NCBI RefSeq assembly: GCF_030013595.1
Contig: NZ_CP122768.1
Source: Escherichia coli
Lineage (GTDB): Bacteria > Pseudomonadota > Gammaproteobacteria > Enterobacterales > Enterobacteriaceae
Length of the DNA: 64,000 bases
Strand: one strand, 5' to 3'
Positions 1 to 64,000 of this stretch are shown piece by piece. The notes under the pieces were generated by a model. The model was given only the letters and a program-made list of their open reading frames with translations, did not search any database and was not told the origin of the DNA. Positions within the stretch are counted from its first letter, which is position 1. The number at the start of each line of letters is the position of its first letter. The translations under genes were made by a program, and so were the position numbers.

Positions 1-19167: not shown

Positions 19168-22100
19168 CTACCGCGTGCTCAGTCGCCCCTGGCTTCTGAG
19201 CACTTCACGGTGCAGGGCGTCACGTGTGAACTCGCTGATGACCTCCCGGTCCAGATTTATCTGCTGGAGATGGCCGCTGCCGTAGTACAGATGACGCTGC
19301 GTTCTGCCGTCCGGAAAGGTGGTGGCTGTCCGGTTGCTGAGTTCATCGTACTGATGGGTCAGGACGCCCTGCGCCGTCTCCTCAGTCAGCATCCGCCCCA
19401 GTCTGTCGTAACTGAAGCGGATAATCTCCGGTGCGTCTGTTTCCCCGGCATCCGACCGTCGGCGGCGGATTTCCAGTAGCTGGTCTGCCGCATCATGGAC
19501 GTATTCCGTACGGCTATCGGCTGTCTCCTTTGCCGTAAGCCGGCCCGCCGCATCACGTGCCAGCCGATGGCGGATTTCACCGCCCCGGTCCCCGGTGAAC
19601 ACCACTTCCGTGACCGCGTTCAGCGCGTTGTAGCGGTACGTCTGGCGGCAGCCGTCCGGATTTATCTGCTCCGCCAGACGGTCCAGCACATCATGGCGGA
19701 ACCGGTAGCTTTCTCCGTTCTCGTTTGTCAGCGTGACCAGACGCCCGTAAGCATCGTACCCGAATGCCGTCCTGCGCCCCGTCGCGTCCGTCCGGCTGCG
19801 CACCCGGCCCTGCCCGTCCCGCTGCCAGCGCGTTATCCTCCCCATCGGGCTGGTGTACTTCACCAGCCTGCCCGCCGCGTCCGACTGGTAATTCACCGTG
19901 CGGCCGTCCGCCAGTATCACCTCCGTCAGGTGGCCGCTGTCGTCATACCCGTAGCGCGTGCTGTGGCTCTGCGCGTCTGTCATCCGTATCAGCCGCGTGC
20001 GTTCGTCGTAGAACCAGGCCGTCTGCGAGCCGGAACAGTCCGTGTGCCGCATGAGCTGCCCGTCTTCGTTCCACTGAAGGTATTTATTCCCCCCGCGCGC
20101 ATCGGTTATCTGCACCACCTGGCCGTGGCGGTCATACTGATACCGGGTGTTCTGCTGCAGCGGGTCGGTCACCGCAAGAAGATTGCCGCGTTCATCGTAC
20201 TCACAGCACCAGCTGTTCCCCGCCGCGTCCACCTCCGTTTCCGGCTGGTGCCACACCGGGTGCCACTGTGTCTGTGCCACCCGCCCCAGCGGGTCGTGCG
20301 TCTCCGTGATATGCCCCTGCCGGTCATACACATAGCGCCATTTGCCGCCCTGCGCATCGGTCATTCCCAGTAACAGCCGTTCTTCGTCGCTCCAGCGGAA
20401 CGTCGTCACCTGCCCGGCTTCGTCCTGGTACGCCGTCACCTGGTTCTGCGCGTCCCACTGATGATAACGCGTGCGCCCCAGCCCGTCCGTCACGCACAGC
20501 CTGCGTGACGCCAGGCTCCACGCCAGCCGGTACTGTTCACCGCTGTCCGTGTGGTGCCCCGTCACCCGCCACGCTGCGTCATCCGGGCCTTCATACCAGC
20601 CCCACTGGTAATAATACCCTTCGCCGCCCGGCTGGCGGTGCAGGGTCATGCAGTGGTTTTCGTCGTAAGCAAACTCGCGCAGCAGGTGTCCCGTGCTGTC
20701 GTACACGCCGTTCAGGTCGCCGGCCTCGTCATAGCGGTAACGACGCAGCAGTAAAGGAGCCGTCTCAGGGAAATGCTGATAAATCTGTGTCACCCGCCGG
20801 GGATGCGCCGCCAGTTCATAATGCAGACGGATGCACGGACGCTGCTGTTCACCGCTGATTTGCGTGATGCGCCCCAGCTCGTCGTAGTACAGATTCAGAC
20901 AGTTGCTGTTGCGGTCGCCCAGCATTTTCAGCCGCTGGCGCTGCGGGTGATGCGGGTCGGCCTCAAACAGAAAAAACTGCCCGTCATCGCTGCTGATAAG
21001 CCAGTGCCCCTGCTCACCCCGCCTTACCGCCAGTCCTTCGCCGGGGCTGTAAAACCCGCTCCCCGGCAGCACGGCCTCCATATCCAGGCGTCGTCCCATG
21101 CCCGACACAAAGGTCATACAGTTTTCGTCAGCAGTACCCGGCGTGCGCTCGAGGCTGACTTCATACATCACGCTCCAGCCCTGCCCGAACATCCCTTCCG
21201 TGCGGTCGTCACGACTGCTGTACACGCGCTGCCAGTCCAGCGGAAAGTGGCCCGGCAGACTGAAATCGAAGTCATCGTCATCCGCCAGATATTTGGCTCC
21301 GGTGGCGGCATTGACCGGATGCGGAAGGGCACTGATGGCCTTCTGCGTCATCACCCCCATCCCGACACTGGCAGCAAAACAGGCGATTTTAGAAAGCATT
21401 TTGCCCGGGCGAAGAAACATCAGCGCCACAGTTGCCACCAGGGTTATCTGCGACCTGCCGCTTCTGATATCCCTGACCACCAGTAACGGACCGCCAATGC
21501 GGACATCCGGTGACACAAACGCCCCGTTCCCCGGCTCATTCACCACCCAGGCCTCGCAGGTGCAGCGTGCCCCGCTGCGTGCCGCCGGCTGGCTGTTGAT
21601 ACGCACATCCCGCGCGCCTTCCGCGATATATTCCGCTGCGGGCGGTTCATCATCGCCTTTGAACAGATTACTGATGCTGCCAATAACCGCATTCACTCCC
21701 TGAAAGGCGGTTTCCAGCATACCGCCCGGACTCAGCAGGTTAAGGGCCGTTCCCAGAGGGTCATCCAGAAAGGCGGCTTTTTTTTGTGCGAGAAACTGCG
21801 TCAGTGAGGAGGGATGTTTATGGCAGTCGATTTTATCGTCAGGGGTCGGGGTGGAGCCCGGGGCCGCACTGGCCACGGTGGGCTGCCATAGTTCCGACAC
21901 AAAATGTGTCACGCCATCCACCATTTCAGAACGCCCTTCTTCCGTACTGAGCTGGTCATGCAGCGCCCGGGACATCAGCACAGGCCCTGTCACCGGGTTA
22001 ACCGCCAGGGCTATGGCCCCCGCCATTTCCAGATATTCCCCGGCCACATCCCGGAACGTTCTGGCGTCCTCCTGACGCTGCGCTTCTTCCTGTTCCGCCT

Positions 22101-22503
22101 TCGCCTGTGCCTCCTGCGCCTCAATGTCCTGCCGCGATGCCGCAGTCGCCGCTGCCCGCGCGGCAGGTTTGCTGTTGATCCATGTGTCGCCAGAGCCGGT
22201 GAGGATGTAACCTTCAATCTGAGGCGGGAAAAGCATATTTGCGAGGTCTGAACAGACTTCGCTGACCTTTTCTGTCACGCCGGTGTACACCATCGCCACA
22301 CCCGCCACAAAACCGGTCAGCACGACGGCCGTGCACCCCATAGTGATCCCCGCTGACGTCGCCAGTAACGAGGTTGTGCCGACAATGAGGGCATCAATAA
22401 CGACATTTGCGGCCACCTCCAGCACCGCCCCCAGCACATCTGCCATAAACGACGTATGCAGCAGGGCATCACCCTGCCTTGCCGCCCAGAATGCCTCTTC
22501 CAT
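19168..22503 (-). CDS. prePAAR/PAAR-Rhs effector, N-terminal 1111 codons, terminated by an in-frame TAG at 19165-19167
   Basis: N-terminal AARQGDALLH (AARxxDxxxH prePAAR motif), hydrophobic segments, SKPAARA / SQPAARSG PAAR-like motifs, many YDxxGR repeats. Confidence 0.8.
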   Translation of the reverse strand: MEEAFWAARQGDALLHTSFMADVLGAVLEVAANVVIDALIVGTTSLLATSAGITMGCTAVVLTGFVAGVAMVYTGVTEKVSEVCSDLANMLFPPQIEGYILTGSGDTWINSKPAARAAATAASRQDIEAQEAQAKAEQEEAQRQEDARTFRDVAGEYLEMAGAIALAVNPVTGPVLMSRALHDQLSTEEGRSEMVDGVTHFVSELWQPTVASAAPGSTPTPDDKIDCHKHPSSLTQFLAQKKAAFLDDPLGTALNLLSPGGMLETAFQGVNAVIGSISNLFKGDDEPPAAEYIAEGARDVRINSQPAARSGARCTCEAWVVNEPGNGAFVSPDVRIGGPLLVVRDIRSGRSQITLVATVALMFLRPGKMLSKIACFAASVGMGVMTQKAISALPHPVNAATGAKYLADDDDFDFSLPGHFPLDWQRVYSSRDDRTEGMFGQGWSVMYEVSLERTPGTADENCMTFVSGMGRRLDMEAVLPGSGFYSPGEGLAVRRGEQGHWLISSDDGQFFLFEADPHHPQRQRLKMLGDRNSNCLNLYYDELGRITQISGEQQRPCIRLHYELAAHPRRVTQIYQHFPETAPLLLRRYRYDEAGDLNGVYDSTGHLLREFAYDENHCMTLHRQPGGEGYYYQWGWYEGPDDAAWRVTGHHTDSGEQYRLAWSLASRRLCVTDGLGRTRYHQWDAQNQVTAYQDEAGQVTTFRWSDEERLLLGMTDAQGGKWRYVYDRQGHITETHDPLGRVAQTQWHPVWHQPETEVDAAGNSWCCEYDERGNLLAVTDPLQQNTRYQYDRHGQVVQITDARGGNKYLQWNEDGQLMRHTDCSGSQTAWFYDERTRLIRMTDAQSHSTRYGYDDSGHLTEVILADGRTVNYQSDAAGRLVKYTSPMGRITRWQRDGQGRVRSRTDATGRRTAFGYDAYGRLVTLTNENGESYRFRHDVLDRLAEQINPDGCRQTYRYNALNAVTEVVFTGDRGGEIRHRLARDAAGRLTAKETADSRTEYVHDAADQLLEIRRRRSDAGETDAPEIIRFSYDRLGRMLTEETAQGVLTHQYDELSNRTATTFPDGRTQRHLYYGSGHLQQINLDREVISEFTRDALHREVLRSQGRLSTR

Positions 22504-22521
22504 GTCCCGTTCCCTGTGTGA

Positions 22522-22974
22522 TTAATTCGTCCCGGCTTCCTGCCGCATCCTGAAGCGCAGATTCTTTTTAATTTCAGCCCAGCGCGTCATATCTGCCGGG
22601 GTCAGCGGTGTGGTTCTGGCGTAGGTGAAGGCCATCATGACCCGCTCACCCGGCAATACAAATGCCACCTGACACTGGTACACCTGCTCGTTACCCCGGA
22701 GAAACTGGCTCTGTATTTCCAGTCCTTCTTCACCGTCATTAATCCCCACCCGTGTTACCTGAACGGGCGTGTAGTGAAGATCTTTTACCTGTTTCTCCAG
22801 TTTTTTCATTTGCTGTTCAATCTGGGAGGCTAATTCGTCTCCTTCCTGCATCTGGCCCCGGCTGATAATGAGTGCAGCGTCGGGATCGCTGAGGCGCAGC
22901 ATATTAATAGTACTGTCCTGAATAATATTCCCGGAAAAAGTTACAACAGTTTCATTGAGATAATACTCCGTCAT
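22522..22974 (-). CDS. DUF1795/Eag-family effector-associated chaperone candidate
   Basis: 150 aa immediately upstream of the prePAAR-Rhs gene, AGGA RBS; family assignment by context and size, not by a search. Confidence 0.55.
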   Translation of the reverse strand: MTEYYLNETVVTFSGNIIQDSTINMLRLSDPDAALIISRGQMQEGDELASQIEQQMKKLEKQVKDLHYTPVQVTRVGINDGEEGLEIQSQFLRGNEQVYQCQVAFVLPGERVMMAFTYARTTPLTPADMTRWAEIKKNLRFRMRQEAGTN

Positions 22975-23024
22975 AATAATATGAGTCCTTTTAAATTAAT
23001 AAATTATTTAATGATGGTTTTTGT

Positions 23025-25019
23025 TTATTTTTTAGTCATGAAGGCGACATCTATCGCCAATTGAAGGGCTGTTTTTTCCGATGTTCCAGGCGGAAGTATA
23101 TCTGCCGCCCTGTTATTCATATTTAAATCAAGCTGACCTGATTGTGTATTTATCTTTCCATTTTCTGTTGCAGTAATATTAAAATTCTTACAGGTTATAT
23201 TAAATATTCCGTCACTGGTCATTTGCAGGATAGTGTTCCCACAACTAAGAATTATGGAATCTCCCGCAGCAAGGCGTAAATTCTGTACGGCCTGAATCGT
23301 TTTATTTTGTCCGGCAAGGGAGGTATCATCCATCTGAACTGTAAGAGAACGTTCCTCACCAATTATCGCTGTTTCTGTTTTATCAATGACTTTAAGGCGA
23401 TTATTGCCCACCCAGTGGCTTTCATTATTATTTACTTCAATCCGCTGATCTTTTTCGGCATGTAGCCAGACCTCTTCACCGCCAGGTTTATCCTCAAAAC
23501 GTAGTGCGTTGGCATTGGTTGGGCCGCCGCCGATAGTGTGACTGTAAAATCCGCTTTGCGTCGCTGCGCCCGGTAGTCCCCACGGTGGCATGGTGTCCTG
23601 GTTGTAGGTACGCCCAACAATTATCGGTAAATCCGGATCACCGTTTTTGAAATCCACCAGTACTTCCTGACCAATGCGCGGGATCTGAATGCCACCGAAT
23701 CCTTTACCCGCCCACGGATAACTGACACGGACCCAGCAGGAACTATTTTCGTCATTCTTACCGTAACGATCCCAGCCAAACTGAACTTTCACCCGGCCAT
23801 ATTTATCTGTCCAGATTTCCTGCCCTGCCGGGCCGGTGACGATGGCGCTCTGCGGGCCTTTAGTGTGGGGTTTGCTCAGGGTTCGTTGTGGGCGGTAAAC
23901 TTCGCTGGTGGGATGCAGTTCAAAGCTGGTTGAGTAAGAGAAATGCTGCTCCTGGCCGCTGTGTTGCGCATTGTCCTGTATAAATAGCGTGGTCTGTACC
24001 AGCAGATATTCCCGGTTCACTTCGGCTGTCGGATAGTTTTCCAGGATGAAGGTAAAACCTGTCATCAGGGTACGAATATTGCCGCTGCCCTGTACCCGAC
24101 TACCTGGGCTACGCTGTTCTTCCATGCGAATGCGTGTCAGCATTTCACCTTCACTCTTTGTGAAGTAATCTCCCGGCCATTCGTAGTGCTCATATTCAGC
24201 AAGGCCGGTTTCACGCGGATTAGCCACGATGCTCTTCAGCAGTGAACGCGGCTTCATAAAGTCGAAATCATTCAGCACCCACTGTCCACTGCGCAGACTT
24301 TCATTTGCTGTGATGGTATGGATAAACTCCTTGTCCAGTTTCAGCCCTTTCTGGTAATAACACACCAGCGGCGAATCTGCGCATGCCTTGTGGACATTAA
24401 TGGCATCAGCCAGCACTAACGTGTGACTGTTCTCGCTGTGCTCAAACCACCAGTAGATACCCCACTCCTGCATCAGGCGCTGAACAAAATCGAAATCTGT
24501 TTCACCGTACTGCACCTGCCAGGCGCGAGTCGGATAATTTTCCACCAGTCGTTTTTCCACTGGCCAGGGGTACTCATCCAGTACCTCATCCAGGATCTCC
24601 ACCACGTTTTTATTCTGAAACGCTTTGTAGTCACTAGTGTGGGTCAGTATTTTTAACCACGGTTCGAGCCGCAGTTCATACACCACCGAACGTCCTTGAT
24701 GACCAGCCACGCGTGCCGCCGTCACCAGCCCGCTGATATAACGTTTTCCGCCGCCATCCAATTCGATATTGACGCACAGATCTTTGCCCACCATCGGTTT
24801 GAGCTGCAGGTTGGCTGCGGGGGAAACATAGCCCAGGTTCAGGATGTCAGGAGTTTTTAATTTAATAGAATAAGTAAATAGTTCCCCTACTGTTTCTGTA
24901 CCCCCTAAGCTTGCAAACAGTAACATTCCATCAGGAACTGCGCTGCCGCTCAAAGTCACGTTATGTGTACCCGATCCAGTTAGTGCGCCGGATGGATAAT
25001 CTGTAGCTGCAAAACTCAT
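23025..25019 (-). CDS. vgrG: VgrG (TssI) T6SS spike protein
   Basis: 664 aa; N-terminal VgrG-type region ([25 protein letters not shown]), gp27/gp5-like body, Gly-rich repeats; AAGGA RBS. Confidence 0.8.
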
Positions 25020-25240
25020 AATTAATCCTTTTAACTAGAAATGGATAAGTGCTAATAAGAAATCTTACAGAGAATAAAATATGCAATATATTCGTAGCTG
25101 GCATAAAACATCTCAATACTTATGCGTGCTACTGAAGATACTATCAACCATATATGCCTTGAAGAATGCACCGTCATGTTAACCTGGTGGAAACATTCAC
25201 CTAAAGTACATTAATAAAACTAATAAAATTATTTAATTTT

Positions 25241-25597
25241 TTATTTGATATGATTATCATCAAGTCTTAAAATACGTTCTCCGGTTCTAATTATGCTAAA
25301 ACCATAGTATTCTTTTTTACTTCCGGAAGAGAGCATATATTTCCCGATATACATAACATCTGAAGATAGCTCACTTATATCAATACATACGGGTTCGAAC
25401 TGACCTGTCACTCTTTTCAACTTTATTGCATTGCCATATTTACCTTCATATAAAACATAATTTGAAATAATATTCCCATCGTCTGGTTTTGAACAAATCT
25501 GTCCGTCTTGCAAATATACACTACCGGGTAACAATGGGCGAACATAATCACCAACAGTGCATCCCGACAAAAAGAAAAACAAAAAGAATCTCTTCAT
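25241..25597 (-). CDS. Lipoprotein, putative periplasmic immunity protein
   Basis: Signal peptide plus lipobox (FLSGC); start overlaps stop of the upstream HExxH gene (ATGA). Confidence 0.6.
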   Translation of the reverse strand: MKRFFLFFFLSGCTVGDYVRPLLPGSVYLQDGQICSKPDDGNIISNYVLYEGKYGNAIKLKRVTGQFEPVCIDISELSSDVMYIGKYMLSSGSKKEYYGFSIIRTGERILRLDDNHIK

Positions 25598-26163
25598 ATG
25601 ACACCCGCAGGAAATAAATTAAGCACCTTTTTGTATTTTTCCGATAGAGTGTTCACTGATTCAGTTGTATCACCTACATAGTTAACATTTGCCAAATCAG
25701 CCACCAGTCCATAGTTAATTAATAGCCAATAATCAGCAACTATAGATGCTTGTTGTTCCATGGAATAAGAAGAAATTGACTGTAAATTAAGATCGTAATG
25801 ATAATTTGCCGCCCAAGAAAATAAACCACGCAACTTAACTGCATACCCTTTCTGATATTGCCAAACATGCATCATTTCATGAATAAACAAGTGAGAAGCA
25901 CCTGCTACTGTTTCACGATCACCAGGCATTGCTTGCGATGAATAATCTGAACTATAAACAGCATCAGGATAATACATTTCCCCGTTTGGGGTCATCGCTG
26001 TTCTTTCCCCTTGACCAGGCAAATATTTTTCATTGTGGATCCATACCTTGCTATAATCAATTGTATTCTCAAAAATCGATCTGGCCAATGTTAATTCACC
26101 AGATGTCATTCTCCTTAATGACATATCCTTTCCCCTGGAAATAATATCTTTCAGATAAAACAC
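25594..26163 (-). CDS. HExxH zinc-metallopeptidase-like protein, candidate toxin/effector
   Basis: HEMMHVWQYQKG motif; no signal peptide; track start is GTG, ATG alternatives at 26124 and 26109. Confidence 0.55.
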   Translation of the reverse strand: MFYLKDIISRGKDMSLRRMTSGELTLARSIFENTIDYSKVWIHNEKYLPGQGERTAMTPNGEMYYPDAVYSSDYSSQAMPGDRETVAGASHLFIHEMMHVWQYQKGYAVKLRGLFSWAANYHYDLNLQSISSYSMEQQASIVADYWLLINYGLVADLANVNYVGDTTESVNTLSEKYKKVLNLFPAGVI

Positions 26164-27061
26164 AAACGCCCTTTGATGTTCAATATTCCCACTTTATACA
26201 GTATTGATGACATCATCTTCATAGAAAATAAAATCAAAGCAAGTTATCAACGTTTCCCGTTATGATTTCTTAACATTAATTCTCAGCATTTTTATTAATC
26301 TATCTTCAATATCAATAACCGATGCAAATGATTACGCAGCTAACATAATTCTCATCAATTGATTAATGTCTGTAAACGCTACCGCCCCACCCTGATATCT
26401 TAATCTGCACATAGCAATCTTAACGTTATGCCCCATACATTAGTAATGTAAATTAAGAATTCGGAATATATCAAATTCACTTCATAAATTAATATCGGGA
26501 ATGATATACACATTAATTATAATGAAGTAATGTTTTAAGAGTTGTAATGACCATGGAACAGGACTAATTCCAGAAGCTCCTGTTGGGCAATAGCGCGTTT
26601 ATCATCCTACATGCCTCTTACATTTTTTAGCCTTTTCTTTAACGTCAGCAATTGGCTCATTTAATCAGCAATTGTATTGGTATTTGGCGTATTACCCCTG
26701 AAACCCGTCATGTGCTAGCACCTCACTATTCAATGAGCCAACCACGCCAGTGTCCACTGCAACCACTGGCGTTCAGAGCGACGAACGAGTGGCGCAAGAG
26801 TAGGACTGCCGTCGGGCATCATCAAACCAATAGTGGTTGTTTCCGTCAAAATTTCATCAGGTTGCTATTTTGTTGCCGGCCGCCTTTATCCCCACATATT
26901 TATAGCGGGATTATTTTGCATCGTTACACGATAAAAGGTAGGATTCTGCGCCGACAGTTATACCCATAAAGAATAATGGTGAATCTTGTCATCGCCAGGA
27001 TGAATAAACATTGTTCATGGCAACTTATATGACTTTTTCATTAAAGCAATCAGGGAGAGCA

Positions 27062-28561
27062 ATGAGTAAACACGACACCGACACTTCAGATCAACACGCC
27101 GCGAAACGCCGCTGGCTTAATGCCCACGAAGAGGGGTATCACAAAGCGATGGGCAATCGCCAGGTACAGATGATCGCCATTGGCGGCGCGATTGGCACCG
27201 GCTTGTTTTTAGGCGCGGGAGCCCGACTGCAAATGGCGGGTCCAGCACTGGCACTGGTTTATTTAATTTGTGGCTTGTTTTCGTTTTTTATTCTGCGTGC
27301 ATTGGGTGAGCTGGTGTTACACCGCCCTTCCAGTGGCAGTTTTGTCTCTTATGCCCGTGAGTTTTTAGGAGAGAAAGCCGCTTACGTTGCAGGCTGGATG
27401 TACTTCATCAACTGGGCGATGACGGGGATTGTCGATATTACCGCCGTTGCACTGTATATGCATTACTGGGGCGCATTTGGTGGTGTACCGCAGTGGGTCT
27501 TTGCGCTCGCTGCGCTGACCATCGTTGGCACCATGAATATGATTGGTGTGAAATGGTTTGCCGAGATGGAGTTCTGGTTTGCGCTTATTAAAGTGCTCGC
27601 CATTGTGACCTTTTTGGTCGTGGGTACAGTGTTCCTCGGTAGTGGTCAGCCGCTGGATGGCAACACCACTGGCTTTCATTTAATTACCGATAACGGCGGC
27701 TTCTTCCCCCACGGTTTGCTACCTGCGCTGGTGTTGATTCAGGGCGTAGTGTTTGCTTTTGCCTCCATTGAAATGGTGGGTACAGCTGCCGGAGAATGTA
27801 AAGATCCGCAGACCATGGTGCCTAAAGCGATTAACAGTGTGATTTGGCGTATTGGCCTGTTTTACGTCGGCTCCGTGGTGTTGCTGGTTATGTTATTGCC
27901 GTGGAGCGCGTATCAGGCGGGGCAAAGTCCGTTCGTGACGTTTTTCTCTAAACTGGGTGTGCCGTACATCGGCAGCATTATGAACATTGTGGTGCTGACC
28001 GCTGCCCTCTCCAGCCTGAACTCAGGTCTGTACTGCACCGGACGTATTCTGCGCTCGATGGCGATGGGCGGTTCCGCACCGAGTTTTATGGCGAAAATGA
28101 GTCGTCAGCATGTGCCGTATGCCGGGATTCTGGCGACACTGGTTGTGTATGTCGTCGGCGTATTCCTCAACTATCTGGTGCCGTCGCGCGTATTTGAGAT
28201 TGTGTTGAACTTCGCGTCGCTGGGAATCATCGCTTCATGGGCGTTTATCATCGTGTGCCAGATGCGCCTGCGTAAAGCGATTAAAGAAGGCAAAGCCGCG
28301 GATGTCAGTTTTAAACTGCCTGGCGCGCCCTTCACTTCATGGCTGACATTACTGTTTTTACTGAGTGTTCTGGTGCTGATGGCGTTCGATTACCCGAACG
28401 GGACTTATACTATCGCGGCGCTGCCGATTATCGGTATTTTGCTGGTTATAGGCTGGTTTGGTGTGCGCAAACGCGTTGCTGAAATTCACAGCACTGCGCC
28501 AGTCGTCGAGGAAGATGAAGAACAACAGGAAATTGTGTTTAAGCCTGAAACGGCGAGTTAA
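27062..28561 (+). CDS. ansP: L-asparagine permease AnsP (APC family)
   Basis: MSKHDTDTSDQHAAKRRWLNAHEEGYHKAMGNRQVQMIAIGGAIGTGLFLG; GGGAG RBS; 499 aa. Confidence 0.9.
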   Translation: MSKHDTDTSDQHAAKRRWLNAHEEGYHKAMGNRQVQMIAIGGAIGTGLFLGAGARLQMAGPALALVYLICGLFSFFILRALGELVLHRPSSGSFVSYAREFLGEKAAYVAGWMYFINWAMTGIVDITAVALYMHYWGAFGGVPQWVFALAALTIVGTMNMIGVKWFAEMEFWFALIKVLAIVTFLVVGTVFLGSGQPLDGNTTGFHLITDNGGFFPHGLLPALVLIQGVVFAFASIEMVGTAAGECKDPQTMVPKAINSVIWRIGLFYVGSVVLLVMLLPWSAYQAGQSPFVTFFSKLGVPYIGSIMNIVVLTAALSSLNSGLYCTGRILRSMAMGGSAPSFMAKMSRQHVPYAGILATLVVYVVGVFLNYLVPSRVFEIVLNFASLGIIASWAFIIVCQMRLRKAIKEGKAADVSFKLPGAPFTSWLTLLFLLSVLVLMAFDYPNGTYTIAALPIIGILLVIGWFGVRKRVAEIHSTAPVVEEDEEQQEIVFKPETAS

Positions 28562-28568
28562 TTGCAAA

Positions 28569-28591
28569 ATTGCCCGGCTACGTGCCGGGCA
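28569..28591. terminator. Hairpin between convergent ansP and yncE, T-run on the minus side
   Basis: ttgcccgg ctacgtg ccgggcaa; minus-strand transcript has TTTTGCAATT after the stem. Confidence 0.45.
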
Positions 28592-28673
28592 AATTCAAAT
28601 TACTGACGAAGGTGCCGGATACGGCGTGATAAAAGTCAGGCAAGTCTCGCCGTTTTCACCCTCTCCATATCTA

Positions 28674-29735
28674 TTACAGCGCAATACGAATCACATCGTC
28701 CGGCTGGGTAGCTTCCTGCTGTTTAGTGGATTTTTGTTTCACACTGACATACAGCGTTTTGCCATCGGCAGACAGCGCCAGGCTGTTCGGATGAGTCGGC
28801 GTATCGAACGTTTTCACCACTTTATAGCTTTTCGCGTCAATCACACTGACTTTACCTGCCTGACGATGCGTTACGTAGGCTTCATTACGCGCGGGGTTAA
28901 ACAGCACAGCCAGTGATTCCGGTGCCGCAACCTTCGCCAGAATATTGCCATTACGGGTATCGACCACTAACACTTCTGCCGCTTTAGAGTCGGTGATAAA
29001 TGCACGCTGTCTGGCGGTATCAAGGCTGATGTTGATAAAGAAGTGCTCTTTGCCGTCATCCAGCAGCTTTTTACGGCTGAGGATTTTATTGTCGGCGGTG
29101 TCGATGGTAATCAATTCGCCATCAGCGTTAGTGGTGTAAAGACGTTTGCCTTTGCTATCCAGCGCCAGACCTGTACTCATTTTACCGGTGTTCTGGATGG
29201 CGGTTTTCAGTTTGATGTTCTCGCCATCAACGACCCAAATCACGCTCTCTTTACCAATACCACTGATATAAACGGTGTTCGTGGCATCGTCAGCTACCAG
29301 CTCACGCGGTTGCAGCGGGCGCACCTCTTCCGTGCGCTTACGATCATCCAGCACCAGACGGCCTTTCACCTCGCCCGTTTTGGCATCTATCGCCGTGACC
29401 GCGCTGTTTACGGTGTTACCAAACCACAACGTCTGAGTCGTGTTATTGATGGTGGCACCAAACGGCTTAAGATCGTTATGTATCGCCTGCGTCACTTCCA
29501 GAGTGACCGGATCAAGACGATAAACCACGCCACCTTTATCCAGTTTGCGGCTTTGCGAAGTAGCAAGCCACAGCGCGTTCTCCTGCTGGCTATAAGCCAT
29601 TTCGTAGGCACCTTTACCTACCGCTTTACGCAGCATTTCTTCTGCGGCCTGCGTACTGAATGATGAAGCAACAAGCAATGAACCTAACAGTAATGAACCA
29701 CGCAGGCGCGATGAAAACAGATGACGTAAATGCAT
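28674..29735 (-). CDS. yncE: YncE, periplasmic beta-propeller protein
   Basis: 353 aa with signal peptide; AGGGAG RBS. Confidence 0.85.
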   Translation of the reverse strand: MHLRHLFSSRLRGSLLLGSLLVASSFSTQAAEEMLRKAVGKGAYEMAYSQQENALWLATSQSRKLDKGGVVYRLDPVTLEVTQAIHNDLKPFGATINNTTQTLWFGNTVNSAVTAIDAKTGEVKGRLVLDDRKRTEEVRPLQPRELVADDATNTVYISGIGKESVIWVVDGENIKLKTAIQNTGKMSTGLALDSKGKRLYTTNADGELITIDTADNKILSRKKLLDDGKEHFFINISLDTARQRAFITDSKAAEVLVVDTRNGNILAKVAAPESLAVLFNPARNEAYVTHRQAGKVSVIDAKSYKVVKTFDTPTHPNSLALSADGKTLYVSVKQKSTKQQEATQPDDVIRIAL

Positions 29736-29976
29736 GACGACTCCCTTTGATGAACCGATATTTTTGCTGCTTCACAATGCTTCGCTAAGCGTAATCATCG
29801 TTACGCTCTTGTTATAAATGGGAATGGTAATCATTATTTTCTCAAATGTGGAGCATTTCTTGCCGTTACGACTACAATTTTCTCAATTACTTAACGTATT
29901 GTGCCGTTTCGTTTTCCATAAATTTACAATTTTATTACCATGACGGCGTTTTCCCATACTTAACCTGGCTTTTTTC

Positions 29977-32079
29977 ATGAAGATTTTTTCCGTCCGACAG
30001 ACCGTTTTGCCCGCGCTGCTTGTCCTTTCCCCCACCGTTTTTGCCGCTGATGAACAGACCATGATTGTCAGTGCCGCGCCGCAGGTGGTTTCAGAACTGG
30101 ATACCCCAGCAGCCGTGAGCGTGGTGGATGGCGAGGAGATGCGCCTGGCAACACCGCGCATTAACTTGTCCGAATCACTGACCAGCGTGCCTGGTTTGCA
30201 GGTACAAAACCGGCAGAACTATGCGCAAGATTTACAGCTGTCGATTCGCGGATTTGGCTCCCGCTCCACTTACGGAATTCGCGGTATTCGCCTGTATGTT
30301 GACGGTATTCCCGCTACCATGCCCGACGGACAAGGGCAGACATCCAATATCGATTTAAGCAGTGTGCAAAATGTGGAAGTGCTGCGTGGCCCCTTCTCTG
30401 CCCTGTATGGCAACGCGTCTGGCGGTGTAATGAATGTCACCACCCAGACCGGACAACTGCCACCAACCATTGAAGCCAGTAGTTATTACGGCAGTTTTGG
30501 CAGCTGGCGCTATGGGCTGAAAGCAACGGGCGCAACGGGAGACGGCACACAGCCCGGCGATGTCGATTACACCGTCTCAACCACGCGTTTTACGACCCAC
30601 GGCTATCGTGACCATAGTGGCGCACAGAAAAATTTAGCCAATGCCAAACTGGGCGTACGCATTGATGACGCCAGCAAATTAAGCCTGATTTTCAATAGTG
30701 TGGATATCAAAGCAGATGACCCAGGTGGGCTAACCGAAGCAGAATGGAAGGCGAATCCGCAACAAGCGCCACGCGCTGAACAGTACGACACGCGAAAAAC
30801 CATCAAGCAAACTCAGGCTGGGTTGCGCTATGAACGTAGCCTGAGCGCACAAGATGATATGAGTGTGATGATGTATGCCGGGGAGCGAGAAACGACCCAG
30901 TACCAGTCAATCCCGATGGCACCACAACTTAACCCGTCGCATGCGGGCGGCGTGATTACTCTGCAACGCCATTATCAGGGGATAGACAGCCGCTGGACAC
31001 ACCGTGGCGAGCTGGGCGTTCCGCTCACGTTCACTACCGGCCTGAACTACGAAAACATGAGTGAAAATCGCAAAGGCTACAATAACTTCCGCCTGAATAG
31101 CGGCGTGCCGGAATACGGGCAAAAAGGTGAGTTGCGCCGCGACGAACGCAATCTGATGTGGAACGTCGATCCCTATTTACAGACGCAGTGGCAGCTGAGC
31201 GAAAAACTGTCGCTGGATGCTGGCGTGCGCTACAGCTCCGTGTGGTTTGATTCCAACGACCATTACGTTACTCCGGGTAACGGCGATGACAGCGGTGATG
31301 CCAGTTATCACAAATGGCTACCTGCCGGTTCGTTAAAATATGCAATGACCGATGCCTGGAATATCTATCTGGCAGCCGGGCGAGGTTTTGAAACGCCGAC
31401 GATTAATGAGCTGTCTTATCGTGCTGACGGTCAAAGCGGTATGAACTTTGGTTTAAAACCATCCACCAACGATACAATTGAGATCGGCAGTAAAACGCGT
31501 ATTGGTGATGGGCTGCTTAGTCTCGCATTGTTCCAGACCGACACCGATGATGAAATTGTTGTCGATAGCAGTAGCGGTGGGCGTACGACTTACAAAAATG
31601 CCGGAAAGACCCGTCGTCAAGGCGCTGAACTGGCATGGGATCAACGTTTCGCGGGAGATTTTCGCGTAAAAGCGTCCTGGACCTGGCTTGATGCGACCTA
31701 TCGCAGCAATGTTTGCAATGAACAGGATTGTAACGGTAACCGGATGCCAGGGATCGCCCGTAATATGGGCTTTGCGTCGATAGGTTATGTACCGGAAGAT
31801 GGCTGGTATGCAGGTACGGAAGCGCGTTACATGGGCGATATTATGGCAGATGATGAAAATACGGCCAAAGCGCCGTCTTATACTCTCGTCGGCTTATTCA
31901 CCGGGTATAAATACAATTACCACAATTTAACTGTGGATTTATTTGGTCGTGTCGATAATTTATTCGATAAAGAATACGTTGGTTCTGTTATTGTCAATGA
32001 GTCAAACGGGCGATATTACGAACCTGCGCCCGGGCGAAATTATGGTGTCGGCATGAATATTGCGTGGCGATTTGAGTAA
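29977..32079 (+). CDS. yncD: TonB-dependent outer-membrane receptor YncD
   Basis: 700 aa; signal peptide, plug and barrel regions, C-terminal aromatic residue. Confidence 0.85.
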   Translation: MKIFSVRQTVLPALLVLSPTVFAADEQTMIVSAAPQVVSELDTPAAVSVVDGEEMRLATPRINLSESLTSVPGLQVQNRQNYAQDLQLSIRGFGSRSTYGIRGIRLYVDGIPATMPDGQGQTSNIDLSSVQNVEVLRGPFSALYGNASGGVMNVTTQTGQLPPTIEASSYYGSFGSWRYGLKATGATGDGTQPGDVDYTVSTTRFTTHGYRDHSGAQKNLANAKLGVRIDDASKLSLIFNSVDIKADDPGGLTEAEWKANPQQAPRAEQYDTRKTIKQTQAGLRYERSLSAQDDMSVMMYAGERETTQYQSIPMAPQLNPSHAGGVITLQRHYQGIDSRWTHRGELGVPLTFTTGLNYENMSENRKGYNNFRLNSGVPEYGQKGELRRDERNLMWNVDPYLQTQWQLSEKLSLDAGVRYSSVWFDSNDHYVTPGNGDDSGDASYHKWLPAGSLKYAMTDAWNIYLAAGRGFETPTINELSYRADGQSGMNFGLKPSTNDTIEIGSKTRIGDGLLSLALFQTDTDDEIVVDSSSGGRTTYKNAGKTRRQGAELAWDQRFAGDFRVKASWTWLDATYRSNVCNEQDCNGNRMPGIARNMGFASIGYVPEDGWYAGTEARYMGDIMADDENTAKAPSYTLVGLFTGYKYNYHNLTVDLFGRVDNLFDKEYVGSVIVNESNGRYYEPAPGRNYGVGMNIAWRFE

Positions 32080-32087
32080 TTACCTTG

Positions 32088-32110
32088 ATGCCCGGTATTT
32101 GCCGGGCATT
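32088..32110. terminator. Hairpin terminator between convergent yncD and mcbR
   Basis: atgcccgg tatttg ccgggcat followed by TTACTTT. Confidence 0.5.
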
Positions 32111-32114
32111 TACT

Positions 32115-32780
32115 TTAACGATTGTATTGCTGGTATAAAATAGCAATATTTTGTTGCATAATTTCAGCAAGACAATGTCTGCATCCCTCTTTGTCTTTTG
32201 CTTTTAACGCGGCGAGTAATAGACGATAGTTTTCTATACGCTCCCGTAATTCCGCTGGATTAATCGCTTCATAGAGATAATGTAAACCAGGTCCCATCCT
32301 GACCCACAGTTGCTCAATCATCTCACACAGGATGGGCATATTTGAACGATGATAAATTGCTAAGCGAAATAGCCTGTTCGCATTAATGATTTGTTCCATG
32401 TCGCCCTTTTCTTGCGCCTGCTGTAATTTCTCGAGCAATTCCTCGAGTTCCGCCAGGTCTTGCGGGGTGAGGTTTTCAACAGCCAGAGTAACTGCCATTA
32501 ATTCCAGCTCGTAGCGGATCCGATTGATTTCGTCTAATTGACGTTTCCCCACTTCCGGAACTGTAAATGCTTGCGCTGGTGCGACAGAAAGCGCATTCAC
32601 CGAAACCAGACGTAATAATGCTTCACGCACAGGTGTAATACTCATACCTAATTGCTCCGCCAGATTTTTAGTAATCAGGCGTGCGCCAGGTTTTAGTGCG
32701 CCAATACTAAGCTGATGTTTCAGGTCATTCTCAACCTGCAGAGTCAAACTGACATGTTTCATTATTTCCGTTCCAGGCAT
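32115..32780 (-). CDS. mcbR: GntR/FadR-family transcriptional regulator McbR (YncC)
   Basis: 221 aa from MPGTEIMKHVSL; N-terminal winged HTH. Confidence 0.8.
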   Translation of the reverse strand: MPGTEIMKHVSLTLQVENDLKHQLSIGALKPGARLITKNLAEQLGMSITPVREALLRLVSVNALSVAPAQAFTVPEVGKRQLDEINRIRYELELMAVTLAVENLTPQDLAELEELLEKLQQAQEKGDMEQIINANRLFRLAIYHRSNMPILCEMIEQLWVRMGPGLHYLYEAINPAELRERIENYRLLLAALKAKDKEGCRHCLAEIMQQNIAILYQQYNR

Positions 32781-32977
32781 TTTAATTCCTTCGCGTGTTT
32801 TCTGTCCAACCCTGCCTGCATGGCAGAAGGAGTTCACCTGGGGTATTAAAGTGAATAATCATAAACCACTCACCTTTGTTGTTATTAGCAGCAGAACAAT
32901 GACGTGGTTAGTTAATTAAAGCTGAAAATAAGCTTTTTGCCTGGATTTTTATGGCGGCTTACGCCGCCGTCGTATCT

Positions 32978-34015
32978 TTAATCATCACCCGCCACGCGGA
33001 TCACCACTTTGCCGAAGTTTTTACCCTTCAGCAGGCCGATAAATGTCTGTGGCGCATTCTCTAAACCGTCAGTAATTTCTTCGCGGTAGTGGATTTTATC
33101 CTCTTTCACCCATTGCCCCATCTCCTTCTGAAACTCATGGATGCGGTGACCATAATCCTGAGCGATAATAAATCCTTGCAAGCGAATACGTTTTTTCAGC
33201 ACCGTAGCCATCAGCAGAGGTAAACGATCCGGACCGGGTGGTAGCTCTGTAGCGTTATAGCTGCTCACTAAGCCGCAGACGGGAATGCGCGCAGATGTAT
33301 TAAGTAAAGGTAGCACTGCATCAAATACCTTACCGCCCACGTTTTCATAATAGATATCAACGCCTTTTGGGCACGCTTTCGCCAGTTGTTCGGCAAAATC
33401 ATCCGCATGGTGATCAAGGCATACATCGAAGCCTAAAACCTCGGTAGCATGGCGGCATTTTTCCGCGCCACCGGCTATCCCCACCACCCTGCAACCTTTA
33501 AGTTTGCCGATTTGACCCACCGTCGCCCCCACTGGTCCTGTCGCCGCAGCTACCACCAGCGTTTCGCCCTCTTTGGGCTGACCGATATCCAGCAGCCCCA
33601 TATAAGGGGTAAAGCCTGGCATCCCCAGCACACCCAGCGACCACGATGGATTTTGCGGATGATCGCCAAGTTTCACCAAATCATCACCACTGGATATGTC
33701 ATAGTCCTGCCATCCACTGTAGCCCAGCACCCAGTCGCCAGGCTGGTAATCAGGATGATTCGACTCCACGACACGGCTCACCGTACCGCCGACCATCACG
33801 CCGCCAATATCAACCGGCGGTGAATAAGATGGCTCATCGCTCATACGTCCACGCATATACGGGTCCAGGGACAAATAAACTGTGCGCAGTAACACCTGTC
33901 CTTCACTCGGTGTGGCGACATCATCTTCTTCAAGACGAAAGTTCTCCGGAACCGGCGCGCCATGCGGACGCGAGGCCAGAACCCAACGTCGATTACGCTG
34001 CTTTTGTTGCCCCAT
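32978..34015 (-). CDS. curA: NADPH-dependent curcumin/dihydrocurcumin reductase CurA (YncB)
   Basis: 345 aa from MGQQKQRNRRWVLASRPHG; medium-chain dehydrogenase fold with GxGxxG. Confidence 0.85.
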   Translation of the reverse strand: MGQQKQRNRRWVLASRPHGAPVPENFRLEEDDVATPSEGQVLLRTVYLSLDPYMRGRMSDEPSYSPPVDIGGVMVGGTVSRVVESNHPDYQPGDWVLGYSGWQDYDISSGDDLVKLGDHPQNPSWSLGVLGMPGFTPYMGLLDIGQPKEGETLVVAAATGPVGATVGQIGKLKGCRVVGIAGGAEKCRHATEVLGFDVCLDHHADDFAEQLAKACPKGVDIYYENVGGKVFDAVLPLLNTSARIPVCGLVSSYNATELPPGPDRLPLLMATVLKKRIRLQGFIIAQDYGHRIHEFQKEMGQWVKEDKIHYREEITDGLENAPQTFIGLLKGKNFGKVVIRVAGDD

Positions 34016-34195
34016 AATGCTCTCCTGTGCTTTTGGCATGAATCCATCAATAGTAGCAGGCTCGCAGGAATGGTTTTGTTTGCAGCCGTCACATCCCCTC
34101 TGCAACACGCAATAATTTCATCGAGGAATCCGTTGCTTCGGGCTGTTTTCGATAGTATTGATAACGTCATCATCATTATTTAATCGAGGCCAAAC

Positions 34196-34711
34196 ATGTC
34201 CATCCGTTTTGCCCGCAAAGCCGACTGTGCTGCCATTGCGGAAATTTATAACCACGCCGTGTTGTATACGGCGGCTATCTGGAATGACCAAACGGTGGAT
34301 GCAGATAACCGCATTGCCTGGTTCGAAGCGCGGACTTTAGCTGGTTATCCGGTGCTGGTGAGTGAACAAGATGGCGTAGTGACGGGATATGCCTCGTTTG
34401 GCGACTGGCGTAGTTTCGATGGTTTTCGCCATACCGTGGAACATTCGGTTTATGTCCATCCCGATCATCAGGGCAAAGGTCTGGGGCGTAAATTGTTAAG
34501 CCGATTGATTGATGAAGCGCGGGATTGCGGGAAGCATGTCATGGTCGCCGGGATCGAATCGCAAAACCAGGCTTCGCTGCATCTCCACCAGTCGCTGGGA
34601 TTTGTCGTCACCGCGCAAATGCCGCAGGTAGGCACTAAATTTGGGCGCTGGCTGGATCTGACATTTATGCAGTTGCAACTCGACGAACGCAGTGAACCGG
34701 ACGCAATCTGA
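34196..34711 (+). CDS. mnaT: GNAT N-acyltransferase MnaT (YncA)
   Basis: 171 aa; GNAT motifs (HPDHQGKGLGRKLL). Confidence 0.8.
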   Translation: MSIRFARKADCAAIAEIYNHAVLYTAAIWNDQTVDADNRIAWFEARTLAGYPVLVSEQDGVVTGYASFGDWRSFDGFRHTVEHSVYVHPDHQGKGLGRKLLSRLIDEARDCGKHVMVAGIESQNQASLHLHQSLGFVVTAQMPQVGTKFGRWLDLTFMQLQLDERSEPDAI

Positions 34712-35160
34712 TGAATCAGTCGCTTACCCTTGCCTTTTTGATTGCCGCCGGGATTGGTCTGGTAGTCCAAAACACGCTGATGGTGCGCATCACTCAGATC
34801 TCCTCAACCATTCTCATCGCCATGTTGCTGAACTCTTTGGTAGGAATTGTGCTGTTCGTTTCTATTTTATGGTTTAAACAAGGCATGGCGGGGTTTGGCG
34901 AACTGGTGTCCAGCGTGCGCTGGTGGACACTTATACCTGGCTTGCTGGGATCGTTTTTTGTCTTCGCCAGTATCAGCGGATATCAGAATGTGGGAGCGGC
35001 GACAACTATTGCGGTACTGGTCGCCAGCCAGCTGATTGGCGGTCTGGTGCTGGATATCTTCCGCAGCCATGGCGTACCACTACGGGCGTTGATCGGCCCA
35101 ATTTGTGGCGCAATTTTACTTGTGGTTGGTGCCTGGCTGGTGGCCAGGCGCACATTTTAA
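34711..35160 (+). CDS. ydcZ: YdcZ inner-membrane protein (DUF606-like)
   Basis: 149 aa, hydrophobic; start overlaps mnaT stop. Confidence 0.8.
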   Translation: MNQSLTLAFLIAAGIGLVVQNTLMVRITQISSTILIAMLLNSLVGIVLFVSILWFKQGMAGFGELVSSVRWWTLIPGLLGSFFVFASISGYQNVGAATTIAVLVASQLIGGLVLDIFRSHGVPLRALIGPICGAILLVVGAWLVARRTF

Positions 35161-35394
35161 TCAGAGGATGGTGCCACCTTTGGTTAACTGTTCGTGGCGC
35201 GCTTCCATATCTTCTTTATGCTTGCGACCGTGATGGGCGATCGCTGTGCGCAGACGCTGCTGCTGGGTGTAGCGATCTTCCCGACTTAACTCCGCGTCAT
35301 CGCTCAGGGCGATTAATAATTCGTTCATATGGGCAATGACGCTCTCTTCAATCGCGGCATCCACGCGCGCGATGACTTCATCCAGATGCGACAT
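35161..35394 (-). CDS. ydcY: YdcY small protein
   Basis: 77 aa MSHLDEVIARVDAAIEESV... Confidence 0.75.
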   Translation of the reverse strand: MSHLDEVIARVDAAIEESVIAHMNELLIALSDDAELSREDRYTQQQRLRTAIAHHGRKHKEDMEARHEQLTKGGTIL

Positions 35395-35479
35395 ACTTTC
35401 TCCTTAGCCACTTGTGAAATTTATCGATTCATCCAAATGATATAAGTCTGCGTGGTGCCGTCAAGCCAGTGAGTAAGAT

Positions 35480-35653
35480 TTAAAACAGTGAAAACAACAG
35501 CGCCACCGGGAAACTCATCGGCCATGTTGCCCCCACCAGAAAGGCGCTTAAGAAACGGATGCGTTTCTTATCGTGAGAAAGAAACCAGGTGATAAGAAAT
35601 GCGATTGCTGCCATAACCGCATAAAAAACAAGCATGTGTTGATAGAGAGACAT
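35480..35653 (-). CDS. ortT: Small membrane toxin OrtT (YdcX)
   Basis: 57 aa MSLYQHMLVFYAVMAAIAFLITWFLSHDKKRIRFLSAFLVGATWPMSFPVALLFSLF; track ORF is extended upstream. Confidence 0.7.
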   Translation of the reverse strand: MSLYQHMLVFYAVMAAIAFLITWFLSHDKKRIRFLSAFLVGATWPMSFPVALLFSLF

Positions 35654-36343
35654 GTACGGGCGTCCAGCCAGATGAATAAAACGCGCGCAAATATGCGTCA
35701 TTTTTTGATGTGCATCAAGTTTTTTCACCAGTTTGAGAAAAAATCATCAACAGCAACTTGCCCTTATCCATCTTCAGAATAAGTATTATTGCGGATTTTC
35801 TTAACCCGTACTATACACATAGGGGCAATGATAAAAGGTGGCAAAAATGAATGTTTCCAGTAGAACCGTAGTACTGATAAATGTCTTTGCTGCTGTTGGT
35901 TTGTTTACTCTTATCTCTATGAGATTTGGCTGGTTTATTTGATGTAGTGATTTTGCACGCAGCACGTACTGTCAGAGAAATCAGTGCTCTGACAGTACGC
36001 AAGATCATCTCATACTCTCCAGGTTTACAACATTATCCTTAATATTTACTTCTTTTTCCTGACATCTACATTGAAATAAGTAGAAAACATCCCCCTCCTG
36101 TCGTCTATACAGACAGCTTACTGATTCAAAGGGAACCTTGTTTTCACATTTTTCTATCATCAATACTTTAGACGCGCGGGAGTCTATAAATGCTTTATAC
36201 TTTCAGGGAATAAAGTAAATATAAAAAGATGGCGTAAAGTATATGCATGGCAGGATGATTGCAACCTCCTTGATGACGCTGTCCCATTGAAATTGCAAAC
36301 CCCGCACTGGTTATCTTGCCCATTTATCATGCAGAACAGATAA

Positions 36344-37153
36344 TTATAGGTCTCTAAATATCTCAGAAAGATTGAATTTTTTATAGTCCATCTCTTGAAT
36401 ATTTCCATTTGATATCAATCGATTCATCTCTTCAACAAAATAATTTATATCATCACATTTGTTATTATCCGGAAGATCTGAGTAATTATAATTCCACCAC
36501 TTTATTCTCAACAATTCATCAATAACATTTGAATCAAATCTAAATCTGATTATTTTTGCTGGAACTCCTGCAACTATGGCATATGGGGGCACATCTTTGG
36601 TAACAACGGAATTGGCAGCAATAACAGCACCATCACCTATTGCGATGCCACCTTTCAGTACAACATCATTTCCTATCCAGACATCATTTCCTATAATCGG
36701 ATTTTCAGGTTTGGTAATGAATGGTTTCAATGTCCAGCTACGTTCAAACTCACTCTTAGCAAACTTATCAAATTCACCGTTATAAGTCATCATGTGAGTA
36801 GTAAAACGATTCAAAGGATGATTTCCACCCATTATTTTTACATTTGATGCAATACTACAAAATCGACCTATATGTATATTCCCTGTAAAATGACAGGTCG
36901 GGAATGAAAAAGCGCCGACACTGGAGAAATTTTTTACAGGCATTGTTGAATATTCTTCAGCAATAACATTATCTTCAATTGTTATCTTGTCACCTTTTGA
37001 GAAAAGAAATAAATTTCTTTCTTTATACGACTTCTTCCCCTTATGATTTAAAAAGATTTTATTATCCATACAAAACTCAAAGTGTTTTTTCGCCCACCTG
37101 AAGGTAAGGGTTTTATTTTTATCTTCCGTGAATTTATACAATTGAACTTTCAT
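36344..37153 (-). CDS. Hexapeptide-repeat (XAT/Vat-like) acetyltransferase
   Basis: IGRFCSIASNVKIMGGNHP...IGNDVWIGNDVVLKGGIAIGDGAVIAANSVVTKDVPPYAIVAGVPAKIIRFRF...WWN resembles streptogramin A acetyltransferases; very AT-rich. Confidence 0.7.
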   Translation of the reverse strand: MKVQLYKFTEDKNKTLTFRWAKKHFEFCMDNKIFLNHKGKKSYKERNLFLFSKGDKITIEDNVIAEEYSTMPVKNFSSVGAFSFPTCHFTGNIHIGRFCSIASNVKIMGGNHPLNRFTTHMMTYNGEFDKFAKSEFERSWTLKPFITKPENPIIGNDVWIGNDVVLKGGIAIGDGAVIAANSVVTKDVPPYAIVAGVPAKIIRFRFDSNVIDELLRIKWWNYNYSDLPDNNKCDDINYFVEEMNRLISNGNIQEMDYKKFNLSEIFRDL

Positions 37154-37375
37154 TGTTAATACTTCTACTTATAAATTATTAGGTTAATAACGATACTCTA
37201 AAGCCTTATGCGAATCAACTATGACAGGATGAAAAATCACCAACATACATTTAGATCATAATAACTGCCTAATTTTTCCGCTAGTTATTAATGTAATCAT
37301 TCTGATACTTAATCACCATTACACTCAGAACCTAAAACGATAGTGGCCGCCCTATAACAGCCACTAACATTTAAC

Positions 37376-38800
37376 TTAATGTTTAACCATGACGTGGCGG
37401 ACGACGGTGTAATCCTCCAGCCCATAAAGTGACATATCCTTGCCGTAACCAGAAAGTTTCTGCCCACCGTGCGGCATTTCACTTACCAGCATGAAATGGG
37501 TATTGACCCAGGTACAACCATATTGTAGCCGTGCGCTGACGCGATGCGCCCTGCCCACATCTTTCGTCCATACCGAAGATGCAAGTCCGTACTGGCTGTC
37601 ATTCGCCCAGTTCACCATCTGTTCTTCGTTGTCGAAGAGCGTAACACTCACTACTGGACCAAATACCTCTTTTTGCACGATGGCATCATCCTGTAATGCG
37701 CCAGCCAGCAGCGTCGGCGCATAGTAATAGCCATTACCCTTGCGCTTTTCACCGCCAGTGATCACTTTGATGTGCCCTGTCGCTTTCGCCTCTTCTACCG
37801 CCTTGCTGACGCGTTCGAGATGCGCCAGCGAACTTAAAGGTCCAAGCTCCGTAGAGTCGTCATCCGGCGCACCCGATTTTAACGTTGCCACTGCAGCACC
37901 AAGTTTTTCCACCAGCGTATCGTAAATGCCTTTTTGCGCATAGATCCGACAAGCCGCTGTACAATCCTGTCCGGCATTGTAATAGCCAAAAGTACGTACA
38001 CCTTCGACCACCGCTTCAATATCCGCATCATCAAAAACTATCACTGGCGCTTTGCCACCAAGTTCCATATGAGTACGCTTTATGGACGGCGCGGTATGGC
38101 TGATGATGTGTTCCCCAGTGGCGATAGAGCCCGTCAGCGACACCATCCGCACTTTGGGATGACCGGTCAGCGGATCGCCCACCGTTTTGCCTCTGCCAAA
38201 CAGTACATTAATCACGCCAGCCGGGAAGATATCTTTCGCCAGCTCTGCCAACTTCAACGCTGTCAGCGGGGTAATTTCTGATGGTTTAAGCACTACGCAG
38301 TTCCCTGCCGCCAGCGCCGGAGCCAGTTTCCACGCAGCCATCATCAGCGGATAATTCCACGGTGCGATAGAAGCCACGACCCCCAACGGATCGCGACGGA
38401 TCATCGAAGTATGACCTTCAAGATATTCACCTGCCGCCAGACCATTCAGGCAGCGAGCTGCTCCGGCGAAAAAGCGAAAGACATCGACAATCGCCGGGAT
38501 TTCATCATTGAACGCACTATGCAGCGGTTTGCCACAGTTACGGGACTCCAGTTCGGCTAAAACCTGACCATTTTCTTCGATAACATCAGCCAGTTTCAGC
38601 AGGCATTCCGCACGCGCTTTCGGCGTGGTTTGCCCCCATTCGGCAAATGCTGCATCTGCCGCGCGAACAGCAGCATCCACCTGTTCTGCGGATGCCTCGG
38701 CAATCTCTAGTAAAACGTCCCCCGTTGCCGGATTATAGACAGGCTGTTTTTCCCCTTCGCCGCTAACCAGTTCTCCGTTAATCAGTAACTTATGTTGCAT
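37376..38800 (-). CDS. patD: Gamma-aminobutyraldehyde dehydrogenase PatD (YdcW)
   Basis: 474 aa [37 protein letters not shown]; aldehyde dehydrogenase family. Confidence 0.9.
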
Positions 38801-38821
38801 AGCATATTCCTGTATCAGTGG

Positions 38822-39616
38822 TTATTGACCATTGTCGCCTTCGCGGGTTAGCCACCAGGCCCCCAGGATCGGCAAGGTTGTTACCAACATAACCAGCAGT
38901 GCCACCACGTTAGTTACCGGTACATCACGCGGTCGCCCAAGCTGATTGAGCAACCACAACGGTAACGTTCGTTCATGACCTGCCGTAAAGGTCGTCACGA
39001 TGATTTCATCGAACGACAAGGCAAACGCCAGCATTCCTCCTGCCAGTAACGCCGAACTGAGATTCGGCAACACTACGTAGCGGAAGGTTTGCCAGCCATT
39101 GGCCCCAAGATCCATTGACGCCTCAACCAGACTCCACGAGGTGCGGCGAAAACGGGCGATGACATTGTTAAACACCACAACTACACAAAAAGTCGCATGA
39201 CCGACCACGATGGTGAAAAATCCCGGCTCCAGATTGATGGTTTTAAAGGCGGTTAACAACGCCAGACCAGTGACAATGCCCGGCAGCGCAATGGGCAGCA
39301 GCAGTAACAGCGAAATGGCGTTTTTGCCGAAAAAGTCTCGTCGCCACAGCGCGGCAGCGGCCAGCGTCCCTAACACCAGCGCCATTAATGTCGCCAGCGC
39401 CGCCACTTTAAGTGACAGTGTCACGGCATCAAGAATATCACTACGCTGTGCTGCCACGCTAAACCAGCGCAGCGTCAGGCCCTGCGGTGGAAAACTAAAC
39501 GCCGCACCTTCAGTGTTGAACGCATAGGCGGCGATTATCAGGATGGGAAAATGTAGGAAAACAACGCCGCCCCAGGCCGCCAGTTTGAGGAAAAACGGTG
39601 CGCGTTCAGAGTGCAT
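38822..39616 (-). CDS. ydcV: ABC transporter permease YdcV
   Basis: 264 aa polytopic permease, last gene of the ydcSTUV operon. Confidence 0.85.
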
Positions 39617-40547
39617 CGAACGCTCCCAGACGTTTCACGAACGCCAGGTACAGTGCGATAAGAACAATCGGCACCAGGGTGAATGCCGCCGCCATCGGCA
39701 TATTGCCAATCGCCCCCTGCTGGGAATAAACCATATTGCCGATAAAATATCCTGGCGGGCCAACCAGCTGCGGGACGATAAAATCGCCCAGTGTGAGTGA
39801 GAAGGTAAAGATAGAGCCAGCGGCAATACCAGGGATCGCCAGCGGCAGCACCACATAGCGAAAGGTTTGTCGTGGACGTGCGCCGAGATCAGCTGACGCC
39901 TGCAACAATGACGGCGGCAAACGCTCAAGCGCCGCCTGCACGGGCAGGATCATGAACGGCAGCCAGATATAGAGAAACACCAGAAAGCGCCCCAGCCCGG
40001 AAGTTGACAGCGTATTGCCGCCCACCGCAGGTAATGTAAGGAACGCAGTCAGCAGTGGTTCCAGCCCAAGATGTTGTAAAAACCACTGAGCCACGCCATC
40101 TTTTGCCAGCAATAACGTCCAGGCATAGGCTTTAACAATGTAGCTCGCCCACATCGGCAACATTACCGCAATATAAAAAAACGCTTTCATTTTCCCGCTG
40201 GTATAGCGCGCCATATACCACGCCATTGGAAAAGCCAGAATGGCGCTGGCGATAGTGACTGCCACAGCCATAGTCAGCGTGCGGAGAATGATGTCGTAAT
40301 TCGCCGGATTAAACAGCGCACGGATATTCGCCAGCGTCAGTTCCGGCGTTACCGACATGGTGAAATCGTCAAAGGTATAAAATCCCTGCCATAACAGTGT
40401 CAGCAGCGAGCCGAAATAGACAATGCCAAACCACATTAGCGGGCCAAGCAGCAGTAAAAACAGCCCCAGCCCCGGATTACGCCAGAAGAAACCGGACACC
40501 TTACCCAGACCTGGACGTGAAGGTGATTGCAATACATTCATCGCCAT
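39606..40547 (-). CDS. ydcU: ABC transporter permease YdcU
   Basis: 313 aa polytopic permease. Confidence 0.85.
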
Positions 40548-41561
40548 TCACCTCTCCTCAACCAGCGGCACCATCACATCACGCGACCAGGAAACCATCA
40601 CCTGTTGTCCGGGCGTGAGCGTGGCAGGCAGTTCTTCGCCTGTCATATTGGCCTGACTCACAAGCAGTTTTTCACCGCCGTTCAATTTCAGTTCAAAACG
40701 TGTTGCCGCGCCCTGATATTGCACCGCCTGGATCGTGCCATTGGCCTGCAGTTCACCAGGGGTGTTGAGGCGGATATGTTCCGGTCGCAGGGCGAAGCTT
40801 CCCGTCATGCCACAAAGTTTCTCTGCCATCAGTCCATCAAAAACATTCGATGTACCAACGAACCCGGCAACAAACGGCGTGCGCGGGCGCATATAGAGAT
40901 CGCGCGGGGAATCGACCTGCTCAATGCGTCCATTATTGAAAACCGCAACACGATCAGACATCGATAACGCTTCGCCCTGATCGTGGGTAACGAAGATAAA
41001 AGTGATACCGAGAGACTGTTGCAGCTTTTTTAGTTCCAGTTGCATCTGCTCACGCAATTTGAGATCCAGTGCGCCGAGCGGTTCATCCAACAGCAATACG
41101 CGCGGTTCATTCACCAGTGCTCTGGCGATGGCGACTCGCTGGCGCTGACCACCAGAAAGTTGTGACGGTTTGCGTTGCTGAACAAAACCCAGCGCCACTT
41201 TCTCCAGCGCCTCTTGCGCCATCGCATGCCGCTGTTTTTTATTCACGCCTTTGACCATCAGACCATAGGCGACGTTGTCAAGAATCGACATATGCGGAAA
41301 TAGTGCGTAGTCCTGGAAGACAGTATTCACGTCCCGCTCCCACGGTGGCAGATTGCTGGCGGGTTTACCAAAGATAGAGATAGCCCCGCCGGAAAGCTGT
41401 TCGAAGCCAGCAATCAGGCGCAGGCAGGTGGTTTTGCCGGAGCCGGACGGCCCCAGCATAGAGAAGAACTCACCATCTTTTATCGCAATACTGACGCCAT
41501 CTACTGCGCGAACGTCACCGTACAACCGCGAGACGTTGTCAAACTCCACTGCGTACGTCAT
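40548..41561 (-). CDS. ydcT: ABC transporter ATP-binding protein YdcT
   Basis: Walker A GPSGSGKTT, signature LSGGQRQR, Walker B LLLDEP. Confidence 0.9.
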   Translation of the reverse strand: MTYAVEFDNVSRLYGDVRAVDGVSIAIKDGEFFSMLGPSGSGKTTCLRLIAGFEQLSGGAISIFGKPASNLPPWERDVNTVFQDYALFPHMSILDNVAYGLMVKGVNKKQRHAMAQEALEKVALGFVQQRKPSQLSGGQRQRVAIARALVNEPRVLLLDEPLGALDLKLREQMQLELKKLQQSLGITFIFVTHDQGEALSMSDRVAVFNNGRIEQVDSPRDLYMRPRTPFVAGFVGTSNVFDGLMAEKLCGMTGSFALRPEHIRLNTPGELQANGTIQAVQYQGAATRFELKLNGGEKLLVSQANMTGEELPATLTPGQQVMVSWSRDVMVPLVEER

Positions 41562-41578
41562 AAAACACCCCAGCGAAG

Positions 41579-42724
41579 TTAGCGACCGCCCATAATGGCA
41601 ATGTAATCCTGCGTCCAGCGACTGTAGGGAACAAACTTGCCCCCTTCTGCTATAGGCGTTTTCCAGAAGGCGATTTTATCGAAATAGTTAAAACCGTTGG
41701 TTTCACAACCTTTTTCGCCTAATAACGGACTGGCTTTACACCCTTCCGGCACTACCGGTAACGAGCCAAACCAGGCCGCCACATCGCCCTGCACTTTTGG
41801 CGTTAATGACCAGTTCATCCATTTGTAGGCGCAAACCGGATGTTTCGCTTCACTATGTAGCATGGTGGTGTCAGCCCAACCGGTAACGCCCTCTTTCGGG
41901 AATACGGTCGCGACAGGCTGGCCTTCGGCTTTCAGGGCGTTGGCCTGATAGGGCCATGCACTGGAAGCAACCACACCCTCGTTTTTGAAATCGCTCATTT
42001 GCACGGTAGTGTCATGCCAGTAGCGATGGATCAAACTATGTTGATCGCGCAGCACTTTCAGCACCGCCTGGTACTGTTCTTCGGTGAGTTGATACGGATC
42101 GCTGATGCCCAACTGCGGCTGAGTGGCTTTAACGAACAACGCAGCGTCCGCAATGTAGATAGGGCCATCATAAGCCTGGACGCGGCCTTTATTGCTCTTG
42201 CCGTCCGGCAGATTCTGCTCAACAAAAACCACTTGCCAGCTATCCGGCGGCGTCGGGAAGGTTTTAGTGTTGTACATCAGCAGGTTCGGCCCCCATTGGT
42301 AAGGTGTGCCGTAAACTTTGCCGCCAACGTTAAACCAGTCGCCTTTAACCACGCGCGGATCGAGCGCTTTCCAGTTGGGAATCAAGGCAGTATTAATCGG
42401 CTGCACGCGTTTGCCCATAATCAAACGCAGCGAGGCATCGCCAGATGCCGTAACCAGATCGTAACCCCCTTTGGTCATCAGACTGACCATTTCATCGGAA
42501 GTCGCGGCGGTTTTCACATTCACCGCGCAGCCTGTCTCTTTTTCGAATTGCGTTACCCAGTCGTATTGTTTATCAGTTTGTCCGCGTTCGATGTATCCCG
42601 GCCAGGCGATAATATCCAGTCGCCCTTCCGGTTTATCTAAATTGGTAGGCGGTTCGGCGGCGTGAGCGGTCATTATTGTCATGGTGAGCGCACACAGGCT
42701 GCTGCGGGCAAATGTCTTGCTCAT
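41579..42724 (-). CDS. ydcS: Periplasmic polyamine-type substrate-binding protein YdcS
   Basis: 381 aa with signal peptide; PotD/PotF-like. Confidence 0.85.
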   Translation of the reverse strand: MSKTFARSSLCALTMTIMTAHAAEPPTNLDKPEGRLDIIAWPGYIERGQTDKQYDWVTQFEKETGCAVNVKTAATSDEMVSLMTKGGYDLVTASGDASLRLIMGKRVQPINTALIPNWKALDPRVVKGDWFNVGGKVYGTPYQWGPNLLMYNTKTFPTPPDSWQVVFVEQNLPDGKSNKGRVQAYDGPIYIADAALFVKATQPQLGISDPYQLTEEQYQAVLKVLRDQHSLIHRYWHDTTVQMSDFKNEGVVASSAWPYQANALKAEGQPVATVFPKEGVTGWADTTMLHSEAKHPVCAYKWMNWSLTPKVQGDVAAWFGSLPVVPEGCKASPLLGEKGCETNGFNYFDKIAFWKTPIAEGGKFVPYSRWTQDYIAIMGGR

Positions 42725-42968
42725 AAGGTCTTACTCCTGTCGTAATTAATTGTTCAGCCGCCGTGCCGTAAAAATATCTCCTTGTTTAACCATAGACGGC
42801 GGCTTGCAGGCACACCTTCGCCCCTGAGAAAATTTAATCAGGTTGTGAGCTACCGTGCATTATGCCGTCTGTAAGGTTATCTTCTGGAGTATAGACAAGG
42901 AGTTAGGAAATATGACTGCTATTCGAAATTCATATTACTTAACCTGAGAGGAATTAAATTAAACGCTA

Positions 42969-44375
42969 TTACAGCCGTTCTTGAATAAGTTTGCCTAATT
43001 GTTTAACCGCCTGTTCTTCACGTTCTCCCCACTGCCACGCGGTATTAAAACGGAAAAAACGTGACCAGTTTTCACCGGTAGAAAACATTTTACCCGGCGC
43101 AATACTGATATGATGCGCCAGTGCCGCCAGGCTTAATTCGCCCGCATCTAACGGTTCGGGAAGCTCCAGCCAGAGAAAATAACCGCTGTCATTATGATGA
43201 ATTTTCACTTCCGCAGGCAGATAACGCAGCAGTGCTTGCCAGGCACGTTGTTTACGTTCCGCAAGCTGGCGACGCAGGCGACGAAGATGGGCGTCGTATC
43301 GGCGCGTGGAAAGGTAATCCACCAGAGCAAGCTGCATCGGTGAGCTGGTGGAAAGCGTACTCATCAACTGCAAGCGTTGAATTTTACGTGCATGTTTTCC
43401 GGCGGCGACCCAACCAATACGAAAACCAGGCACCAGACATTTCGAAAACGAAGAGCAATGCAAAACACCATCGTGGTGATCCCACGCTTTCGCAGGCAGC
43501 GGTTTTTCCCGTCCAAAATAAAGTTCGCTGTAAACGTCATCTTCAATCAGCGTTACGTTGTACTGATTGAGCAACGCTACCAGCCGCGCTTTTTTCTGCG
43601 GCGTTAAGGTAAATCCGAGTGGATTCTGGCTATTAGTCATCAGCCAGCACGCTTTCACTGGATACTCCTGCAACGCCAGTTCCAGCGCCTTGAGATCAAT
43701 CCCTTCTTTAACGTCCGTCGCCACCGATAACGCCTTCAGCCGTAACCGCTCCAGCGCCTGCAACGCGCCGTAGAAACAAGGATTCTCTACTATCACCCAA
43801 TCGCCCGGTTCAGTGACCGCTTGTAAACTGAGGTTTAATGCCTCTAACGCCCCGGCGGTAATGACAATTTCATCAGGAGAAATAGTGATGCCCTGTAAGG
43901 CATAGCGACGAGCAATAGCCTGACGCAGTTCTGCGTTTCCTGGCGGTAAGTTTTCAATCACGCTCATCGCCGTGGCGGTTTTGCTTACCTGCGCCAGCGA
44001 GCGGTTTAGTTGTTGGAGGGGGAAAAGTCGCGGGTCGGGAAAGGCCGAGGCAAACGGAACTACCGACGGATCGCGACTGGCCTGCAACATATCAAAAATA
44101 TAGGTGTTGATATCGACTGCTTCATCTCGAGTGACAGGAATGACTGGCGCTTTCGGCATTTTTATTGCCTGTGGCGCAACGTAATAACCCGACTGCGGTC
44201 GAGCGATAATATGTCCCTGACTTTCGAGCAACTGATAGGCATGGCTGACAGTCATAAAGCTCATGCCAGAAAGCGCCACCTGGTCACGCAACGAAGGCAA
44301 ACGATCGCCAGGTTGCCAGATACCCGACGCAATCTGCTCGCGTAATTGTTCTGCAAGCTGCTGGTATTTTTTCAT
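42969..44375 (-). CDS. ydcR: MocR/GntR-family regulator with aminotransferase domain YdcR
   Basis: 468 aa; N-terminal HTH plus PLP-dependent aminotransferase-like domain. Confidence 0.85.
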   Translation of the reverse strand: MKKYQQLAEQLREQIASGIWQPGDRLPSLRDQVALSGMSFMTVSHAYQLLESQGHIIARPQSGYYVAPQAIKMPKAPVIPVTRDEAVDINTYIFDMLQASRDPSVVPFASAFPDPRLFPLQQLNRSLAQVSKTATAMSVIENLPPGNAELRQAIARRYALQGITISPDEIVITAGALEALNLSLQAVTEPGDWVIVENPCFYGALQALERLRLKALSVATDVKEGIDLKALELALQEYPVKACWLMTNSQNPLGFTLTPQKKARLVALLNQYNVTLIEDDVYSELYFGREKPLPAKAWDHHDGVLHCSSFSKCLVPGFRIGWVAAGKHARKIQRLQLMSTLSTSSPMQLALVDYLSTRRYDAHLRRLRRQLAERKQRAWQALLRYLPAEVKIHHNDSGYFLWLELPEPLDAGELSLAALAHHISIAPGKMFSTGENWSRFFRFNTAWQWGEREEQAVKQLGKLIQERL

Positions 44376-44453
44376 TATCGAATCGTAATTATGTGCAGAT
44401 GATTCGGCAGTCTATATCAGTTGTTAAAAATGACAACTTTTCGTTAACTGTAA

Positions 44454-44558
<105 letters not shown>

Positions 44559-44573
44559 TTTAGGTTTCCCTAA

Positions 44574-44579
44574 TATAAT
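44574..44579 (+). promoter_or_regulatory. Candidate -10 hexamer (TATAAT) upstream of the first moron gene
   Basis: Perfect TATAAT about 30 nt upstream of ATG 44610; -35 not convincing. Confidence 0.3.
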
Positions 44580-44609
44580 GCCCCCACAATAACACGAGGG
44601 GGTACAACA

Positions 44610-44996
44610 ATGTTCAATATCATGATTCGTAAATTTGGCGAGATGACTTTCGAGAAAGCTGGTGTTGCTCGTACCGAAGAAGAAGCAATGGCCTTAGTTC
44701 TGGTAGCACTGAGATCATCACCTGAGATTATCGACGCTGAATATGTAGCTGCTGAGGGTGAGATTAAAGAGATTAAAGCGGTGGCTAAGGAATTAGGTGT
44801 TAAAGGTTTCCGTAAGCTGAGATTGAATCGTGAGACTTATGTAATTGGACAGCAAGGACAATACCTAGATGAGAATACCGTGATTGTTCTACTGAATAAG
44901 ATTACCCGCTACGGTTGGAAGATTGAGCAATATAAAACGTGTTTCGAATTATACGAAAAAGGTTTGCTGGATACTCTGACCATCGTTCGCGCTTAA
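44610..44996 (+). CDS. Hypothetical protein, prophage moron
   Basis: 128 aa, strong RBS (gaggggg), own terminator downstream; no family recognised. Confidence 0.6.
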   Translation: MFNIMIRKFGEMTFEKAGVARTEEEAMALVLVALRSSPEIIDAEYVAAEGEIKEIKAVAKELGVKGFRKLRLNRETYVIGQQGQYLDENTVIVLLNKITRYGWKIEQYKTCFELYEKGLLDTLTIVRA

Positions 44997-45010
44997 TTAA
45001 TTTCTAATTT

Positions 45011-45037
45011 GGTGGGTGTAATTCCCACCGCTTTTTA
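45011..45037 (+). terminator. Rho-independent terminator
   Basis: ggtggg tgtaatt cccacc followed by GCTTTTT. Confidence 0.65.
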
Positions 45038-45053
45038 AACTGGAGAATCAAAC

Positions 45054-45134
45054 ATGTTAGCTTTTATCTCATTCGTGGGAGGTAGTCTCACAACTATGAT
45101 TAGTCTTTCTTATCTTGTCGTTAGTATGGGGTGA
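45054..45134 (+). CDS. Small hydrophobic peptide (26 aa)
   Basis: MLAFISFVGGSLTTMISLSYLVVSMG; GGAG RBS; below the ORF-track length cut-off. Confidence 0.3.
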   Translation: MLAFISFVGGSLTTMISLSYLVVSMG

Positions 45135-45137
45135 GCA

Positions 45138-45263
45138 ATGAAACAATTTCATGATGGCATTTCATCTAAGACATTCAAGAAAGAATATAGCGGATTGTGT
45201 ATTAACTGGATTGATTTGATTGGTGCGGTTGTGTTTGGTCTGGTAATTAGCATCAATTTTTAA
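45138..45263 (+). CDS. Small membrane peptide (41 aa) with C-terminal TM segment
   Basis: MKQFHDGISSKTFKKEYSGLCINWIDLIGAVVFGLVISINF; starts 3 nt after the previous small ORF. Confidence 0.35.
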   Translation: MKQFHDGISSKTFKKEYSGLCINWIDLIGAVVFGLVISINF

Positions 45264-45304
45264 CGATATAAATATATCGTAATTCATTCAAAGAGGATTC
45301 AATT

Positions 45305-45646
45305 ATGAAAAAGACTATCTACGCAATTATTGTTTCTGTGTGTGTTGGTGGCATCGGTGGATTTGTTTGTGGGTATGACTATTCCGATACTCAACATCAA
45401 GAGACTATCCGGTCAAATAAGGCCGAGATTAAGGATCTGAATCAGGAGATTAGCCAGTTAGAAAATGCTCTCTCACTCAAAGACAGTGAATATAGCGAGG
45501 TTTATGCAGATAAACAAAAATATTGGAAAGAGAAAGATAATCTCGTTGTTTACGGGATGAAATTGTGTAAGAGCATGAAGGACGAGCGCAGTTGTTTAAT
45601 GGAACTTGCCCTTAAAGGTAACGTGACCATCGACTTCAAAGACTAA
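45305..45646 (+). CDS. Membrane-anchored coiled-coil protein
   Basis: N-terminal TM (IYAIIVSVCVGGIGGFVCG) then coiled-coil-like region; AGAGGA RBS. Confidence 0.55.
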   Translation: MKKTIYAIIVSVCVGGIGGFVCGYDYSDTQHQETIRSNKAEIKDLNQEISQLENALSLKDSEYSEVYADKQKYWKEKDNLVVYGMKLCKSMKDERSCLMELALKGNVTIDFKD

Positions 45647-45675
45647 TTAATTCAAATAACAAAGAGGATTCTATT

Positions 45676-45921
45676 ATGAAAAAGATTATCGCTGGTATCG
45701 TTCTTGCTCTGGGTTTGGTTGGTGCTGCAAATGCCGAACAATATGTACAGGGTGATAGTGTCAAGCGTGCTGCCGTTGCACCTTCTTTAAATCAACTGTG
45801 TACTGAATTAGCACAGGTTGCCGGAGTTGGTGACGATGACGACTTTATTACTGCGTGTGTGTGGAGTCATATCGAGGATATTAATAAACGTGATGCAAAA
45901 CTAACTGGAAAGAAATATTAA
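45676..45921 (+). CDS. Small secreted protein (signal peptide, two Cys)
   Basis: MKKIIAGIVLALGLVGAANA/EQY...; RBS context near-identical to the previous gene. Confidence 0.55.
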   Translation: MKKIIAGIVLALGLVGAANAEQYVQGDSVKRAAVAPSLNQLCTELAQVAGVGDDDDFITACVWSHIEDINKRDAKLTGKKY

Positions 45922-45932
45922 TGACTTACTAA

Positions 45933-45975
45933 CCAATGCCCCTATCGTTATAATACACGGTAGGGGCGTTTTTGT
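45933..45975 (+). terminator. Rho-independent terminator before the recombinase gene
   Basis: ccccta ... tagggg stem followed by CGTTTTTGTTTGG. Confidence 0.55.
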
Positions 45976-45986
45976 TTGGAAATGGT

Positions 45987-47666
45987 ATGAAAACTAAACT
46001 ATATTCGTATATTCGCTTCTCGTCTATGCGTCAGAATGATGGTTCGAGTTATGAACGGCAAATCAGGATGGCGAGAGAGGTTGCGGCAAAGTATGACCTT
46101 GAACTGGTAAATGATTATCAGGATCTGGGTGTATCTGCGTTTAAGGGTGCTAACTCTAAAACAGGGGCGCTATCTCGTTTCCTTGATGCAATTGGTAGAT
46201 CCGTTCCTGTTGGTAGCTGGCTATTCATTGAAAACTTGGACCGCTTATCCCGTGCCGATATTGTCAGTGCGCAGGAGTTATTCCTTTCAATCATCCGTAG
46301 GGGAATAACCATTGTTACTGGCATGGATAACAAGATCTACTCGCTGGATACTGTTACCGCTAATCCGATGGACCTGATGTTCTCCATCCTTCTATTCATC
46401 CGTGGTAATGAGGAAAGTCAGACTAAGCGCAATCGTACTAACTCAAGCGCATTGATTAAGATTAAAGCTCATCAAGAAAATCCCCAGAATCCGGCAGTGG
46501 CAATCGAGGAAGTTGGAAAGAATATGTGGTGGACTGATACCACATCTGGTTATGTGCTTCCTCATCCGGTCTTCTTCCCTATTGTTCAGGAAGTTGTGGA
46601 ATTACGCAGGAATGGACGGTCAACCGCCGAGATACTGGATCACCTTAACGCGACATACACACCACCACCAGCCGCAAGTCACAAGAGGCATTCAAACTGG
46701 TCACGGGCAATGATTGAAAGGTTGTTCCATACCCGCGCTTTGATTGGTATCAAGGAAATCTCTGTAGATGGCGTTAAGTATGAGTTAAAGGATTATTATC
46801 CTCGTGTGCTAGATGACGCTGAGTTTTATCACCTTAAGAAAAGCATTGGTGTTAGAGCATGTAACTATGGAGACAAGGAAGAAGTTAAACCGATCCCCCT
46901 GCTTAGTGGTGTTAATCTGCTGAAATGTGATCATTGCGGTTCCGCTATGGTTAAGGTGAAAGGAACAAACAGACGGCCTAACCAATATCGTTATTCATGC
47001 GATGCAATGCGCTCTAGTCGTATTGAATGTGTGCATACAAACTGGAGTTTTCGCGGCGACCAATTAGAGAAAGCTGTATTGCAATTGCTGGCTGATAAAA
47101 TCTGGATTGCTGAAGATAAGGCTAATCCGGTTCCGGCTTTGAAAGTACAGATTGATGAAATATCACGCAAGATTGATAACCTGATTGCCCTTTCTGCTAT
47201 GACAGGAGCAACGAAGGAGCTAGCCGATCAGATTACTACCCTCAATAGCGAGCGTGAAACACTCTACAATCAGATCAAGATGGCAGAAGAGGAAATGTAT
47301 TCTGTGGACTCTCAAGGCTGGGAGAAGCTCGCAGAATTTGATTTAGAAGATGTTTACAACGAGGATCGCATTAAGGTCCGGTTTAAGATTAAGCAAGCTC
47401 TAAAACGGATCGGGTGTAGCAGGATTGACAAGTACAAAAACTTGTTTGTACTGGAATACATCGATGGCAAGACCCAGAGAGTTGTAATAGAAAATTCAAG
47501 AGGACCGAGGAAAGGCCGGATCTTCGTTGATTTGAAGACTATCAATGATAGGCAGATTCTGGAGAGTAACGGGCTTGTTCTGCATCCATGTTTAGACATG
47601 CTGACAGATAAGAACTGGAAACCAGAAGAGGAAATACCAGGTCCATTACAGGAATTTGGAATTTAA
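45987..47666 (+). CDS. Large serine recombinase (probable prophage integrase)
   Basis: ATG at 45987 (track start 45972 is TTG); N-terminal resolvase catalytic region (LYSYIRFSSMRQ), zinc-ribbon-like Cys cluster, C-terminal coiled coil. Confidence 0.8.
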   Translation: MKTKLYSYIRFSSMRQNDGSSYERQIRMAREVAAKYDLELVNDYQDLGVSAFKGANSKTGALSRFLDAIGRSVPVGSWLFIENLDRLSRADIVSAQELFLSIIRRGITIVTGMDNKIYSLDTVTANPMDLMFSILLFIRGNEESQTKRNRTNSSALIKIKAHQENPQNPAVAIEEVGKNMWWTDTTSGYVLPHPVFFPIVQEVVELRRNGRSTAEILDHLNATYTPPPAASHKRHSNWSRAMIERLFHTRALIGIKEISVDGVKYELKDYYPRVLDDAEFYHLKKSIGVRACNYGDKEEVKPIPLLSGVNLLKCDHCGSAMVKVKGTNRRPNQYRYSCDAMRSSRIECVHTNWSFRGDQLEKAVLQLLADKIWIAEDKANPVPALKVQIDEISRKIDNLIALSAMTGATKELADQITTLNSERETLYNQIKMAEEEMYSVDSQGWEKLAEFDLEDVYNEDRIKVRFKIKQALKRIGCSRIDKYKNLFVLEYIDGKTQRVVIENSRGPRKGRIFVDLKTINDRQILESNGLVLHPCLDMLTDKNWKPEEEIPGPLQEFGI

Positions 47667-47703
47667 GCGGCCTAAATCGACGTATAACGAGCTAAAACAG
47701 TTA

Positions 47704-47727
47704 AGGGGTACAGATGTACCCCTTTTT
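47704..47727 (+). terminator. Rho-independent terminator after the recombinase gene
   Basis: aggggtac agat gtacccct followed by TTTTT. Confidence 0.75.
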
Positions 47728-48245
47728 AATTTAATTGCGTTAGGCAGCGTAAGCAAGTTTCATAGTAGTTTCCTCTAAAATAATAAGTTCACTACTATTT
47801 ATCAGAGAAAATTGTCTTACTATTGCATTCTCTATCTGGATGTGGGTATAGGCGGGATTGAATACGGCAAAACTGAAACATTCCACTACTGCAATAAATC
47901 ACTAAACAATATAAAGAATATTGCAAGTGTGGAGTGGAACTAATGCAAGATATTAAAATTCATTTTCAAGATTACAGTTTCGTTAAGGTTGATTGCTCTC
48001 CTTCTATCGGAATGGAATTAAGAGATTATTTCTCGTTTGAGGTTGAAGGGGCTAGGTTTAGCCCCCGTTACAAGTATTCTGGCTGGGATGGACGAATAAG
48101 ACTGTTTACGCATGAAAACACCCTACCAATTGGACTATTAAAAACGTTGGGTGTCTTCGTTAAAAATATGGGCTATTCAGTCTGGATTGACCCCAGATTG
48201 CTTGAGAAGGAAGATGTAACCAAAGACGCGATTAATGAATGGATT

Positions 48246-48254
48246 GATTCCTTA
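48246..48254. repeat. IS1 target-site duplication, left copy (gattcctta)
   Basis: Identical 9-mer at 49022-49030. Confidence 0.85.
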
Positions 48255-48309
48255 GGTGATGCTGCCAACTTACTGATTTAGTGTATGATGGTGTTTTTGA
48301 GGTGCTCCA

Positions 48310-48585
48310 GTGGCTTCTGTTTCTATCAGCTGTCCCTCCTGTTCAGCTACTGACGGGGTGGTGCGTAACGGCAAAAGCACCGCCGGACATCAGCGCTATC
48401 TCTGCTCTCACTGCCGTAAAACATGGCAACTACAGTTCACTTACGCCGCCTCTCAGCCCGGTACGCACCAGAAAATCATTGATATGGCCATGAATGGCGT
48501 CGGATGTCGCGCCAGTGCACGCATTATTGGCGTTGGCCTCAACACGATTTTCCGCCACTTAAAAAACTCAGGCCGCAGTCGGTAA
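48310..48585 (+). CDS. insA: IS1 InsA
   Basis: [43 protein letters not shown]. Confidence 0.9.
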
Positions 48586-49007
48586 CCTCGCGCATACAAC
48601 CGGGCAGTGATGTGATTGTCTGCGCTGAAATGGACGAACAGTGGGGCTACGTCGGTGCTAAATCACGTCAGCGCTGGCTGTTTTACGCGTATGACAGGAT
48701 GCGGAGGACGGTTGTGGCGCACGTCTTCGGTGAACGCACTCTGGCCACACTGGAGCGTCTTCTGAGCCTGCTGTCGGCCTTTGAGGTCGTGGTATGGATG
48801 ACGGATGGCTGGCCGCTGTATGAATCACGCCTGAAGGGAAAGCTGCACGTTATCAGCAAGCGTTATACTCAGCGCATTGAGCGGCATAACCTGAATCTGA
48901 GACAACATCTGGCAAGGCTGGGACGGAAGTCACTGTCGTTCTCAAAATCGGTGGAGCTGCATGACAAGGTCATCGGGCATTATCTGAACATAAAACACTA
49001 TCAGTAA
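48504..49007 (+). CDS. insB: IS1 InsB reading frame (expressed as InsAB by frameshift)
   Basis: Overlaps insA in the -1 frame; IS1 transposase C-terminal portion. Confidence 0.85.
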
Positions 49008-49021
49008 GTTGGAGTCATTAC

Positions 49022-49030
49022 CGATTCCTT
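49022..49030. repeat. IS1 target-site duplication, right copy (gattcctta)
   Basis: Identical 9-mer at 48246-48254. Confidence 0.85.
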
Positions 49031-50211
49031 AGAAGTGTATTCCGGTAGCAATAAAATCAATCCTTATTGGTATCAAAGGGAGGCAGTCTTTCAGGGTATC
49101 CACAATCGCCGTAGAATGCTGGTTCTTCCTACCAGTGCCGGAAAGTCATTGATTGCTTGTATGCTGTCTCGTTGGTACTTAGAGAACTACACCGGAAAAG
49201 TGTTAATCATTGTTCCGACTACATCGCTAGTGGTTCAAATGAGGGATGATTTCATCGATTATAGGCTATTCCCTTATGAAGCAATTCATACAATGATGAG
49301 TGGTAGCGGGAAACATCCGGGAGACAGGTTAATCACGGTTAGTACCTGGCAATCAGCTTGCAAGATGCCTCCTGAATGGTTCCGACAATATGGAATGTTG
49401 ATAGTTGATGAATCGCATAAGGCTAGTGCCAAAAATATTACCAATATCATCAATGGAATGAATCATTGCCAATTTAAGATCGGCATGACTGGTTCCCCGA
49501 AAGAATCAAAGTGCCATTTAATGCAGTATGTCGGGCTTTTCGGTGATATTTCTAAGATCGTGAGTATTGACCGCCTGATGGAAGAAGGGCAGGTGACAAA
49601 ACTGAAAATTAACTGTCTTTTCCTTCGTTATACAGATGAGGAATGTAGCGCGGTTAAGGGGCGAGAATATGCGGAAGAGATCAAGTATATTACGTCTAAC
49701 CCACGACGAAATAAGTTTGCTTGTAATTTGGCGCTAAAACTAGCTAAGAAGGGCGAAAACGTATTCCTGATGTTCCGCAATACTAAGCACGGAAAACTTA
49801 TGTATGATGCGTTACAGAAGGTACACGACAAGGTTTATTATATTGACGGTGGAGTTAAGACAGAAGAACGTGATGAATTTAAGAAAATGGCGGAGGGTGA
49901 CACCGGGATCATTTGCGTTGCATCCTATGGTGTGTTCTCTACTGGTGTTTCAATTAAGAATTTGCATCATGTTATTTTCGGTCATCCAGTGAAGGAATCA
50001 ACTATCGTTCGTCAGAGTATCGGTCGTGCATTGCGTAAACATGGTTCTAAGGATATTGCAACGGTCTGGGATCTTATAGATCATCTGTGTATATTCGGTC
50101 GTAACGGAAAAGTCAAGCATAAAAATTATGCGGTAAAACATGCACTTGAGAGAATCCGCTATTATCTAACCGACAAGTTCAGCTATGCAACTAAAACAAT
50201 TGCTATATAAC

Positions 50212-50244
50212 AAAAAAGCGCCCACTAGAGGCGCTTTAATTTTA
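50212..50244. terminator. Bidirectional hairpin terminator between the convergent helicase and M15 peptidase genes
   Basis: aagcgcc cactaga ggcgctt, A-run upstream and T-rich downstream. Confidence 0.6.
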
Positions 50245-50595
50245 TCCATTCCATCGTGATTTTTTCGATCTGGAATCGATATGCGTAAAGGTTTTATATT
50301 TGCCTAAGCCGTATTGAGTAGGATATTTCCCATCAAGATAAGCATGGACAATATCAGGGGAGACACCCTTGATCACAATGTCAGCCGCACGGCCTCGAAC
50401 GTGATAGCTGTTGGTTGCACCGCCTACATTCTTGTTATGAGTCGGGCAACGGTTGCCACTGTTAATAATCACTGGTTTACCGAAGTGCTCTCGTACATCC
50501 TCAAGAATTACCAGTAATTCAGCGTCGATTGTATCATAATCACATTTTCCGCATTTACATTTAAATTCCTTGCGAGAAAAATGCTTACTTAACAT
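50242..50595 (-). CDS. Peptidase M15-family (zinc D-Ala-D-Ala carboxypeptidase fold) protein, possible phage cell-wall hydrolase
   Basis: 117 aa with SYHVRGRAADI and HxH-type motif; GGGGG RBS. Confidence 0.6.
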   Translation of the reverse strand: MLSKHFSRKEFKCKCGKCDYDTIDAELLVILEDVREHFGKPVIINSGNRCPTHNKNVGGATNSYHVRGRAADIVIKGVSPDIVHAYLDGKYPTQYGLGKYKTFTHIDSRSKKSRWNG

Positions 50596-50604
50596 ATTAC
50601 CCCC

Positions 50605-50952
50605 TTAGATCATTTCGAAGATATAACCAATAAAGCGCATACCCTTGATATAATAAGGAGCAGTGCCTACACACACCGCGCGTGCATCGCCCAGACAGTT
50701 AAAGCTATAAGGATTAACTACATCGACTTCTTGCCCTACACGAAAACGATATTTAGGACGTTTAGCCAATGTAGCGACACAAAACACGGTCCCTTTTTCA
50801 TGATCGCGGATACATTCTTTATATTGTTTATGTTTAACTCTCTTCGCCTCAAAATCATGTGTCATGGATTCTGGGCTAATGCCATTGATAAAAATACCGG
50901 AAAGCTGGTCGACCGGATAAGTAGGAAATTCAGTAAAAATATTTTTAGCCAT
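50605..50952 (-). CDS. Hypothetical phage protein
   Basis: 115 aa, GGGGG RBS, no recognisable family. Confidence 0.5.
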   Translation of the reverse strand: MAKNIFTEFPTYPVDQLSGIFINGISPESMTHDFEAKRVKHKQYKECIRDHEKGTVFCVATLAKRPKYRFRVGQEVDVVNPYSFNCLGDARAVCVGTAPYYIKGMRFIGYIFEMI

Positions 50953-50990
50953 GTTATACCCCCATAAGATTCTATGAGGGTATTTATTGA

Positions 50991-51674
50991 TTAAACGTAT
51001 TTCATGCGCGATTTAATGTGCTTATTGATGTTTTCAAGCATCATTGCTTCGTTGCTTTCCCACGATCCTAGCGTCGAATAACGAGTAGAAATTTTATCCG
51101 ACTTAACGGCAACAATTCGCTTACTCTGTTTCTGTATGCGTTTCTCTAAGCGACGTTTTGCCACCGCCGATCCATTCTTAGCGCGTTTGGTTCGGGATTT
51201 CTTAGGCTTGTACTTCTTCATGATAAAAGTCCCTTCCTGGTTCTCTACCTTGATGAAGTTGCCATTTTCGATGTTACGCATCATCTTACCGCCTTTGATG
51301 GCCTTAATGTTCCCGTGGGCGTCTAAGACCTTACCGTTGGCAATTGGCACTAGCTTATTGATTTTGCCACCATCGAAATAGTGTTTCAGATAGTCATCCT
51401 GACTGCCGATCTTCTTGTCCTTATCCCTTGCGCCCTTGATGAAGATTTGGTGTCTCGTCCCTGAACGGTTCTTGTAGTTGGTATTACCTACAGCTTGTTG
51501 AGTCCAGCGAGTAGGTCTATCAACATTCTTGTTAATCTTCTTCTGGAGTGCTCTGGAAGCAAAGATCGCCCCTTCCCCTATCGCCTTTTCGAATGTATCG
51601 GTTGCTTTATCAGACCATTGGCGTAACGCTTTCTTAGTCCTTAGAGCGTTTCGTTTATTGGTACTGGTTGCCAT
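50991..51674 (-). CDS. Highly basic hypothetical phage protein
   Basis: 227 aa, Lys/Arg-rich C-terminal half; GGGGG RBS. Confidence 0.5.
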   Translation of the reverse strand: MATSTNKRNALRTKKALRQWSDKATDTFEKAIGEGAIFASRALQKKINKNVDRPTRWTQQAVGNTNYKNRSGTRHQIFIKGARDKDKKIGSQDDYLKHYFDGGKINKLVPIANGKVLDAHGNIKAIKGGKMMRNIENGNFIKVENQEGTFIMKKYKPKKSRTKRAKNGSAVAKRRLEKRIQKQSKRIVAVKSDKISTRYSTLGSWESNEAMMLENINKHIKSRMKYV

Positions 51675-51675
51675 G

Positions 51676-51846
51676 TTAGCCCCCTAATAACGAAAAGACC
51701 CCCGCCAGTGTCCTTAGCAATTGTTCATCCACGGTCATAGCCGGGAGTTCAAGCCCAAAGGACGTTAGCAGAGGTCTAATTGCTACGTTATAAGTGAGGG
51801 CGACAATCAAGAGATAACCAAAATATTTCTTAAGTTTATTCTTCAT
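51676..51846 (-). CDS. Small membrane protein (56 aa)
   Basis: ATG at 51846 with GGGGTG RBS (track start is TTG); one TM segment. Confidence 0.4.
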   Translation of the reverse strand: MKNKLKKYFGYLLIVALTYNVAIRPLLTSFGLELPAMTVDEQLLRTLAGVFSLLGG

Positions 51847-51865
51847 ATATTCACCCCTTTTATTA

Positions 51866-52144
51866 TTATTTTTGTCTGAGTAAATCGATAACTTGGTCAA
51901 ATTTAGCGTCCATCGCAACCACTTTCTTTTCTATACCGTGAAGGGTTTGTTCCATGCGATAAACTCTCTCGGCGATCTGGTCGTGGTTATTCTGCATTGT
52001 TTCAAACTTCTGATTAAACAATGCATCATTGGACTCTAATTTCGACAATCTATTTTCTGTGGCTAATTGATTTCGGTGAAGTCTCCATAATCCACCACAA
52101 ATTAAGGCGATAACACCGATACCGCCATATATAATTTCAGTCAT
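51866..52144 (-). CDS. Membrane-anchored coiled-coil protein, holin/spanin-like by architecture
   Basis: N-terminal TM (IIYGGIGVIALICGGLW) then coiled coil. Confidence 0.45.
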   Translation of the reverse strand: MTEIIYGGIGVIALICGGLWRLHRNQLATENRLSKLESNDALFNQKFETMQNNHDQIAERVYRMEQTLHGIEKKVVAMDAKFDQVIDLLRQK

Positions 52145-52249
52145 TACGCCCCCGATATTTTTATATAGTTTAATGGCAAAATTATTTAGATAAAAATAAT
52201 CCCGCCTAACTCAAAAGAATTAAGCGGGATTTATTATTAAAATTAAATT

Positions 52250-55200
52250 TTAAGAAACAGTAATACCGGTAGTTGCTTTTTTAGTTACCATTACCGTTAA
52301 ATCACTGATCCATGTGCTAGGCGTCCAGTTGTTGATTGCGCTTGATTGCACTTCAAAGGTCAAGGTCACAGCACCCTTACCCGCTGGCATATCAATAACA
52401 CCTGAGTAAAGACCAGTATTACCGCCATACGCCCTATTATACAACTCTGACCCATTCTTACGAACAATCAGGCGACAGGTGTCGTAATAGGTATTATTGT
52501 TCGACCCTTCACGCGCTCGCAATCCACCAAAACTAACAGCCGGAATAACGATTTGACGATCGAACTTGTGATCATCTTCAACGCGAACAGTGACCGTACC
52601 TTGTGGATAGCCAGCATAACCATTATCAACGTTAACATCACGATGCGGGAACTTACGTCCAATCACCTTAACGAAATCACCCTTAACCTGAGTAGCTTCA
52701 AGCATACCCTTAATAACACAGCTAGAGTTAATCGTGACGTTGTTCAGAGTACCAGAATCGGCAGTGATATTACCTTTAACGGTTGCATTCATGAACGTAG
52801 CGGACCCGTTCTTGTTGATATGCCATCCGGTAGATCCGTTCCAGTCGGAAGACTGGATATAGTTACCAATTTTAGCGTTATCAATTGCGCCATTTACAAT
52901 CTTGGCGTTGGTGATCGCGCCGTCTTGGATTTTCGCTGAATTGATCGCAGCATTGCCAATTTTAGCCGTGGTGATACTAGCATCAGTAATCTGTGCTGAT
53001 CCGATTGAGGCATTACGAATCATGGCACTGTCGAGATAAACCTTGTTACCTTCGATACCAAACGGGCATACTTCCGATCCGTTCTGTGGAGCTACCGCGA
53101 TTTTATCAGCATTAAAGATGATTCTCGTCGGTTGCGCCGGATCGTTGGTTGCGCTCATGTGAATACCAGCCACGCGACCATCTGCATTAACTGCCAGATT
53201 ATATTTGCTGTTAATGGTTCCTTTCAAAGCATCGATTTTTACATCTGCTTCCTGATTCACGCCAGCAATCTTGCCATCCATTTCTACCCGAACTTGATCA
53301 ATCTTGCTTGCGCTTGCTGCCTCACTGGTAGCAATTGCTTGTTTCAGGGTAGTAGCAGATGCGCTGACTTCGGATTTAATATCGCCTTTCAGTTCAGCTT
53401 TAACCTGATCAATCTTAGTGGAGCTAGCTTGCTCGCTGGTAGCAATCAGACTCTTTAAGGTATTGGCTGAGGCTTGGACCGTCTGCCCTGTTTCGGTAGT
53501 GATTTGCTTATGCATTGCATCAATTTTAGCATCGGCATTAGCGCCAGCTTGAGCAATAGCATCCGCGATAGTTTCATCTAAGCGGTCTTGTAAACCAATC
53601 AGGTCTTCCAGTGCTTCTTTGTCCTGATCGTCCCAGCTAATTGTAGATCTCATTTGCATGAAATAAGGTTCAGACCAAACAGCATCATCCATACCGAAAA
53701 TATCGTAGTGAGCACCACGGATATAATAATCACCGTCAGCAATATCAAAGGAAGTATGGCTAACACTATTCGTGCTTACTGCCCTTGCATCGGAGAAAGT
53801 GTTATCGGTTGCATACTGGATGATTGACCCTGCATAATCATGTTCTACGTCATCTGCCCAGCTAACAAACACACTATTAAAGCCACCACGCGCACTAAAA
53901 CCTTTCATTGGCTTATGTTGTGGGTTGATAGCCACTAAACGCGCTGGGGCGCTCTCTGAGTTGTTATAGCCCTTAGCCGATACTTCTACCGTCAGTTGAC
54001 GCGAAAGGCCGTTAAACTGGTTCATATCAAGCGTATAAGTCCATGATTCAGGATCGCGGGTACGGTACTGAATAGACTTACCAGCCTTGTTAGTCACCTT
54101 GATAATGTATGCTTCAAACAGGTCACTAAACTTGTTAGTTTCACCGTTGATCTCAACATCTAATTGTTGCTGATTTTCCCATTCGATAATCAGATCATTA
54201 CCTTCGAAAGTTCCTGGCGTGCTACCCTGATTTTTGATTCGAATAACCGGAGTCGGCAATTCATAGGTAACAGTCGGATTCTGGTTAATCAGTTCTACCC
54301 ACTCGGAACGAGCAATAATACCGAAAGCACAAACTCGGTAATCATAAGAGCGATCTTTCGCCAGTGCATTGACACTGAAAATTTGCTGTGAAGTCTGTCC
54401 CAGCTTAATCCAGTTAGGCGATCCGCTTACACGGTAATCAATCTGGAAACCATAACGGTTAAAATCTTCCGGTGCATCCCATGTCAAAGTAACGTTTTTA
54501 CCGTAAATCGTCTCACCAGTTGCCTTAATCCTGAAATTAGTAGGCTTCTGTACTGTCATTGAATCCGGTAAACCACTTGGTCTATTGTCTGGAGTTGCCG
54601 CATAGTTCAGGTCAGTATAAACCTGAGAATTATATTCTGTGGCGGTGATAGTCATCATCCCAGCAATACCAGAATCAATCGAGCGATCAATTGCAGTAAT
54701 ACGCCATAAGGAATTATTCAGCTTCAATTCATCATAGGTTACGCTGATAACGTCCCAAACTTCGGCAGTGAATGCGTCAGTAGTCATAAAGCTGATAACC
54801 TGAGTGATACGAGATTTATTTCGCTCAATGCTCGCGAGTTTATCAATCTGATCTTTAGACTTAACAAAACGATATTCAATATCTTTAGCGATAATTCGAC
54901 CATCTTGACGAATAGTAGCATCGTTTTCAGCATCAGCCGGATAACGTAGCATTTGCTCTGAATAGTCAATTGATGGTTCTTGATACATCGCGTTAATGGT
55001 ATTGAAATAACCGTTAGTGCCACCTGTTTTCAGTGATACCTTACCCATCATGATATTGTCTTCATTGAAGGTATGCTTAACAATATCAGGAGCATCCAGT
55101 TTCAGCGTAATACGTCCAAAGGATTCGAACATCACCCCGCCGAAAGTCTGCATAAGATTAGTCAAGTTCTCTTTAAAGCTGGCGTTCGGATCACATGCAC

Positions 55201-56026
55201 CGTTTGAATGTAGATCCATCTGGCGTACTTGTTTACGTACTTTCAGGAATGAATCAACGTTAATGTTTTCAATTGGTACAGATAAGCCATATTTTTCATT
55301 TGTTAGGTAGTGGAAAATCTGGTCCACGCCGTTAGTGCTAGCCTCAATAGCATTAGTTTCAAGGTTACGAATCTTTAAGCCCATAACATCGACTGCTACC
55401 TGGCTATTTGGCTGGAGAATATCAACACCAGCAGCAAGAGATTTGTCATCACGACGTAACACAATACACATGGTTGCAATACCATTGCCTTTGTAGTTGT
55501 CGTTCCAGTCTGATCCTAAATGACGTTTTGCCAGTGACAAAGCGGTGTTAGGATTCTTACCCGTGCGAAACTCAACTTCTAAAACTTTCCGGTATTCTTC
55601 TTTAATGTTGCCTTTGTCCAGTACACCATCACGGATCGTCATGTTCTTACCAACAAGAACATTTTTGTTATCGATAAACAGTGCTTTGTAATGGTCGATT
55701 TCACCCTCGGCAATTGCGAAGATTTGCACTAACTTATTGTTTTCTTGCTTAGAAATTGCTTTGTAAACGCAGATTGCACCCGTGCGGGTAGTACCAAAAA
55801 GAACGGGTAATACTGTCTTCGGATCGTTTGATGTTCCTAGTGTCACCGCATTATCTGGGCTTTGTACTTTCGGTGTTTTTGGTGCGCCTACAGTGGAAGC
55901 GATCAAGGTCATTGCACCAGCAGCCATACCGATAGCGACTGCGGTCATAACCGAAAATGTTGCGGCTGCCGCCATCCCCGCCGAAGCACCAGCAATAACC
56001 GCGCCTACCAATACTTCAAATCCCAT
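52250..56026 (-). CDS. Host-specificity / central tail fibre protein (lambda gpJ-like)
   Basis: 1258 aa; C-terminus colinear with lambda J (GTLNNVTINSSCVIKGMLEA...VIDMPAGKGAVTLTF...), fibronectin-III-like middle; unusual hydrophobic N-terminus. Confidence 0.8.
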   Translation of the reverse strand: MGFEVLVGAVIAGASAGMAAAATFSVMTAVAIGMAAGAMTLIASTVGAPKTPKVQSPDNAVTLGTSNDPKTVLPVLFGTTRTGAICVYKAISKQENNKLVQIFAIAEGEIDHYKALFIDNKNVLVGKNMTIRDGVLDKGNIKEEYRKVLEVEFRTGKNPNTALSLAKRHLGSDWNDNYKGNGIATMCIVLRRDDKSLAAGVDILQPNSQVAVDVMGLKIRNLETNAIEASTNGVDQIFHYLTNEKYGLSVPIENINVDSFLKVRKQVRQMDLHSNGACDPNASFKENLTNLMQTFGGVMFESFGRITLKLDAPDIVKHTFNEDNIMMGKVSLKTGGTNGYFNTINAMYQEPSIDYSEQMLRYPADAENDATIRQDGRIIAKDIEYRFVKSKDQIDKLASIERNKSRITQVISFMTTDAFTAEVWDVISVTYDELKLNNSLWRITAIDRSIDSGIAGMMTITATEYNSQVYTDLNYAATPDNRPSGLPDSMTVQKPTNFRIKATGETIYGKNVTLTWDAPEDFNRYGFQIDYRVSGSPNWIKLGQTSQQIFSVNALAKDRSYDYRVCAFGIIARSEWVELINQNPTVTYELPTPVIRIKNQGSTPGTFEGNDLIIEWENQQQLDVEINGETNKFSDLFEAYIIKVTNKAGKSIQYRTRDPESWTYTLDMNQFNGLSRQLTVEVSAKGYNNSESAPARLVAINPQHKPMKGFSARGGFNSVFVSWADDVEHDYAGSIIQYATDNTFSDARAVSTNSVSHTSFDIADGDYYIRGAHYDIFGMDDAVWSEPYFMQMRSTISWDDQDKEALEDLIGLQDRLDETIADAIAQAGANADAKIDAMHKQITTETGQTVQASANTLKSLIATSEQASSTKIDQVKAELKGDIKSEVSASATTLKQAIATSEAASASKIDQVRVEMDGKIAGVNQEADVKIDALKGTINSKYNLAVNADGRVAGIHMSATNDPAQPTRIIFNADKIAVAPQNGSEVCPFGIEGNKVYLDSAMIRNASIGSAQITDASITTAKIGNAAINSAKIQDGAITNAKIVNGAIDNAKIGNYIQSSDWNGSTGWHINKNGSATFMNATVKGNITADSGTLNNVTINSSCVIKGMLEATQVKGDFVKVIGRKFPHRDVNVDNGYAGYPQGTVTVRVEDDHKFDRQIVIPAVSFGGLRAREGSNNNTYYDTCRLIVRKNGSELYNRAYGGNTGLYSGVIDMPAGKGAVTLTFEVQSSAINNWTPSTWISDLTVMVTKKATTGITVS

Positions 56027-56445
56027 TATTCACCCCCGAATCTATAAACTTGTTCATAGTCAATGTCTGAAACAGGAATGGTCATCCAGATACCATCTTC
56101 TTCAACGAGGCCATAACCGGAATAATGAGGAACTACGGAATAATAATTACGGTTTCCTAATTTGTGGGCTGTGACCAGTAAGTCGCCGTCCTGTAAATCA
56201 TCAGTGACTAATTTGAAATGTTTCTTAATTGGTTGAAGGATATTTGAATACCCGCTTAATTCTTTGCAGATTTTCAAACCTTCTTCTTTAGTTGAATATT
56301 TTTTATAAAGAGAATTATATAGGTCAGTACCAGCGAGAATATCGATGATCTTACATGCAATTAGATTGCAATCATTCTCACCCTGAACGAACTCCTGACC
56401 TATTAAAGAATTGATGTAATCGGTGATAAGCCTAGTTTTTAGCAT
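56026..56445 (-). CDS. Minor tail protein (gpI/gpK-position tail assembly protein)
   Basis: ATG at 56445 with GGAGG RBS (track ORF extended upstream to 56601); precedes J-like gene with 1-nt overlap. Confidence 0.45.
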   Translation of the reverse strand: MLKTRLITDYINSLIGQEFVQGENDCNLIACKIIDILAGTDLYNSLYKKYSTKEEGLKICKELSGYSNILQPIKKHFKLVTDDLQDGDLLVTAHKLGNRNYYSVVPHYSGYGLVEEDGIWMTIPVSDIDYEQVYRFGGE

Positions 56446-56491
56446 GTTGAATACCTCCATGCTGTTATTTACTAGGCTTAGGGAGAAGGGA

Positions 56492-57145
56492 TTATTTCTT
56501 CGATGAATGCCACTTGCTTTCGCTATTCCACTTCCCGGCTCGGGAGAAGAATAGATCGTTCTCGTTTCCGGCATAGGAACGGTGGATACCATCGGAGGCA
56601 TGACTACGAGCGTTTTTATCTAGAACTTCCCAGATACTATTAAGCTGAAATTCTGATTCGTTTTTACACTCATCATCTTCATGTTCGATGTTAATCCCGA
56701 TGGAATCGACTACCCCACGGAAAACAGGGTAAGTAGTTTCAACCTTGCCCGTGTTGGGGTTAAGGAAAACCATCTCGATTTTCACATCAGATTTATCGAA
56801 TTGCTTGTTTCGAATTAGGGTAATGTATTCTTCGCGAACGTTAGAAACGGTTACGTTAATCCCGTTGTTGTTGATCTCCTTCTCTTCGGTATTCGATGAG
56901 ATTTGAAGAAAATCACCCGTTGCGAGATACGTAAATCCGTTATAGTCCAAATCGAAATACCCATCTGTAAGCCGTAGAACGTCCCCTGACGCTGTTATCA
57001 CTTCGATAATGTGAAACATCGATCCAGTGGAAAAAAGCTGCGGTAGCGTCAATCTAGACACGTTCTGACCTGTCTGGTCGTTGTAGACCTCGATGAAGTC
57101 CAGATTAGTGCATAGTTTGCTGAATGATTCTTGAATAGTTGCCAT
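56492..57145 (-). CDS. Minor tail protein (gpL-position)
   Basis: 217 aa between distal tail gene and J-like gene. Confidence 0.45.
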   Translation of the reverse strand: MATIQESFSKLCTNLDFIEVYNDQTGQNVSRLTLPQLFSTGSMFHIIEVITASGDVLRLTDGYFDLDYNGFTYLATGDFLQISSNTEEKEINNNGINVTVSNVREEYITLIRNKQFDKSDVKIEMVFLNPNTGKVETTYPVFRGVVDSIGINIEHEDDECKNESEFQLNSIWEVLDKNARSHASDGIHRSYAGNENDLFFSRAGKWNSESKWHSSKK

Positions 57146-57705
57146 TATACATTCTCCACTAATTCAAATTTCATCTTGCCAATCTGGGCGATCTTCCAAT
57201 CGATATTTTCAGTTTTGAGAACAAATTCACCTTCTACGTTTTGATACTTGATCACCTCACCCGCCAGGACGTTTTGACGCAAGTTAGGGAAGAGTTTCAT
57301 TTCACCACCTGATTTCACGTCTTCGGTGATCGTGTAGATTTTCTTGTGGTTCTCAAACTGGATGATAGTTCCTGCTTTCAGTGTTCCGGTGAAGTTGGAG
57401 AGTCTCACCTTACGCCCACCGCGAGCAGTACCAGCAGCAGCCGTTACCATCTGGCGTACATCACCTGTATATTTTGAAAAGTAAGACAGTGGCACATTGA
57501 AAGGACGACCAAAAAGGTGACGTGCTACAAATTCTTTTACTTCGTTAATATCCTGAGCCATGTAATTCGCGGTAAATTCTGCTTCGTAAAAATGGATGCC
57601 AGTAAAGCGACGCTGGAACTTACCAGAAATAGATTGCGCCTTAAAGAAAGGCTGTTTTGATTTAAGAGTAAAATCTGTGATTTTAATATTCTTGGATTTG
57701 AACAT
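57145..57705 (-). CDS. Minor/distal tail protein (gpM/Dit-position)
   Basis: Directly downstream of tape measure gene; probable start ATG 57705 (track start 57720 lies in a hairpin). Confidence 0.45.
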   Translation of the reverse strand: MFKSKNIKITDFTLKSKQPFFKAQSISGKFQRRFTGIHFYEAEFTANYMAQDINEVKEFVARHLFGRPFNVPLSYFSKYTGDVRQMVTAAAGTARGGRKVRLSNFTGTLKAGTIIQFENHKKIYTITEDVKSGGEMKLFPNLRQNVLAGEVIKYQNVEGEFVLKTENIDWKIAQIGKMKFELVENV

Positions 57706-57756
57706 AGAAAAGCCCCCCATAGTTTTATGATTATTTATGACTATGGGGGCTTTTAA

Positions 57757-60111
57757 TTACATCTTACGGCGTTGTGCGTCTTCTACCGCCTGAGCAACTA
57801 ACTTAGCGTGACGTTTGATAGCATCCATGACCATCTTGTCTGAGCTATTAACGTTGCCGTTAATGTTCAAAGGCGCATTAACTTCAATCGGTTGAGAGTT
57901 GCCACCGCCTGATTTTTGAGCAGCAAGGAAGTCTTTCAAATCACCGTTAGTACGCTGATCAACTACTCGTTCACCCTTATCAAGCAACCATGTACCCTCA
58001 CGAGGGATGTTATCAATACCATCATGAGCCATACCGCTAACGTTAGTAGACTTGATGTTGGCGATGCTCCCCATGTTCTGAGAAACAGCCAATGCAGCAG
58101 CCGCGATTTTTTGACCTGTGGTTACGTTGGTCGGATCGTTCCATGCATCGGTAGCAGCCGTCCACATGTTCACCGTCGCTTGTCCAATAGAGAATGCTTT
58201 ATGAGCAGTGAAAGCCATCTGCATAGCTTTAGTGTTTTCCTGCCCGAAGAGAGTCATTGCAGCAGCAAAACCGCCATACATATCATCAGCTATTGACTGA
58301 CGAGCATCAGCATATTTCTTCTCAATTGCAGCCATTCGTTTTTGATGGTTTTCATTGAGTTTTTCTAATTCTTCCATCCGTTTAGCCGGATCGGTGATCC
58401 CATCAATCTTGATTTTACCGGTCTTATAATCTTGTTCCGCTTCCGATTTCTCTTTATCGATTGCATTAAATTTAGCAAACGGATCATTTGGATCTTGATA
58501 GTCTAAGCTATTGGTCAACTGATTGGTTTTAAAACCATCCATTCCATGCAAAGAATCTTCAATCTGTGAATAACTTTGCTCGGTATCATTCACACGACGC
58601 ATATATTCTTCGTAGGAGATAGCTTTACCATCAAGTAACCGTTTATGGCTTTCTAACTCGTTGTCCCTGATTTGTTGCAAAACTGTTAAGGCATTCAAAG
58701 CATCAACCGGATCAGCACCCAGCATCATTTTATAGATGTTTTCTGCGTTCTGGTCTAACAGTTGCTGACGTTTAGCGGCTGCGTCTTGCTGTGAGATTAA
58801 GCCCAGATCTAAAGCAGTGTCCAAATCTTTCAAGCTGGCTTCTAACTGCTTGTTTTGAGAAGCAATAGACGCGGCTGTCTGTCCTTGCAATTTAACATCA
58901 AGAGCATTCAGTCGCTTGATTGCATCCTCGCGTGCTTTCTGTGCTTTTTCTGCGGCTTCCTTAGCCTTTTTAGCTGCCTCTTCCGCTTTCTTCTTGGCTT
59001 CTTCTTGTTCTTTTTTTGTTGGACCAGTGACGCCTCCACCTTGACCCGTTGGGGTAAATCCAGTATCCGATTTATTTCCAGTGATAGTAATTACCGGATC
59101 GCCGTTTTTATCACGGGTAACTCCTTCACTATCCACCCAACGATCAGGATAATTTGGTTTATTGTTGAAGCTGGCTTGTCCACCTGCTAGACCAGTAGAA
59201 CTATAACCATGCTTGTTAATAAAACCACCGTTAGCCATAGCCATATTCTGGCGAGCTTTTTCAAACCTTTCATTAAACGTCTTTAATGCGTTGAATAAAG
59301 CGGTCTTTTCCCAATCTTTATCAAACCAGTTGTATAACTTGTTCATCCCTTCAACAACTGGATTTAGCGCATTTGCTGCCATACCCTTTAAGTTATCGGT
59401 AAGGGTATCCATATTTTTAGAGAATTTATTATATTCTTCGGCTGTATCATTGGTGATTTTAACAGTTTGCTGATTAATGGCGTTTACAGCTTCCTGATAA
59501 GATCCGTATTTCTGCAATTCATCAGCCATATGACTTGAATCACTGGCTAACGATTCCATCATAAACTTAACATCAGCGATAGACGCACCAGCCTTGCGCA
59601 TATCATAGAAGACCTTGATTGCCGCTTTCATCCCGCCTTGTGGATCGTTCATAAACTCGGCATAATCTTTAATCTTCAAACCTACACTTTCTAGGTCGTC
59701 TTCAATACCGCCACCGTTACGCCATGCATCAGCCAGTTTATCTAAGGTGTCTTTGTTAATATCACCAAATTTCTCAACGGTTAAGCCAGTGCCAGAGAAT
59801 TGCTTCTCTAATTTCTGGAGTGTTTCGACGGTTAAACCAGTTGCTTTTGAAACTTCGCTGTATTCCTTTACATAATCACCGATGGCATTTGCAGCAGAGA
59901 CAGCACCAGCAGCCAGACCAACAAAACCACCAGCAGCCAAAGCAAGCGATCCACCAGTTCCGCGAAGGGTTCCACTTAAACTAGATAAACCACCAGACAA
60001 ATCAAGATTCATTGCCCTTTCTGAAAGGTTATCAAGCATGTCAATCGCTTGGTTGGTACTTCTCCTTAGACCGTCGTTATTCCCTTCTATTGTTACTATA
60101 TGTCTTGTCAT
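57757..60111 (-). CDS. Tail tape measure protein
   Basis: 784 aa, long coiled-coil/Ala-Lys-Glu-rich regions (EEAKKKAEEAAKKAKEAAEKAQKA), Gly-rich segment. Confidence 0.8.
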   Translation of the reverse strand: MTRHIVTIEGNNDGLRRSTNQAIDMLDNLSERAMNLDLSGGLSSLSGTLRGTGGSLALAAGGFVGLAAGAVSAANAIGDYVKEYSEVSKATGLTVETLQKLEKQFSGTGLTVEKFGDINKDTLDKLADAWRNGGGIEDDLESVGLKIKDYAEFMNDPQGGMKAAIKVFYDMRKAGASIADVKFMMESLASDSSHMADELQKYGSYQEAVNAINQQTVKITNDTAEEYNKFSKNMDTLTDNLKGMAANALNPVVEGMNKLYNWFDKDWEKTALFNALKTFNERFEKARQNMAMANGGFINKHGYSSTGLAGGQASFNNKPNYPDRWVDSEGVTRDKNGDPVITITGNKSDTGFTPTGQGGGVTGPTKKEQEEAKKKAEEAAKKAKEAAEKAQKAREDAIKRLNALDVKLQGQTAASIASQNKQLEASLKDLDTALDLGLISQQDAAAKRQQLLDQNAENIYKMMLGADPVDALNALTVLQQIRDNELESHKRLLDGKAISYEEYMRRVNDTEQSYSQIEDSLHGMDGFKTNQLTNSLDYQDPNDPFAKFNAIDKEKSEAEQDYKTGKIKIDGITDPAKRMEELEKLNENHQKRMAAIEKKYADARQSIADDMYGGFAAAMTLFGQENTKAMQMAFTAHKAFSIGQATVNMWTAATDAWNDPTNVTTGQKIAAAALAVSQNMGSIANIKSTNVSGMAHDGIDNIPREGTWLLDKGERVVDQRTNGDLKDFLAAQKSGGGNSQPIEVNAPLNINGNVNSSDKMVMDAIKRHAKLVAQAVEDAQRRKM

Positions 60112-60114
60112 AAA

Positions 60115-60465
60115 TTACCCCGTTTGTGCGCTTCTGAGTTTCTCAAGCAAAGATGGATCGAACATGTTCAGCATTGCCGCTTTACGTTCTTCTTCTTTCT
60201 TGCGTGCAATTTCTTCCAGTTCTTCTTTAGTTTTAAAGAGTTTTTCTTCTCTAATTAATTGGAATTGGCTAGGCTTGAGTTTGCGTGCAGTTTCGCGAGT
60301 CATTCCTTGTGACGTCATATACATGGAATATTGCAACATCGCATTCTGCATATCATGAAACGCGGGGCTTTGTGGTTCTAAGTAGGTGTCGAAAATGTAT
60401 AATTTCCAAAACAGAGTGATTGGCATATTATCCATTTCATCTTTACTAAGCCCCGATCGCATCAT
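60115..60465 (-). CDS. Tail assembly chaperone, T-like frame
   Basis: 116 aa immediately upstream of TMP; its frame is open across the stop of the preceding gene. Confidence 0.45.
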   Translation of the reverse strand: MMRSGLSKDEMDNMPITLFWKLYIFDTYLEPQSPAFHDMQNAMLQYSMYMTSQGMTRETARKLKPSQFQLIREEKLFKTKEELEEIARKKEEERKAAMLNMFDPSLLEKLRSAQTG

Positions 60466-60494
60466 TTGCCGGAAATAGAAATTCAGAAGCGGGT

Positions 60495-60803
60495 TTACTT
60501 TACCTCGTTTTCAATTACTGCCGGATCTTGCATCAATGACGCTTGAGCAACCAAACCGATTAATTCACTACGGACGTTAGTATACAGTGCCTTAACTTGT
60601 TCCATAGATTCAAATACTGGTTTACCGTCTTCATCTTCAATACAACGAAGAATAGAACGTTCATCACGGTCTTCTTTATCAGTATTGAAAACATGTTCGT
60701 TAAATTCTTTTACTGACATAGGGCGAGCATAGAACGTGAATCCGCCGATGGTCAGAGATTCACGTTTCGGAGAAAGAGCTTTCAGCATTTCATTAATATT
60801 CAT
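60495..60803 (-). CDS. Tail assembly chaperone, G-like
   Basis: 102 aa acidic protein between tail tube-side genes and TMP. Confidence 0.45.
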   Translation of the reverse strand: MNINEMLKALSPKRESLTIGGFTFYARPMSVKEFNEHVFNTDKEDRDERSILRCIEDEDGKPVFESMEQVKALYTNVRSELIGLVAQASLMQDPAVIENEVK

Positions 60804-60845
60804 TCTTGTTTCCTCTTAAGTTAATTCGATATGTTTATTTAGAAT

Positions 60846-64000: not shown

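Follow-up and report, generated by a model that had tools for sequence, protein, structure and literature searches.

A predicted T6SS metallopeptidase effector and its lipoprotein immunity partner at the head of the ansP-side vgrG-rhs island of Escherichia coli

Two overlapping genes located directly upstream of vgrG in Escherichia coli very probably constitute a T6SS effector-immunity cassette of the VgrG2b C-terminal domain / Tpe-Tpi family, placed at the head of the orphan island beside ansP. They were analysed in a stretch of 64,000 nucleotides of contig NZ_CP122768.1 (assembly GCF_030013595.1), hereafter called the window. We infer the toxicity, immunity and secretion of the E. coli pair by analogy with its characterized relatives. 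In the original prediction, made from the letters of the window, neither gene was recognised as a named effector; this has to be corrected, as the pair belongs to the family of the VgrG2b C-terminal domain and PA0261, also represented by Tpe and Tpi. The family is already known and the E. coli pair is a new, stand-alone addition to it. RefSeq labels the two genes as 'hypothetical protein' or, misleadingly, as 'type IV secretion protein Rhs'. Our literature search retrieved no mention of the two RefSeq accessions and no description of the pair in E. coli, and an in-silico study of the rhsE island in EHEC does not mention it.

Results and discussion

Organization of the cassette and of the island beside ansP

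The effector gene (25594..26124, minus strand) was delineated from its ORF and sequence and encodes a protein of 176 aa and 20.0 kDa (WP_000058705.1). The immunity gene (25241..25597, minus strand), delineated in the same way, encodes a lipoprotein precursor of 118 aa (WP_000819258.1). As initially described, the TGA stop of the effector gene overlaps the ATG start of the lipobox-bearing lipoprotein gene in an ATGA arrangement (25594..25597, minus strand), by which the two genes are, on the evidence of the sequence, translationally coupled and would be co-translated from one message. The size of the effector had been left between 176 and 189 aa. The longer ORF, starting from a GTG (26163..25594, minus strand), was weighed because SARI_02727 of Salmonella enterica subsp. 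arizonae is also 189 aa long, with matching residue numbers (H95/E96, ligand 136; PMC12992299). This alternative start was rejected: the GTG is an ATT in the E. coli strains MP1 and RM14723, and XJ34 carries an in-frame TAG two codons upstream of the effector ATG. Since the GTG is not conserved among E. coli alleles, the 176-aa product, as annotated in RefSeq, is the conserved one, and an AGGAG/AGGGG Shine-Dalgarno sequence is found 5' of its ATG.

Both genes are AT-rich, in agreement with the first description, the G+C content being 37% (peptidase) and 34% (lipoprotein), while vgrG has 49%, ansP 52% and the window as a whole 47%. As had been stated, vgrG comes directly after them; it is on the same strand, and an AT-rich spacer of 221 bp (25020..25240, minus strand), whose length is kept among E. 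coli alleles, lies in between. A terminator-like site was looked for on the minus strand of this spacer and none was found; the promoter and terminator scans gave 13 sites for 9.8 expected in shuffled sequence, which is no better than shuffled. The vgrG gene (23025..25019, minus strand; 664 aa; TIGR03361 E=1e-166, and RefSeq) encodes the T6SS spike and is a candidate carrier of the effector. It is followed by a DcrB-related (DUF1795/EagR-like) chaperone gene (22522..22974, minus strand), labelled 'DcrB-related protein' in RefSeq and having no match in NCBIfam, then by a PAAR-Rhs toxin gene (17857..22503, minus strand) which displays an in-frame stop at 19170..19168 in the window. The chaperone presumably serves the PAAR-Rhs protein and not the peptidase. 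The cassette heads this orphan vgrG-eagR-PAAR-rhs island, an insertion next to ansP that a minority of the E. coli strains carry.

The peptidase is homologous to the effector domain of VgrG2b

The HExxH motif first noticed in the effector (HEMMHVWQ) corresponds to residues 82-89 in the 176-aa numbering. By alignment with VgrG2b, the codons of H82-E83-M-M-H86 (25867..25881, minus strand) encode the predicted catalytic and zinc-binding motif. The metallopeptidase identity and fold, proposed for verification by HMM/HHpred search, were recovered by both approaches used on the PDB. The phmmer search returned 6H56_A as its sole match at E<=10 (E=1.9e-20, query 4-138 to chain 99-233), 6H56 being the crystal structure of the VgrG2b effector domain from P. 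aeruginosa (PMC6899460). An AF2 model of the effector (pLDDT 90.6, pTM 0.89) retrieved the same structure with Foldseek (E=1e-9, prob 1.00, TM 0.65/0.63, 34% identity over the structural alignment), the next match having E=1.2. Residues H82/E83/H86/E123 align with H935/E936/H939/E983 of VgrG2b, the roles of which are taken from PMC6899460. The distal E983 lies in IEQQ and its E. coli counterpart in MEQQ; E123 (codon 25756..25758, minus strand) is, from the alignment with 6H56, the predicted third zinc ligand, and makes the effector a predicted gluzincin.

The residues H82, E83, H86 and E123, together with Q124 and Q125, are invariant across 23 relatives of 43-68% identity. A profile search with the effector family gathered 3,165 cluster representatives at E<=1e-3, among which the domain occurs as stand-alone proteins, as the C-terminal part of proteins of ~1,000-1,280 aa and in fusions of 280-450 aa; the 1,028-aa member that was checked (P0149) has VgrG domains. 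This invariance and the large size of the profile family indicate that the HExxH is not a chance motif. Sequence and predicted fold both place the E. coli peptidase clearly in the VgrG2b C-terminal / Tpe family. It has no match in Pfam-A, even at E<=10, nor in NCBIfam. It also lacks a signal peptide and would therefore remain in the cytoplasm of the producer.

The resemblance to DUF4157 toxin domains (PF13699, now eCIS_core) suggested initially holds loosely, through a short zinc-binding helix of the HExxHVxQ type and weak matches from relatives (12/23 at E<=0.1, best E=4.9e-3, 0/23 at E<=1e-3). Membership as such was rejected, the HMM giving no match to the effector even at E<=10. Many orthologues of the VgrG2b-type peptidase have been classed as DUF4157 (Wood et al., PMC6899460), but the E. 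coli pair is found in a T6SS context and not in that of an extracellular contractile injection system.

A lipoprotein that diverges within the associated immunity family

The immunity protein begins with a type II signal peptide (25559..25597, minus strand), recognised in its N-terminal sequence MKRFFLFFFLSGC, which combines a basic n-region and a hydrophobic core with the lipobox L10-S11-G12-C13. The residue following the lipidated Cys (+2) governs the sorting of lipoproteins by Lol; as this residue is a Thr and not an Asp, sorting to the outer membrane is expected. The mature protein of 106 aa is all-beta and contains two conserved Cys, C35 and C71; most members of the lipoprotein family likewise have exactly two Cys in their mature part.

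A word-indexed homologue search with the lipoprotein retrieved E. coli alleles only, of at least 83% identity, and the link with other species consequently came from synteny and profile comparison. The protein matches NF045617 over residues 5-91 (E=2.3e-7) with 30.9 bits, below the curated cut-off of 43 bits. With this model, the lipoproteins that accompany effector homologues downstream in other species reach 51.7-105.8 bits, and both lipoprotein clusters from the related loci exceed the cut-off. When aligned with these lipoproteins by hhalign, the E. coli protein gave a probability of 98.5% (E=3e-15) at full length and 94.7% (E=6e-8, 95 columns) for the mature part alone, signal peptide removed, with at most 4.3% for the reversed sequence used as a control. 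C13, C35, C71, Y83 and F100 are invariant in the 30 aligned lipoproteins. No Pfam match was obtained for the E. coli protein at E<=10, DUF7480 (PF24295) included, while 12 of the 30 aligned lipoproteins match DUF7480; the output being a bare count, it is from composition that these look like the longer cluster-2 type. These comparisons identify the E. coli lipoprotein as a divergent member of the immunity family encoded downstream of VgrG2b-like effectors.

Related loci in other Enterobacterales

Among 80 loci from other Enterobacterales, an ORF with a lipobox is present immediately downstream of the effector in 75, the commonest arrangement between the two being a 4-nt start/stop overlap. The lipoprotein gene also follows a version of the effector fused to VgrG, and tandem arrays of lipoprotein paralogues occur at related loci. 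The linkage of the cassette to T6SS genes across species is partial. Directly downstream of the pair stands hcp (16 loci) or vgrG (6 loci); clpV immediately precedes it in 5 loci, three of which (L020, L025 and L077) also have vgrG directly downstream. Overall, hcp, vgrG, clpV or tssL lies within 6 kb in 24/80 loci, the other 56 having no T6SS marker over this distance.

Distribution, selection and decay in E. coli

Of 5,426 complete E. coli genomes, 230 carry the effector and 226 the lipoprotein, in every case on the chromosome. Carriers of the effector, ~4% of these genomes, include APEC and human clinical isolates, and the cassette adjoins ansP in all five loci whose annotation was examined. 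The effector is full length in 222 of the 230 genomes. Its dN/dS ranges from 0.10 to 0.23, similar to that of vgrG, and that of the immunity gene from 0.29 to 0.55, a non-synonymous evolution about three times faster; as estimated from these ratios, both genes of the cassette are under purifying selection. A T6SS sheath gene (tssC match) is present in 59 of the best 60 island-bearing genomes, including the genome with an identical cassette. In strain IH5 (H40) the pair seemed to lie beside a sheath gene, but this part of the record, at its end, is a chimera of gene fragments and was used solely as the source of two tssC fragments.

Broken genes in other strains, together with the premature stop of the Rhs gene in the window, indicate that the island is decaying. 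Depending on the strain, one finds an effector pseudogene, a frameshifted lipoprotein gene, or a truncation or deletion of vgrG by ISAs1. In CEC15 the effector is frameshifted and the lipoprotein intact, and in XJ34 the pair is retained and vgrG was deleted by ISAs1. A cluster of effectors truncated to 135 aa comprises 87 member sequences.

Comparison with characterized systems

Effectors of the VgrG2b family are toxic in the periplasm only and are neutralised by the product of the downstream gene (PMC6899460). The closest architectural match to the E. coli effector is SARI_02727 (189 aa), also stand-alone and consisting essentially of the metallopeptidase domain. The SARI_02727/SARI_02726 pair, from SPI-20 of S. 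enterica subsp. arizonae, was described in PMC6899460 and validated in 2026 by competition and periplasmic expression assays (PMC12992299). Directing SARI_02727 to the periplasm is toxic, an effect that the lipoprotein SARI_02726 partly relieves (PMC12992299); this lipoprotein fractionates with the outer membrane (PMC6899460). SARI_02727 is likewise bicistronic with a downstream lipoprotein of the NF045617 family, for which the E. coli lipoprotein scores below the cut-off. The comparison with this pair relies on its published description. Enterobacterales relatives with the order clpV-effector-immunity-vgrG, taken as SPI-20-like from the three loci in which the pair stands immediately upstream of vgrG, are 47-48% identical to the E. 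coli effector. SARI_02726 has 154 aa and matches DUF7480, whereas the E. coli lipoprotein has 118 aa and does not, and the E. coli pair is located in an orphan vgrG-rhs island rather than in a core T6SS cluster.

With VgrG2b, the E. coli effector shares the fold and catalytic residues of a thermolysin-like gluzincin, HExxH plus a distal Glu, and both are followed by a gene for a periplasm-exported immunity protein with conserved Cys. The two differ in that the VgrG2b domain, preceded by a TTR domain, is a covalent extension of the spike, whereas the E. coli effector is a separate cargo of 20 kDa. For PA0261, an N-terminal signal peptide is predicted and the protein was recovered from the periplasmic fraction, the lipoprotein form being predicted for Enterobacteriaceae homologues (PMC6899460). 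Tpe1/Tpi1 (ACIAD0053/ACIAD0054) of Acinetobacter baylyi ADP1, compared from its description, is a further stand-alone cargo of the same metallopeptidase family, acting in the periplasm and with its immunity gene downstream; Tpi1 is however anchored to the inner membrane by an N-terminal transmembrane helix and not by a lipid (PMC6899460).

Proposed function and alternative explanations

The reading of the pair as a periplasm-acting peptidase toxin with its immunity lipoprotein, already put forward in the original prediction, is strengthened by the homology to the VgrG2b domain and to the SARI pair. By analogy with its relatives, the peptidase would be harmless in the cytoplasm of the producer and would be exported as a T6SS cargo, with either the product of the downstream vgrG or Hcp as its carrier, in the latter case inside it; other species have an hcp gene after the cassette. 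When the peptidase has reached the periplasm of a neighbour, its zinc site (H82/H86/E123), with E83 as catalytic base, would cleave an envelope protein, for which studies of VgrG2b suggest lipoproteins or enzymes of cell-wall remodelling as candidates. Mid-cell blebbing and lysis would follow, as with VgrG2b, Tpe1 and SARI_02727. Sister cells would be shielded by the periplasmic lipoprotein, anchored to the outer membrane and possibly stabilised by a C35-C71 disulfide, which may bind and block the incoming toxin in the manner of PA0261 and SARI_02726.

A fused model of the effector and the mature lipoprotein joined by a (G4S)6 linker, computed by AF2 with a paired alignment, reached a pTM of 0.72 and a mean pLDDT of 76, values which include no interface measure. 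The work on VgrG2b suggested an attack on the flexible tether that joins the lipidated Cys to the folded domain of lipoproteins, and the Enterobacterales immunity protein is itself a lipoprotein, from which arose the idea that it neutralises the toxin as a substrate mimic, its tether docking in the active-site cleft. We consider this improbable. A G-D/E motif stands just after the lipidated Cys in 51 of 76 members of the lipoprotein family (C-T-V-G-D in E. coli), and the fused model displays some secondary structure around the start of the mature lipoprotein, not a pure coil. Should the tether indeed dock in the cleft, the substrate class attacked by the entire effector family would become apparent from the E. 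coli pair.

The decay of the island raises the question of whether the cassette is a relic or has become mainly defensive, the peptidase being no longer fired and the lipoprotein being kept against attackers armed with the same toxin. The in-frame stop of the island Rhs in the window, the broken effector beside an intact lipoprotein in CEC15, the pair kept without vgrG in XJ34 and the cluster of 135-aa truncated effectors would all fit this explanation. It is nonetheless unlikely, considering that nearly all carriers have a full-length effector (222/230), that the dN/dS of this gene is similar to that of vgrG, that there is no surplus of orphan lipoprotein genes (226 genomes, against 230 with the effector) and that 59 of the 60 sampled carriers have a sheath gene.

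Two other explanations concern the target and the delivery of the peptidase. That it mainly acts on eukaryotic host cells, with another role for the lipoprotein, could be considered from VgrG2b, which promotes internalisation into epithelial cells (PMC4453011) and was proposed as a trans-kingdom effector (PMC6899460), and from the APEC and human clinical isolates among the carriers. [quoted passage not shown] The sub-threshold PF13699 matches of relatives, the 56 related loci devoid of a T6SS marker within 6 kb and the homologues in Sphingomonadaceae, which rarely have a T6SS (Wood et al., PMC6899460), would rather recall a toxin domain of the DUF4157/eCIS type that uses a delivery system different from the T6SS; a housekeeping peptidase with its inhibitor was weighed along with it. 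We hold these last possibilities to be extremely improbable: PF13699 does not match the E. coli effector itself, the gene lies upstream of vgrG on the same strand, and the closest annotated genome shows no eCIS gene in the ~12 kb flanking it on each side. Moreover, an AT-rich gene restricted to ~4% of E. coli genomes and located at an insertion hotspot is not a housekeeping one. The T6SS effector-immunity cassette is therefore the explanation that we retain.

Conclusions

The understanding of T6SS effectors in general is unchanged by this result. It assigns a predicted function to two poorly labelled RefSeq genes present in ~4% of complete E. coli genomes, and the variable vgrG-rhs island beside ansP gains one more predicted antibacterial weapon. 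With proteins of 20 kDa and 12 kDa, the pair offers a small and genetically tractable E. coli version of this effector family.

Organization and decay of the island

The window belongs to the E. coli chromosome; NZ_CM149870.1, the closest complete genome, shares 99.9% identity with it over 25 kb and 100% across the cassette. The island is flanked by ansP on one side and by ydcC/yddH on the other. On the minus strand, the effector ORF, containing HEMMHVWQ, starts either at a GTG (26163, 189 aa) or at an ATG (26124, 176 aa) and ends at 25594, its TGA stop lying inside the ATG of the 118-aa lipoprotein ORF (25597..25241, minus strand; start MKRFFLFFFLSGC), in an ATGA junction. The effector and lipoprotein genes are translationally coupled in one operon. 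The lipoprotein displays a type II signal peptide, an LSGC lipobox and Thr as its +2 residue, and the effector is devoid of signal peptide. A 221-bp spacer separates the lipoprotein ORF from vgrG (25019..23025; TIGR03361, E=1e-166), followed on the same strand by a DcrB-related, EagR-like gene (22974..22522) and a PAAR-Rhs gene (22503..17857). The G+C content is 37% for the effector and 34% for the lipoprotein, against 47-52% in the window, vgrG and ansP. All the elements observed in the original prediction, namely the HEMMHVWQ ORF, the ATGA overlap, the lipobox, the low G+C and the downstream vgrG, were thus correct.

The GTG of the 189-aa form is replaced by ATT in two E. coli strains, a third presenting an in-frame TAG two codons 5' of the ATG, while a Shine-Dalgarno sequence (AGGAG/AGGGG) 5' of this ATG is retained among E. 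coli alleles. The conserved product is the 176-aa form (RefSeq WP_000058705.1).

Several ansP-side islands are decayed: CEC15 has a frameshifted effector pseudogene next to an intact lipoprotein, RM14723 a frameshifted lipoprotein and a truncated vgrG, and XJ34 an intact pair with vgrG deleted by ISAs1. In the window, the PAAR-Rhs gene is interrupted by an in-frame stop at 19168-19170 (codon 1112); it is intact in the closest RefSeq genome (1,548 aa), and the RHS core and C-terminal toxin part persist as a separate 415-aa ORF (17872..19119). A 144-aa ORF downstream of Rhs (17400..17834), without family match, occupies the position expected for an Rhs immunity gene. Compared with NZ_CM149870.1, narZ (plus strand) carries a C-to-T change at 8901 turning CAG into TAG, and an extra A at 9507 (plus strand) shifts its 3' end into the narY frame. 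Counting the Rhs stop, three differences disrupt genes in 64 kb; they may reflect true pseudogenes or errors in the assembly. At its distal end, the Rhs island is flanked by the ISAs1-family transposase gene ydcC (15727..16863, minus strand) and a SymE-like type I toxin gene (16967..17344, plus strand; NF010128 E=4e-13, below cut-off). Further away, large ORFs of 1,258, 784 and 641 aa with several of 100-230 aa (52250-63984, minus strand) look like a prophage tail region.

The effector is related to the VgrG2b peptidase domain

The effector had no match in Pfam or NCBIfam. A sequence search against all PDB chains returned a single match, 6H56 (E=1.9e-20, residues 4-138), entitled “Effector domain of Pseudomonas aeruginosa VgrG2b”, in which the effector HEMMH is aligned with HEMTH and the Glu of MEQQ with that of IEQQ. 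The VgrG2b residues at these aligned positions, H935/E936/H939 and E983 (the third zinc ligand), define a thermolysin-like gluzincin (Wood et al. 2019, PMC6899460). H82, E83, H86 and E123 are invariant across 23 Enterobacterales relatives sharing 43-68% identity, and the gluzincin zinc site of the effector is complete. The confident AlphaFold2 model (pLDDT 90.6) retrieved 6H56 as its sole significant Foldseek neighbor in the PDB (E=1e-9, TM 0.65, 34% identity; next E=1.2). The DUF4157 resemblance initially proposed holds loosely among the relatives, 12 of the 23 matching PF13699 (DUF4157, now named eCIS_core) at E<=0.1 without any reaching E<=1e-3, and fails for the effector itself, which PF13699 does not match.

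Searching 1.84 billion representatives with a profile recovered 3,165 relatives at E<=1e-3, including stand-alone forms of ~170-240 aa and domains forming the C-terminus of ~1,000-1,280-aa or 280-450-aa proteins; one long relative looked up, P0149 (1,028 aa), contains VgrG domains. These forms agree with the modular distribution reported by Wood et al. (PMC6899460).

The lipoprotein as a divergent member of the immunity family

A word-indexed search with the lipoprotein retrieved only E. coli relatives, all of at least 83% identity. Pfam gave no match, and NCBIfam NF045617 (“putative T6SS immunity periplasmic lipoprotein”) scored below its cut-off of 43 (30.9 bits, E=2.3e-7). Because direct matches were weak, synteny was used, scanning one genome per GTDB species. 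Among the 80 loci with effector relatives, nearly all titled Enterobacterales, 75 have a lipobox ORF of ~100-160 aa that begins no more than a few bases from the end of the effector gene, most commonly with a 4-nt overlap. BLAST groups these ORFs into two clusters (40 and 36 loci), the representatives of both exceeding the NF045617 cut-off (51.7-105.8 bits). Pfam DUF7480, the domain reported for SARI_02726, matches 12 of 30 aligned lipoproteins, these 12 apparently belonging to the longer type (cluster 2). In profile-profile comparison, the E. coli lipoprotein is linked to the cluster lipoproteins with 98.5% probability for the full protein and 94.7% without signal peptide (E=6e-8, 95 columns), against at most 4.3% for a reversed-sequence control. 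For this reason, it is considered a divergent member of the immunity family, having failed two curated thresholds and passed the homology test. A VgrG-fused version of the peptidase, on a metagenomic contig, is likewise followed by a lipoprotein weakly matching NF045617. The lipid Cys, C35 and C71 are invariant in the 30-sequence alignment, recalling PA0261, for which a disulfide and a dependence on DsbA have been reported (PMC6899460).

Genomic context in other species and in E. coli

Several Enterobacterales species harbor two to four tandem lipoprotein paralogues per single effector (loci L058, L027, L070, L060, L031, L056, L007, L018 and L024, at ~6500-8300 in each). Such tandem paralogues are typical of immunity genes. 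The cassette is directly followed by hcp in 16 of the 80 loci and by vgrG in six; in five, the pair directly follows clpV in a tssL-ompA-like-hcp-clpV cluster, with vgrG directly downstream in three of these (L020, L025, L077). The remaining pattern is a lack of hcp, vgrG, clpV and tssL within 6 kb (56/80 loci), so the cassette also travels alone and the two-gene module seems to move by itself. Some of the many marker-free cassettes (L003, L006, L034 and others) adjoin an apparent rnc-era-recO-pdxJ-acpS housekeeping cluster, judged from translations.

Of 5,426 complete E. coli genomes, 230 carry the effector and 226 the lipoprotein, every copy being chromosomal, and ansP adjoins the cassette in all five loci whose annotation was read. 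The lipoprotein diverges faster than the effector: nucleotide identity is 90-95% in 135 genomes for the former and in one for the latter, and dN reaches 0.037-0.061 versus 0.012-0.019. Both genes are under purifying selection (dN/dS of 0.29-0.55 for the lipoprotein and 0.10-0.23 for the effector; 0.10-0.14 for vgrG).

Sheath genes were surveyed with a chimeric query joining the cassette to two E. coli tssC fragments, any part of which matched 1,518 of the 5,426 genomes. A sheath-gene match occurs in 59 of the 60 best cassette-bearing genomes, including one with an identical cassette, a count from closely related genomes that therefore do not constitute an independent sample. The lipoprotein lying next to a sheath gene in NZ_CP168949.1 (L082) was dismissed as a misleading match: the last ~19 kb of this “complete” E. 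coli chromosome record consist of short pieces (~200-600 bp) of unrelated flagellar, T6SS, phage and pdu genes strung together, and look like an assembly artefact.

Putative function and novelty of the pair

Toxicity of the VgrG2b C-terminal domain and of Tpe1 is seen only upon periplasmic targeting; it requires the HExxH residues and is neutralised by PA0261, which binds the toxin (PMC6899460). The toxin lyses bacteria, with blebbing at mid-cell. It has no peptidoglycan hydrolase activity, and in its presence membranes contain less of lipoproteins such as MltC, LolB and RcsF (PMC6899460). In competition and expression assays, the stand-alone SARI_02727 acted as an effector and its lipoprotein SARI_02726 as the immunity protein (PMC12992299). 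By analogy with these relatives, the E. coli effector would be toxic in the periplasm and neutralised by its lipoprotein.

Loading inside Hcp would fit the effector size (20.0 kDa) and the linkage to hcp seen in other species, the neighboring VgrG being the other candidate carrier. It is unlikely that the lipoprotein N-terminal tether, with its recurrent G-D/E motif (51/76 members), acts as a substrate mimic. An AF2 prediction of the fused effector-linker-lipoprotein chain from a paired alignment gave a pTM of 0.72, which may hint at a defined complex, in an output without interface measures.

According to Wood et al. (PMC6899460), this peptidase occurs in many Enterobacteriaceae as a cargo effector whose gene precedes that of a predicted lipoprotein. 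Literature searches by accession and topic found no description of the E. coli pair, which is unmentioned in an in-silico study of the EHEC rhsE island, and RefSeq names its products “hypothetical protein”, “lipoprotein” or “type IV secretion protein Rhs”. The original interpretation as a toxin with its immunity lipoprotein is supported, the E. coli pair being a member of the VgrG2b C-terminal/PA0261 (Tpe/Tpi) family that would work alike.

Follow-up and report, generated by a model that had tools for sequence, protein, structure and literature searches.

The window, a 64,000-nucleotide stretch of Escherichia coli DNA (contig NZ_CP122768.1), carries between yncL and patD an islet of ~1.3 kb with a single gene, an open reading frame (ORF) on the minus strand (36344–37153, ATG to stop) that encodes a 269-residue protein named "CatB-related O-acetyltransferase" in RefSeq (WP_000867994.1). 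All of the xenobiotic acetyltransferase (XAT) motifs quoted in a preliminary description of the locus are found in this ORF (IGRFCSI, GGNHP, IGNDVWIGNDV...GDGAVIAANSVVTKDVPPY, and KWWNY). The gene has a GC content of 32.6% and lies within a tract (~35650–37350) in which GC ranges from 0.28 to 0.38, compared with 0.50–0.57 in patD and the genes beyond, as expected of the AT-rich accessory islet first proposed. The conserved left flank is yncL (35847–35942, plus strand), which is followed on its 3′ side by a hairpin with a perfect 13-bp stem (35965–35999), and the conserved right flank is patD (37376–38800, minus strand), the gene for γ-aminobutyraldehyde dehydrogenase. The inserted DNA extends from ~36020/36049 to 37375; the span originally assigned to the islet (35730–37350) also takes in yncL, so the islet's neighbor on that side is yncL and not ortT.

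The left junction (36020–36048, plus strand), which contains the repeat CTTAATATTTA, degenerately copies (22/30 identical) the 3′ end of patD and the bases just before it as found in empty-site strains; its direct-repeat partner, AACATTTAACTTAATGTTTA, is found at the right junction (37366–37385, plus strand) and overlaps the patD stop codon. Both islet alleles known in E. coli have these same junctions. A transposon or IS origin was considered and rejected: the islet has neither inverted terminal repeats nor a transposase, and its junctions are marked only by the 11–20-bp imperfect direct repeat. The 3′ part of the islet (36049–36343, no strand assigned) is non-coding, with ~37% GC; it shares no homology with the homologs' loci in Citrobacter and Cedecea and has neither an Rfam match nor an annotated RefSeq gene. 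A wider Rfam scan (35300–37500, E ≤ 1) likewise gave no match. The region upstream of the gene (37154–37340, minus strand; 28–31% GC) presumably contains its own promoter, and the ~80 bp immediately 5′ of the start codon are conserved at the locus of the Citrobacter homolog as well. One σ70-like match is located at 37202–37175; such matches are no more frequent in the upstream region than in shuffled sequence (7 found vs. 7.6 expected), and the promoter assignment is thus weak. Directly after the patD stop codon, inside the islet, a GC-rich hairpin followed by a T-run resembles a terminator (37341–37366, minus strand) and probably shields the acetyltransferase gene from patD read-through. The islet would be a single-gene cassette in which one gene is accompanied by its upstream region and by a terminator-like hairpin that serves the neighboring patD.

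The gene is not part of the conserved E. coli core: the site is occupied in 1150–1154 of 5426 complete genomes (~21%) and empty in the remainder, and in K-12 MG1655, which lacks the gene, only 96 bp separate patD from yncL. The great majority of carriers have an intact ORF, with IS1 insertions and an IS1-associated deletion at the islet in some strains, and the cluster at 90% identity contains 3523 member sequences. Between two E. coli alleles dN/dS is 0.12, and the dS of 0.10 equals that of the neighboring patD (0.109); the gene has therefore been under long-term purifying selection. Searches of 72,556 plasmid records and 50,697 phage records revealed no close homolog of the islet protein on any true plasmid or phage; the sole near-identical "plasmid" match (99.6%) comes from a record of 4.9 Mb that is evidently chromosomal. 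No paper mentioning WP_000867994 was found, and the PADLOC defense models have no match to the E. coli protein or to its Campylobacter, Pectobacterium and Providencia relatives.

The protein is an XAT-class left-handed β-helix (LbH) acetyltransferase, with hexapeptide repeats, the catalytic histidine on an extended loop and the WW motif on a C-terminal helix. It matches Pfam Hexapep (E 1.8e-9), and its AF2 model (pLDDT 89) has as its best 50 Foldseek matches in the PDB only Vat, CatB, PaXAT or ApmA structures, all with probability 1.00. His112, the predicted catalytic residue, is invariant in 38/38 family members and in 111/111 sampled XATs, and the tryptophans of the WW motif (W219/W220) are invariant across the family. 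This conservation of His112, together with the low dN/dS, is evidence at the sequence level for a functional gene. Extensions at the N-terminus (~1–60) and C-terminus (~222–269) are specific to the family. Relative to Vat(D), the N-terminal extension is shorter than the ~80 residues first estimated, at ~33 residues (residue 61 aligns with VatD 28), and a further ~22 residues are added at the C-terminus. Among solved structures, Vat(D), Vat(A) and CatB come nearest by sequence and fold; the closest solved structures to the model all belong to XATs that modify antibiotics, which counts against a glycan substrate.

The similarity to Vat and CatB had suggested a streptogramin-type enzyme, and a genuine xenobiotic O-acetyltransferase, acting on streptogramin A, chloramphenicol or another natural product as a silent or intrinsic resistance determinant, would fit both these structural matches and a stand-alone, monocistronic, horizontally acquired gene, the usual form of XAT resistance genes on chromosomes. 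The Vat(A)/Vat(D) enzymes share the fold class, the catalytic histidine (VatD H82/VatA H87 correspond to His112), VatD W121 and S68 (W159 and S100 in the E. coli protein) and ~35–38% identity over residues 61–230. However, the protein scores far below the curated cut-offs of the resistance families: 125.5 bits against 300 for the Vat family model (NF000311), 92–113 bits against 400–475 for the individual Vat(A–I) models, 105.7 bits against 350 for CatB (NF000490) and 81 bits against 550 for ApmA (NF000084). Sub-threshold scores of this size are no sign of an antibiotic substrate, because Orf11, a characterized sialate O-acetyltransferase, scores likewise on the Vat (100 bits) and CatB (92 bits) models.

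The residues in or beside the antibiotic site, as given in a VatD fragment-screen preprint, are D39, Y52, Y54, L57, N92, L93, P103, and L108/P109. By sequence alignment rather than structure superposition, VatD 39–59 (D39, Y52, Y54, L57) lies opposite a gap in the E. coli sequence, N92/L93 have no counterpart, and P103, L108 and P109 align with F, I and T. The protein lacks the streptogramin-binding Vat loop, and it differs further from Vat in a longer internal loop and in its N- and C-terminal extensions. CatB and PaXAT share with it the XAT fold, the catalytic histidine and the WW motif, the likeness reflected in the RefSeq name, but the motif continues as WWxY in the E. coli protein instead of WWxW, its tail is long, and neither integron cassettes nor plasmids were found to carry the gene. 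ApmA, an aminocyclitol N-acetyltransferase, is of the same class and of similar length (274 aa) and has an N-terminal extension; its Foldseek TM-score is nevertheless only 0.37–0.41, below those of Vat and CatB, and the E. coli extensions have no counterpart in its N-terminal domain of 82 residues or its short tail at the C-terminus. The match covers only ApmA 109–257, and an ApmA-like reading of the N-terminal extension was rejected.

The closest affinities of the protein are with Orf11 of Campylobacter jejuni and its relatives, an Orf11/SOAT-like "long" XAT clade for which there is no curated model. BLASTP scores are 140–169 bits to the Campylobacter Orf11 clade, and 165 bits (V. bivalvicida L021) and 132 bits (Vibrio sp. 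L031) to homologs in Vibrio LPS-core loci, vs. 103–111 bits to three Vat proteins and 99 bits to CatB3. A profile alignment (hhalign) of the enterobacterial family with the Campylobacter clade runs end to end and takes in both terminal extensions (E. coli 17–267 with Orf11 5–266; probability 100, E 3.8e-62). The tail after the WW motif is 47 residues long in the E. coli protein, as compared with a minimum of 42 and a middle value of ~49 among those listed for the long clade and a middle value of ~27 in other XATs; five residues characteristic of the clade (E66, R97, R116, Y222, D226) are all present. In a neighbor-joining tree of 189 columns, the E. coli protein and Orf11 were split from the Vat and CatB references in 100/100 bootstraps, and the E. 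coli protein grouped with Vat or CatB in 0/100; the split shows that it is excluded from Vat/CatB but does not make Orf11 its specific sister. The background diversity, like a few of the genomic contexts, came from a sample of genome contigs, mostly generic short XATs among the matches listed, and not from a census. These sequence comparisons place the protein in the long clade and not with Vat or CatB.

Orf11, the only biochemically characterized member of the long clade that was found, is according to secondary papers (PMC8319020, PMC3513307, PMC2174954) a demonstrated sialate 9-O-acetyltransferase; its acceptor is terminal α-2,8/2,3 sialic acid, the product of its neighbor genes. The two proteins share an XAT-type LbH core, the catalytic histidine, an N-terminal β-α extension and a tail of ~47–50 residues after WW, with 38–39% identity over residues 66–269 of the E. 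coli protein and weak sequence similarity at the N-terminus; at this level of identity the acceptor specificity of Orf11 is not transferable. In addition, orf11 is co-transcribed with cst/neuBCA, whereas the E. coli gene is an orphan without sialylation genes beside it.

The genomic context of relatives also points to glycans. P0127, taken as Orf11, occupies the orf11 position of the class A/B LOS locus (cgtA, cst, neuB, neuC, neuA, P0127, GT2, GT9), and the C. lari homolog overlaps neuA in a sialylation operon. The Pectobacterium brasiliense homolog (50% identity) is located in the waa locus, with a WaaI-like gene on one side and WaaA/CoaD on the other, and that of Vibrio bivalvicida lies between WaaA, KdkA and heptosyltransferase genes. 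Two homologs are prophage cargo: that of Providencia (56%), divergent from a GT52 glycosyltransferase gene and beside tail-fiber genes, and that of Kluyvera (53%), directly 3′ of P2-like tail-fiber genes. The only neighbors of the E. coli gene are yncL and patD; no glycosyltransferase, sialic-acid or LPS gene lies next to it or to its closest homologs (Citrobacter, Cedecea, Rahnella, Apirhabdus); the glycan argument from context is therefore borrowed from relatives at 38–56% identity. NeuO of E. coli K1, an LbH acetyl-CoA-dependent polysialic acid O-acetyltransferase carried as cargo by prophage CUS-3, offers a functional analogy. It belongs to a different LbH subfamily and matches the islet protein over only ~55 residues of generic hexapeptide repeat (E 3e-10), and the islet gene is without a phase-variable repeat.

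The best explanation, to which we assign a probability of roughly 0.55, is that the islet is a moron-like orphan encoding a glycan O-acetyltransferase of the long clade rather than a Vat or CatB enzyme. Its product would be a cytoplasmic, acetyl-CoA-dependent and presumably trimeric O-acetyltransferase in which His112, as the general base, most likely directs transfer of the acetyl group to a sugar hydroxyl of a glycoconjugate. The acceptor would be assembled on the cytoplasmic side of the inner membrane, with the LPS core or a similar lipid-linked oligosaccharide as the leading candidate and streptogramin A and chloramphenicol as less likely acceptors. Of the preliminary assignment as a Vat-like, streptogramin-type enzyme, the XAT-class hexapeptide fold with its catalytic histidine stands, and the family scores, the Vat loop and the trees oppose the streptogramin type; membership in a sugar O-acetyltransferase clade, which had been named as one of two outcomes that would overturn that assignment, appears largely borne out by the sequence, the architecture and the context of relatives.

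An antibiotic substrate is accordingly placed second and is unlikely. A role in streptogramin or chloramphenicol resistance is improbable because the protein is nearer to enzymes that acetylate surface sugars, and the islet gene is probably not a resistance gene for either drug, to judge from its sequence. Two further points weigh against an antibiotic substrate: no close homolog turned up among the plasmid and phage records searched, and, given the intrinsic insensitivity of E. coli to streptogramins, it is difficult to see what would select for such a function.

That the enzyme acetylates a free cytoplasmic sugar or metabolite is rather less probable. It could then serve in detoxification or export, as do LacA and Maa, or resemble the uncharacterized phosphonate-cluster hexapeptide transferases of TIGR03308, which is the top NCBIfam match (131.6 bits); the LacA, Maa and WbbJ models also match the C-terminal repeats, the gene stands alone beside metabolic and transport genes, and Orf11 accepts soluble oligosaccharide analogs in vitro. 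The TIGR03308 score is, however, below its cut-off (201.65), Orf11 also reaches 110 bits on that model, no phn genes were found near the E. coli gene, the LacA and Maa matches span only ~50 residues of generic hexapeptide repeat, and relatives in LPS loci and beside tail fibers point to surface glycans. A decaying, H-NS-silenced phage-moron remnant without current function in E. coli would account for the extremely AT-rich upstream region, the absence of the gene from 79% of genomes, the IS1 events and the prophage relatives, but is very improbable given the intact ORFs, the size of the 90% identity cluster and the signature of purifying selection.

Against the preferred reading of a glycan O-acetyltransferase, the O serogroups of the islet-bearing strains listed differ (O104, O111), and a single O-unit is therefore an unlikely acceptor. 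Also against it, an O-acetylated core has, as far as we know, yet to be described in E. coli. We tentatively suggest, as a possibility well short of an even chance, that some E. coli, O104:H4 and O111 strains among them, use this orphan enzyme of phage-moron origin for the O-acetylation of a conserved surface glycan, for which an LPS-core residue, possibly Kdo, is a candidate; an ulosonic acid such as Kdo is put forward on the strength of the clade's links to sialic-acid and Kdo-pathway loci and of its clade-specific arginine (Arg116) near the catalytic histidine.

The E. coli enzyme itself is best read as ordinary but uncharacterized, and its comparison with the resistance enzymes removes a false lead: motif resemblance alone is no ground for a streptogramin or chloramphenicol resistance label. 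This bears on the many RefSeq proteins that carry the name "CatB-related O-acetyltransferase" and on the long clade as a whole, which is better viewed as glycan-modifying because its members are found in LOS/LPS loci and beside prophage tail fibers. If the LPS core or another common glycan is indeed acetylated in the ~21% of strains with the islet, EHEC and EAEC lineages among them, this would be a previously unrecognized, strain-variable modification, of LPS if the core is the acceptor, that could alter recognition by phage, serum or antibody, and thus a cheap, testable source of surface variation relevant to phage therapy, serology and host interaction.

The acetyltransferase gene lies at 36344..37153 on the minus strand, in an AT-rich insert (the islet), and is an ATG-initiated open reading frame for 269 aa whose translation contains IGRFCSI, GGNHP, IGNDVWIGNDV...GDGAVIAANSVVTKDVPPY and KWWNY. 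GC content in 300-nt windows is 0.28–0.38 across ~35650–37350, compared with 0.50–0.57 in patD and beyond, and is 32.6% in the gene itself. The preliminary description of an AT-rich gene with these motifs, and with no counterpart at this position in K-12, is upheld (the patD–yncL gap of K-12 MG1655 is only 96 bp); the islet neighbour that it named as ortT is, however, yncL. RefSeq already carries a generic annotation of the gene, in which the identical protein WP_000867994.1, encoded between yncL and patD, is called "CatB-related O-acetyltransferase", and the xenobiotic acetyltransferase (XAT) fold class is well known; in the parts of the literature covered by our search that product name occurs and the accession is not mentioned.

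The inserted DNA spans ~36020/36049–37375. A repeat at the left edge (AACATTATCCTTAATATTTA, 36029–36048), within a stretch that copies, in degenerate form, the 3′ end of patD and the bases downstream of it, has its partner at the right edge (AACATTTAACTTAATGTTTA, 37366–37385); the islet contains no transposase and no terminal inverted repeat. Just past yncL lies a perfect 13-bp inverted repeat with a 9-nt loop (CGTACTGTCAGAG/CTCTGACAGTACG, 35965–35999), which in empty-site strains sits between convergent yncL and patD and probably serves both as terminator; in strains with the islet, patD has in its place a terminator-like hairpin of its own inside the islet (37366–37341). A single weak σ70-like site is found at 37202–37175, and promoter-like matches around the gene are not commoner than in shuffled sequence. 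DNA homology with the locus of the Citrobacter homologue is confined to the gene and ~80 bp upstream (window 36355–37234), and the homologous genes of Citrobacter, Cedecea, Kluyvera and Dickeya have 33–38% GC in surroundings of 45–52%, whereas that of Providencia matches its local GC (36%). Horizontal acquisition was first suggested by AT content; the anatomy of the islet is that of a moron-like cassette taken up from a source of low GC.

The only Pfam matches in the protein are hexapeptide repeats, and every NCBIfam match is sub-threshold: the phosphonate-cluster hexapeptide transferase model TIGR03308 (131.6 bits; cut-off 201.65), the Vat family of streptogramin A acetyltransferases (125.5; 300), the chloramphenicol acetyltransferase CatB (105.7; 350) and the aminocyclitol acetyltransferase ApmA (81; 550). 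By sequence, Vat(D) (E 2.5e-29, residues 61–230), Vat(A) and CatB proteins are the closest relatives of known structure. An AlphaFold model built from a 38-sequence alignment (pLDDT 89) matches the Vat(D), Vat(A) and CatB structures with Foldseek probability 1.0, with query-normalised TM-scores of only 0.37–0.50 because ~80 residues have no counterpart. His112 is invariant and corresponds in the alignment to VatD His82, the catalytic residue; also conserved are W159 (VatD W121), S100 (VatD S68) and the WW motif. Membership in the XAT fold class is thus secure, and the protein is a left-handed beta-helix enzyme with a conserved catalytic His.

Identity with Vat or CatB was rejected. The scores lie under the curated cut-offs, and when the sequences are aligned VatD residues 39–59 fall opposite a gap in the E. 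coli protein; among them are D39, Y52, Y54 and L57, located in or next to the antibiotic site according to the VatD paper, and VatD N92/L93 have no counterpart. With BLASTP, three Vat proteins score 103–111 bits and CatB3 scores 99, compared with 140–169 for proteins of Campylobacter lipooligosaccharide (LOS) loci and 165 and 132 for homologues in lipopolysaccharide (LPS) loci of Vibrio bivalvicida (L021) and Vibrio sp. (L031). In a neighbour-joining tree of 111 XAT-class proteins (189 columns, 100 bootstraps), the split of the E. coli protein and Campylobacter jejuni Orf11 from all Vat and CatB references recurred in 100/100 bootstraps, and grouping with VatD or CatB3 in 0/100; what the tree shows is exclusion from the Vat/CatB group, and not a specific sister relationship to Orf11. 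Orf11, a characterised sugar enzyme, gives the same sub-threshold pattern (TIGR03308 110, Vat 100, CatB 92 bits), so that matches of this size are uninformative on an antibiotic substrate. Of the original label "Vat-like", the fold and the catalytic His stand and the streptogramin type is not supported; the ~80-aa N-terminal extension shrinks to ~33 residues relative to Vat(D), accompanied by a C-terminal one of roughly 22.

The protein shares these extensions with Orf11 and belongs to a clade of "long" XATs, marked by a beta-alpha extension at the N-terminus, by at least 42 aa past the WW motif (~27 aa in other XATs, the middle of the listed values) and by the clade-typical residues E66, R97, R116, Y222 and D226. 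Full-length homologues at 46–79% identity occur in Citrobacter, Cedecea, Providencia, Kluyvera, Apirhabdus, Pectobacterium, Rahnella, Dickeya and Brenneria, and others at ~36–42% in Firmicutes, Vibrio, Campylobacter and elsewhere. Enterobacterial and Campylobacter profiles align end to end (E. coli 17–267 with Orf11 5–266; probability 100, E 3.8e-62). Some Campylobacter/Helicobacter members, of 370–420 aa, carry an extra domain, PF28160 (P0137, P0141, P0143, P0144, P0151; L022 8013–9269). Orf11 is a demonstrated sialate 9-O-acetyltransferase (Houliston et al., 2006, cited in PMC8319020, PMC3513307 and PMC2174954).

The C. jejuni homologue P0127 occupies the orf11 position of a class A/B LOS locus (cgtA, GT2, cst, neuB, neuC, neuA, P0127, GT2, GT9), and the C. 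lari gene (P0107) overlaps neuA within the cst-neuBCA operon. The V. bivalvicida homologue is flanked by genes for WaaA (which exceeds its cut-off with 548 bits), Kdo kinase and heptosyltransferase-like proteins; in the second Vibrio species the neighbours, judged by eye from N-terminal sequence, resemble genes for ADP-heptose epimerase and heptosyltransferase. Pectobacterium brasiliense P0051 shares 50% identity with the E. coli protein and is encoded inside the waa locus, where its neighbours include a 3-alpha-galactosyltransferase (476.8 bits; cut-off 461), WaaA (861.7; 590) and CoaD and, at the end, a formamidopyrimidine glycosylase (MutM-type) gene called by Pfam. Other relatives are cargo of mobile elements: two different Providencia rettgeri prophages carry P0033 (56%) past the tail genes, in divergent orientation to a GT52 glycosyltransferase; in Kluyvera, P0037 (53%) comes directly after P2-like tail-fibre and assembly genes; and the neighbours of Dickeya P0067 include a primase gene and an Sf6-type terminase gene. 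The P. rettgeri cargo module (L009 and L010, each 4785–7721) comprises GT52, the XAT homologue and a 250-aa protein with a hydrophobic N-terminus; one copy adjoins DarT/NADAR genes, the other a retron-like reverse transcriptase with ATPase and an integrase. The gene for P0032 (56%; L109 4630–6786) is immediately downstream of icd, a position that may mark a phage remnant, since prophage e14 of E. coli K-12 has its attachment site at the icd 3′ end. Orphan homologues among unrelated neighbours occur in E. coli, Citrobacter, Cedecea/Enterobacter sp. Ag1, Rahnella and Apirhabdus; in Rahnella, Cedecea and Enterobacter sp. Ag1 (L006, L011, L019) the gene directly follows a same-strand methyl-accepting chemotaxis protein gene, which may reflect either chance or a common hotspot of insertion. 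No close homologue was found on a true plasmid among plasmid records or in phage records.

Of 5426 complete E. coli genomes, 1154 cover at least 80% of region 35400–37500 and the remainder have the empty yncL–patD site; the islet alone (36049–37375) is in 1158, nearly always single-copy and chromosomal. There are two main alleles: that of the window (at least 99% identity, 180 genomes) and a second (~95.3%) that predominates among the 941 genomes in the 95–99% band, which includes O104:H4 and O111:H8 strains. Both have the same junctions and therefore descend from one event. Their coding sequences differ at 23/810 sites (dS 0.10, dN 0.012, dN/dS 0.12); patD has dS 0.109 in the same strain pair, and 0.015 between the O104:H4 strain and an empty-site strain. 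These values indicate that the islet is old in the species, is an accessory gene region kept under purifying selection, and has been reshuffled by presence and absence among locus haplotypes. The window strain's own haplotype (34700–38800) is unusually diverged from two other loci (L101, L002), with patD dS 0.11 to both the O104:H4 and the empty-site strain and ydcZ dS 0.19. Loss is ongoing: IS1 splits the gene in two chicken isolates (H62, H67), and in strain cM2a (L107 1501–2600) the first 191 bp of the islet remain beside IS1, the gene being deleted. IS1 has thus struck the islet repeatedly.

Elsewhere in the window, ~20 kb at 41–46% GC (44000–64000) look prophage-like, with a serine-recombinase-like open reading frame (45972–47666; weak XisF-family match) and a 1258-aa protein (52250–56026) whose C-terminus matches lambda tail-tip protein J; this stretch begins ~7 kb from the islet, with no evident link between them. 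A 1111-aa open reading frame with RHS core and YD-repeat matches (19168–22503), in a block of 60–61% GC, probably represents an Rhs element whose tip is AT-rich; AT-rich stretches lie nearby at 16–18 kb (39% GC) and 1–4 kb (34–39% GC).

By analogy with solved XATs, the enzyme would act as a trimer with acetyl-CoA at the subunit interfaces, where His112 would deprotonate a substrate hydroxyl in an acceptor pocket probably shaped by the clade-specific extensions. The acceptor would be a sugar hydroxyl of a glycoconjugate whose assembly takes place on the cytoplasmic side of the membrane, a reading to which we give a probability of about 0.55. The LPS core is the foremost candidate, since clade members occur in core/LOS loci in three independent lineages and the islet-bearing E. 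coli listed differ in O serogroup (O104, O111). That the islet enzyme is a true xenobiotic or antibiotic acetyltransferase, as its fold and catalytic His would allow, is unlikely given the gapped VatD 39–59 segment and the bootstrap result; acetylation of a free sugar or metabolite is a little less probable still. That the gene is a silenced remnant is very improbable, and its dN/dS speaks against it. The useful result is that what had been taken for a "Vat-like resistance gene" becomes a candidate Orf11/LPS-locus-type glycan O-acetyltransferase on a moron-like islet.

Follow-up and report, generated by a model that had tools for sequence, protein, structure and literature searches.

Morons of lambdoid phages, of which HK97 gp15 is an example, are small, variably present and terminator-flanked genes that often encode membrane proteins excluding superinfecting phages, and a moron has its own promoter, from which it is expressed in the repressed prophage. 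In phage lambda, integration at attP separates int from sib, a post-transcriptionally acting RNase III site that lies downstream of int. The Pjunc promoter of IS911-type elements draws its -35 and -10 hexamers from the two element ends, which are abutted only in the circle. In ICEclc (Pcirc) and ICEKp1 (the 3'-end promoter), a far-end promoter is joined to att-adjacent genes only in the excised circle (PMC5812530, PMC13023037). Here we compare these systems with a cluster of five short genes, A to E, at the edge of an Escherichia coli prophage. We propose, tentatively and with somewhat less than even confidence, that the cluster is the attP-proximal arm of the phage, driven by a promoter that spans attP, and that at least its first gene, A, is off in the lysogen.

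The element is a temperate phage of ~37 kb, integrated by a large serine integrase inside the antitoxin gene hicB. The window, that is, the whole 64,000-nucleotide stretch analyzed, ends inside this prophage. Because the prophage inserted there, a 3' fragment of hicB (the last ~35 codons; translation ...GKPKQEITRLFNLHHATKIDAVQLAAKALGKELSLVMV) is left over on the - strand at 44454-44573; near-identical genomes have it annotated as a partial hicB. The attL site spans 44540-44600, with the host half-site extending to 44565, the TT crossover at 44566-44567 and the phage arm at 44568-44595 (CCCTAATATAATGCCCCCACAATAACAC). Relatives of the prophage are also inserted in ycdX, where the same phage arm is found as in hicB. 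The integrase itself (559 aa, 45987-47666, + strand) was assigned the ATG start used in its RefSeq relatives, for which the Pfam domains Resolvase, Recombinase and Zn_ribbon_recom are on record; it matches phrog_95 with an E-value of 1e-58, and a terminator scan placed a bidirectional terminator, t3, 3' of it at 47703-47724. The prophage is carried by 57 of 5426 complete E. coli genomes and is uncharacterized, without a sequenced close relative: no GenBank phage genome matched it at the DNA level, the nearest capsid is 41% identical and the nearest integrase about 30%. Literature searches on the prophage and on split promoters at phage attP sites returned nothing specific.

The five genes all lie on the + strand between attL and the serine recombinase, and their layout is as described in the first-pass annotation of this DNA. 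Gene A (44610-44996) encodes a 128-aa cytoplasmic protein and is followed by its own terminator, t1; B (45054-45134) and C (45138-45263) encode the two tiny hydrophobic peptides (26 and 41 aa); D (45305-45646) encodes the membrane-anchored coiled-coil protein (113 aa), in which an N-terminal hydrophobic segment precedes a coiled-coil-like stretch; and E (45676-45921) encodes the secreted Cys-containing protein (81 aa). All five ORFs are real genes under purifying selection, with pN/pS values of 0.15-0.27 for A, 0-0.15 for B, 0.12-0.24 for C, 0.09-0.53 for D and 0.15-0.28 for E, compared with 0.21-0.29 for the integrase. A comparison with 33 relatives revealed mosaic gene content. Among the 30 relatives in which presence and absence were counted, C occurs in all and B in 29 (it is missing from L029), whereas A is found in 25, E in 17 and D in only 5-6. 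The earlier description of the cluster as accessory cargo therefore applies to A, D and E, which are swappable, and not to B and C, which are core and are retained by every intact relative.

We then considered how these genes might be transcribed. The attP sequences used here were rebuilt from attL and attR sequences rather than observed intact, and the comparison covered attL, attR and attB of four genomes with insertions in hicB or ycdX; for the attP of the window, the attR arm was taken from a 98%-identical relative. Once rebuilt, attP forms a quasi-palindrome (28+2+28) with symmetry at 20 of 28 positions. In all four genomes it contains TTGACT or TTTACA followed, after a 17-bp spacer, by TATAAT or TATCAT, a match of 10-11/12 to the promoter consensus, while attL, attR and attB of the same genomes score at most 8/12. 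The predicted promoter straddles the TT crossover and is directed into the first gene. In the window, the -10 half, TATAAT, lies at 44574-44579 (+ strand); its -35 partner, TTGACT, which is located 17 bp upstream in attP only, sits on the attR-side arm, outside the 64-kb window. A match of 11/12 occurs only once on both strands of the whole window. At the sequence level, this putative promoter is complete only when the ends of the element are joined. On the attR side, a terminator immediately precedes the -35, and the attP transcription unit would therefore be insulated. Downstream of the -10, the 5'UTR and RBS are conserved both where A is the first gene and where the extra upstream gene F90 of some relatives takes that place. 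In addition, a hairpin at 44581-44602 (+ strand; CCCCC-ACAATAACAC-GAGGGGG, -11.9 kcal/mol), in which the attP arm is paired with the first gene's Shine-Dalgarno, may have a regulatory role. Departures from dyad symmetry in attP fall in hexamer positions in 6 of 8 cases (p about 0.005), a post hoc result that is weaker in two variants. As the hexamers lie within the integrase binding site, their conservation could reflect recombination rather than transcription. Two IMG/VR scans gave no intact attP and a degenerate attP pattern had no match in metagenome contigs; a scan of such contigs with the attL arm found seven carriers, all of them integrated copies.

This arrangement resembles ICEclc and ICEKp1 in that expression would depend on the integration state. 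In contrast to those tyrosine-integrase ICEs, in which a complete promoter on one arm reads across attP into int, the crossover here falls in the spacer with the hexamers on separate arms, the element is a phage with a serine integrase, and the genes reached first are cargo (A here, F90 in relatives), with two terminators before int. The integrase is co-oriented and lies 1.4 kb downstream of the attP promoter, with t1 and t2 intervening, so that the simple "promoter drives int" logic of the ICEs is not directly transferable. The origin of the hexamers from both ends, joined only in the circular form, is shared with the IS911-type Pjunc; however, Pjunc belongs to DDE-transposase circles and drives the transposase, whereas here a temperate-phage attP would drive small cargo genes. 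As for lambda sib, integration at attP would part a cis-acting signal from the genes that it controls, with different expression in the free and the integrated state, although the signal separated here would be the promoter itself.

In the integrated state, a consensus scan of the + strand from 44300 to 45925 found no sigma-70-like site of at least 9/12 upstream of any of the five genes. The first-pass annotation had credited the genes with their own expression signals, which is borne out for RBSs and terminators and not for promoters. The only strong promoter able to drive the cluster appears to be cut in two by integration, and the cluster genes are probably expressed from free phage DNA rather than in the lysogen. 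In AT-rich foreign DNA, promoters are often missed by a consensus scan. The intact -10 that remains in attL could still permit low expression.

Terminator-like hairpins with T-runs are more frequent than expected in the region, with six between 44300 and 48000 versus 2.1 in shuffled sequences. The terminator t1 follows A at 45010-45036 (+ strand; hairpin 45010-45030, stem GGTGGG/CCCACC, T5, -11.4 kcal/mol) and is kept alongside B-C even in relatives without A. A stronger terminator, t2 (45935-45978, + strand; hairpin 45935-45970, -22.6 kcal/mol), follows E just upstream of the integrase start. Its loop contains TATAAT (45949-45954) with TTACTA (45926-45931) 17 nt upstream, a 9/12 promoter match that may represent an integrase-specific promoter. 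A candidate promoter inside t1 was rejected, as its loop sequence TGTAAT is not conserved and its -35 matches at only 2-3 of 6 positions. Between C and the next gene lies an 18-bp palindrome, ACGATATAAATATATCGT (45264-45281), that is conserved across relatives.

Taken in this way, attP in unintegrated phage DNA would form a near-consensus sigma-70 promoter, with the -35 and -10 on opposite arms and the TT crossover in the 17-bp spacer, feeding the first gene (A in this prophage, F90 in many relatives). A would be transcribed strongly from free phage DNA, either just injected or just excised, t1 would pass a fraction of this transcription on to B, C, D and E, and t2 would isolate the integrase, for which a weak promoter is possible inside the t2 loop. 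Integration would split the promoter and leave the cluster without a recognizable one, and with its promoter cut in two, A at least would be switched off in the lysogen. That the promoter is active, that transcription reads through t1 and what each protein does are all inferred from sequence.

The first-pass annotation had instead pointed to superinfection exclusion or defense. If the cluster were a classical moron, superinfection-exclusion or lysogenic-conversion cluster, the lysogen would transcribe it from promoters missed by the scan or from the residual -10 in attL, and the envelope products B, C, D and E would block phage DNA entry or receptor access. We consider this possible but rather unlikely. 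The cluster lies at the prophage edge, adjoining the integrase, and like lambdoid morons it consists of small, terminator-flanked genes (t1 after A, t2 after E), of which A, D and E vary in presence between collinear relatives. Prediction places four of the five products in the membrane or periplasm: B, C and D have putative transmembrane segments and E a putative signal peptide. The invariance of the B-C pair would agree with exclusion directed against phages of the same kind. A 31-nt repeat surrounds D, as might be expected of an inserted cassette, and both D and E have diverged alleles. Unlike lambdoid morons, however, the cluster has no prophage promoter that we could find (none of at least 9/12 upstream of the five genes), B and C are invariant, and no sequence similarity to a known exclusion protein was found. 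Destruction of the promoter by integration, as predicted here, is the reverse of the classical moron arrangement, and the expression signals speak against expression of the cluster as defense genes in the lysogen, at least for A. Moreover, A is cytoplasmic and its domain is found in virulent phages. Two copies of the cassette region are present in 3 of the 57 genomes, so that exclusion within the family cannot be absolute.

The first-pass annotation had found none of the five proteins recognizable, and scans of Pfam, NCBIfam, PADLOC and PHROGs named no function; the PHROGs matches were only to families without an assigned function, and no PHROG, Pfam or NCBIfam family annotated as an exclusion protein (Sie) matched the cluster. 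In PADLOC-DB 2.0, the defense database check proposed earlier, A, B, C and E had no match at an E-value of 0.1 or below. D matched RT-associated SLATT and RmuC models (E-values of 5e-4 to 7e-4) over its transmembrane segment and coiled coil; no reverse transcriptase lies near D and we regard these matches as coiled-coil noise, beyond which no system model was matched. A PDB profile search gave only spurious RecA matches.

In the product of gene A, the first gene after attL, a conserved alpha/beta domain spans residues 50-128 (phrog_14908, a family without an assigned function), while the N-terminal 50 aa are poorly modeled; relatives with the extra upstream gene F90 encode a 145-aa form of A. 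The domain is 45% identical to small proteins from the early-gene region of virulent RB49-like (T4-like) phages, and an exhaustive HMMER scan of 1.8 billion representative proteins placed the C-terminal domain in a family of about 20 clusters. Its occurrence in virulent phages means that A is not tied to lysogeny. Most likely, A is a cytoplasmic phage protein of the early class, and a candidate for counter-defense or host takeover. The RefSeq labels "beta/alpha barrel domain-containing protein" and "type I 3-dehydroquinate dehydratase" for A were rejected, as they correspond to a sub-threshold DHquinase_I match (E-value 0.24).

Each of the peptides B and C has a single hydrophobic segment. B has its own Shine-Dalgarno (GGAG), and C combines a basic N-terminus with a C-terminal transmembrane segment, as in a tail-anchored membrane peptide. 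Variable sites fall at third codon positions in 7 of 9 cases for B and 21 of 35 for C, some relatives carry an in-frame 3-nt indel in C, and in L038 the pair is strongly diverged with both ORFs intact. B and C are unannotated in the RefSeq records inspected, and C is labeled "hypothetical protein" in some records, illustrating how small conserved phage genes get missed. We propose that the two peptides are a core pair of inner-membrane micro-proteins of the phage and not accessory genes. Small hydrophobic type I toxins of the ShoB/Ibs/Ldr class provide a natural comparison, and B and/or C might be toxin-like membrane peptides that stabilize the prophage under the control of an antisense RNA antitoxin. 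Their size and hydrophobicity, together with their invariance across the family, would agree with this. However, Rfam gave no match in 44300-48000, no conserved - strand promoter lies over B-C (the sole - strand site, at 45354-45326, is within the non-conserved D), and C has its transmembrane segment at the C-terminus, which most type I toxins do not. We therefore regard a toxin-antitoxin function as very improbable.

D consists of an N-terminal hydrophobic anchor or signal, a variable coiled coil and a conserved C-terminal part with two Cys residues; the allele in L038 is 60% identical and differs mainly in the coiled coil. E carries a Sec signal peptide (MKK...ANA/EQ, cleaved at the slash) followed by a 61-aa mature helical hairpin with two conserved Cys residues. 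It occurs in two allelic classes, the diverged allele being 75% identical, and its place is taken in 11 relatives by G137, a secreted protein of 137 aa that is unrelated to E but shares its signal peptide, and in one relative by an HNH endonuclease. The near-identical RBS contexts of D and E noted in the first pass correspond to a 31-nt direct repeat comprising the RBS and first codons (left copy 45289-45319, + strand, 93.5% identical to the right copy at 45660-45690), which extends to 63 nt at 75%. The two copies bracket the D cassette, and in relatives without D, C is joined directly to the E-type copy. A word-indexed search of 5.8 billion proteins found homologs of D and E in Escherichia and Shigella only. 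The model of mature E, a hairpin of two helices, had no PDB match at an E-value below 1, and a resemblance of E to T4 Spackle was not supported. We propose that D and E are exchangeable envelope proteins with a possible role in exclusion, and their predicted envelope location, shared with the alternative cargo, fits exclusion-type functions. One relative encodes an LprI-family lysozyme inhibitor at the other end of the prophage, which speaks for the moron reading set out above; together with this inhibitor, the envelope-directed and fast-diverging D and E resemble classical lysogen-expressed cargo.

The architecture of D, with a transmembrane segment, a periplasmic coiled coil and Cys residues, is also that of an Rz-like inner-membrane spanin, and the genes could in principle be lysis accessories, with B and C acting as holin- or antiholin-like peptides, to complement the M15 endolysin at 50242-50595. 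Among the genes adjoining this endolysin, none was recognized as belonging to a holin or spanin family, the B-C pair is invariant, as would be expected of core lysis genes, and D gave a weak match to phrog_739 (Rz-like spanin; E-value 0.0024). This match is, however, no stronger than coiled-coil composition alone would give, and D is missing from most relatives. E cannot be the o-spanin because it has a signal-peptidase-I site and no lipobox: its signal peptide ends in ...VGAANA/EQ with no Cys at +1, and Pfam LPAM_1 gave an E-value of 0.07. Furthermore, the genes lie beyond the integrase on the strand opposite to the late/lysis operon, and at 26 aa B is too small for a holin, known holin sizes being far above this. 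A role in lysis is therefore improbable.

Returning to the promoter that spans attP, it is tempting to speculate that the phage carries an integration-operated switch, a "reverse moron", in which a swappable early counter-defense or host-takeover cassette (A or F90) would be expressed from any entering unintegrated genome and then silenced permanently by recombination, sparing the lysogen's own defenses. This would be the first split promoter to be described at the attP of a serine-integrase phage, although we hold this extended version to be a long shot. If the split promoter works, cargo at a prophage edge cannot be assumed to serve the lysogen, and some of it may be expressed from free phage DNA only. 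State-dependent switching of promoters, known until now from ICEs and IS circles, would then extend to a serine-integrase phage in which recombination itself dismantles the promoter, and attP would offer synthetic biology a ready-made, recombination-operated genetic switch. Separately, the insertion in hicB prompts one to ask whether control of the HicAB toxin-antitoxin system is altered by the phage. In the degraded prophage PSJ-07, the region from B through int has been removed by an IS1-associated deletion.

Large serine-integrase prophage DNA starts at ~44568 of the window, after the E. coli flanking genes ydcS (41579-42724) and ydcR (42969-44375) and a hicB remnant holding the last ~35 codons of this antitoxin gene (44454-44573), all three on the minus strand. 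The recombinase gene itself (45987-47666; phrog_95, E 1e-58) is followed by an IS1-split UvsW-like helicase gene, an M15 endolysin gene and siphovirus tail genes up to the window end. In OkiPb01713, a 98%-identical relative, the complete element measures ~37.5 kb and its far end adjoins the 5' part of hicB, beside hicA; ycdX is a second insertion gene, with the same phage arm inside it. Among 5426 complete E. coli genomes, 57 hold the cassette region. Because no sequenced phage matched at the DNA level, and the nearest capsid and integrase are only 41% and ~30% identical, respectively, the element is, as judged by these comparisons, an uncharacterised temperate phage lineage.

Five small + strand ORFs lie between the prophage edge (attL) and the integrase gene: A (44610-44996, 128 aa), B (45054-45134, 26 aa), C (45138-45263, 41 aa), D (45305-45646, 113 aa) and E (45676-45921, 81 aa). 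The ORFs, the terminators t1 (45010-45036) and t2 (45935-45978) and the repeated RBS context were all found where the first-pass annotation had placed them. Whether the two tiny ORFs are genes was tested across 33 related loci: variable sites at third codon positions number 7 of 9 for B and 21 of 35 for C, and pN/pS was 0-0.15 (B) and 0.12-0.24 (C), with the integrase at 0.21-0.29. Some relatives carry an in-frame 3-nt indel in C, and at locus L038 the B/C pair is strongly diverged with both frames, lengths and the hydrophobic pattern kept; A, D and E are under purifying selection too. That annotation had recognised none of the products, which was borne out: Pfam, NCBIfam and the defence-database check with PADLOC gave no match, and PHROGs returned only phrog_14908 (function unknown), which covers the last 75 residues of A, and a weak, coiled-coil-level match for D.

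We then mapped the genes between attL and integrase in 33 relatives (3 RefSeq genomes, 26 from IMG/VR and 4 assemblies), with presence counted over 30 scored loci. C is invariant (30/30) and B is absent in L029 only (29/30), whereas A is present in 25, E, in two allelic classes, in 17 and D in 5-6. Twenty-one loci carry, ahead of A, a 90-aa gene lacking in the window (F90, phrog_6147), and wherever F90 precedes it A takes a 145-aa form; the window A is a deletion form that has lost F90 and in which the RBS next to attP is joined to what is an internal Met in the 145-aa A. Eleven loci encode G137, a 137-aa secreted protein unrelated to E but with an identical signal peptide. A 31-nt repeat brackets D, and where D is missing C joins an E-type copy directly; diverged alleles of D (60% identical) and E (75%) vary independently of one another. 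From this presence/absence pattern, the bracketing of D and the allele variation, we read the region as a mosaic with an invariant B-C core between exchangeable slots. The proposal that the genes are accessory cargo thus holds for A, D and E, which are exchanged between relatives, but not for the B-C core. A classical moron or exclusion cluster, to which this exchange would lend itself, seems to us a rather doubtful reading; no promoter for lysogenic expression of the cluster is visible in the sequence. At one locus, the D/E slot is filled by a 348-aa HNH/homing-type endonuclease (L031 578-1624; phrog_681, E 1e-73). PSJ-07, separate from the scored loci, carries IS1 in place of B through int and the endolysin gene start (L051 2890-3860), an IS1-associated deletion that makes it a degraded prophage.

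The cluster had also been credited with its own expression signals. RBSs and terminators were indeed found, but 44300-45925 contains no + strand sigma-70-like site of at least 9/12. The attP site was rebuilt from the attL and attR arms rather than observed intact, and for the window the attR arm was that of a close relative. Crossover takes place at a TT dinucleotide (44566-44567), the centre of a 28+2+28 quasi-palindrome whose outer motifs are GTGTTATTGGGGG and CCCCCACAATAACAC. Its sequence, ...GGGGG TTGACT ACGTTCGGG-TT-CCCTAA TATAAT GCCCCC..., matches the sigma-70 consensus at 11/12 positions with the optimal 17-bp spacing and points at gene A, which starts 42 nt past the crossover; only one 11/12 match occurs on either strand of the 64-kb window. 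Four of four independent genome pairs (3 in hicB, 1 in ycdX; three arm sequence variants) gave 10-11/12 with a 17-bp spacer, TTGACT or TTTACA being followed by TATAAT or TATCAT, and attL, attR and attB reach at most 8/12. Since the crossover lies inside the promoter spacer, integration parts the -35 from the -10. On the attR side a terminator immediately precedes the -35, and the 5'UTR and RBS after the -10 are kept regardless of the following gene. The hexamers fall inside the integrase binding site, and departures from attP dyad symmetry concentrate at hexamer positions (6/8, p ~0.005 in a post hoc test, weaker in two variants). Two IMG/VR scans yielded no intact attP, a degenerate attP pattern had no match in metagenome contigs, and all seven metagenome contigs with the attL-side arm are integrated copies. 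The last attR-side gene varies, being a 100-aa ORF in most relatives versus an LprI-family lysozyme inhibitor in EC416 (L034 271-1041; cf. L004 10652-10957), and both variants are followed by an identical terminator just before the attP -35 arm.

The best-supported reading, which we put forward tentatively, is that the cluster would be an attP-proximal, state-dependent early unit, active on free DNA and disconnected when the phage integrates. The strongly expressed first product would be A (F90 in relatives), B-E would be fed by read-through past t1, and t2 would insulate the integrase. At 44581-44602 a C-run can base-pair with the Shine-Dalgarno of A in a hairpin (-11.9 kcal/mol); a transcript starting ~7 nt past the -10 would presumably be without this C-run, and one reading through from host DNA would contain it. 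Directly ahead of the integrase start, t2 is very strong (-22.6 kcal/mol). Its loop holds a perfect TATAAT with TTACTA 17 nt upstream (window 45926-45978), possibly an embedded integrase-specific promoter.

Promoters put together from two element ends occur in IS circles. For ICEclc (Pcirc) and ICEKp1, circular-form promoters have been established (PMC5812530, PMC13023037); there the whole promoter lies on one arm and reads across attP into int. In contrast, in the present element, a serine-integrase phage, the crossover falls within the spacer and cargo genes would be the first to be served. In a non-exhaustive literature search, no account of a phage attP arranged in this way came up.

If the attP promoter operates as proposed, A would be a protein of the early phage programme, not one that protects the lysogen. 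Its domain, which has the basic motif KGFRKLRLKR and a G-x-Q that is invariant, occurs as a free-standing ~80-aa protein in Salmonella. Virulent RB49-like (Krischvirus) phages have it too, in a group of small early genes flanked by alt and a DNA methyltransferase, so the domain is not tied to lysogeny. Given that relatives exchange this slot and virulent phages share the domain, counter-defence or host takeover is the most economical guess for A. In D, an N-terminal anchor is followed by a coiled coil that varies and a conserved C-terminus holding two Cys; mature E, also with two conserved Cys, is modelled as a hairpin of two helices and had no PDB match. B has no charged residues, and C combines a basic N-terminus with a TM segment at its C-terminal end. 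An exclusion role for the predicted envelope proteins D and E (and G137 in relatives) and for the invariant B-C pair would be compatible with these features. Lysis accessory genes appear improbable and a type I toxin very improbable. No holin or spanin family was recognised beside the M15 endolysin (window 50242-52144).

The integrase-endolysin interval is a second variable hotspot (window 47667-50241; L001 9268-9419; L002 7393-9316; L039-L041 6000-8246), holding the helicase in the window, nothing in OkiPb01713, several small reverse-strand ORFs in UTME-9, and elsewhere a 190-aa ORF and 341-398-aa proteins (2/3 with faint CapR or MUG113 matches), possibly defence cargo. A 92-aa TM and coiled-coil protein (51866-52144) and a 56-aa ORF annotated in relatives are candidate holin/spanin genes. 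IS1 (insA/insB at 48310-49007) interrupts the UvsW-like helicase gene (47934-50210; phrog_16259, phrog_9690), so the window's prophage copy may be defective. The prophage breaks hicB at ~codon 103 (window 44454-44573; L004 10038-10568); the upstream part runs on for 8 residues encoded by the phage and is without the C-terminal DNA-binding region, and hicA is left whole. This could deregulate the HicAB toxin-antitoxin module. Three of the 57 genomes (UTME-9, BS74R-D, HCP5S3_I4) carry two cassette-region copies; in UTME-9, an attL in ycdX lies ~570 kb from an attR in hicB, a layout that points to double lysogeny, perhaps with an inversion between the two copies. Elsewhere in the window, low-GC islands (32-40% vs ~52% around) lie at 1-4000, 15000-18000, 25000-27000 and 36000-37000.

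Follow-up and report, generated by a model that had tools for sequence, protein, structure and literature searches.

The analyzed window, a stretch of 64,000 nt from the Escherichia coli contig NZ_CP122768.1, includes the left end of a prophage that occupies hicB. The gene ydcR (42969–44375, minus strand) is followed by a 3′ remnant of hicB, and prophage DNA begins at about position 44566. Two small open reading frames, in the following called ORF1 and ORF2, lie at this end of the prophage, between attL and the gene for a large serine recombinase that is taken to be the prophage integrase. On the plus strand, a 128-aa gene is followed by a hairpin, ORF1, ORF2, genes of 113 and 81 aa, a terminator and the recombinase gene (Table 1). 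Beyond the recombinase gene, tail and lysis genes are located on the minus strand. The same element, inserted in either the hicB or the ycdX site, is present in 57 of 5426 complete E. coli genomes.

Table 1 Features between attL and the large serine recombinase gene, with positions in the window.
Feature	Position	Strand	Details
P′ arm of attL, phage-derived half	44566–44595	+	TATAAT at 44574–44579; outer inverted-repeat arm CCCCCACAATAACAC
First gene of the att-proximal operon	44610–44996	+	128 aa; phrog_14908, function not assigned
Terminator-like hairpin	45010–45030	+	GGTGGG-TGTAATT-CCCACC; 7 pairs, 5 of them G-C; followed by CTTTTT
Shine-Dalgarno sequence of ORF1	45042–45045	+	GGAG, 8 nt 5′ of the ATG
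ORF1	45054–45134	+	ATG at 45054, TGA at 45132–45134; 26 aa; MLAFISFVGGSLTTMISLSYLVVSMG
ORF2	45138–45263	+	ATG at 45138, TAA at 45261–45263; 41 aa; MKQFHDGISSKTFKKEYSGLCINWIDLIGAVVFGLVISINF
Perfect palindrome	45264–45279	.	CGATATA-AA-TATATCG; directly after the ORF2 stop codon
Variable cargo gene	45305–45646	+	113 aa; N-terminal membrane helix and coiled coil
Variable cargo gene	45676–45921	+	81 aa; cleavable-looking signal peptide MKKIIAGIVLALGLVGAANA; two cysteines
Strong intrinsic terminator	45935–45970	+	Directly 5′ of the recombinase start; loop TTATAATA at 45948–45955
Large serine recombinase	45987–47666	+	559 aa; Resolvase, Recombinase and Zn_ribbon_recom domains

A previous sequence-only reading of this DNA had drawn attention to two ORFs of 26 and 41 aa in tandem, and both were found in place with the translations it had given. 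The GGAG proposed there as the ribosome binding site of ORF1 is present, and the Shine-Dalgarno block (TGGAGAATCAAACATG) is kept across the E. coli variants. ORF2 indeed begins 3 nt past ORF1, the gap being GCA, and in the window the two ORFs share one reading frame. The terminator described as preceding them corresponds to the terminator-like hairpin 5′ of ORF1 with the T-run after it. The 308-bp gap that holds both ORFs is free of RefSeq/PGAP annotation in all 57 E. coli genomes carrying it, and ORF2 is called as a hypothetical protein of 40–41 aa in a few GenBank records or assembly gene calls. The interval 45054–45263 is overlapped by nine ORFs that reach 20 aa or more, spread over both strands and various frames, so the mere presence of ORF1 and ORF2 is not above chance. 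It is their conservation in relatives that raises them above it.

The ORF1 peptide lacks any charged residue and has a GRAVY value of 1.62, which fits a single predicted membrane helix. In the E. coli and Salmonella relatives its length is 25–27 aa, with the family consensus MSxLISFxxxxxxTxxSFVYxVVxAx and conserved positions S6, F7, T14, S17, V19-Y20 and V22-V23. The product of ORF2 is bipartite. Its N-terminal part (residues 1–19, GRAVY −1.18) is polar, with the basic stretch KTFKK, and holds a nearly invariant motif of 15 residues, MKQFHDGISSKTFKK. The transmembrane-like segment with which ORF2 had been said to end was recovered in the hydropathy profile as a predicted C-terminal helix of 20–22 hydrophobic residues (residues 20–41, GRAVY 1.97), which runs up to the C-terminus and ends in SINF. 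Invariant positions are M1-H5, G7-K14, L27, G34, L35 and S38-N40. According to the positive-inside rule, basic residues flanking a membrane helix stay cytoplasmic. Since the basic residues of ORF2 are located N-terminal to the helix, its N-terminus is predicted to be cytoplasmic, and ORF2 is predicted to be a tail-anchored protein that presents the motif MKQFHDGISSKTFKK at the inner face of the membrane. In P0004 the two ORFs are naturally fused, the TGA being changed to TGG. This fusion is compatible with an N-out/C-in topology of ORF1, in which case the fused protein would form a helical hairpin.

The sequence-only reading had made its case depend in part on conservation in related prophages, and the ORFs are clearly kept there. 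A degenerate pattern for the first 15 codons of ORF2 identified 26 IMG/VR prophage contigs, and an independent search with the recombinase recovered all 26 of them and two further contigs, both truncated upstream; ORF2 is therefore present in 26 of 26 IMG/VR contigs that hold the recombinase with upstream DNA. Loci with the ORF2 motif number about 40, with 21 distinct DNA sequences, and ORF2 is intact in each of them. The same holds for ORF1 with one exception, L021, where a 1-nt deletion in a T-run causes a frameshift. Both ORFs are still there in the most divergent E. coli allele (L003, 78% DNA identity) as well as in L005 and L006, which have a second ORF1 allele (MKLLELLILSIFSAFVLAVYIVVIV). 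ORF2 shows an in-frame 3-nt indel in L003 and L005.

Looking beyond E. coli, Salmonella prophages in the ycdX site have a recombinase 70–75% identical to that of the window and keep both ORFs. Two of these Salmonella-type recombinases are identical to proteins named Salmonella enterica. The ORF1 homolog of Salmonella prophages is, for example, MSVLISFASAVFITILSFVYMVVNAA, and the ORF2 homologs follow the pattern M[KR]QFH[DE]GISSKTF, continue with a variable helix and end in SINI. In Edwardsiella tarda (L076), whose recombinase is 60% identical, there is an ORF2-like ORF of 46 aa (MINKDFVAVVDEEISSKTYQRARPGVRGSDLVALIGFTAIATLSIF) with an ISSKTY motif and a C-terminal helix. It is the sole ORF between attL and the pre-recombinase terminator, and ORF1 is absent. 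Searched exhaustively with an ORF2 profile, 1.84 billion representative proteins yielded only nine matches, all of them of the ORF2 family, and the four whose context was examined all adjoin a serine recombinase gene, just upstream of it. ORF2 is always found on the strand of the recombinase gene and 5′ of it, and is the only gene that accompanies the integrase gene from E. coli out to Edwardsiella. Degenerate ORF2 patterns, scanned twice against species-representative genomes, gave zero matches, and the Edwardsiella variant of ORF2 likewise had no hit in a word-index search.

The substitutions in these relatives bear the mark of coding sequences. Pooled pN/pS of ORF2 is 0.34 in the sense frame versus 0.47–1.14 in the other five frames, and the respective values for ORF1 are 0.53 versus 0.62–1.43; in both cases the sense frame is the lowest of the six. 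Variable sites of ORF2 are distributed over codon positions 1, 2 and 3 as 18, 14 and 28. Between E. coli and Salmonella, codons 1–15 of ORF2 differ synonymously at four to five positions (Gln3, Gly7, Ser9, Ser10, Thr12), and the only non-synonymous steps counted there stem from the exchange of TCT and AGC at Ser10, which leaves the residue unchanged. More distant ORF2 members add further synonymous changes of His, Ile and Thr codons and a conservative Lys-to-Arg replacement at codon 2. ORF1 displays the same kind of switch between serine codon families, from TCN to AGT at Ser6 and likewise at Ser17. This pattern points to purifying selection at the protein level and speaks against an overlapping constraint at the RNA level. 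By these comparisons, ORF1 is under only moderate selection (pN/pS 0.53) and appears dispensable in Edwardsiella.

These data also bear on the simplest alternative, that ORF1 and ORF2 are untranslated chance ORFs in a non-coding regulatory spacer composed of a terminator and a leader. The abundance of short ORFs in the interval and the missing PGAP call would agree with it, but the same length, frame and start are kept across DNA down to about 50–60% identity, substitutions are biased to third codon positions, and ORFs in other frames or antisense are not kept, as exemplified by an antisense ORF that is truncated in L009. We regard this explanation as extremely improbable. Judged from their sequence evolution, ORF2 is very probably a real gene and ORF1 is probably one as well.

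Both genes appear to be of a familiar kind, small phage membrane proteins that were missed, and they form a family without a curated description. Scans of Pfam, PHROGs, NCBIfam and PADLOC, which covered the two ORFs, their sequence variants and the neighboring genes, assigned no family to ORF1 or ORF2 at E ≤ 1; these libraries also gave no match linking either of them to a characterized exclusion protein. A sequence profile search of the PDB yielded nothing for the peptides, and an Rfam scan of positions 44000–46500 only chance-level matches. A megablast search of the region against 50,697 phage records gave no match, tblastn of ORF2 against the same collection only noise, and tblastn of the recombinase at best about 36% identity in partial alignments, with full-length matches at 31% or less. 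Because there is no DNA match and the recombinase reaches only about 36% identity, the searched collection holds no isolated phage of this family. We came across no account of the prophage in literature searches that covered it and its integration sites, ycdX and hicB.

The arrangement of the surrounding genes indicates an operon. In Salmonella, ATGA overlaps join the upstream gene to ORF1, ORF1 to a 62-aa gene, the latter to a gene for a 75-aa secreted protein, and this in turn to ORF2; at some Salmonella loci ORF1 and ORF2 are coupled directly by such an overlap. From these overlaps, which connect the two ORFs with one another and with their neighbors, we conclude that ORF1 and ORF2 belong to an operon and are translationally coupled; the 3-nt spacing of the pair in the window agrees with this. 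Their neighbors are less constant. The place of the 128-aa first gene is taken by other genes in relatives, the interchangeable upstream neighbors being genes of 128, 89, 71 or 80 aa, a lipoprotein gene or a gene for an OmpW/OprF-like barrel. Zero to two genes lie between ORF1 and ORF2 in relatives, and zero to two follow 3′ of ORF2, mostly encoding proteins with signal peptides. The 113-aa gene is found in only some relatives, and its product has only weak matches to Rz-like spanins (E = 0.0024) and to coiled coils. The 81-aa gene is replaced in relatives by genes for secreted proteins of 75, 82 or 137–139 aa. On this comparison, the constant core is composed of ORF1, ORF2, the terminator and the recombinase gene, and the rest is interchangeable cargo that appears to be directed to the envelope.

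Three local structures punctuate this operon. The stem of the hairpin 5′ of ORF1 is kept by a paired change in L005 (GCGGG/CCCGC), and the T-run is absent in L005 and L006. The hairpin is thus conserved, and because of the missing T-runs its function as a terminator is not universal. Since it stands between the first operon gene and ORF1, transcription of ORF1 and ORF2 from that gene requires read-through. We also considered a promoter of ORF1's own between the hairpin and the ATG and rejected it; the space is only 23 nt, Shine-Dalgarno sequence included. The palindrome after ORF2 is kept wherever a cargo gene follows and is absent where ORF2 abuts the pre-recombinase terminator; in L007 two changes together leave it symmetric (CGTTATA-AA-TATAACG). 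In the pre-recombinase terminator the stems covary and the loop is invariant. When both strands of 44997–45310 were folded as RNA, a larger conserved structure did not emerge, only two local hairpins with z = −2.6 and −1.9.

The constant position of ORF2 upstream of the recombinase gene raises the question of whether the ORFs are regulatory leaders, such that translation of ORF2, or of the last ORF, would tune read-through of the pre-recombinase terminator and the peptides themselves would be functionless. The spacing is suggestive: in minimal arrangements (L008, L009, L021 and L076) the stop codon of ORF2 and the terminator stem are about 5–16 nt apart, with the recombinase start right after, and in the window, where both cargo genes are located between ORF2 and the terminator, the last of them stops 13 nt before the hairpin. 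A leader, however, needs neither a conserved membrane helix nor a motif held through synonymous changes and changes of serine codon family. Moreover, one or two cargo genes part ORF2 from the terminator in most E. coli variants, and no alternative antiterminator pairing was identified in the fold of 44997–45310. The terminator loop itself holds a TATAAT and scores as a promoter (10/12) in L007 and L009, so the recombinase gene may have a promoter of its own. Functionless leader peptides therefore seem unlikely to us; translation of the ORFs may have a secondary effect on read-through of the terminator.

Another possible role is in lysis, where the two might serve as holin and antiholin or regulate the process. 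Small phage membrane proteins include holins and holin regulators, the 113-aa neighbor has the weak spanin matches mentioned above, and in the Edwardsiella relative a T4-spanin-like gene adjoins the recombinase gene. However, holins typically have a charged hydrophilic C-terminal tail, and ORF1 ends in VVSMG and ORF2 in VISINF, neither with such a tail. All holins known to us are longer than 26 and 41 aa. ORF1 and ORF2 had no PHROG lysis match, and the endolysin, an M15 peptidase, is encoded away from them, about 5 kb apart on the other strand (about 50242–50595), where it forms a separate cassette with flanking small genes (about 50242–52144). A lysis function is quite unlikely on this evidence.

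The sequence-only reading had named two classes for peptides of this size, type I toxins and phage membrane modulators, and had advised looking for an antisense RNA. Type I toxins such as Ibs, Ldr, Hok and TisB are hydrophobic single-helix peptides of 18–50 aa that are often missed by annotation. ORF1 and ORF2 resemble them in being short, overlooked and predicted to form a single hydrophobic helix, and the toxin-like combination of size and hydrophobicity is present in both (GRAVY 1.62 for ORF1 and 1.97 for residues 20–41 of ORF2). In such a system, one or both peptides would depolarize the membrane and a cis-encoded antisense RNA would keep their translation in check. Sequence scans detected no minus-strand promoter-like site in 45054–45263 of the window and none that is conserved in relatives. 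At three Salmonella loci a minus-strand match (TTGAAA-16-CATCAT, 9/12) is located in codons 5–14 of ORF2, from which an RNA antisense to the ORF2 start would arise, but in E. coli only 8/12 positions agree, and in L067–L071 and L076 at most 7/12. From shuffled sequence, about as many promoter-like matches would be expected as these regions contain, and the synonymous sites under the putative antisense promoter vary freely.

The gene context differs from that of a type I system, too. ATGA overlaps couple the ORFs to genes for cytoplasmic and secreted proteins within a multi-gene operon, so that there is no stand-alone toxin mRNA, and the start of ORF1 is preceded at 8 nt by a canonical GGAG. 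Rfam gave no match above chance level in 44000–46500. The pair is a fixed partner of the integrase gene, unlike a repeated or mobile intergenic cassette. On these grounds, we consider type I toxins decidedly unlikely, and of the two classes named earlier the phage membrane modulator appears the most plausible. Taking the evidence together, our favored reading, held with some reserve, is that ORF1 and ORF2 are real, co-translated small membrane proteins of the integrase operon and not a toxin-antitoxin system.

The left end of the prophage provides a hint as to when these proteins might be made. The first operon gene starts only about 30 nt past the phage-derived arm of attL, the limits of which were set by a junction alignment of hicB-site and ycdX-site prophages. 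We rebuilt attP by joining attR and attL of three strains. The resulting site of about 57 bp has the outer inverted repeats GTGTTATTGGGGG ... CCCCCACAATAACAC. In the hicB-site strain it contains a sigma-70 match of 11/12 (TTGACT-17-TATAAT), and in the two ycdX-site strains one of 10/12 (TTGACT-18-TATCAT or TATGAT). The best sigma-70 match of attL or attR alone is 8/12 or less. In terms of sequence scores, the lysogen state therefore offers an 8/12 promoter-like match at attL versus 10–11/12 at the rebuilt attP, and elsewhere in the region no promoter-like match exceeds 9/12. Five attR sequences share TTGACT although they differ elsewhere, and a TAnnnT hexamer occupies the −10 position in nearly all attL sequences compared, from E. 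coli and Salmonella.

We propose that the operon is driven mainly by a sigma-70 promoter that would be complete only in the excised, circular genome, with the −35 element on the P arm and the −10 element on the P′ arm of attP, so that integration would split it. In the circular form, the gene preceding this promoter is closed off by a strong terminator, so the operon would start at the promoter. The main period of ORF1 and ORF2 synthesis would then follow infection or excision, when the phage DNA is free, and expression would drop along the operon, at the hairpin before ORF1 and at the terminator before the recombinase gene. The putative attP promoter is a consensus match, part of which could be due to sequence that the integrase binds.

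Integrative elements with promoters specific to the excised state include ICEKp1 (P3′end) and ICEclc (Pcir) (PMC13023037), and another such promoter is the TnpX joint promoter of Tn4451/Tn4453, according to the statement in PMC13023037 that cites Lyras and Rood 2000. The likeness lies in a promoter directed into the recombinase-proximal end that is active, or in our case would be complete, only when the ends of the element are joined; Tn4451 additionally shares the large serine recombinase. In contrast to these transposons and ICEs, the element described here is a tailed prophage, its putative promoter hexamers straddle the attP crossover, and the small proteins would come first on the transcript with the recombinase gene behind two terminators.

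Regarding function, we suggest that ORF1 and ORF2 act at the membrane on a component of the host or of an incoming phage and are not self-poisoning toxins. They might block DNA entry by a superinfecting phage or modulate a host inner-membrane protein. This assignment, superinfection exclusion or modulation of a host inner-membrane protein, is tentative; it is inferred from size, hydrophobicity, position and analogy only. It is favored because the operon cargo appears envelope-directed and because the exclusion proteins Sie2009 and Ltp are encoded in lysogeny modules. Sie2009 of the lactococcal phage Tuc2009 and Ltp of the Streptococcus thermophilus phage TP-J34 are small membrane-associated exclusion proteins from lysogeny/integrase modules that counter incoming phage DNA at the cytoplasmic membrane (PMC7693887, PMC3952083).

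ORF1 and ORF2 have in common with Sie2009 and Ltp that they are small, predicted to be located in the membrane and encoded in the integrase/lysogeny module of a temperate phage, here with envelope-directed cargo around them; their predicted membrane helices and the site between attL and the recombinase gene recur in every relative. Sequence similarity to Sie2009 or Ltp is absent, and the likeness is one of analogy. The architecture also differs. In Sie2009 it is the N-terminus that is hydrophobic, and Ltp belongs to the lipoproteins; of the two peptides described here, ORF2 is predicted to be anchored C-terminally and ORF1 comprises just 26 aa. Furthermore, exclusion genes of the ltp type are expressed from the prophage, whereas the split promoter would imply weak expression of ORF1 and ORF2 in the lysogen.

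For modulation of a host protein, E. coli itself offers models. KdpF, AcrZ, MgtS, MgrB and CydX are single-helix proteins of 25–50 aa, each of which binds a larger membrane protein. The short conserved soluble tail beside a variable helix in ORF2 is reminiscent of this mode of action. Unlike ORF1 and ORF2, which are phage-borne and linked to the integrase gene, these E. coli proteins are chromosomal and co-encoded or co-regulated with their targets.

A further reading takes up the finding that ORF2 alone stays with the integrase gene out to Edwardsiella. ORF2, made mainly from the promoter formed at the rejoined attP, would be a membrane-tethered partner of the serine integrase that signals an excised genome and, through its invariant cytoplasmic peptide, controls the activity, direction or localization of the integrase, for example by favoring integration after infection or preventing re-integration after excision, and ORF1 would be an accessory helix. 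We judge this very unlikely. A recombination directionality factor was considered as well; all such factors known to us are soluble proteins, which makes this role unlikely for ORF1 and ORF2, and it survives only as part of the integrase-control reading just described. If that reading were true, ORF2 would represent a new type of control factor for serine integrases. These enzymes are widely used tools, and any accessory factor would be of practical interest.

Under the favored reading as small membrane proteins of the integrase operon, ORF1 and ORF2 are a clear and well-supported example of a missed pair from a class of proteins that genome annotation misses systematically. Their fixed link to the integrase gene makes them a cheap and defined target for studies of phage exclusion, the establishment of lysogeny and integrase control. 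The prophage family occurs in pathogenic E. coli (ETEC, STEC and O55:H7), Shigella and Salmonella, and also in Edwardsiella.

The attP reconstructed by joining attR and attL sequences measures about 57 bp and carries the outer inverted repeats GTGTTATTGGGGG / CCCCCACAATAACAC, traced in the window and in the attR of related prophages (L012, minus strand, and L072-L075). Inside this attP, a near-consensus sigma-70 promoter-like match, TTGACT-17/18-TATAAT, spans the crossover. Judged from its sequence, this putative promoter would be split on integration, with the −35 element going to attR and the −10 element remaining in the window.

The prophage interrupts the antitoxin gene hicB. The attR side keeps the toxin gene hicA together with the 5′ part of hicB, and the attL side retains the final 40 codons of hicB. 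Two chromosomal sites, hicB and ycdX, are occupied by prophages with recombinases 92-99% identical. Common to both attB sequences is TTT(A/G)GG(T/A)TT(G/C)CC, and the reconstructed attP sequences of hicB-site and ycdX-site prophages differ in length by one base.

Coordinates of features in the window and in loci of related prophages
Feature	Locus	Position
hicB interrupted by prophage	window	44454-44573
hicB interrupted by prophage	L012	10038-10568
Window side of reconstructed attP	window	44566-44609
attR of relative	L012 (minus strand)	10569-10640
attR of relatives	L072-L075	
−10 of putative attP promoter	window	44574-44579
128-aa first gene	window	44610-44996
Palindrome after ORF2	window	45264-45279
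Boundary repeats	window	45280-45313, 45647-45684
Pre-recombinase terminator	window	45935-45970
Terminator loop	window	45948-45955
UvsW-like helicase gene	window	47934-50210
IS1	window	~48270-49024
27-aa ORF	L003	2812-2896
hicB-site prophages	window, L001, L006	
ycdX-site prophages	L002, L004, L005	

Upstream of the recombinase gene lies a terminator whose loop, TTATAATA, is invariant across E. coli, Salmonella and Edwardsiella, unlike its stems, which covary. In a promoter scan, the TATAAT of this loop formed the −10 element of a plus-strand promoter-like match (10/12 of the sigma-70 consensus) in two related loci, L007 and L009. The recombinase gene may have its own promoter embedded within the upstream terminator.

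Immediately 3′ of the stop codon of ORF2, the second of the two small predicted membrane protein genes, follows a perfect palindrome, CGATATA-AA-TATATCG, found only where a cargo gene comes next. Its counterpart in L007, CGTTATA-AA-TATAACG, retains the symmetry through a double substitution. Possible roles of the palindrome are as a binding site for a protein or as a small RNA hairpin marking the cargo insertion point. Each cargo gene in the window is preceded by a boundary repeat, TAATTCA...AAGAGGATTC(A/T)ATTATGAAAAAG. Because the same block also precedes other, different cargo genes in relatives, the arrangement suggests that cargo cassettes are swapped by recombination at conserved ribosome-binding regions.

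Since ORF1 and ORF2 share one frame in the E. coli allele, a read-through fusion is possible, and a natural one exists in P0004, a 68-aa protein from an ENA contig (TGA to TGG, giving ...SMGWAMKQF...). A third small hydrophobic ORF occurs in the E. coli relative L003; it codes for 27 aa (MKQVIACASVLLVTVYCSAGLVWVIAH), has a strong RBS and is located between ORF2 and the secreted-protein gene.

The 128-aa first gene appears to be made up of two fused modules, each of which has a gene of its own in Salmonella relatives. The N-terminal half of its product resembles a 62-aa protein encoded there between ORF1 and ORF2 (…EPEIIDVK…), the C-terminal half the 80-aa product of the gene that comes first in L007 (…KALGIKGFRKLKL…).

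The prophage in the window may be defective because IS1 splits its UvsW-like helicase gene, leaving fragments of 115 aa and 391 aa. This IS1 copy is 100% identical to plasmid IS1 copies.

Follow-up and report, generated by a model that had tools for sequence, protein, structure and literature searches.

Recent IS1 insertion in a uvsW-type helicase gene of a temperate Escherichia coli prophage

Public records treat the two halves of a helicase gene in an Escherichia coli prophage as separate, ordinary proteins, and between the halves lies a copy of IS1. This locus raises the question of whether a single gene was broken here by one transposition event, how recent that event is and what the gene was doing in a temperate phage. 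We analysed a 64-kb stretch of DNA, referred to throughout as the window, and conclude that IS1 almost certainly transposed once, and recently, into a uvsW-type SF2 helicase gene and inactivated it; the gene is accessory cargo of a temperate tailed prophage that sits in hicB. The window consists of E. coli chromosome from position 1 to ~44.4 kb, with an ompC-like gene and the genes from narU-narZYW through ydcS-ydcR, and is filled from ~44.6 kb to its end by the prophage in hicB, which also encodes a tail tip protein, a tape measure protein and a tail fibre. The narZ gene of the window shows a homopolymer difference of +1; the assembly may hold small errors of this kind, none of which falls at the IS1 junctions.

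The helicase occupies a slot between two prophage genes. Its left neighbour encodes a large serine recombinase, the prophage integrase (45987..47666, + strand; phrog_95, E=1.4e-58), which is matched over its full length of 559 aa by a 'recombinase family protein' of E. coli CFSAN061761, and the left edge of the slot is marked by a hairpin terminator after the integrase gene (47703..47724, + strand), with a 9-bp stem followed by a T-run. On the right lies a gene for an M15-family, endolysin-like peptidase (50242..50595, - strand; phrog_894 endolysin, E=1.9e-45) that is 100% identical to its CFSAN061761 counterpart at the protein level, and a bidirectional hairpin terminator (50215..50237) is common to the helicase gene and this convergent peptidase gene.

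The helicase gene is present in two parts on the + strand, assigned with the help of Pfam: a 5' part with codons 1-104, covering the UvsW_N domain and a linker (47943..48254), and a 3' part with codons 105-496 and the stop, covering the whole SF2 ATPase core (49032..50210). Removing positions 48255-49031 in silico yields a stop-free ORF of 1491 nt, from the ATG at 47943 to the stop at 50208-50210, encoding 496 aa; counted from the GTG at 47934, the same frame measures 1500 nt. The ATG is the more likely start, since it gives the M-D-I-K beginning of the T4 protein and the 496 aa of the RefSeq orthologues and is preceded by GGAG 8 nt upstream. The restored protein aligns with T4 UvsW (PDB 2OCA, residues 2-500) with E=6.8e-184, colinearly and ungapped at the junction, where EWIDSLE|VYSG in the window faces EWLSKLEIYSG in T4. 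Pfam places UvsW_N (PF21241, E=4.1e-34) at residues 3-83, followed by matches to ResIII, DEAD and Helicase_C, and the SF2 motifs I (PTSAGKS), II (DESH), III (TGS) and VI (QSIGRALR) are found at residues 137, 230, 257 and 432, respectively. By these sequence comparisons, the interrupted gene is a clear UvsW orthologue, with the architecture seen in T4 UvsW (2OCA/1RIF) of UvsW_N followed by two RecA-like SF2 domains and with all motifs conserved. The T4 protein is encoded by a virulent phage, whereas the window gene sits in a temperate tailed prophage, is interrupted and has no neighbouring uvsW.1 and uvsY.

The interrupting element is a complete IS1 of 768 bp (48255-49022, + strand), its ends and length being read from the sequence itself. 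The termini, IRL (48255-48277; GGTGATGCTGCCAACTTACTGAT) and IRR (49000-49022; GGTAATGACTCCAACTTACTGAT), form imperfect 23-bp inverted repeats that start with GGTGATG and GGTAATG and match at 19/23 positions. Both the insA ORF (48310-48585, + strand) and the insB' frame, which ends at 49007 on the same strand, are matched by the NCBIfam model of IS1 family transposases (NF033558). The A6C site for -1 frameshifting lies at 48561-48567, within the motif TTAAAAAAC that begins at 48559, and a -1 shift there produces a stop-free translation of a 232-aa InsAB'. Structurally the element is thus no different from a standard IS1 on any feature that could be tested; it is intact, probably active, and the single IS1 copy in the 64-kb window. 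Annotated IS1 elements in several other E. coli genomes are 100% identical to it over all 768 bp, and among the identical copies listed every one (15/15) comes from a pig or wild-boar isolate, such as UMNF18 and strains of O139:H1/O141:H4. In other genomes, copies identical to the window element are found at many different sites. Among IS1 sequences it belongs to a minority variant: identity of at least 99% was seen in ~150 of ~9,600 matching records, the majority of E. coli copies being 90-99% identical.

On either side the element is abutted by a 9-bp target-site duplication, GATTCCTTA, with its left copy at 48246-48254 and its right copy at 49023-49031, in agreement with the 8-9 bp direct duplications made by IS1. 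When both strands of the window were scanned, this 9-mer occurred exactly twice, each time touching one end of IS1, and the chance of an identical 9-mer at two fixed positions is ~4^-9 = 4e-6. With a GC content of 35% within 30 bp of the insertion site, the target is AT-rich, and the element follows helicase codon 104, in the linker that joins the N-terminal DNA-binding domain to the ATPase core. A preliminary description of this DNA had placed a complete IS1 inside a helicase coding sequence and predicted that removal of the element and one repeat copy would restore a continuous frame colinear with T4 UvsW. Both claims are borne out, the excised ORF reading NEWIDSLEVYSGSNKINPYWYQREAVF over the junction as stated there. 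Nor do the findings that would have spoken against them occur, as the two halves align end to end with T4 UvsW instead of falling into different helicase families and the flanking 9-mers, compared in the window sequence, do not differ. The repeat is perfect and its first copy had been located correctly, but the second is found one position to the right of the 49022-49030 given before; similarly, completeness of the element stands while its length, put at about 767 bp, does not.

A comparison with related strains, suggested in the same description, provided the uninterrupted gene. In E. coli CFSAN061761 an orthologue of equal length (WP_112844118.1) lies between the same neighbours and differs from the excised window gene by 24 nt and 3 aa, with residues 1-104 being 100% identical and the 3' part 99.2% identical. 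At its empty site the 20 nt on either side are the same as in the window and the target 9-mer is present in single copy. A second uninterrupted allele, in L3Cip3, differs from the window by 28 nt and 4 aa. When a 4-kb query was compared with the 5,426 complete RefSeq E. coli genomes, the best matches extended over 80-81% of it, everything but IS1, and the insertion was found in no genome. Only 2 contigs, the longer of 5.58 Mb, are on record with the exact split products; they come from one draft and one complete genome, which may represent the same strain. An allele of 307 aa that is 100% identical to the query (P0014) was considered as a second, independent truncation and rejected, as it is cut by the end of its contig. 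The perfect duplication, the absence of any further lesion in either helicase half and the rarity of the insertion among genomes indicate an event that is recent and probably specific to one strain, as does the complete identity of the element to IS1 copies in pig-associated E. coli. The earlier impression of a recent insertion, which had been drawn from the perfect repeats, is therefore upheld on wider grounds.

How would this insertion have come about, and what would it do? We propose that InsAB' transposase, made through -1 frameshifting at A6C, made staggered cuts, 9 bp apart, in the AT-rich target and that their repair then duplicated GATTCCTTA. The present 5' frame enters IS1 and stops at 48279-48281, giving a product of 112 aa that ends in 8 IS1-encoded residues (GDAANLLI); this product is an exact match to WP_282870789.1, annotated as 'hypothetical protein'. 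The upstream piece would thus consist of the UvsW N-terminal DNA-binding domain with a short IS1-derived tail, and the downstream piece would keep the whole ATPase/helicase core but would be cut off from the promoter, ribosome-binding site and start codon of the gene. As the core would be left with neither a promoter nor a ribosome-binding site of its own, a functional UvsW-type helicase is not expected from the split gene. Polar effects of IS1 on other genes are not expected either, since the gene that follows is convergent and separated from the helicase gene by a terminator. From an in-frame GTG at 49035 a product of 391 aa can be read, which corresponds to WP_282870790.1, annotated as 'DEAD/DEAH box helicase family protein'; this codon could in principle permit some translation of the helicase core. 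As for expression of the intact gene, nothing resembling a sigma-70 site reached the threshold of the promoter scan in the region upstream of the helicase, the total number of sites being below the shuffle expectation, and a motif ~30 nt upstream of the ATG (TATAAAGA) is one mismatch away from the T4 late-promoter consensus, in a region that is not homologous to the sequence upstream of uvsW in Phi1.

Some other explanations for the present arrangement deserve to be weighed. As IS1 is a highly abundant repeat in E. coli, where it occupies a median of 11 places in each genome, and as a homopolymer in narZ may be in error, one could suspect that a multi-copy repeat was misplaced into the helicase gene during assembly. 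Such a mis-join would not yield a precise 9-bp duplication at the IS1 termini, and the fusion running from helicase codon 104 into IRL has been deposited under two separate accessions, possibly from one strain; given the exact duplication and the separate deposits, we regard an artefact as extremely improbable. It is also very hard to believe, although slightly less so, that the gene continues to work in two pieces, with the 112-aa N-terminal domain and the 391-aa core either associating or acting separately. Some endonuclease-split genes of T4-like phages do work as two pieces, both ORFs are open here, the insertion respects the domain boundary by falling in the linker after UvsW_N and public annotation lists both pieces as proteins. 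However, no Shine-Dalgarno sequence lies at a useful distance from the GTG, the nearest GGAG being ~20 nt upstream, the promoter scan gave no candidate in the stretch from IS1 to the helicase core, IS1 insertions are strongly polar and the event is too recent for a split form to have been selected.

More serious, if still unlikely, is the idea that the helicase gene, captured long ago from a T4-like phage, was no more than a dead relic by the time IS1 arrived, in which case the element landed in neutral DNA without any effect. The neighbouring genes of what appears to have been a larger cassette (two endonuclease-like genes, uvsW.1 and uvsY) had already been deleted in the window lineage, and most of the related prophages have no helicase gene at all, both of which would suit a relic. 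Against it, the excised ORF contains neither a stop nor a frameshift and retains all SF2 motifs, and its dN/dS is 0.05 relative to close alleles and ~0.15 relative to alleles of 84% identity. Across the prophage alleles dN/dS ranges from 0.01 to 0.16, with 0.01-0.06 among close alleles and ~0.15 at 84% aa identity. Together with the intact motifs, these low ratios indicate that the function is maintained in prophages, and that the helicase gene was presumably under purifying selection and functional before IS1 struck. We therefore continue to favour the inactivation of a working gene by one recent transposition. UvsW migrates branches, regresses forks and unwinds R-loops. For the intact gene in a temperate phage, the default reading would be a RecG-like helicase, acting in branch migration or on R-loops to aid recombination and replication of the phage.

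It does not follow from the loss of this helicase that the prophage is defective. Judged by its distribution, the gene is accessory cargo of the slot: of 5,426 E. coli genomes, 54 have the segment that borders the slot on its right, and 16 of those 54 have the helicase. In OkiPb01713 the slot is empty, with a gap of 152 bp between integrase and peptidase genes, and in 39EVA it holds three unrelated ORFs and an independent insertion of IS1A, which is 93.5% identical to the IS1 of the window and has a 9-bp duplication of its own (CGTCGCCAG). The CFSAN061761 prophage of the same family (~39 kb, integrated in ycdX) has terminase, portal, capsid and tail genes, and all remaining prophage genes in the window, which holds ~19 kb of prophage, are full length in comparison with it. 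Since the helicase is optional and the other visible genes are full length, the suggestion of a defective prophage in the preliminary description holds for the helicase, which is indeed predicted to be knocked out, and cannot be extended from it to the phage as a whole. The prophage backbone is unlike any isolated phage in the phage collection, where the sole match is to the tail-fibre gene.

Where, then, did the helicase come from? Its closest relatives among phage proteins are the UvsW proteins of Krischvirus (RB49, Phi1, GEC-3S and others), with 81-82% aa identity, further phage matches falling below 80% and nearly all of them below 60%. At the nucleotide level the window gene is 81% identical to uvsW of Phi1, with the similarity starting exactly at the ATG; upstream, Phi1 has inh and the late promoter TATAAATA, whereas the window has the prophage integrase gene and a different leader, the flanks being unrelated. 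Assemblies of E. coli and Salmonella contain homologues of 62-99% identity in abundance, and each of the 7 whose genomic context was checked (7/7) occupies this slot in a prophage of the same family, an assignment that applies to homologues other than P0004, P0005, P0007 and P0013. Homologues of 62-82% identity on contigs of 130-170 kb had been considered as genes of T4-like phage genomes; three of them, P0003, P0008 and P0011, proved to be prophage alleles in the same slot, so that the size of a contig does not reveal its nature. In a neighbour-joining tree, which has no support values and is tentative, Krischvirus UvsW is nested within the clade of prophage alleles.

The T4-type synteny of uvsW, uvsW.1, uvsY.-2 and uvsY is absent from the window, where the M15 peptidase gene lies 31 bp past the stop at 50210. 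Several relatives do have other T4-type genes, with a full-length UvsY in L007, UvsY fragments in L004 and L012, and UvsW.1 with DUF2685/uvsY.-2 in L017, and the order and orientation of this cassette are as in Phi1. Such synteny supports a common origin, although membership in the UvsW family does not require it. Upstream of the helicase, relatives carry a gene of 331-392 aa on the opposite strand and a gene of 185-194 aa that abuts the helicase start, both of which match phrog_681 'endonuclease', the longer one being a GIY-YIG protein in RefSeq in L3Cip3. The endonuclease-like protein of the prophages is ~30% identical to its nearest phage homologues, which are encoded just downstream of uvsW in Krischvirus Whisky and JK32. 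In the window lineage both endonuclease-like genes have been lost except for the last ~107 nt of the 185-aa ORF, upstream of the ATG, as have uvsW.1 and uvsY. We propose that the prophage family holds a T4-type cassette (seg-like endonuclease genes, uvsW, uvsW.1, uvsY.-2 and uvsY) in its optional slot and that the window lineage lost this cassette piecewise, the helicase being the last surviving piece before IS1 struck it. In phage T4, segE is a free-standing GIY-YIG homing endonuclease gene that lies between inh and uvsW and targets uvsW (PMC2988022). Directly upstream of uvsW the prophage relatives likewise have an endonuclease-like gene (GIY-YIG/phrog_681) and another endonuclease-like ORF, with the difference that the former is on the opposite strand and its homing role putative.

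A different and more speculative use for the cassette can also be proposed. It may have served not housekeeping recombination but conflict between phages, as a module common to the prophage family and RB49-like virulent phages, a reading that we consider doubtful but worth spelling out. The seg-like GIY-YIG endonuclease might cut the uvsW locus of superinfecting Krischvirus phages, with the 81%-identical prophage uvsW as an immune repair template and the prophage as reservoir and launch pad for homing; alternatively, UvsW expressed by the lysogen might unwind too early the R-loops that prime origin replication of T4-like phages. In both cases the lysogen would have lost its protection or exchange function through the insertion of IS1. 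A PADLOC scan of the helicase and of the cargo genes of the relatives gave no significant full-length match to a defence system: the helicase has generic partial helicase-domain matches of at most 43 bits (PbeA, type IV restriction enzymes, HamB) and the endonuclease-like neighbours match nothing. Such generic matches give no ground for counting the helicase among known anti-phage defence systems.

Disruption of a gene by IS1 is a routine, ordinary event, of consequence here chiefly for annotation, and what is mildly unusual about this gene is its residence in a temperate prophage. Of modest evolutionary interest is the presence of a T4-type uvsW/uvsW.1/uvsY.-2/uvsY block beside homing-endonuclease-like genes in one family of temperate tailed prophages, found in E. 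coli and Salmonella; no paper on this cassette in temperate enterobacterial phages was found in a limited literature search, which is weak evidence of novelty. This member of the family also carries a distal tail-fibre gene of the Krischvirus type, and this gene and the T4-type block in the optional slot together point to repeated gene flow between virulent T4-like and temperate phages of a common host. On a practical matter, the strain disrupted by IS1 and its intact relatives constitute a natural pair of mutant and wild type for the study of UvsW function in a prophage.

An independent insertion of IS1A was found in E. coli 39EVA, at 4001-4768 of its prophage locus (L003), within the slot between the integrase and peptidase genes of the same prophage family. 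This element is 93.5% identical to the IS1 of the window and is flanked by its own 9-bp duplication, CGTCGCCAG; the cargo that it interrupts differs from that of the window, but the slot is the same. Therefore, IS1 has struck the AT-rich cargo slot more than once. In the public annotation, the halves of the interrupted helicase gene are recorded not as one pseudogene but as two separate, unflagged proteins, namely WP_282870789.1, a 'hypothetical protein' (47943-48281), and WP_282870790.1, a 'DEAD/DEAH box helicase family protein' (49035-50210).

Related prophages carry two endonuclease-like genes immediately 5' of uvsW (L002 3741-5639 and L007 6125-8014, with equivalents in L016, L017 and L018). 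The first, encoding 331-392 aa on the strand opposite to uvsW, matches phrog_681, and its copy in the L3Cip3 prophage is annotated as GIY-YIG. The second, an ORF of 185-194 aa that abuts the helicase start, matches the C-terminal part of phrog_681 and shows a weak match to a CapR homology domain. The arrangement of these genes with uvsW recalls that of T4 segE-uvsW, in which a free-standing GIY-YIG gene lies just upstream of the gene that it targets (PMC2988022). The prophages of CFSAN061761 (L013 21233-22477) and OkiPb01713 (L014 41004-42041) have an additional free-standing GIY-YIG nuclease gene within their structural module, with tail-fibre genes on one side of it and head genes on the other; this site lies outside the prophage portion covered by the window.

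The tail-fibre gene of the window's prophage (62059-64000, minus strand) shares ~85% nucleotide identity with the gene for gp37, which forms the distal subunit of the long tail fibre in Krischvirus phages Phi1, ECD7 and RB49. It is thus a second Krischvirus-like gene of this temperate prophage. In the CFSAN061761 prophage, which is otherwise near-identical, the tail fibre shares just 42% amino-acid identity with that of the window. The prophages belong to one family with 92% identical serine integrases, and their host target genes differ: hicB, adjoining ydcR, is the insertion site in the window (~44.4-44.6 kb), L3Cip3 and OkiPb01713, whereas CFSAN061761 and the Salmonella relatives carry the prophage in ycdX. 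In every case the target gene is split by the prophage.

Among the chromosomal genes of the window, narZ (plus strand) differs at 8901 and 9507 from E. coli MEI003, which is 99.8% identical. A C-to-T change turns a CAG codon into an in-frame TAG (...WRTLSGRQ*LYQDHPW...), and one additional A within an A-run, right before the narZ stop and the narY start, brings the narZ tail into frame with narY. The narZ of the window is probably a pseudogene; the extra A in the homopolymer at its end could be a sequencing error. Two other features of the chromosomal part lie on the minus strand: the Hfq-binding sRNA isrA at 17086-17214, which scores 112.6 bits against Rfam RF01385, and, at 19168-25019, a pair of genes from a type VI secretion island, one for an RHS-core protein and one for VgrG.

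Follow-up and report, generated by a model that had tools for sequence, protein, structure and literature searches.

A Five-Gene Block Behind the Tail-Tip Gene of an Escherichia coli Prophage Appears to Mix Virion and Lysis Functions

In a temperate siphophage prophage of Escherichia coli, five small genes behind the tail-tip gene on balance appear to form the 3' end of the late (virion and lysis) operon, with the two functions mixed in one block. The prophage is about 36 kb long and is present in 54 of 5426 complete E. coli genomes. In the window, which is the whole analysed stretch of 64,000 nucleotides, the block consists of five tightly packed minus-strand genes running from 52144 to 50242. 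They directly follow a gene for a 1258-aa J-like tail tip/host-specificity protein (52250–56026, minus strand), the last recognisable tail gene before the block. This protein matches Pfam Ig_GpJ_C (8.2e-34) and Phage_Tail_Tip (9.3e-19), as well as PHROG tail fiber families. The sequence-only reading had described five same-strand genes at 50242–52144 adjoining a tail module, and all five open reading frames were recovered at exactly these coordinates. It had also put the peptidase gene first. The common strand was confirmed, but since the genes lie on the minus strand, the peptidase gene is transcribed last and not first. A block of this kind at the end of a late operon is an ordinary arrangement.

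In the order of transcription, the genes encode g92 (51866–52144), g56 (51676–51846, counted from the ATG start), g227 (50991–51674), g115 (50605–50952) and g117 (50242–50595), the numbers giving the protein lengths in amino acids. A GGGG-type Shine-Dalgarno sequence precedes each of the five genes. Where dS is unsaturated, dN/dS is 0.06–0.23 for all five, which indicates purifying selection, and the five-gene order is retained in diverged prophages of E. coli, Salmonella and Providencia. Thus, these are real genes and not chance open reading frames. A megablast search of phage and plasmid collections with the block gave zero matches, and a distant blastn search of phages returned short matches to the peptidase gene only. 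A PADLOC search was negative for all five proteins, which makes a defence system unlikely.

To the left, the block is closed by a bidirectional terminator-like hairpin (50215–50237, scan of both strands) that would end both the late operon and a convergent helicase gene. Another hairpin, resembling an intrinsic terminator, lies on the minus strand between the J-like gene and the g92 gene (52198–52231), where the scan found a 15-pair stem followed by the T-run ATTTTTATCT. According to the alignment, six relatives, Providencia among them, retain this hairpin, and bases have changed in both of its arms. The scan gave no sigma-70-like promoter between the hairpin and the g92 gene, and the number of such sites in the region is no higher than in shuffled sequences. 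In the proposed scheme, late transcription would continue through the conserved hairpin and cover all five genes. The hairpin could also isolate the block from the late transcript, and it counts against the one-transcript view.

The last gene encodes a 117-aa single-domain Zn peptidase of MEROPS family M15A (Peptidase_M15_3). The sequence-only reading had recognised an M15-family peptidase by the motif SYHVRGRAADI. It turned out that this motif occupies residues 63–73 of g117 (50377–50409 of the window), and that the protein matches Pfam PF08291 (Peptidase_M15_3) over profile positions 1–108 of 108, with 96.7 bits against a cut-off of 23.2 (E 1.1e-27). The Zn-ligand pattern H65-x6-D72...H105 was found in g117, and residues 31–73, the region of the H-x6-D motif, align to the DD-carboxypeptidase 1LBU. 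The endolysin family phrog_894 is matched at 1.9e-45. In an NCBIfam scan of the five proteins, the only match was a weak one to MepK, on the peptidase. The closest named relatives are endolysins of SP6/K1E-like podophages (Molineuxvirinae), such as gp50 of Escherichia phage VEc3 and gp47 of Proteus phage BigMira-UFV01. Like g117, these annotated endolysins are full-length single-domain Peptidase_M15_3 proteins of 113–117 aa with the same H-x6-D...H pattern, and g117 is 60–64% identical to them over its full length. In the lytic SP6-like podophages, tiny genes with holin and Rz-like spanin annotations come immediately after the endolysin gene, whereas the g117 gene would close the late operon of a temperate siphophage, after two tail-type genes.

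By its description, the peptidase M15A endolysin of Burkholderia phage ST79 is also similar to g117: it consists of a single PF08291 domain and has HxxxxxxD plus a distal His (PMC5025407). Zymograms and turbidity assays show that it breaks down E. coli peptidoglycan; it is longer than g117 (149 aa predicted) and is encoded together with a holin, lysB and lysC (PMC5025407). The annotation of the 36-kb prophage contains no second lysin, and none came up when most of its unnamed proteins were scanned against PHROGs. Judging from these similarities, g117 is almost certainly the endolysin of the phage, with a predicted role in lysis. It would act as a soluble Zn-dependent peptidase that cuts the peptide part of peptidoglycan. 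Neither a signal nor a transmembrane (TM) segment was found in g117. In the absence of an export signal, g117 would remain in the cytoplasm and would have no access to the wall until the inner membrane has been breached.

A cytoplasmic endolysin requires a holin. The small TM proteins encoded with the endolysin in the late operon are g92 and g56, the sole small membrane proteins conserved in it. The sequence-only reading had noted an N-terminal TM segment plus coiled coil in one of the small proteins, and this holds for g92: a hydrophobic segment at about residues 3–20 is followed by a strong heptad pattern. In the heptad test, 15 of 19 a/d positions are hydrophobic; shuffled sequences averaged 9.7 ± 1.1, and in 2000 of them the observed value was never reached. 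The TM segment ends in GG[LF]W. Among 34 full-length homologues, none has K/R before the TM segment, where D/E average 0.88, and the 12 residues after the segment hold on average 2.0 K/R. By the positive-inside rule, this predicts an N-out/C-in bitopic protein with a cytoplasmic coiled coil. Homologues of g92 were found only in E. coli, Salmonella and Providencia prophages. Proteins with the g92 architecture and the same charge distribution occupy the same position in two IMG/VR relatives (L041 and L042) and in the record DCP80. Searches of Pfam and PHROGs gave only weak profile matches to g92.

The 56-aa protein g56 has a basic N-terminal tip (MKNKLKK) and a short C-terminal tail, and its single TM segment carries a conserved [YW]-N...P motif. 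Its hydrophobic segment is weak by the Kyte-Doolittle scale and passes with the 15-residue window only. The N-terminal flank carries 3–5 K/R, so that an N-in topology is predicted. Diverged homologues of g56 take the same position in L041, L042 and DCP80. No Pfam match was obtained for g56, and three members of its family match phrog_2024, a family with no assigned function, at 4e-4 to 8e-3.

Neither protein has a significant match to any holin or spanin family of Pfam or PHROGs. The best lysis-labelled matches are marginal and come from distant homologues only (E 1e-3 to 0.1); the best holin match among the homologues is phrog_1296 at E 0.092, and no Pfam holin was matched. The two proteins are nevertheless the best holin candidates of the prophage, and we regard this role as a serious possibility, given that they are the only small membrane proteins of the operon and that the genes are tightly packed and have strong ribosome-binding sites. 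The candidate holin is g56, and g92 is a candidate holin partner or regulator. According to this scheme, the membrane breach would be made by g56 and/or g92. The N-in g56, whose single TM segment contains the conserved Asn and Pro residues, would form the hole, and the N-out g92, with a Gly-rich TM segment and a cytoplasmic coiled coil, would be its partner or a timing regulator of hole formation.

The xepA-xhlA-xhlB-xlyA genes of Bacillus subtilis PBSX resemble the block in that they lie at the end of the late operon, just after the tail genes (PMC6834076). This lytic region encodes a soluble protein of unclear role, two small putative holins, one of which is essential for lysis, and a wall hydrolase (PMC6834076). 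PBSX differs in having a Gram-positive host, and no meaningful sequence similarity to the block was found. The best match, to a 'hemolysin' PHROG, has E 0.024 and comes from one distant homologue. In XhlA the TM segment is presumably C-terminal, in contrast to the N-terminal segment of g92.

It is possible, if rather doubtful, that g92 and g56 are not lysis proteins and have another function, late or lysogenic, that belongs with the tail end of the operon, for example keeping out the DNA of related phages or tethering assembly to the membrane. In that case, a gene elsewhere would encode the holin. The distant relatives speak for such a function. L041 and L042 carry both membrane genes together with the gpZ-like and β-barrel genes and have no adjacent endolysin gene, and the endolysin in the DCP80 record is of a different, T4-lysozyme-like type. 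Since the endolysin is absent nearby or different in these records, the membrane genes co-segregate with the tail genes (the J-like gene and the gpZ-like pair) and not with the lysin. DCP80 was considered as a T4-like relative and rejected, because the record looks chimeric. When the membrane proteins of the distant relatives were used in tblastn against phages, only the DCP80 record itself was found, and a concatenated g92+g56+g227+g115 query matched only the g227/g115 pair, in DCP80. The missing holin profile match is also consistent with a non-lysis role, and the conserved terminator between the J-like gene and the pair is reminiscent of a moron layout. However, no sigma-70-like promoter precedes the g92 gene, and only 1 nt separates the g56 stop from the g227 start, which implies one operon with the virion genes. 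A candidate for a holin gene elsewhere does exist: the prophage has one further small multi-TM gene, which encodes a 94-aa three-TM protein and adjoins the small terminase gene (TerS), outside the window. But only 30 of the 54 block-carrying genomes have a detectable copy of it, and its product has no PHROG match.

The two genes between the membrane pair and the endolysin gene belong to a different group. The sequence-only reading tentatively took the five genes for one lysis-related cassette; the peptidase does prove to be a phage endolysin homologue, but g227 appears to fall into the λ gpZ/HK97 gp10 tail-completion family and g115 is its constant partner, so that these two do not fit as lysis genes. 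No TM segment was found in either protein. Alone, g227 (minus strand, pI 10.6, 55 K+R) has no Pfam match and reaches phrog_1924 at E 1.4e-3. Of the 31 relatives found with its profile, 16 match phrog_1924, 7 match phrog_27, and 4 match Pfam Minor_tail_Z, where a single one exceeds the gathering score. The hhalign comparison of the close and the distant g227 sets gave 98.8%. In the predicted fold, long N- and C-terminal helices surround a small β-sheet, as in the gpZ/gp10 family, and the best fold match of this model is a tail completion protein of the gp10 family. Among PDB sequences, the profiles of g227 and g115 had no meaningful match. At the profile level, homology through intermediate sequences points to g227 being a relative of λ gpZ, HK97 gp10 and SPP1 gp16.1, the tail-completion (Neck1) family described in PMC11784142.

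Several features set g227 apart from these relatives. It is longer and has basic, lysine-rich insertions, and its gene stands after the tail-tip gene at the end of the operon, and not between the head genes and the tail terminator/tube genes. Tail-completion (Neck1) genes are usually found between head and tube genes (PMC11784142). None of the prophage genes between capsid and tail tube has a Neck1 or tail-completion match, and therefore g227 may fill an otherwise empty slot. Departures from the usual placement exist, since p143 of T5, a member of the tail-completion class, is placed at the tail tip and not at the neck (PMC11784142). Alleles of g227 are swapped between near-identical prophages, with 34% identity against 85–93% in the neighbouring genes. 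Such allele swapping is unusual for a core structural protein and counts against the tail reading. The 115-aa partner is a small β-barrel that always accompanies and follows the gpZ-like gene, and it is probably a virion tail or neck protein. Thus, g227 and g115 are probably virion-assembly proteins and not lysis proteins: they would be built into the tail or help to finish it, and would take no part in lysis.

A further question is whether the block encodes spanins. The spanin-like architecture that the sequence-only reading saw in g92 is disfavoured by the acidic N-terminal tip, the basic residues after the TM segment and the lack of a lipoprotein partner in the prophage. Similarly to Rz-type i-spanins, g92 has an N-terminal TM segment and then a coiled coil, and its distant homologues give marginal Rz-like PHROG matches. 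However, a type II i-spanin is N-in with a periplasmic coiled coil, and the charges of g92 predict the opposite topology by the positive-inside rule. In addition, λ Rz is much longer than g92 and relies on periplasmic Cys residues that g92 does not have; the sole Cys of g92 is within the TM segment and is not conserved. The search for an o-spanin gave no credible lipobox open reading frame, whether in the block, in the whole prophage of UTAK-14 (NZ_CP168998), whose helicase gene is intact, or at positions 44500–64000 of the window; scans of all frames gave implausible antisense frames only. A unimolecular spanin needs a lipoprotein signal and a C-terminal TM segment, and neither g56 nor g92 has a lipobox. 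No spanin was found in the prophage.

The lack of a canonical spanin could suggest a cassette of five genes dedicated to lysis, with g92 as an i-spanin or holin, g56 as a holin, and g227 and g115 as new accessory factors of lysis, e.g., outer-membrane disruptors that replace the missing o-spanin. The strongly cationic character of g227 and the Rz-type architecture of g92 are consistent with it, as are the weak Rz-like spanin matches of distant g92 homologues (phrog_739, E 1e-3 to 6e-3). Lytic cassettes in late operons may also hold soluble proteins of unclear role, such as XepA of PBSX (PMC6834076). Nevertheless, such a cassette is improbable: g227 appears homologous to tail-completion proteins, the 34 g92 homologues point to a cytoplasmic coiled coil, opposite to that of an i-spanin, the only g92 Cys lies in the membrane, and no lipobox frame is embedded, overlapping or nearby. 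It is very improbable that g117 is a virion-associated wall-digesting entry enzyme encoded with the tail proteins, as its place next to the tail module and at the end of a run with tail-completion-type genes might suggest, because it is a bare catalytic domain without a structural domain, resembles annotated endolysins whose genes stand beside annotated holin and Rz-like genes, and is the only endolysin candidate that turned up in the annotation of the prophage and in the PHROGs scans of most of its unnamed proteins. The DUF6950 protein adjoining the J-like protein, checked against PDB sequences as a candidate tail-borne wall peptidase, gave nothing.

We can also propose, as a speculative and rather unlikely extension of the mixed virion and lysis block, that g92-g56-g227-g115 is the conserved terminal module of an undescribed temperate siphophage lineage with T4-type recombination genes. 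Its two new bitopic families of opposite topologies would make up a spanin-less holin system, and the relocated gpZ-like protein with its β-barrel partner would work at the tail tip and not at the neck, as has been proposed for T5 p143.

In RefSeq E. coli genomes carrying the prophage, the four genes upstream of the peptidase gene are named 'hypothetical protein'. The main value of this analysis is therefore better annotation: g227 can be annotated as a tail-completion homologue of the gpZ/gp10 type, and the peptidase as the endolysin. If g56 and g92 prove to be a holin system, two small holin-type families would be added, along with a further Gram-negative phage that lyses its host without recognisable spanins. 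Such a system would be useful for catalogues of lysis genes and would bring no conceptual surprise.

Five co-directional minus-strand ORFs, named here by the length of their products in amino acids, fill positions 50242-52144, as the sequence-only reading had observed. In the order of transcription they are g92 (52144..51866), g56 (51846..51676), g227 (51674..50991), g115 (50952..50605) and g117 (50595..50242). The peptidase gene, which had been placed first, is therefore the last of the five. A GGGG-type ribosome-binding site is present 5' of every ORF, and the intergenic gaps are 1–38 nt. Upstream of the block lie the gene of a 1258-aa J-like tail-tip protein and then a strong terminator-like hairpin (52231-52198). 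This hairpin is kept from E. coli to Providencia, both arms carrying changes, and a scan found no promoter-like site downstream of it. We infer that the block is transcribed by read-through of the late transcript past the hairpin. A bidirectional hairpin (50237-50215) separates the end of the block from the convergent helicase gene. The five-gene order is conserved in diverged E. coli prophages, Salmonella and Providencia (in the latter g92 is 48% and g117 is 62% identical), and dN/dS is 0.06–0.23 for all five genes where synonymous sites are unsaturated. Judging from these sequences, the five ORFs are real genes.

Of 5426 complete E. coli genomes, 54 carry the block on the chromosome, with 80% or more of it covered at 51 of these places. 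There was no near match in phage and plasmid collections. In E. coli strain UTAK-14 (NZ_CP168998), the block belongs to a prophage of about 36 kb inserted in ycdX, which encodes a large serine recombinase as well as a UvsW-like helicase. Its single late operon starts with the large terminase, continues with the portal, capsid, fibre, tube, tape measure, distal tail, hub and J genes and ends with the five block genes. In the window, positions 1-44574 are ordinary E. coli chromosome (rhs, narZ/narU ... ydcR), and the same prophage type starts at ~44575, adjoining ydcR, and occupies 44575-64000. The serine recombinases of the two prophages (564 aa in the window, 559 aa in UTAK-14) are related; since the prophage lies at ydcR in one case and inside ycdX in the other, related recombinases use at least two integration sites. 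The helicase gene, intact in UTAK-14 (496 aa), is interrupted in the window (context 47934-50210) by an IS1 copy at 48255-49022, which leaves ORFs of 115 and 391 aa. The left inverted repeat begins at 48255, and the 9-bp target duplication GATTCCTTA is at 48246-48254 and 49023-49031. Because of this split, the window prophage may be replication-defective. T4-type recombination genes are present in this ~36 kb temperate siphophage type (window 47934-50210; related loci L006, L008, L010 and L011), with Pfam UvsW_N, UvsW-1 and UvsY matches in different relatives, beside the large serine recombinase. Between the hub and J genes, the minus strand (56026-56445) encodes a 139-aa DUF6950 protein with an 'ENDC' motif. 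It has no match among PDB sequences; a tail-borne cysteine peptidase, comparable to the wall peptidases in certain tail tips, is one possible identity.

Homology searches confirmed the M15-family peptidase: g117 aligns over the full length of Pfam Peptidase_M15_3 (96.7 bits) and hits phrog_894 'endolysin' with an E-value of 1.9e-45. The residues H65-x6-D72 and H105 are present, and the H-x6-D motif region aligns to the Zn DD-carboxypeptidase 1LBU. A tblastn search matched 548 phage records, the best being SP6/K1E-like podophages with 60–64% identity over the full length. In these phages the homologue bears the annotation endolysin, and the tiny genes after it are labelled holin and Rz-like. 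The single-domain PF08291 enzyme of phage ST79 degrades E. coli peptidoglycan (PMC5025407). The prophage annotation lists no further lysin, nor was one detected by PHROGs scans of most unnamed proteins. Thus, g117 is very probably the endolysin of this prophage. No hydrophobic or signal segment was found in g117; as a cytoplasmic enzyme it would need a holin.

The two small membrane proteins noticed earlier, one of them with an N-terminal TM segment and a coiled coil, are g56 and g92. In g92, a Gly-rich TM segment with a GG[LF]W end precedes a heptad-repeat helix; g56 combines a basic tip, a single TM segment bearing the conserved motif [YW]-N...P and a short tail. Both families were found only in these prophages, and neither protein gave a significant match to a holin or spanin family. 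Since a holin is required and the late operon encodes no small membrane proteins other than g92 and g56, the holin reading remains the most economical for these candidates, and we hold it tentatively, at a little under even chances. It is rather unlikely that the pair does something else, such as exclusion or assembly. The only alternative holin candidate is a 94-aa protein with three TM/hydrophobic segments, encoded outside the window (L002, a related prophage locus, 9317-9601, minus strand) directly downstream of a small terminase homologue (phrog_57, 5.6e-11); its gene was detected in 30 E. coli genomes and the block in 54. The earlier spanin-like reading of g92 is disfavoured by its sequence, because all 34 full-length homologues have no basic residues before the TM segment and a mean of two after it, a pattern shared by distant relatives from which a coiled coil on the cytoplasmic side is predicted, opposite to that of an i-spanin, and no lipobox ORF was found in the block, the UTAK-14 prophage or the prophage part of the window. 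A second TM and coiled-coil protein (113 aa, 45305-45646, plus strand) is encoded on the attL side. Its basic N-tip places it in the N-in/C-out type, and it weakly matches an Rz-like spanin (phrog_739, E 0.0024). The 81-aa product of the next gene (45676-45921, plus strand) carries what looks like a cleavable signal peptide. UTAK-14 lacks the 113-aa gene, for which no lipobox partner was detected; this gene may be cargo, serve exclusion or encode a lone i-spanin-like protein.

The two proteins described earlier as unknown members of a lysis cassette, g227 and g115, point instead to the tail. The very basic g227 (pI 10.6) has few close relatives. A profile built from these and g227, searched against 1.8 billion representative proteins, retrieved 37 proteins at a whole-library E <= 1e-3. 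Among 31 aligned members, 16 matched phrog_1924 (minor tail protein; down to 7e-51), seven matched phrog_27 (tail completion or Neck1) and four matched Pfam Minor_tail_Z, one of them (P0095) above the gathering score. A profile-profile comparison of the close and distant sets gave 98.8% probability (E 4.9e-17). Since these matches also agree with what PMC11784142 describes for tail-completion proteins, g227 is probably of the gpZ/gp10 type. No match to this family turned up among the small genes that separate capsid from tube, so g227 may fill the tail-completion role from an unusual genome position. It is only 34% identical between prophages whose neighbouring genes are 85–93% identical. The window gene (50991-51674) is 33–34% identical to its counterparts in the related loci L010 (6001-6600) and L012 (6001-6684); the flanking genes are 85–93% (g92, g56, g115, J) and 76% (g117) identical in L010, and 65–83% in L012. 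Such mosaicism suggests that g227 alleles were replaced by recombination between prophages. The g115 gene always follows the gpZ-like gene. Its predicted model is a small β-barrel (pLDDT 80.9), and its weak matches are divided between PilZ barrels and phage tail-tube, hub and stopper barrels. By its context, g115 is presumably a virion protein.

Three distant relatives were compared: bases 1-26,300 of GenBank PQ671644 ('phage DCP80') and the IMG/VR contigs L041 and L042. After J, all three carry genes for a TM and coiled-coil protein, endonuclease VII, a small g56-like protein, a gpZ-like protein and a barrel protein. The membrane ORFs of DCP80 (22472-22933 and 23411-23584) are unannotated. 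The run is followed by a T4-lysozyme-type endolysin in DCP80, by opposite-strand genes and a recombinase in L041, and by tail chaperones and a tape measure gene in L042, which argues that the four genes are not tied to a particular endolysin. Judged by this gene order, g92, g56, g227 and g115 are a conserved unit linked to the operon's tail end. The endonuclease VII gene (DCP80 22959-23426; L041 5347-5829; L042 5335-5826) has no counterpart at this position in the prophages of E. coli, Salmonella and Providencia. The segment with the chaperone, tape-measure, distal-tail and hub genes is inverted relative to J in L041 (9738-10957, minus strand) and displaced in L042 (6944-9980, plus strand), owing either to misassembly or to a rearrangement of the genome close to the serine recombinase. 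The DCP80 record (PQ671644.1, 'Escherichia phage DCP80'; loci L015/L043), filed under Tevenvirinae, looks chimeric. Its bases 1-26,300 are collinear with the late operon of this prophage and the remainder is T4-like; rIIA and spackle each occur twice, the rIIA copies in opposite orientation.

The proposed lysis cassette thus stands in part: the endolysin supports it and two probable tail proteins do not. The block is probably a mixed end of the late operon, made up of two candidate holin-type membrane proteins, the two probable tail proteins and the endolysin. This adds modest value to the annotation of such prophages, and its general interest is low.

Follow-up and report, generated by a model that had tools for sequence, protein, structure and literature searches.

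The hydrophobic N-terminus of a J-like tail-tip protein, encoded within a 64,000-nucleotide stretch of Escherichia coli DNA (contig NZ_CP122768.1; hereafter the window), is probably a gpI-type C-terminal half, made up of two helices, a plug and β-strands, contained in the first ~107 residues of the protein. We put the probability of this reading, which is based on sequence comparison, at roughly 0.8. A fused gpI-J arrangement has already been described in other phages and in gene transfer agents, and it is widespread among the relatives found here.

Architecture of the J-like protein

The J-like gene opens with a gpI-C-like module and continues with hub domains, putative FN3-like repeats and a coiled fibre, ending in a lambda-type receptor-binding domain. 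Its features are as follows.

52250..56026, minus strand: J-like central tail fibre / tail-tip gene, 1258 aa (open reading frame and translation)
55886..56026, minus strand: Ala/Gly-rich hydrophobic segment, residues 1-47 (hydropathy, composition, collinearity with gpI)
55820..55885, minus strand: polar linker APKTPKVQSPDNAVTLGTSNDP, residues 48-69 (BLASTP to gpI 156-223; profile to 9e7m/8iyk chain I)
55706..55819, minus strand: VLPVLFG motif and β-strands, residues 70-107 (hhalign, pb3 HMM match, AF2)
54557..55705, minus strand: baseplate-hub domains of the T5 pb3 / lambda J / RcGTA megatron type, residues ~108-490 (PDB profile, Foldseek)
52253..52657, minus strand: lambda-type C-terminal receptor-binding domain (Ig_GpJ_C), residues 1124-1258 (Pfam, PDB, BLASTP)

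Read on the minus strand, 55871..56026 correspond exactly to the first 52 codons of the open reading frame, MGFEVLVGAVIAGASAGMAAAATFSVMTAVAIGMAAGAMTLIASTVGAPKTP. Two plus-strand open reading frames, at 55782..56174 and 55862..56047, were set aside as antisense shadows of the conserved minus-strand gene.

Composition and conservation of the N-terminal segment

The original prediction described the first ~50 residues as strongly hydrophobic, and both composition and hydropathy agree. Residues 1-47, a length sufficient for two helices, contain 45% Ala plus Gly and a single charged residue (E4), with Kyte-Doolittle means over 19 residues of 1.35-1.88 across residues 1-45, as against a maximum of 1.04 in the other ~1200 residues. 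These values lie close to those of lambda gpI residues 100-155 (46% Ala plus Gly, no charge, Kyte-Doolittle maximum 1.78). Small-xxx-small (GxxxG-like) motifs were not enriched in the segment (13 versus 11.0±1.8 in composition-matched shuffles, p~0.2), nor were they in gpI, and a Pfam search with the first 120 residues returned noise only (Ammonium_transp and DUF3482 at E~0.8). In an AF2 monomer model, residues 1-58 had no confident structure (pLDDT 25-39, and below 50 throughout residues 1-47), which speaks neither for nor against helices.

While a word-indexed protein search gave only 7 close homologues, an exhaustive representative search captured the diversity of the family, with 1370 matching clusters, and the N-terminus was scored in the top 146 full-length hits. 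Because 112 of these 146 best full-length relatives carry a hydrophobic, charge-free N-terminal segment, the hydrophobic N-terminus is a conserved feature rather than a chance low-complexity run. A few relatives lack the module altogether. In one of them (L005), whose J-like protein begins directly at IPVVYG, no hydrophobic open reading frame lies between the DUF6950 gene and the J-like gene, and in relatives that begin in this way the module seems to be absent at that position.

Homology to the C-terminal half of lambda gpI

Residues 1 to ~107 of the J-like protein are homologous to, and collinear with, residues ~100-223 of lambda gpI, its C-terminal half. When residues 48-107 were compared with gpI 156-223 by BLASTP, the two were 35% identical (E=1e-6), and hhalign against a gpI family alignment paired residues 61-108 with gpI 177-223 at 95.5% probability (E=1.6e-8). 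A 23-sequence profile of the N-terminus, searched against the PDB, matched the gpI chains 9e7m (E=3.2e-6) and 8iyk_I (1.5e-4), the F2-pyocin gpI-like protein (4.3e-4) and T5 pb3 262-302 (6e-6); known gpI structures are lambda PDB 8IYK, 8XCG and 9E7M (chain I), with 9L9P_A and 25VF_9 (‘THIP’) for the T1 and F-pyocin equivalents. A profile of residues 1-475 matched gpI (positions 8-96), lambda J (223-448) and T5 pb3, in the last case aligning residues 69-469 with pb3 261-718 (E~1e-46). Among the PHROG families, residues 3-96 matched positions 100-200 of 203 in PHROG 32, ‘tail assembly protein’, and the match to PHROG 31, ‘central tail fiber J’, fell at profile positions 182-309, which implies that I-J fusions are present within PHROG 31.

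The significant gpI alignments span residues ~48-108, and the putative helices of residues 1-47 match by position, length and composition only, since low-complexity regions give little alignment signal. Lying collinearly ahead of the significant match, residues 1-47 are the positional counterpart of the gpI helices H1/H2 (gpI ~100-155). The polar linker that follows them corresponds in gpI to APKARTPRIQTTDNGKQ..., a stretch that holds the published plug (gpI 159-175; PMC11101478), and residues 70-107 correspond to the C-terminal strands of gpI (~186-223) and to T5 pb3 262-302, with AF2 placing strands at residues 75-118 (pLDDT ~90). Pfam annotation is blind to this gpI-C module because the PF06805 (Lambda_tail_I) model spans only gpI 14-97, the ubiquitin-like domain. 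With no model for the gpI C-terminus in Pfam and with uninformative labels on related proteins, the segment can look anomalous although it is not.

Hub and receptor-binding domains

Beyond the N-terminal module, both profile and Foldseek searches identified the hub domain fold (HDII, HDII-insertion, HDIII, HDIV) in the J-like protein. The hub profile matched T5 pb3 at 9e-47 and lambda J at ~1e-19 in the PDB, and AF2 modelled a confident hub from residue ~70 (pLDDT ~90), for which Foldseek returned pb3 first (E=1.5e-26, TMq 0.70), followed by phage Chi, JBD30, lambda J and RcGTA g15, with lambda J and RcGTA g15 at E~1e-16 to 1e-17. Two Pfam matches in the protein fell below their cut-offs, Phage-tail_3 (19.5 bits against 23) and an fn3 domain after the hub (E=0.005, 17.5 bits against 25); Phage_Tail_Tip was matched at 9.3e-19.

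At the C-terminus, Ig_GpJ_C was found by Pfam at 8.2e-34, and the domain matched 9wca, ‘A8 gpJ 713’, at 2.6e-54 and lambda J at 6e-35 in the PDB. The N-terminus had been said to be unlike that of lambda J, and this holds, as whole-protein BLASTP aligns only the C-terminal ~310 residues (with lambda J 872-1131, E=4e-36). Lambda J itself lacks the segment because lambda encodes the gpI module as a separate gene just upstream of J.

Neighbouring tail genes

The tail genes upstream of the J-like gene in the window are the following.

56026..56445, minus strand: DUF6950 gene, 139 aa from the MLKTRL start (lambda K / RcGTA g14 position; Pfam DUF6950 7e-12)
56492..57145, minus strand: separate hub protein of the phiJL001 Gp84_N / DUF2163 type, 217 aa (PF09931 8.7e-6, PHROG 2048)
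57145..57720, minus strand: distal tail protein (PHROG 1302 ‘distal tail protein’ 8e-17; weak Pfam pb9 B-domain)
57757..60111, minus strand: tape measure protein, 784 aa (size and position, flanked by the TAC/T pair and the distal tail protein)

PGAP likewise calls a DUF6950 gene of 420 nt, and lambda K shows a faint DUF6950 match beside its NlpC/P60 and JAB domains; no JAB domain was found by Pfam in the DUF6950 product, nor was a JAB peptidase found anywhere in the tail module. The 217-aa hub protein, labelled by PGAP in near-identical prophages as ‘DUF2163 / baseplate hub domain-containing protein’, is the counterpart of RcGTA g13 and lambda L. The tape measure protein had no direct Pfam family match; the lambda and T5 structures lead us to expect that its C-terminus sits on the plug module. 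The tail module lacks a separate I gene and any open reading frame between the DUF6950 gene and the J-like gene, and the PF06805 ubiquitin-like domain was found neither in the J-like protein, nor in its first 120 residues searched separately, nor in the neighbouring tail genes.

The E. coli prophage carrying the J-like gene is present in 56 of 5426 complete genomes. In a phage collection, megablast found no match for the tail-tip region, and tblastn of the first 200 residues hit two records only, phage DCP80 and, weakly, a Pelagibacter phage.

Proposed function and alternative readings

In the closed virion, the hydrophobic helices and plug of gpI lie inside the J/L hub, beneath the C-terminus of the tape measure, and once LamB is bound the density no longer shows them, and their entry into the outer membrane has been proposed (PMC11101478, PMC10721106, PMC12617516). 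gpI has been described as a tripod plug that extends the J β-sheets (PMC10721106), and H1/H2, predicted by TMHMM to be transmembrane helices, are lost from density together with the plug in the open state on a LamB nanodisc (PMC11101478). The F7 pyocin equivalent, THIP, likewise has two transmembrane helices predicted by TMHMM (PMC12874032), and an iris/penetration domain has been assigned to residues 1-46 of the RcGTA megatron (PMC7296036) and to residues 1-45 of the roseophage R4C megatron (PMC10276861).

The published structures of lambda, F-pyocin, RcGTA and R4C suggest the steps of a mechanism for the J-like protein. Once the trimeric tip is assembled, residues ~70-107 would join the hub β-sheets, as the equivalent strands do in trans in lambda and would here do in cis, residues ~48-69 would close the channel, and three hydrophobic helix pairs would occupy the lumen beneath the tape-measure C-terminus. 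Binding of the lambda-type C-terminal domain to an outer-membrane receptor would then cause the hub domains to swing open and the plug to loosen, so that the helices could be expelled towards the outer membrane, where they may hold the tip in place or form the wall of a pore for the exit of the tape measure protein and DNA. Insertion of the segment into the membrane is what we infer by analogy with these systems.

It was suggested in the original prediction that the segment is membrane-interacting or hub-anchoring. Both ideas match what has been published for the homologous part of gpI; what the prediction missed is that a gpI-C module is fused to J. It had also set a shared N-terminus forming a buried structural helix against a membrane segment. 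Homologues do share the N-terminus, and its burial in the virion is expected, but burial before infection does not exclude insertion during infection.

The segment could instead be a purely buried structural or gating element, a lumenal plug and seat for the tape-measure C-terminus that serves tip assembly and DNA retention and is displaced on triggering, never entering a membrane. Closed lambda tips do resolve the gpI region inside the hub, where it supports the gpH coiled coil, and outer-membrane insertion or pore formation is a hypothesis in every source paper, for gpI and the megatron alike. The segment is also of borderline hydrophobicity for a transmembrane helix (for its best 19-mer, a rough Hessa-type sum gave a free energy of ~ +0.9 kcal/mol), and the T5 authors doubt the generality of pore-lining hub helices, which in their words ‘cannot be a general feature’ of siphophages. 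Against this, the long, charge-free hydrophobic character is strongly conserved in distant relatives, beyond what a soluble lumenal plug would need, and the gpI helices both leave the tip on opening against the LamB nanodisc and, like those of the F7 pyocin THIP, are called as transmembrane by TMHMM in the respective papers. We regard a role confined to burial as rather unlikely.

A function in the producing cell, as an export signal or membrane anchor (an inner-membrane signal-anchor or a holin-like segment), is far less plausible still. A hydrophobic stretch at the N-terminus followed by a polar A-P-K region has a superficial resemblance to a signal-anchor, but the segment has no positively charged n-region and its hydrophobic length of ~45 residues is unlike that of a signal peptide; moreover, tail-tip proteins assemble in the cytoplasm, and the homologous gpI segment is located inside the virion tip.

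The start of the gene had been called well supported, and the evidence bears this out.

56031..56037, minus strand: Shine-Dalgarno-like GGGGGTG, 4 nt upstream of the ATG (direct sequence reading)

The sequence 5' of the start is GATTCGGGGGTGAATAATG, and the ATG shares bases with the stop codon TAA that ends the DUF6950 gene upstream (TAATG), an overlap that suggests translational coupling of the two genes. PGAP places an identical start in an E. coli prophage at 97% identity, under the label ‘phage tail tip protein’, and Met1 is near-invariant across the homologue alignments. Although the first 40 residues include several in-frame Met codons and the program that lists open reading frames always outputs the longest, it is scarcely credible that the true N-terminus lies at M18, M27, M34, M39 or later and that the hydrophobic stretch is an untranslated extension, given the strong and correctly spaced Shine-Dalgarno, the TAATG overlap, the PGAP start, amino-acid conservation that begins at Met1 both in phage DCP80 and in relatives as little as ~25% identical, and homology of the segment to a virion-resident part of gpI.

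Implications

Reading the N-terminus as a fused gpI-C module implies no new kind of biology and is mostly a correction of annotation; in the genome annotations examined, such proteins carry no label beyond ‘phage tail tip protein’ or ‘hypothetical protein’. The gpI-C / iris-penetration module would tie together by sequence three groups of structures (lambda/T1/F-pyocin, RcGTA/R4C, and T5), and the plug module takes three forms: a gene of its own, the N-terminal part of J, or a portion of a single large hub protein.

A more speculative idea, which we hold only tentatively, is that this prophage family might be a natural ‘minimal’ lambda I system, in which membrane-active gpI-C is made as the N-terminus of J, without a ubiquitin-like domain or JAB peptidase. 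If this were true, lambda-type phages would have in their ubiquitin-like domain and JAB a device for delivery and processing that can be dispensed with, in line with the proposal of Iyer et al. in 2006 (PMC1779556), and the outer-membrane conduit would consist of the three tethered helix pairs themselves. The prophage would then offer a genetically simpler E. coli system, with a lambda-type receptor-binding domain, for testing the hub-helix pore, and the fused form without the two additional domains could suit tests of outer-membrane insertion in E. coli.

Comparison with known systems

Among the closest parallels is lambda gpI, also called TAPI or the tail tip assembly or ‘insertion’ protein, in which a Gly/Ala-rich two-helix region is followed by an APK..TP(K/R)(V/I)Q..DN plug stretch and then by the VLPVL(Y/F)G strands; the order and spacing of these elements are the same here, and in both cases they lie directly 5' of the J hub domains. 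The two differ in that gpI is a separate gene, whereas here the module forms the N-terminus of the J-like protein; in that the ubiquitin-like domain of gpI (PF06805) and the JAB domain of K have no counterpart here; and in the length of the hydrophobic region, ~56 residues in gpI against 47. Fusions of gpI-family sequence to J within one polypeptide are known from prophages. Iyer et al. (2006) described a Gly-rich region and a TAPI-C domain, as well as TAPI-TAPJ fusions (PMC1779556), but those fusions include the ubiquitin-like domain, whereas the protein described here has just the Gly-rich region and the TAPI-C part.

RcGTA (6TBA/6TEH) and R4C (8GTC) share the gene context, with a distal tail protein, a separate Gp84_N/DUF2163 hub, a small peptidase-like gene and a large hub-fibre protein; Pfam and PHROG searches on the three upstream genes, together with PGAP calls in near-identical prophages, identify this megatron-type context here. 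Their megatron begins with ~45 hydrophobic residues that block the channel and have been suggested to pierce the outer membrane, and a hydrophobic, helix-sized segment at the extreme N-terminus of a large hub/fibre protein is likewise present here. The hub fold of the RcGTA megatron is also alike (Foldseek E=1.5e-16); the N-terminus profile aligned collinearly with 6tba_8A (7-127 versus profile 11-113), although not significantly (E=1.1). RcGTA differs in having one resolved short helix and a disordered stretch where the segment here is ~47 residues and of double length, and in carrying a megatron fibre-binding domain in place of a lambda-type C-terminal half (Phage_Tail_Tip plus Ig_GpJ_C).

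Finally, T5 pb3 (7ZHJ, 7ZQP) is the best match in both sequence and structure for residues ~69-470 (E~1e-46; TMq 0.70). Its IPVVYG...AEGEID strands stand directly after the T5 plug, which occupies the same topological position, closes the tube and touches the tape-measure C-terminus. In T5, however, an L-like hub domain is part of the same chain, the plug refolds into β-hairpin ‘legs’ rather than forming hydrophobic helices, and the tape measure pb2 is credited with the hydrophobic membrane segment.

A conserved hydrophobic start to the tail-tip protein

The interval 55870-56026 is the 5' end of the minus-strand gene for the J-like protein, the tail-tip protein of a prophage whose features include the following.

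Features of the prophage region
52250..56026, minus strand: J-like tail-tip protein, 1258 aa (ORF and translation)
56026..56601, minus strand: DUF6950 gene, 191 aa as longest ORF; 139 aa by PGAP, with its start at 56445 (MLKTRL...)
60115..60803, minus strand: TAC/T pair, a 102-aa tail assembly chaperone (Phage_TAC_13) and then a 116-aa Phage_tail_T-like ORF
60846..61352, minus strand: 168-aa protein with the T4 Gp38 adhesin N-terminal domain (3.5e-15)
62059..63984, minus strand: large fibre ORF, Gp34_trimer (3.9e-25) and Peptidase_S74 chaperone (2e-14), apparently cut by the window end
50242..50595, minus strand: Peptidase_M15_3 protein (D-Ala-D-Ala carboxypeptidase-type), downstream of the tail-tip gene

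The original prediction had quoted 52 strongly hydrophobic residues behind a well-supported start. These are the exact N-terminus of the protein, and both statements hold. The ATG (coding strand, GATTCGGGGGTGAATAATG) is preceded at 4 nt by a Shine-Dalgarno-like GGGGGTG and shares bases with the TAA stop codon of the gene upstream; PGAP calls the identical start in an E. coli prophage at 97% identity, and Met1 is nearly invariant across aligned homologues. Alanine and glycine make up 45% of residues 1-47, which include one charged residue, and 19-residue Kyte-Doolittle means reach 1.35-1.88 in this segment, against a maximum of 1.04 across the other ~1200 residues.

Residues 1-460, used as the query in an exhaustive HMMER search, matched 1370 representative clusters, 286 of them at E<=1e-10. 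In the alignment of homologues the same N-terminal plan is common: Met, a hydrophobic stretch, a polar P/S/T/Q/D-rich linker, (I/L)PV(V/I/L)YG and the hub. A hydrophobic, charge-free N-terminal segment is present in 112 of the 146 best full-length matches; in 57 of the 112 the charge-free run spans at least 38 residues, the length of two helices, and many others have a single run of ~25 residues, as in the RcGTA iris domain. The homologue in phage DCP80 shares the same start and 38% identity over its first 200 aa. That record (PQ671644, 141 kb) stands under Straboviridae/Tevenvirinae, and its 1252-aa homologue of a siphovirus-type tail-tip protein (7917..11675), annotated 'hypothetical protein', keeps the hydrophobic start. 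A minority of relatives (P0031, P0033, P0047, P0064 and P0069) begin right at the IPVVYG motif, without the module, and in the one usable contig (L005, carrying P0031 at 2024..7066) no separate hydrophobic ORF separates the J-like gene from DUF6950. Many J-like proteins therefore carry the module at their N-terminus, but not all do.

Homology to the C-terminal half of lambda gpI

In lambda, the 223-aa gpI has a gene of its own, located between K and J. Sequence comparison identifies the hydrophobic N-terminus of the J-like protein (MGFEVLVGAVIAGASAGMAAAATFSVMTAVAIGMAAGAMTLIASTVGAPKTPKVQSPDNAVTLGTSNDPKTVLPVLFGTTRTGAICVYKAIS...) as the counterpart of the C-terminal half of gpI (...SGGVFQIVLGAAAIAGSFFTAGATLAAWGAAIGAGGMTGILFSLGASMVLGGVAQMLAPKARTPRIQTTDNGKQNTYFSSLDNMVAQGNVLPVLYGEMRVGSRVVSQEIS...). 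BLASTP aligned J-like residues 48-107 with gpI 156-223 at 35% identity (E=1e-6). Residues 3-96 are matched by positions 100-200 of 203 in the PHROG 32 'tail assembly protein' profile and by positions 182-309 of PHROG 31, 'central tail fiber J', a family that therefore already contains I-J fusions. A profile built from 23 sequences of the N-terminal region (~115 residues) matched the solved gpI chains 9e7m (E=3.2e-6) and 8iyk_I (1.5e-4), T5 pb3 residues 262-302 (6e-6), the F2 pyocin gpI-like protein (4.3e-4) and, weakly, the T1 equivalent (0.098); hhalign against the gpI family alignment gave 95.5% probability (E=1.6e-8). Statistical significance in the gpI alignment comes from residues ~48-108; for the hydrophobic helices the match is one of position, length and composition only. 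Pfam is blind to the module because Lambda_tail_I spans gpI 14-97 only, the ubiquitin-like domain.

When 27 diverse relatives were used to build a profile of residues 1-475, this matched, in the PDB, gpI through its positions 8-96 and lambda J through 223-448, so that one polypeptide combines what in lambda is the C-terminal half of I and J. It covered J 265-503 (~1e-19) and matched the T5 hub protein pb3 (E=9e-47) in one stretch, 69-469 against pb3 261-718. An AlphaFold2 model of the same residues had a mean pLDDT of 80 (~90 from residue 70, <50 for 1-58), and Foldseek placed T5/DT57C pb3 first (E~1e-26, TMq 0.70), followed by phage Chi, JBD30, lambda J, the RcGTA megatron and T1. Pfam matches to the protein are Ig_GpJ_C (8e-34), which is the receptor-binding domain at the lambda J C-terminus, and Phage_Tail_Tip (9e-19), with Phage-tail_3 and fn3 scoring weakly. 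The BLASTP alignment with lambda J was confined to the final ~310 residues (E=4e-36), bearing out the expectation that the N-terminus is unlike that of lambda J. The whole protein is a mosaic: its front half is RcGTA/T5-like, whereas its fibre tip and receptor-binding domain are lambda-like. For residues ~1067-1258 (52250..52825, minus strand), PDB 9wca, 'A8 gpJ 713', is a closer match (E=2.6e-54) than lambda J is (E~6e-35), so the receptor of this prophage may be other than LamB.

The tail module and its prophage

Upstream, on the same strand and in this order, lie the TAC/T pair and the genes for a tape measure of 784 aa, a distal tail protein, a separate Gp84_N/DUF2163-type hub protein and DUF6950. 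The pair resembles the G/T frameshift pair usually found ahead of the tape measure. The 191-aa DUF6950 ORF runs 110 nt into the hub gene, and the 139-aa call is more plausible. Since lambda K has a faint DUF6950 match beside its NlpC/P60 domain, DUF6950 is suggested to be K-like but to lack the JAB domain. T4-like side-fibre parts flank the tail tube gene inside this siphovirus-type module. The Peptidase_M15_3 protein is probably the endolysin; several small ORFs ahead of it had no family matches. Of 5426 complete E. coli genomes, 56 carry the prophage, always on the chromosome; in strain 2017.18.04CC it encodes a serine recombinase and adjoins a truncated ycdX. No near-identical record was found in the phage collection searched.

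Probable working and comparison with known tips

In the closed lambda tip, the gpI trimer forms a lumenal tripod plug beneath the tape-measure C-terminal coiled coil, and its C-terminal strands extend the J hub-domain beta-sheets (PMC10721106; PMC12617516). Ge and Wang described an unresolved N-terminal domain, the hydrophobic, predicted transmembrane helices H1/H2, a plug (159-175) and beta-strands; once LamB is bound and the tip is open, gpI is visible only from residue 167 on, and H1/H2 were proposed to drop into the outer membrane (PMC11101478). The F7 pyocin equivalent is described likewise (PMC12874032), and the first ~45 residues of the RcGTA and R4C megatron form a channel-closing 'iris' proposed to penetrate the outer membrane (PMC7296036; PMC10276861). 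By homology, J-like residues 70-107 would belong to the hub sheets in cis, the tail channel would be gated by residues ~48-69 and three N-terminal helix pairs would sit in the tip lumen; when the lambda-type C-terminal domain binds its receptor, the hub would open and free the helices towards the outer membrane.

That the segment is a lumenal plug and tape-measure seat only is a less likely but serious alternative, because outer-membrane insertion is still a proposal in lambda, pyocin and RcGTA/R4C alike, the T5 authors explicitly doubt the generality of a pore-lining hub helix (PMC10038345), and hydrophobicity is moderate (best 19-mer ~+0.9 kcal/mol against +1.5 for gpI, by a crude summed Hessa-type free energy). 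GxxxG-like motifs in the segment show no enrichment over composition, and the AlphaFold2 monomer is uninformative on residues 1-58. A mis-called start and an export signal are both very unlikely: the start has a ribosome-binding site and is coupled to the gene upstream, the segment is conserved from Met1 onwards, and the homologous part of gpI is located in the virion.

Iyer et al. (2006) recognized the Gly-rich region and TAPI-C domain of gpI and TAPI-TAPJ fusions in prophages, and proposed that the ubiquitin-like domain is clipped off by K's JAB peptidase (PMC1779556). Neither a ubiquitin-like domain, in the J-like protein or elsewhere in the tail module, nor the JAB domain of lambda K, anywhere in that module, was found, so a processing step should be unneeded. 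RcGTA and R4C share the tip gene order (distal tail protein, hub, small peptidase-like protein, megatron), and the J-like protein matches the megatron 'iris/penetration' arrangement in architecture, the N-terminal profile giving a non-significant E=1.1 against the megatron N-terminal domain. The hydrophobic N-terminus is homologous to the gpI C-terminal module and probably works like it, but falls short of full gpI family membership, having neither the ubiquitin-like domain nor a separate gene. All elements of the mosaic and the fusion principle are already published; the main worth of identifying this gpI-like module lies in annotation.
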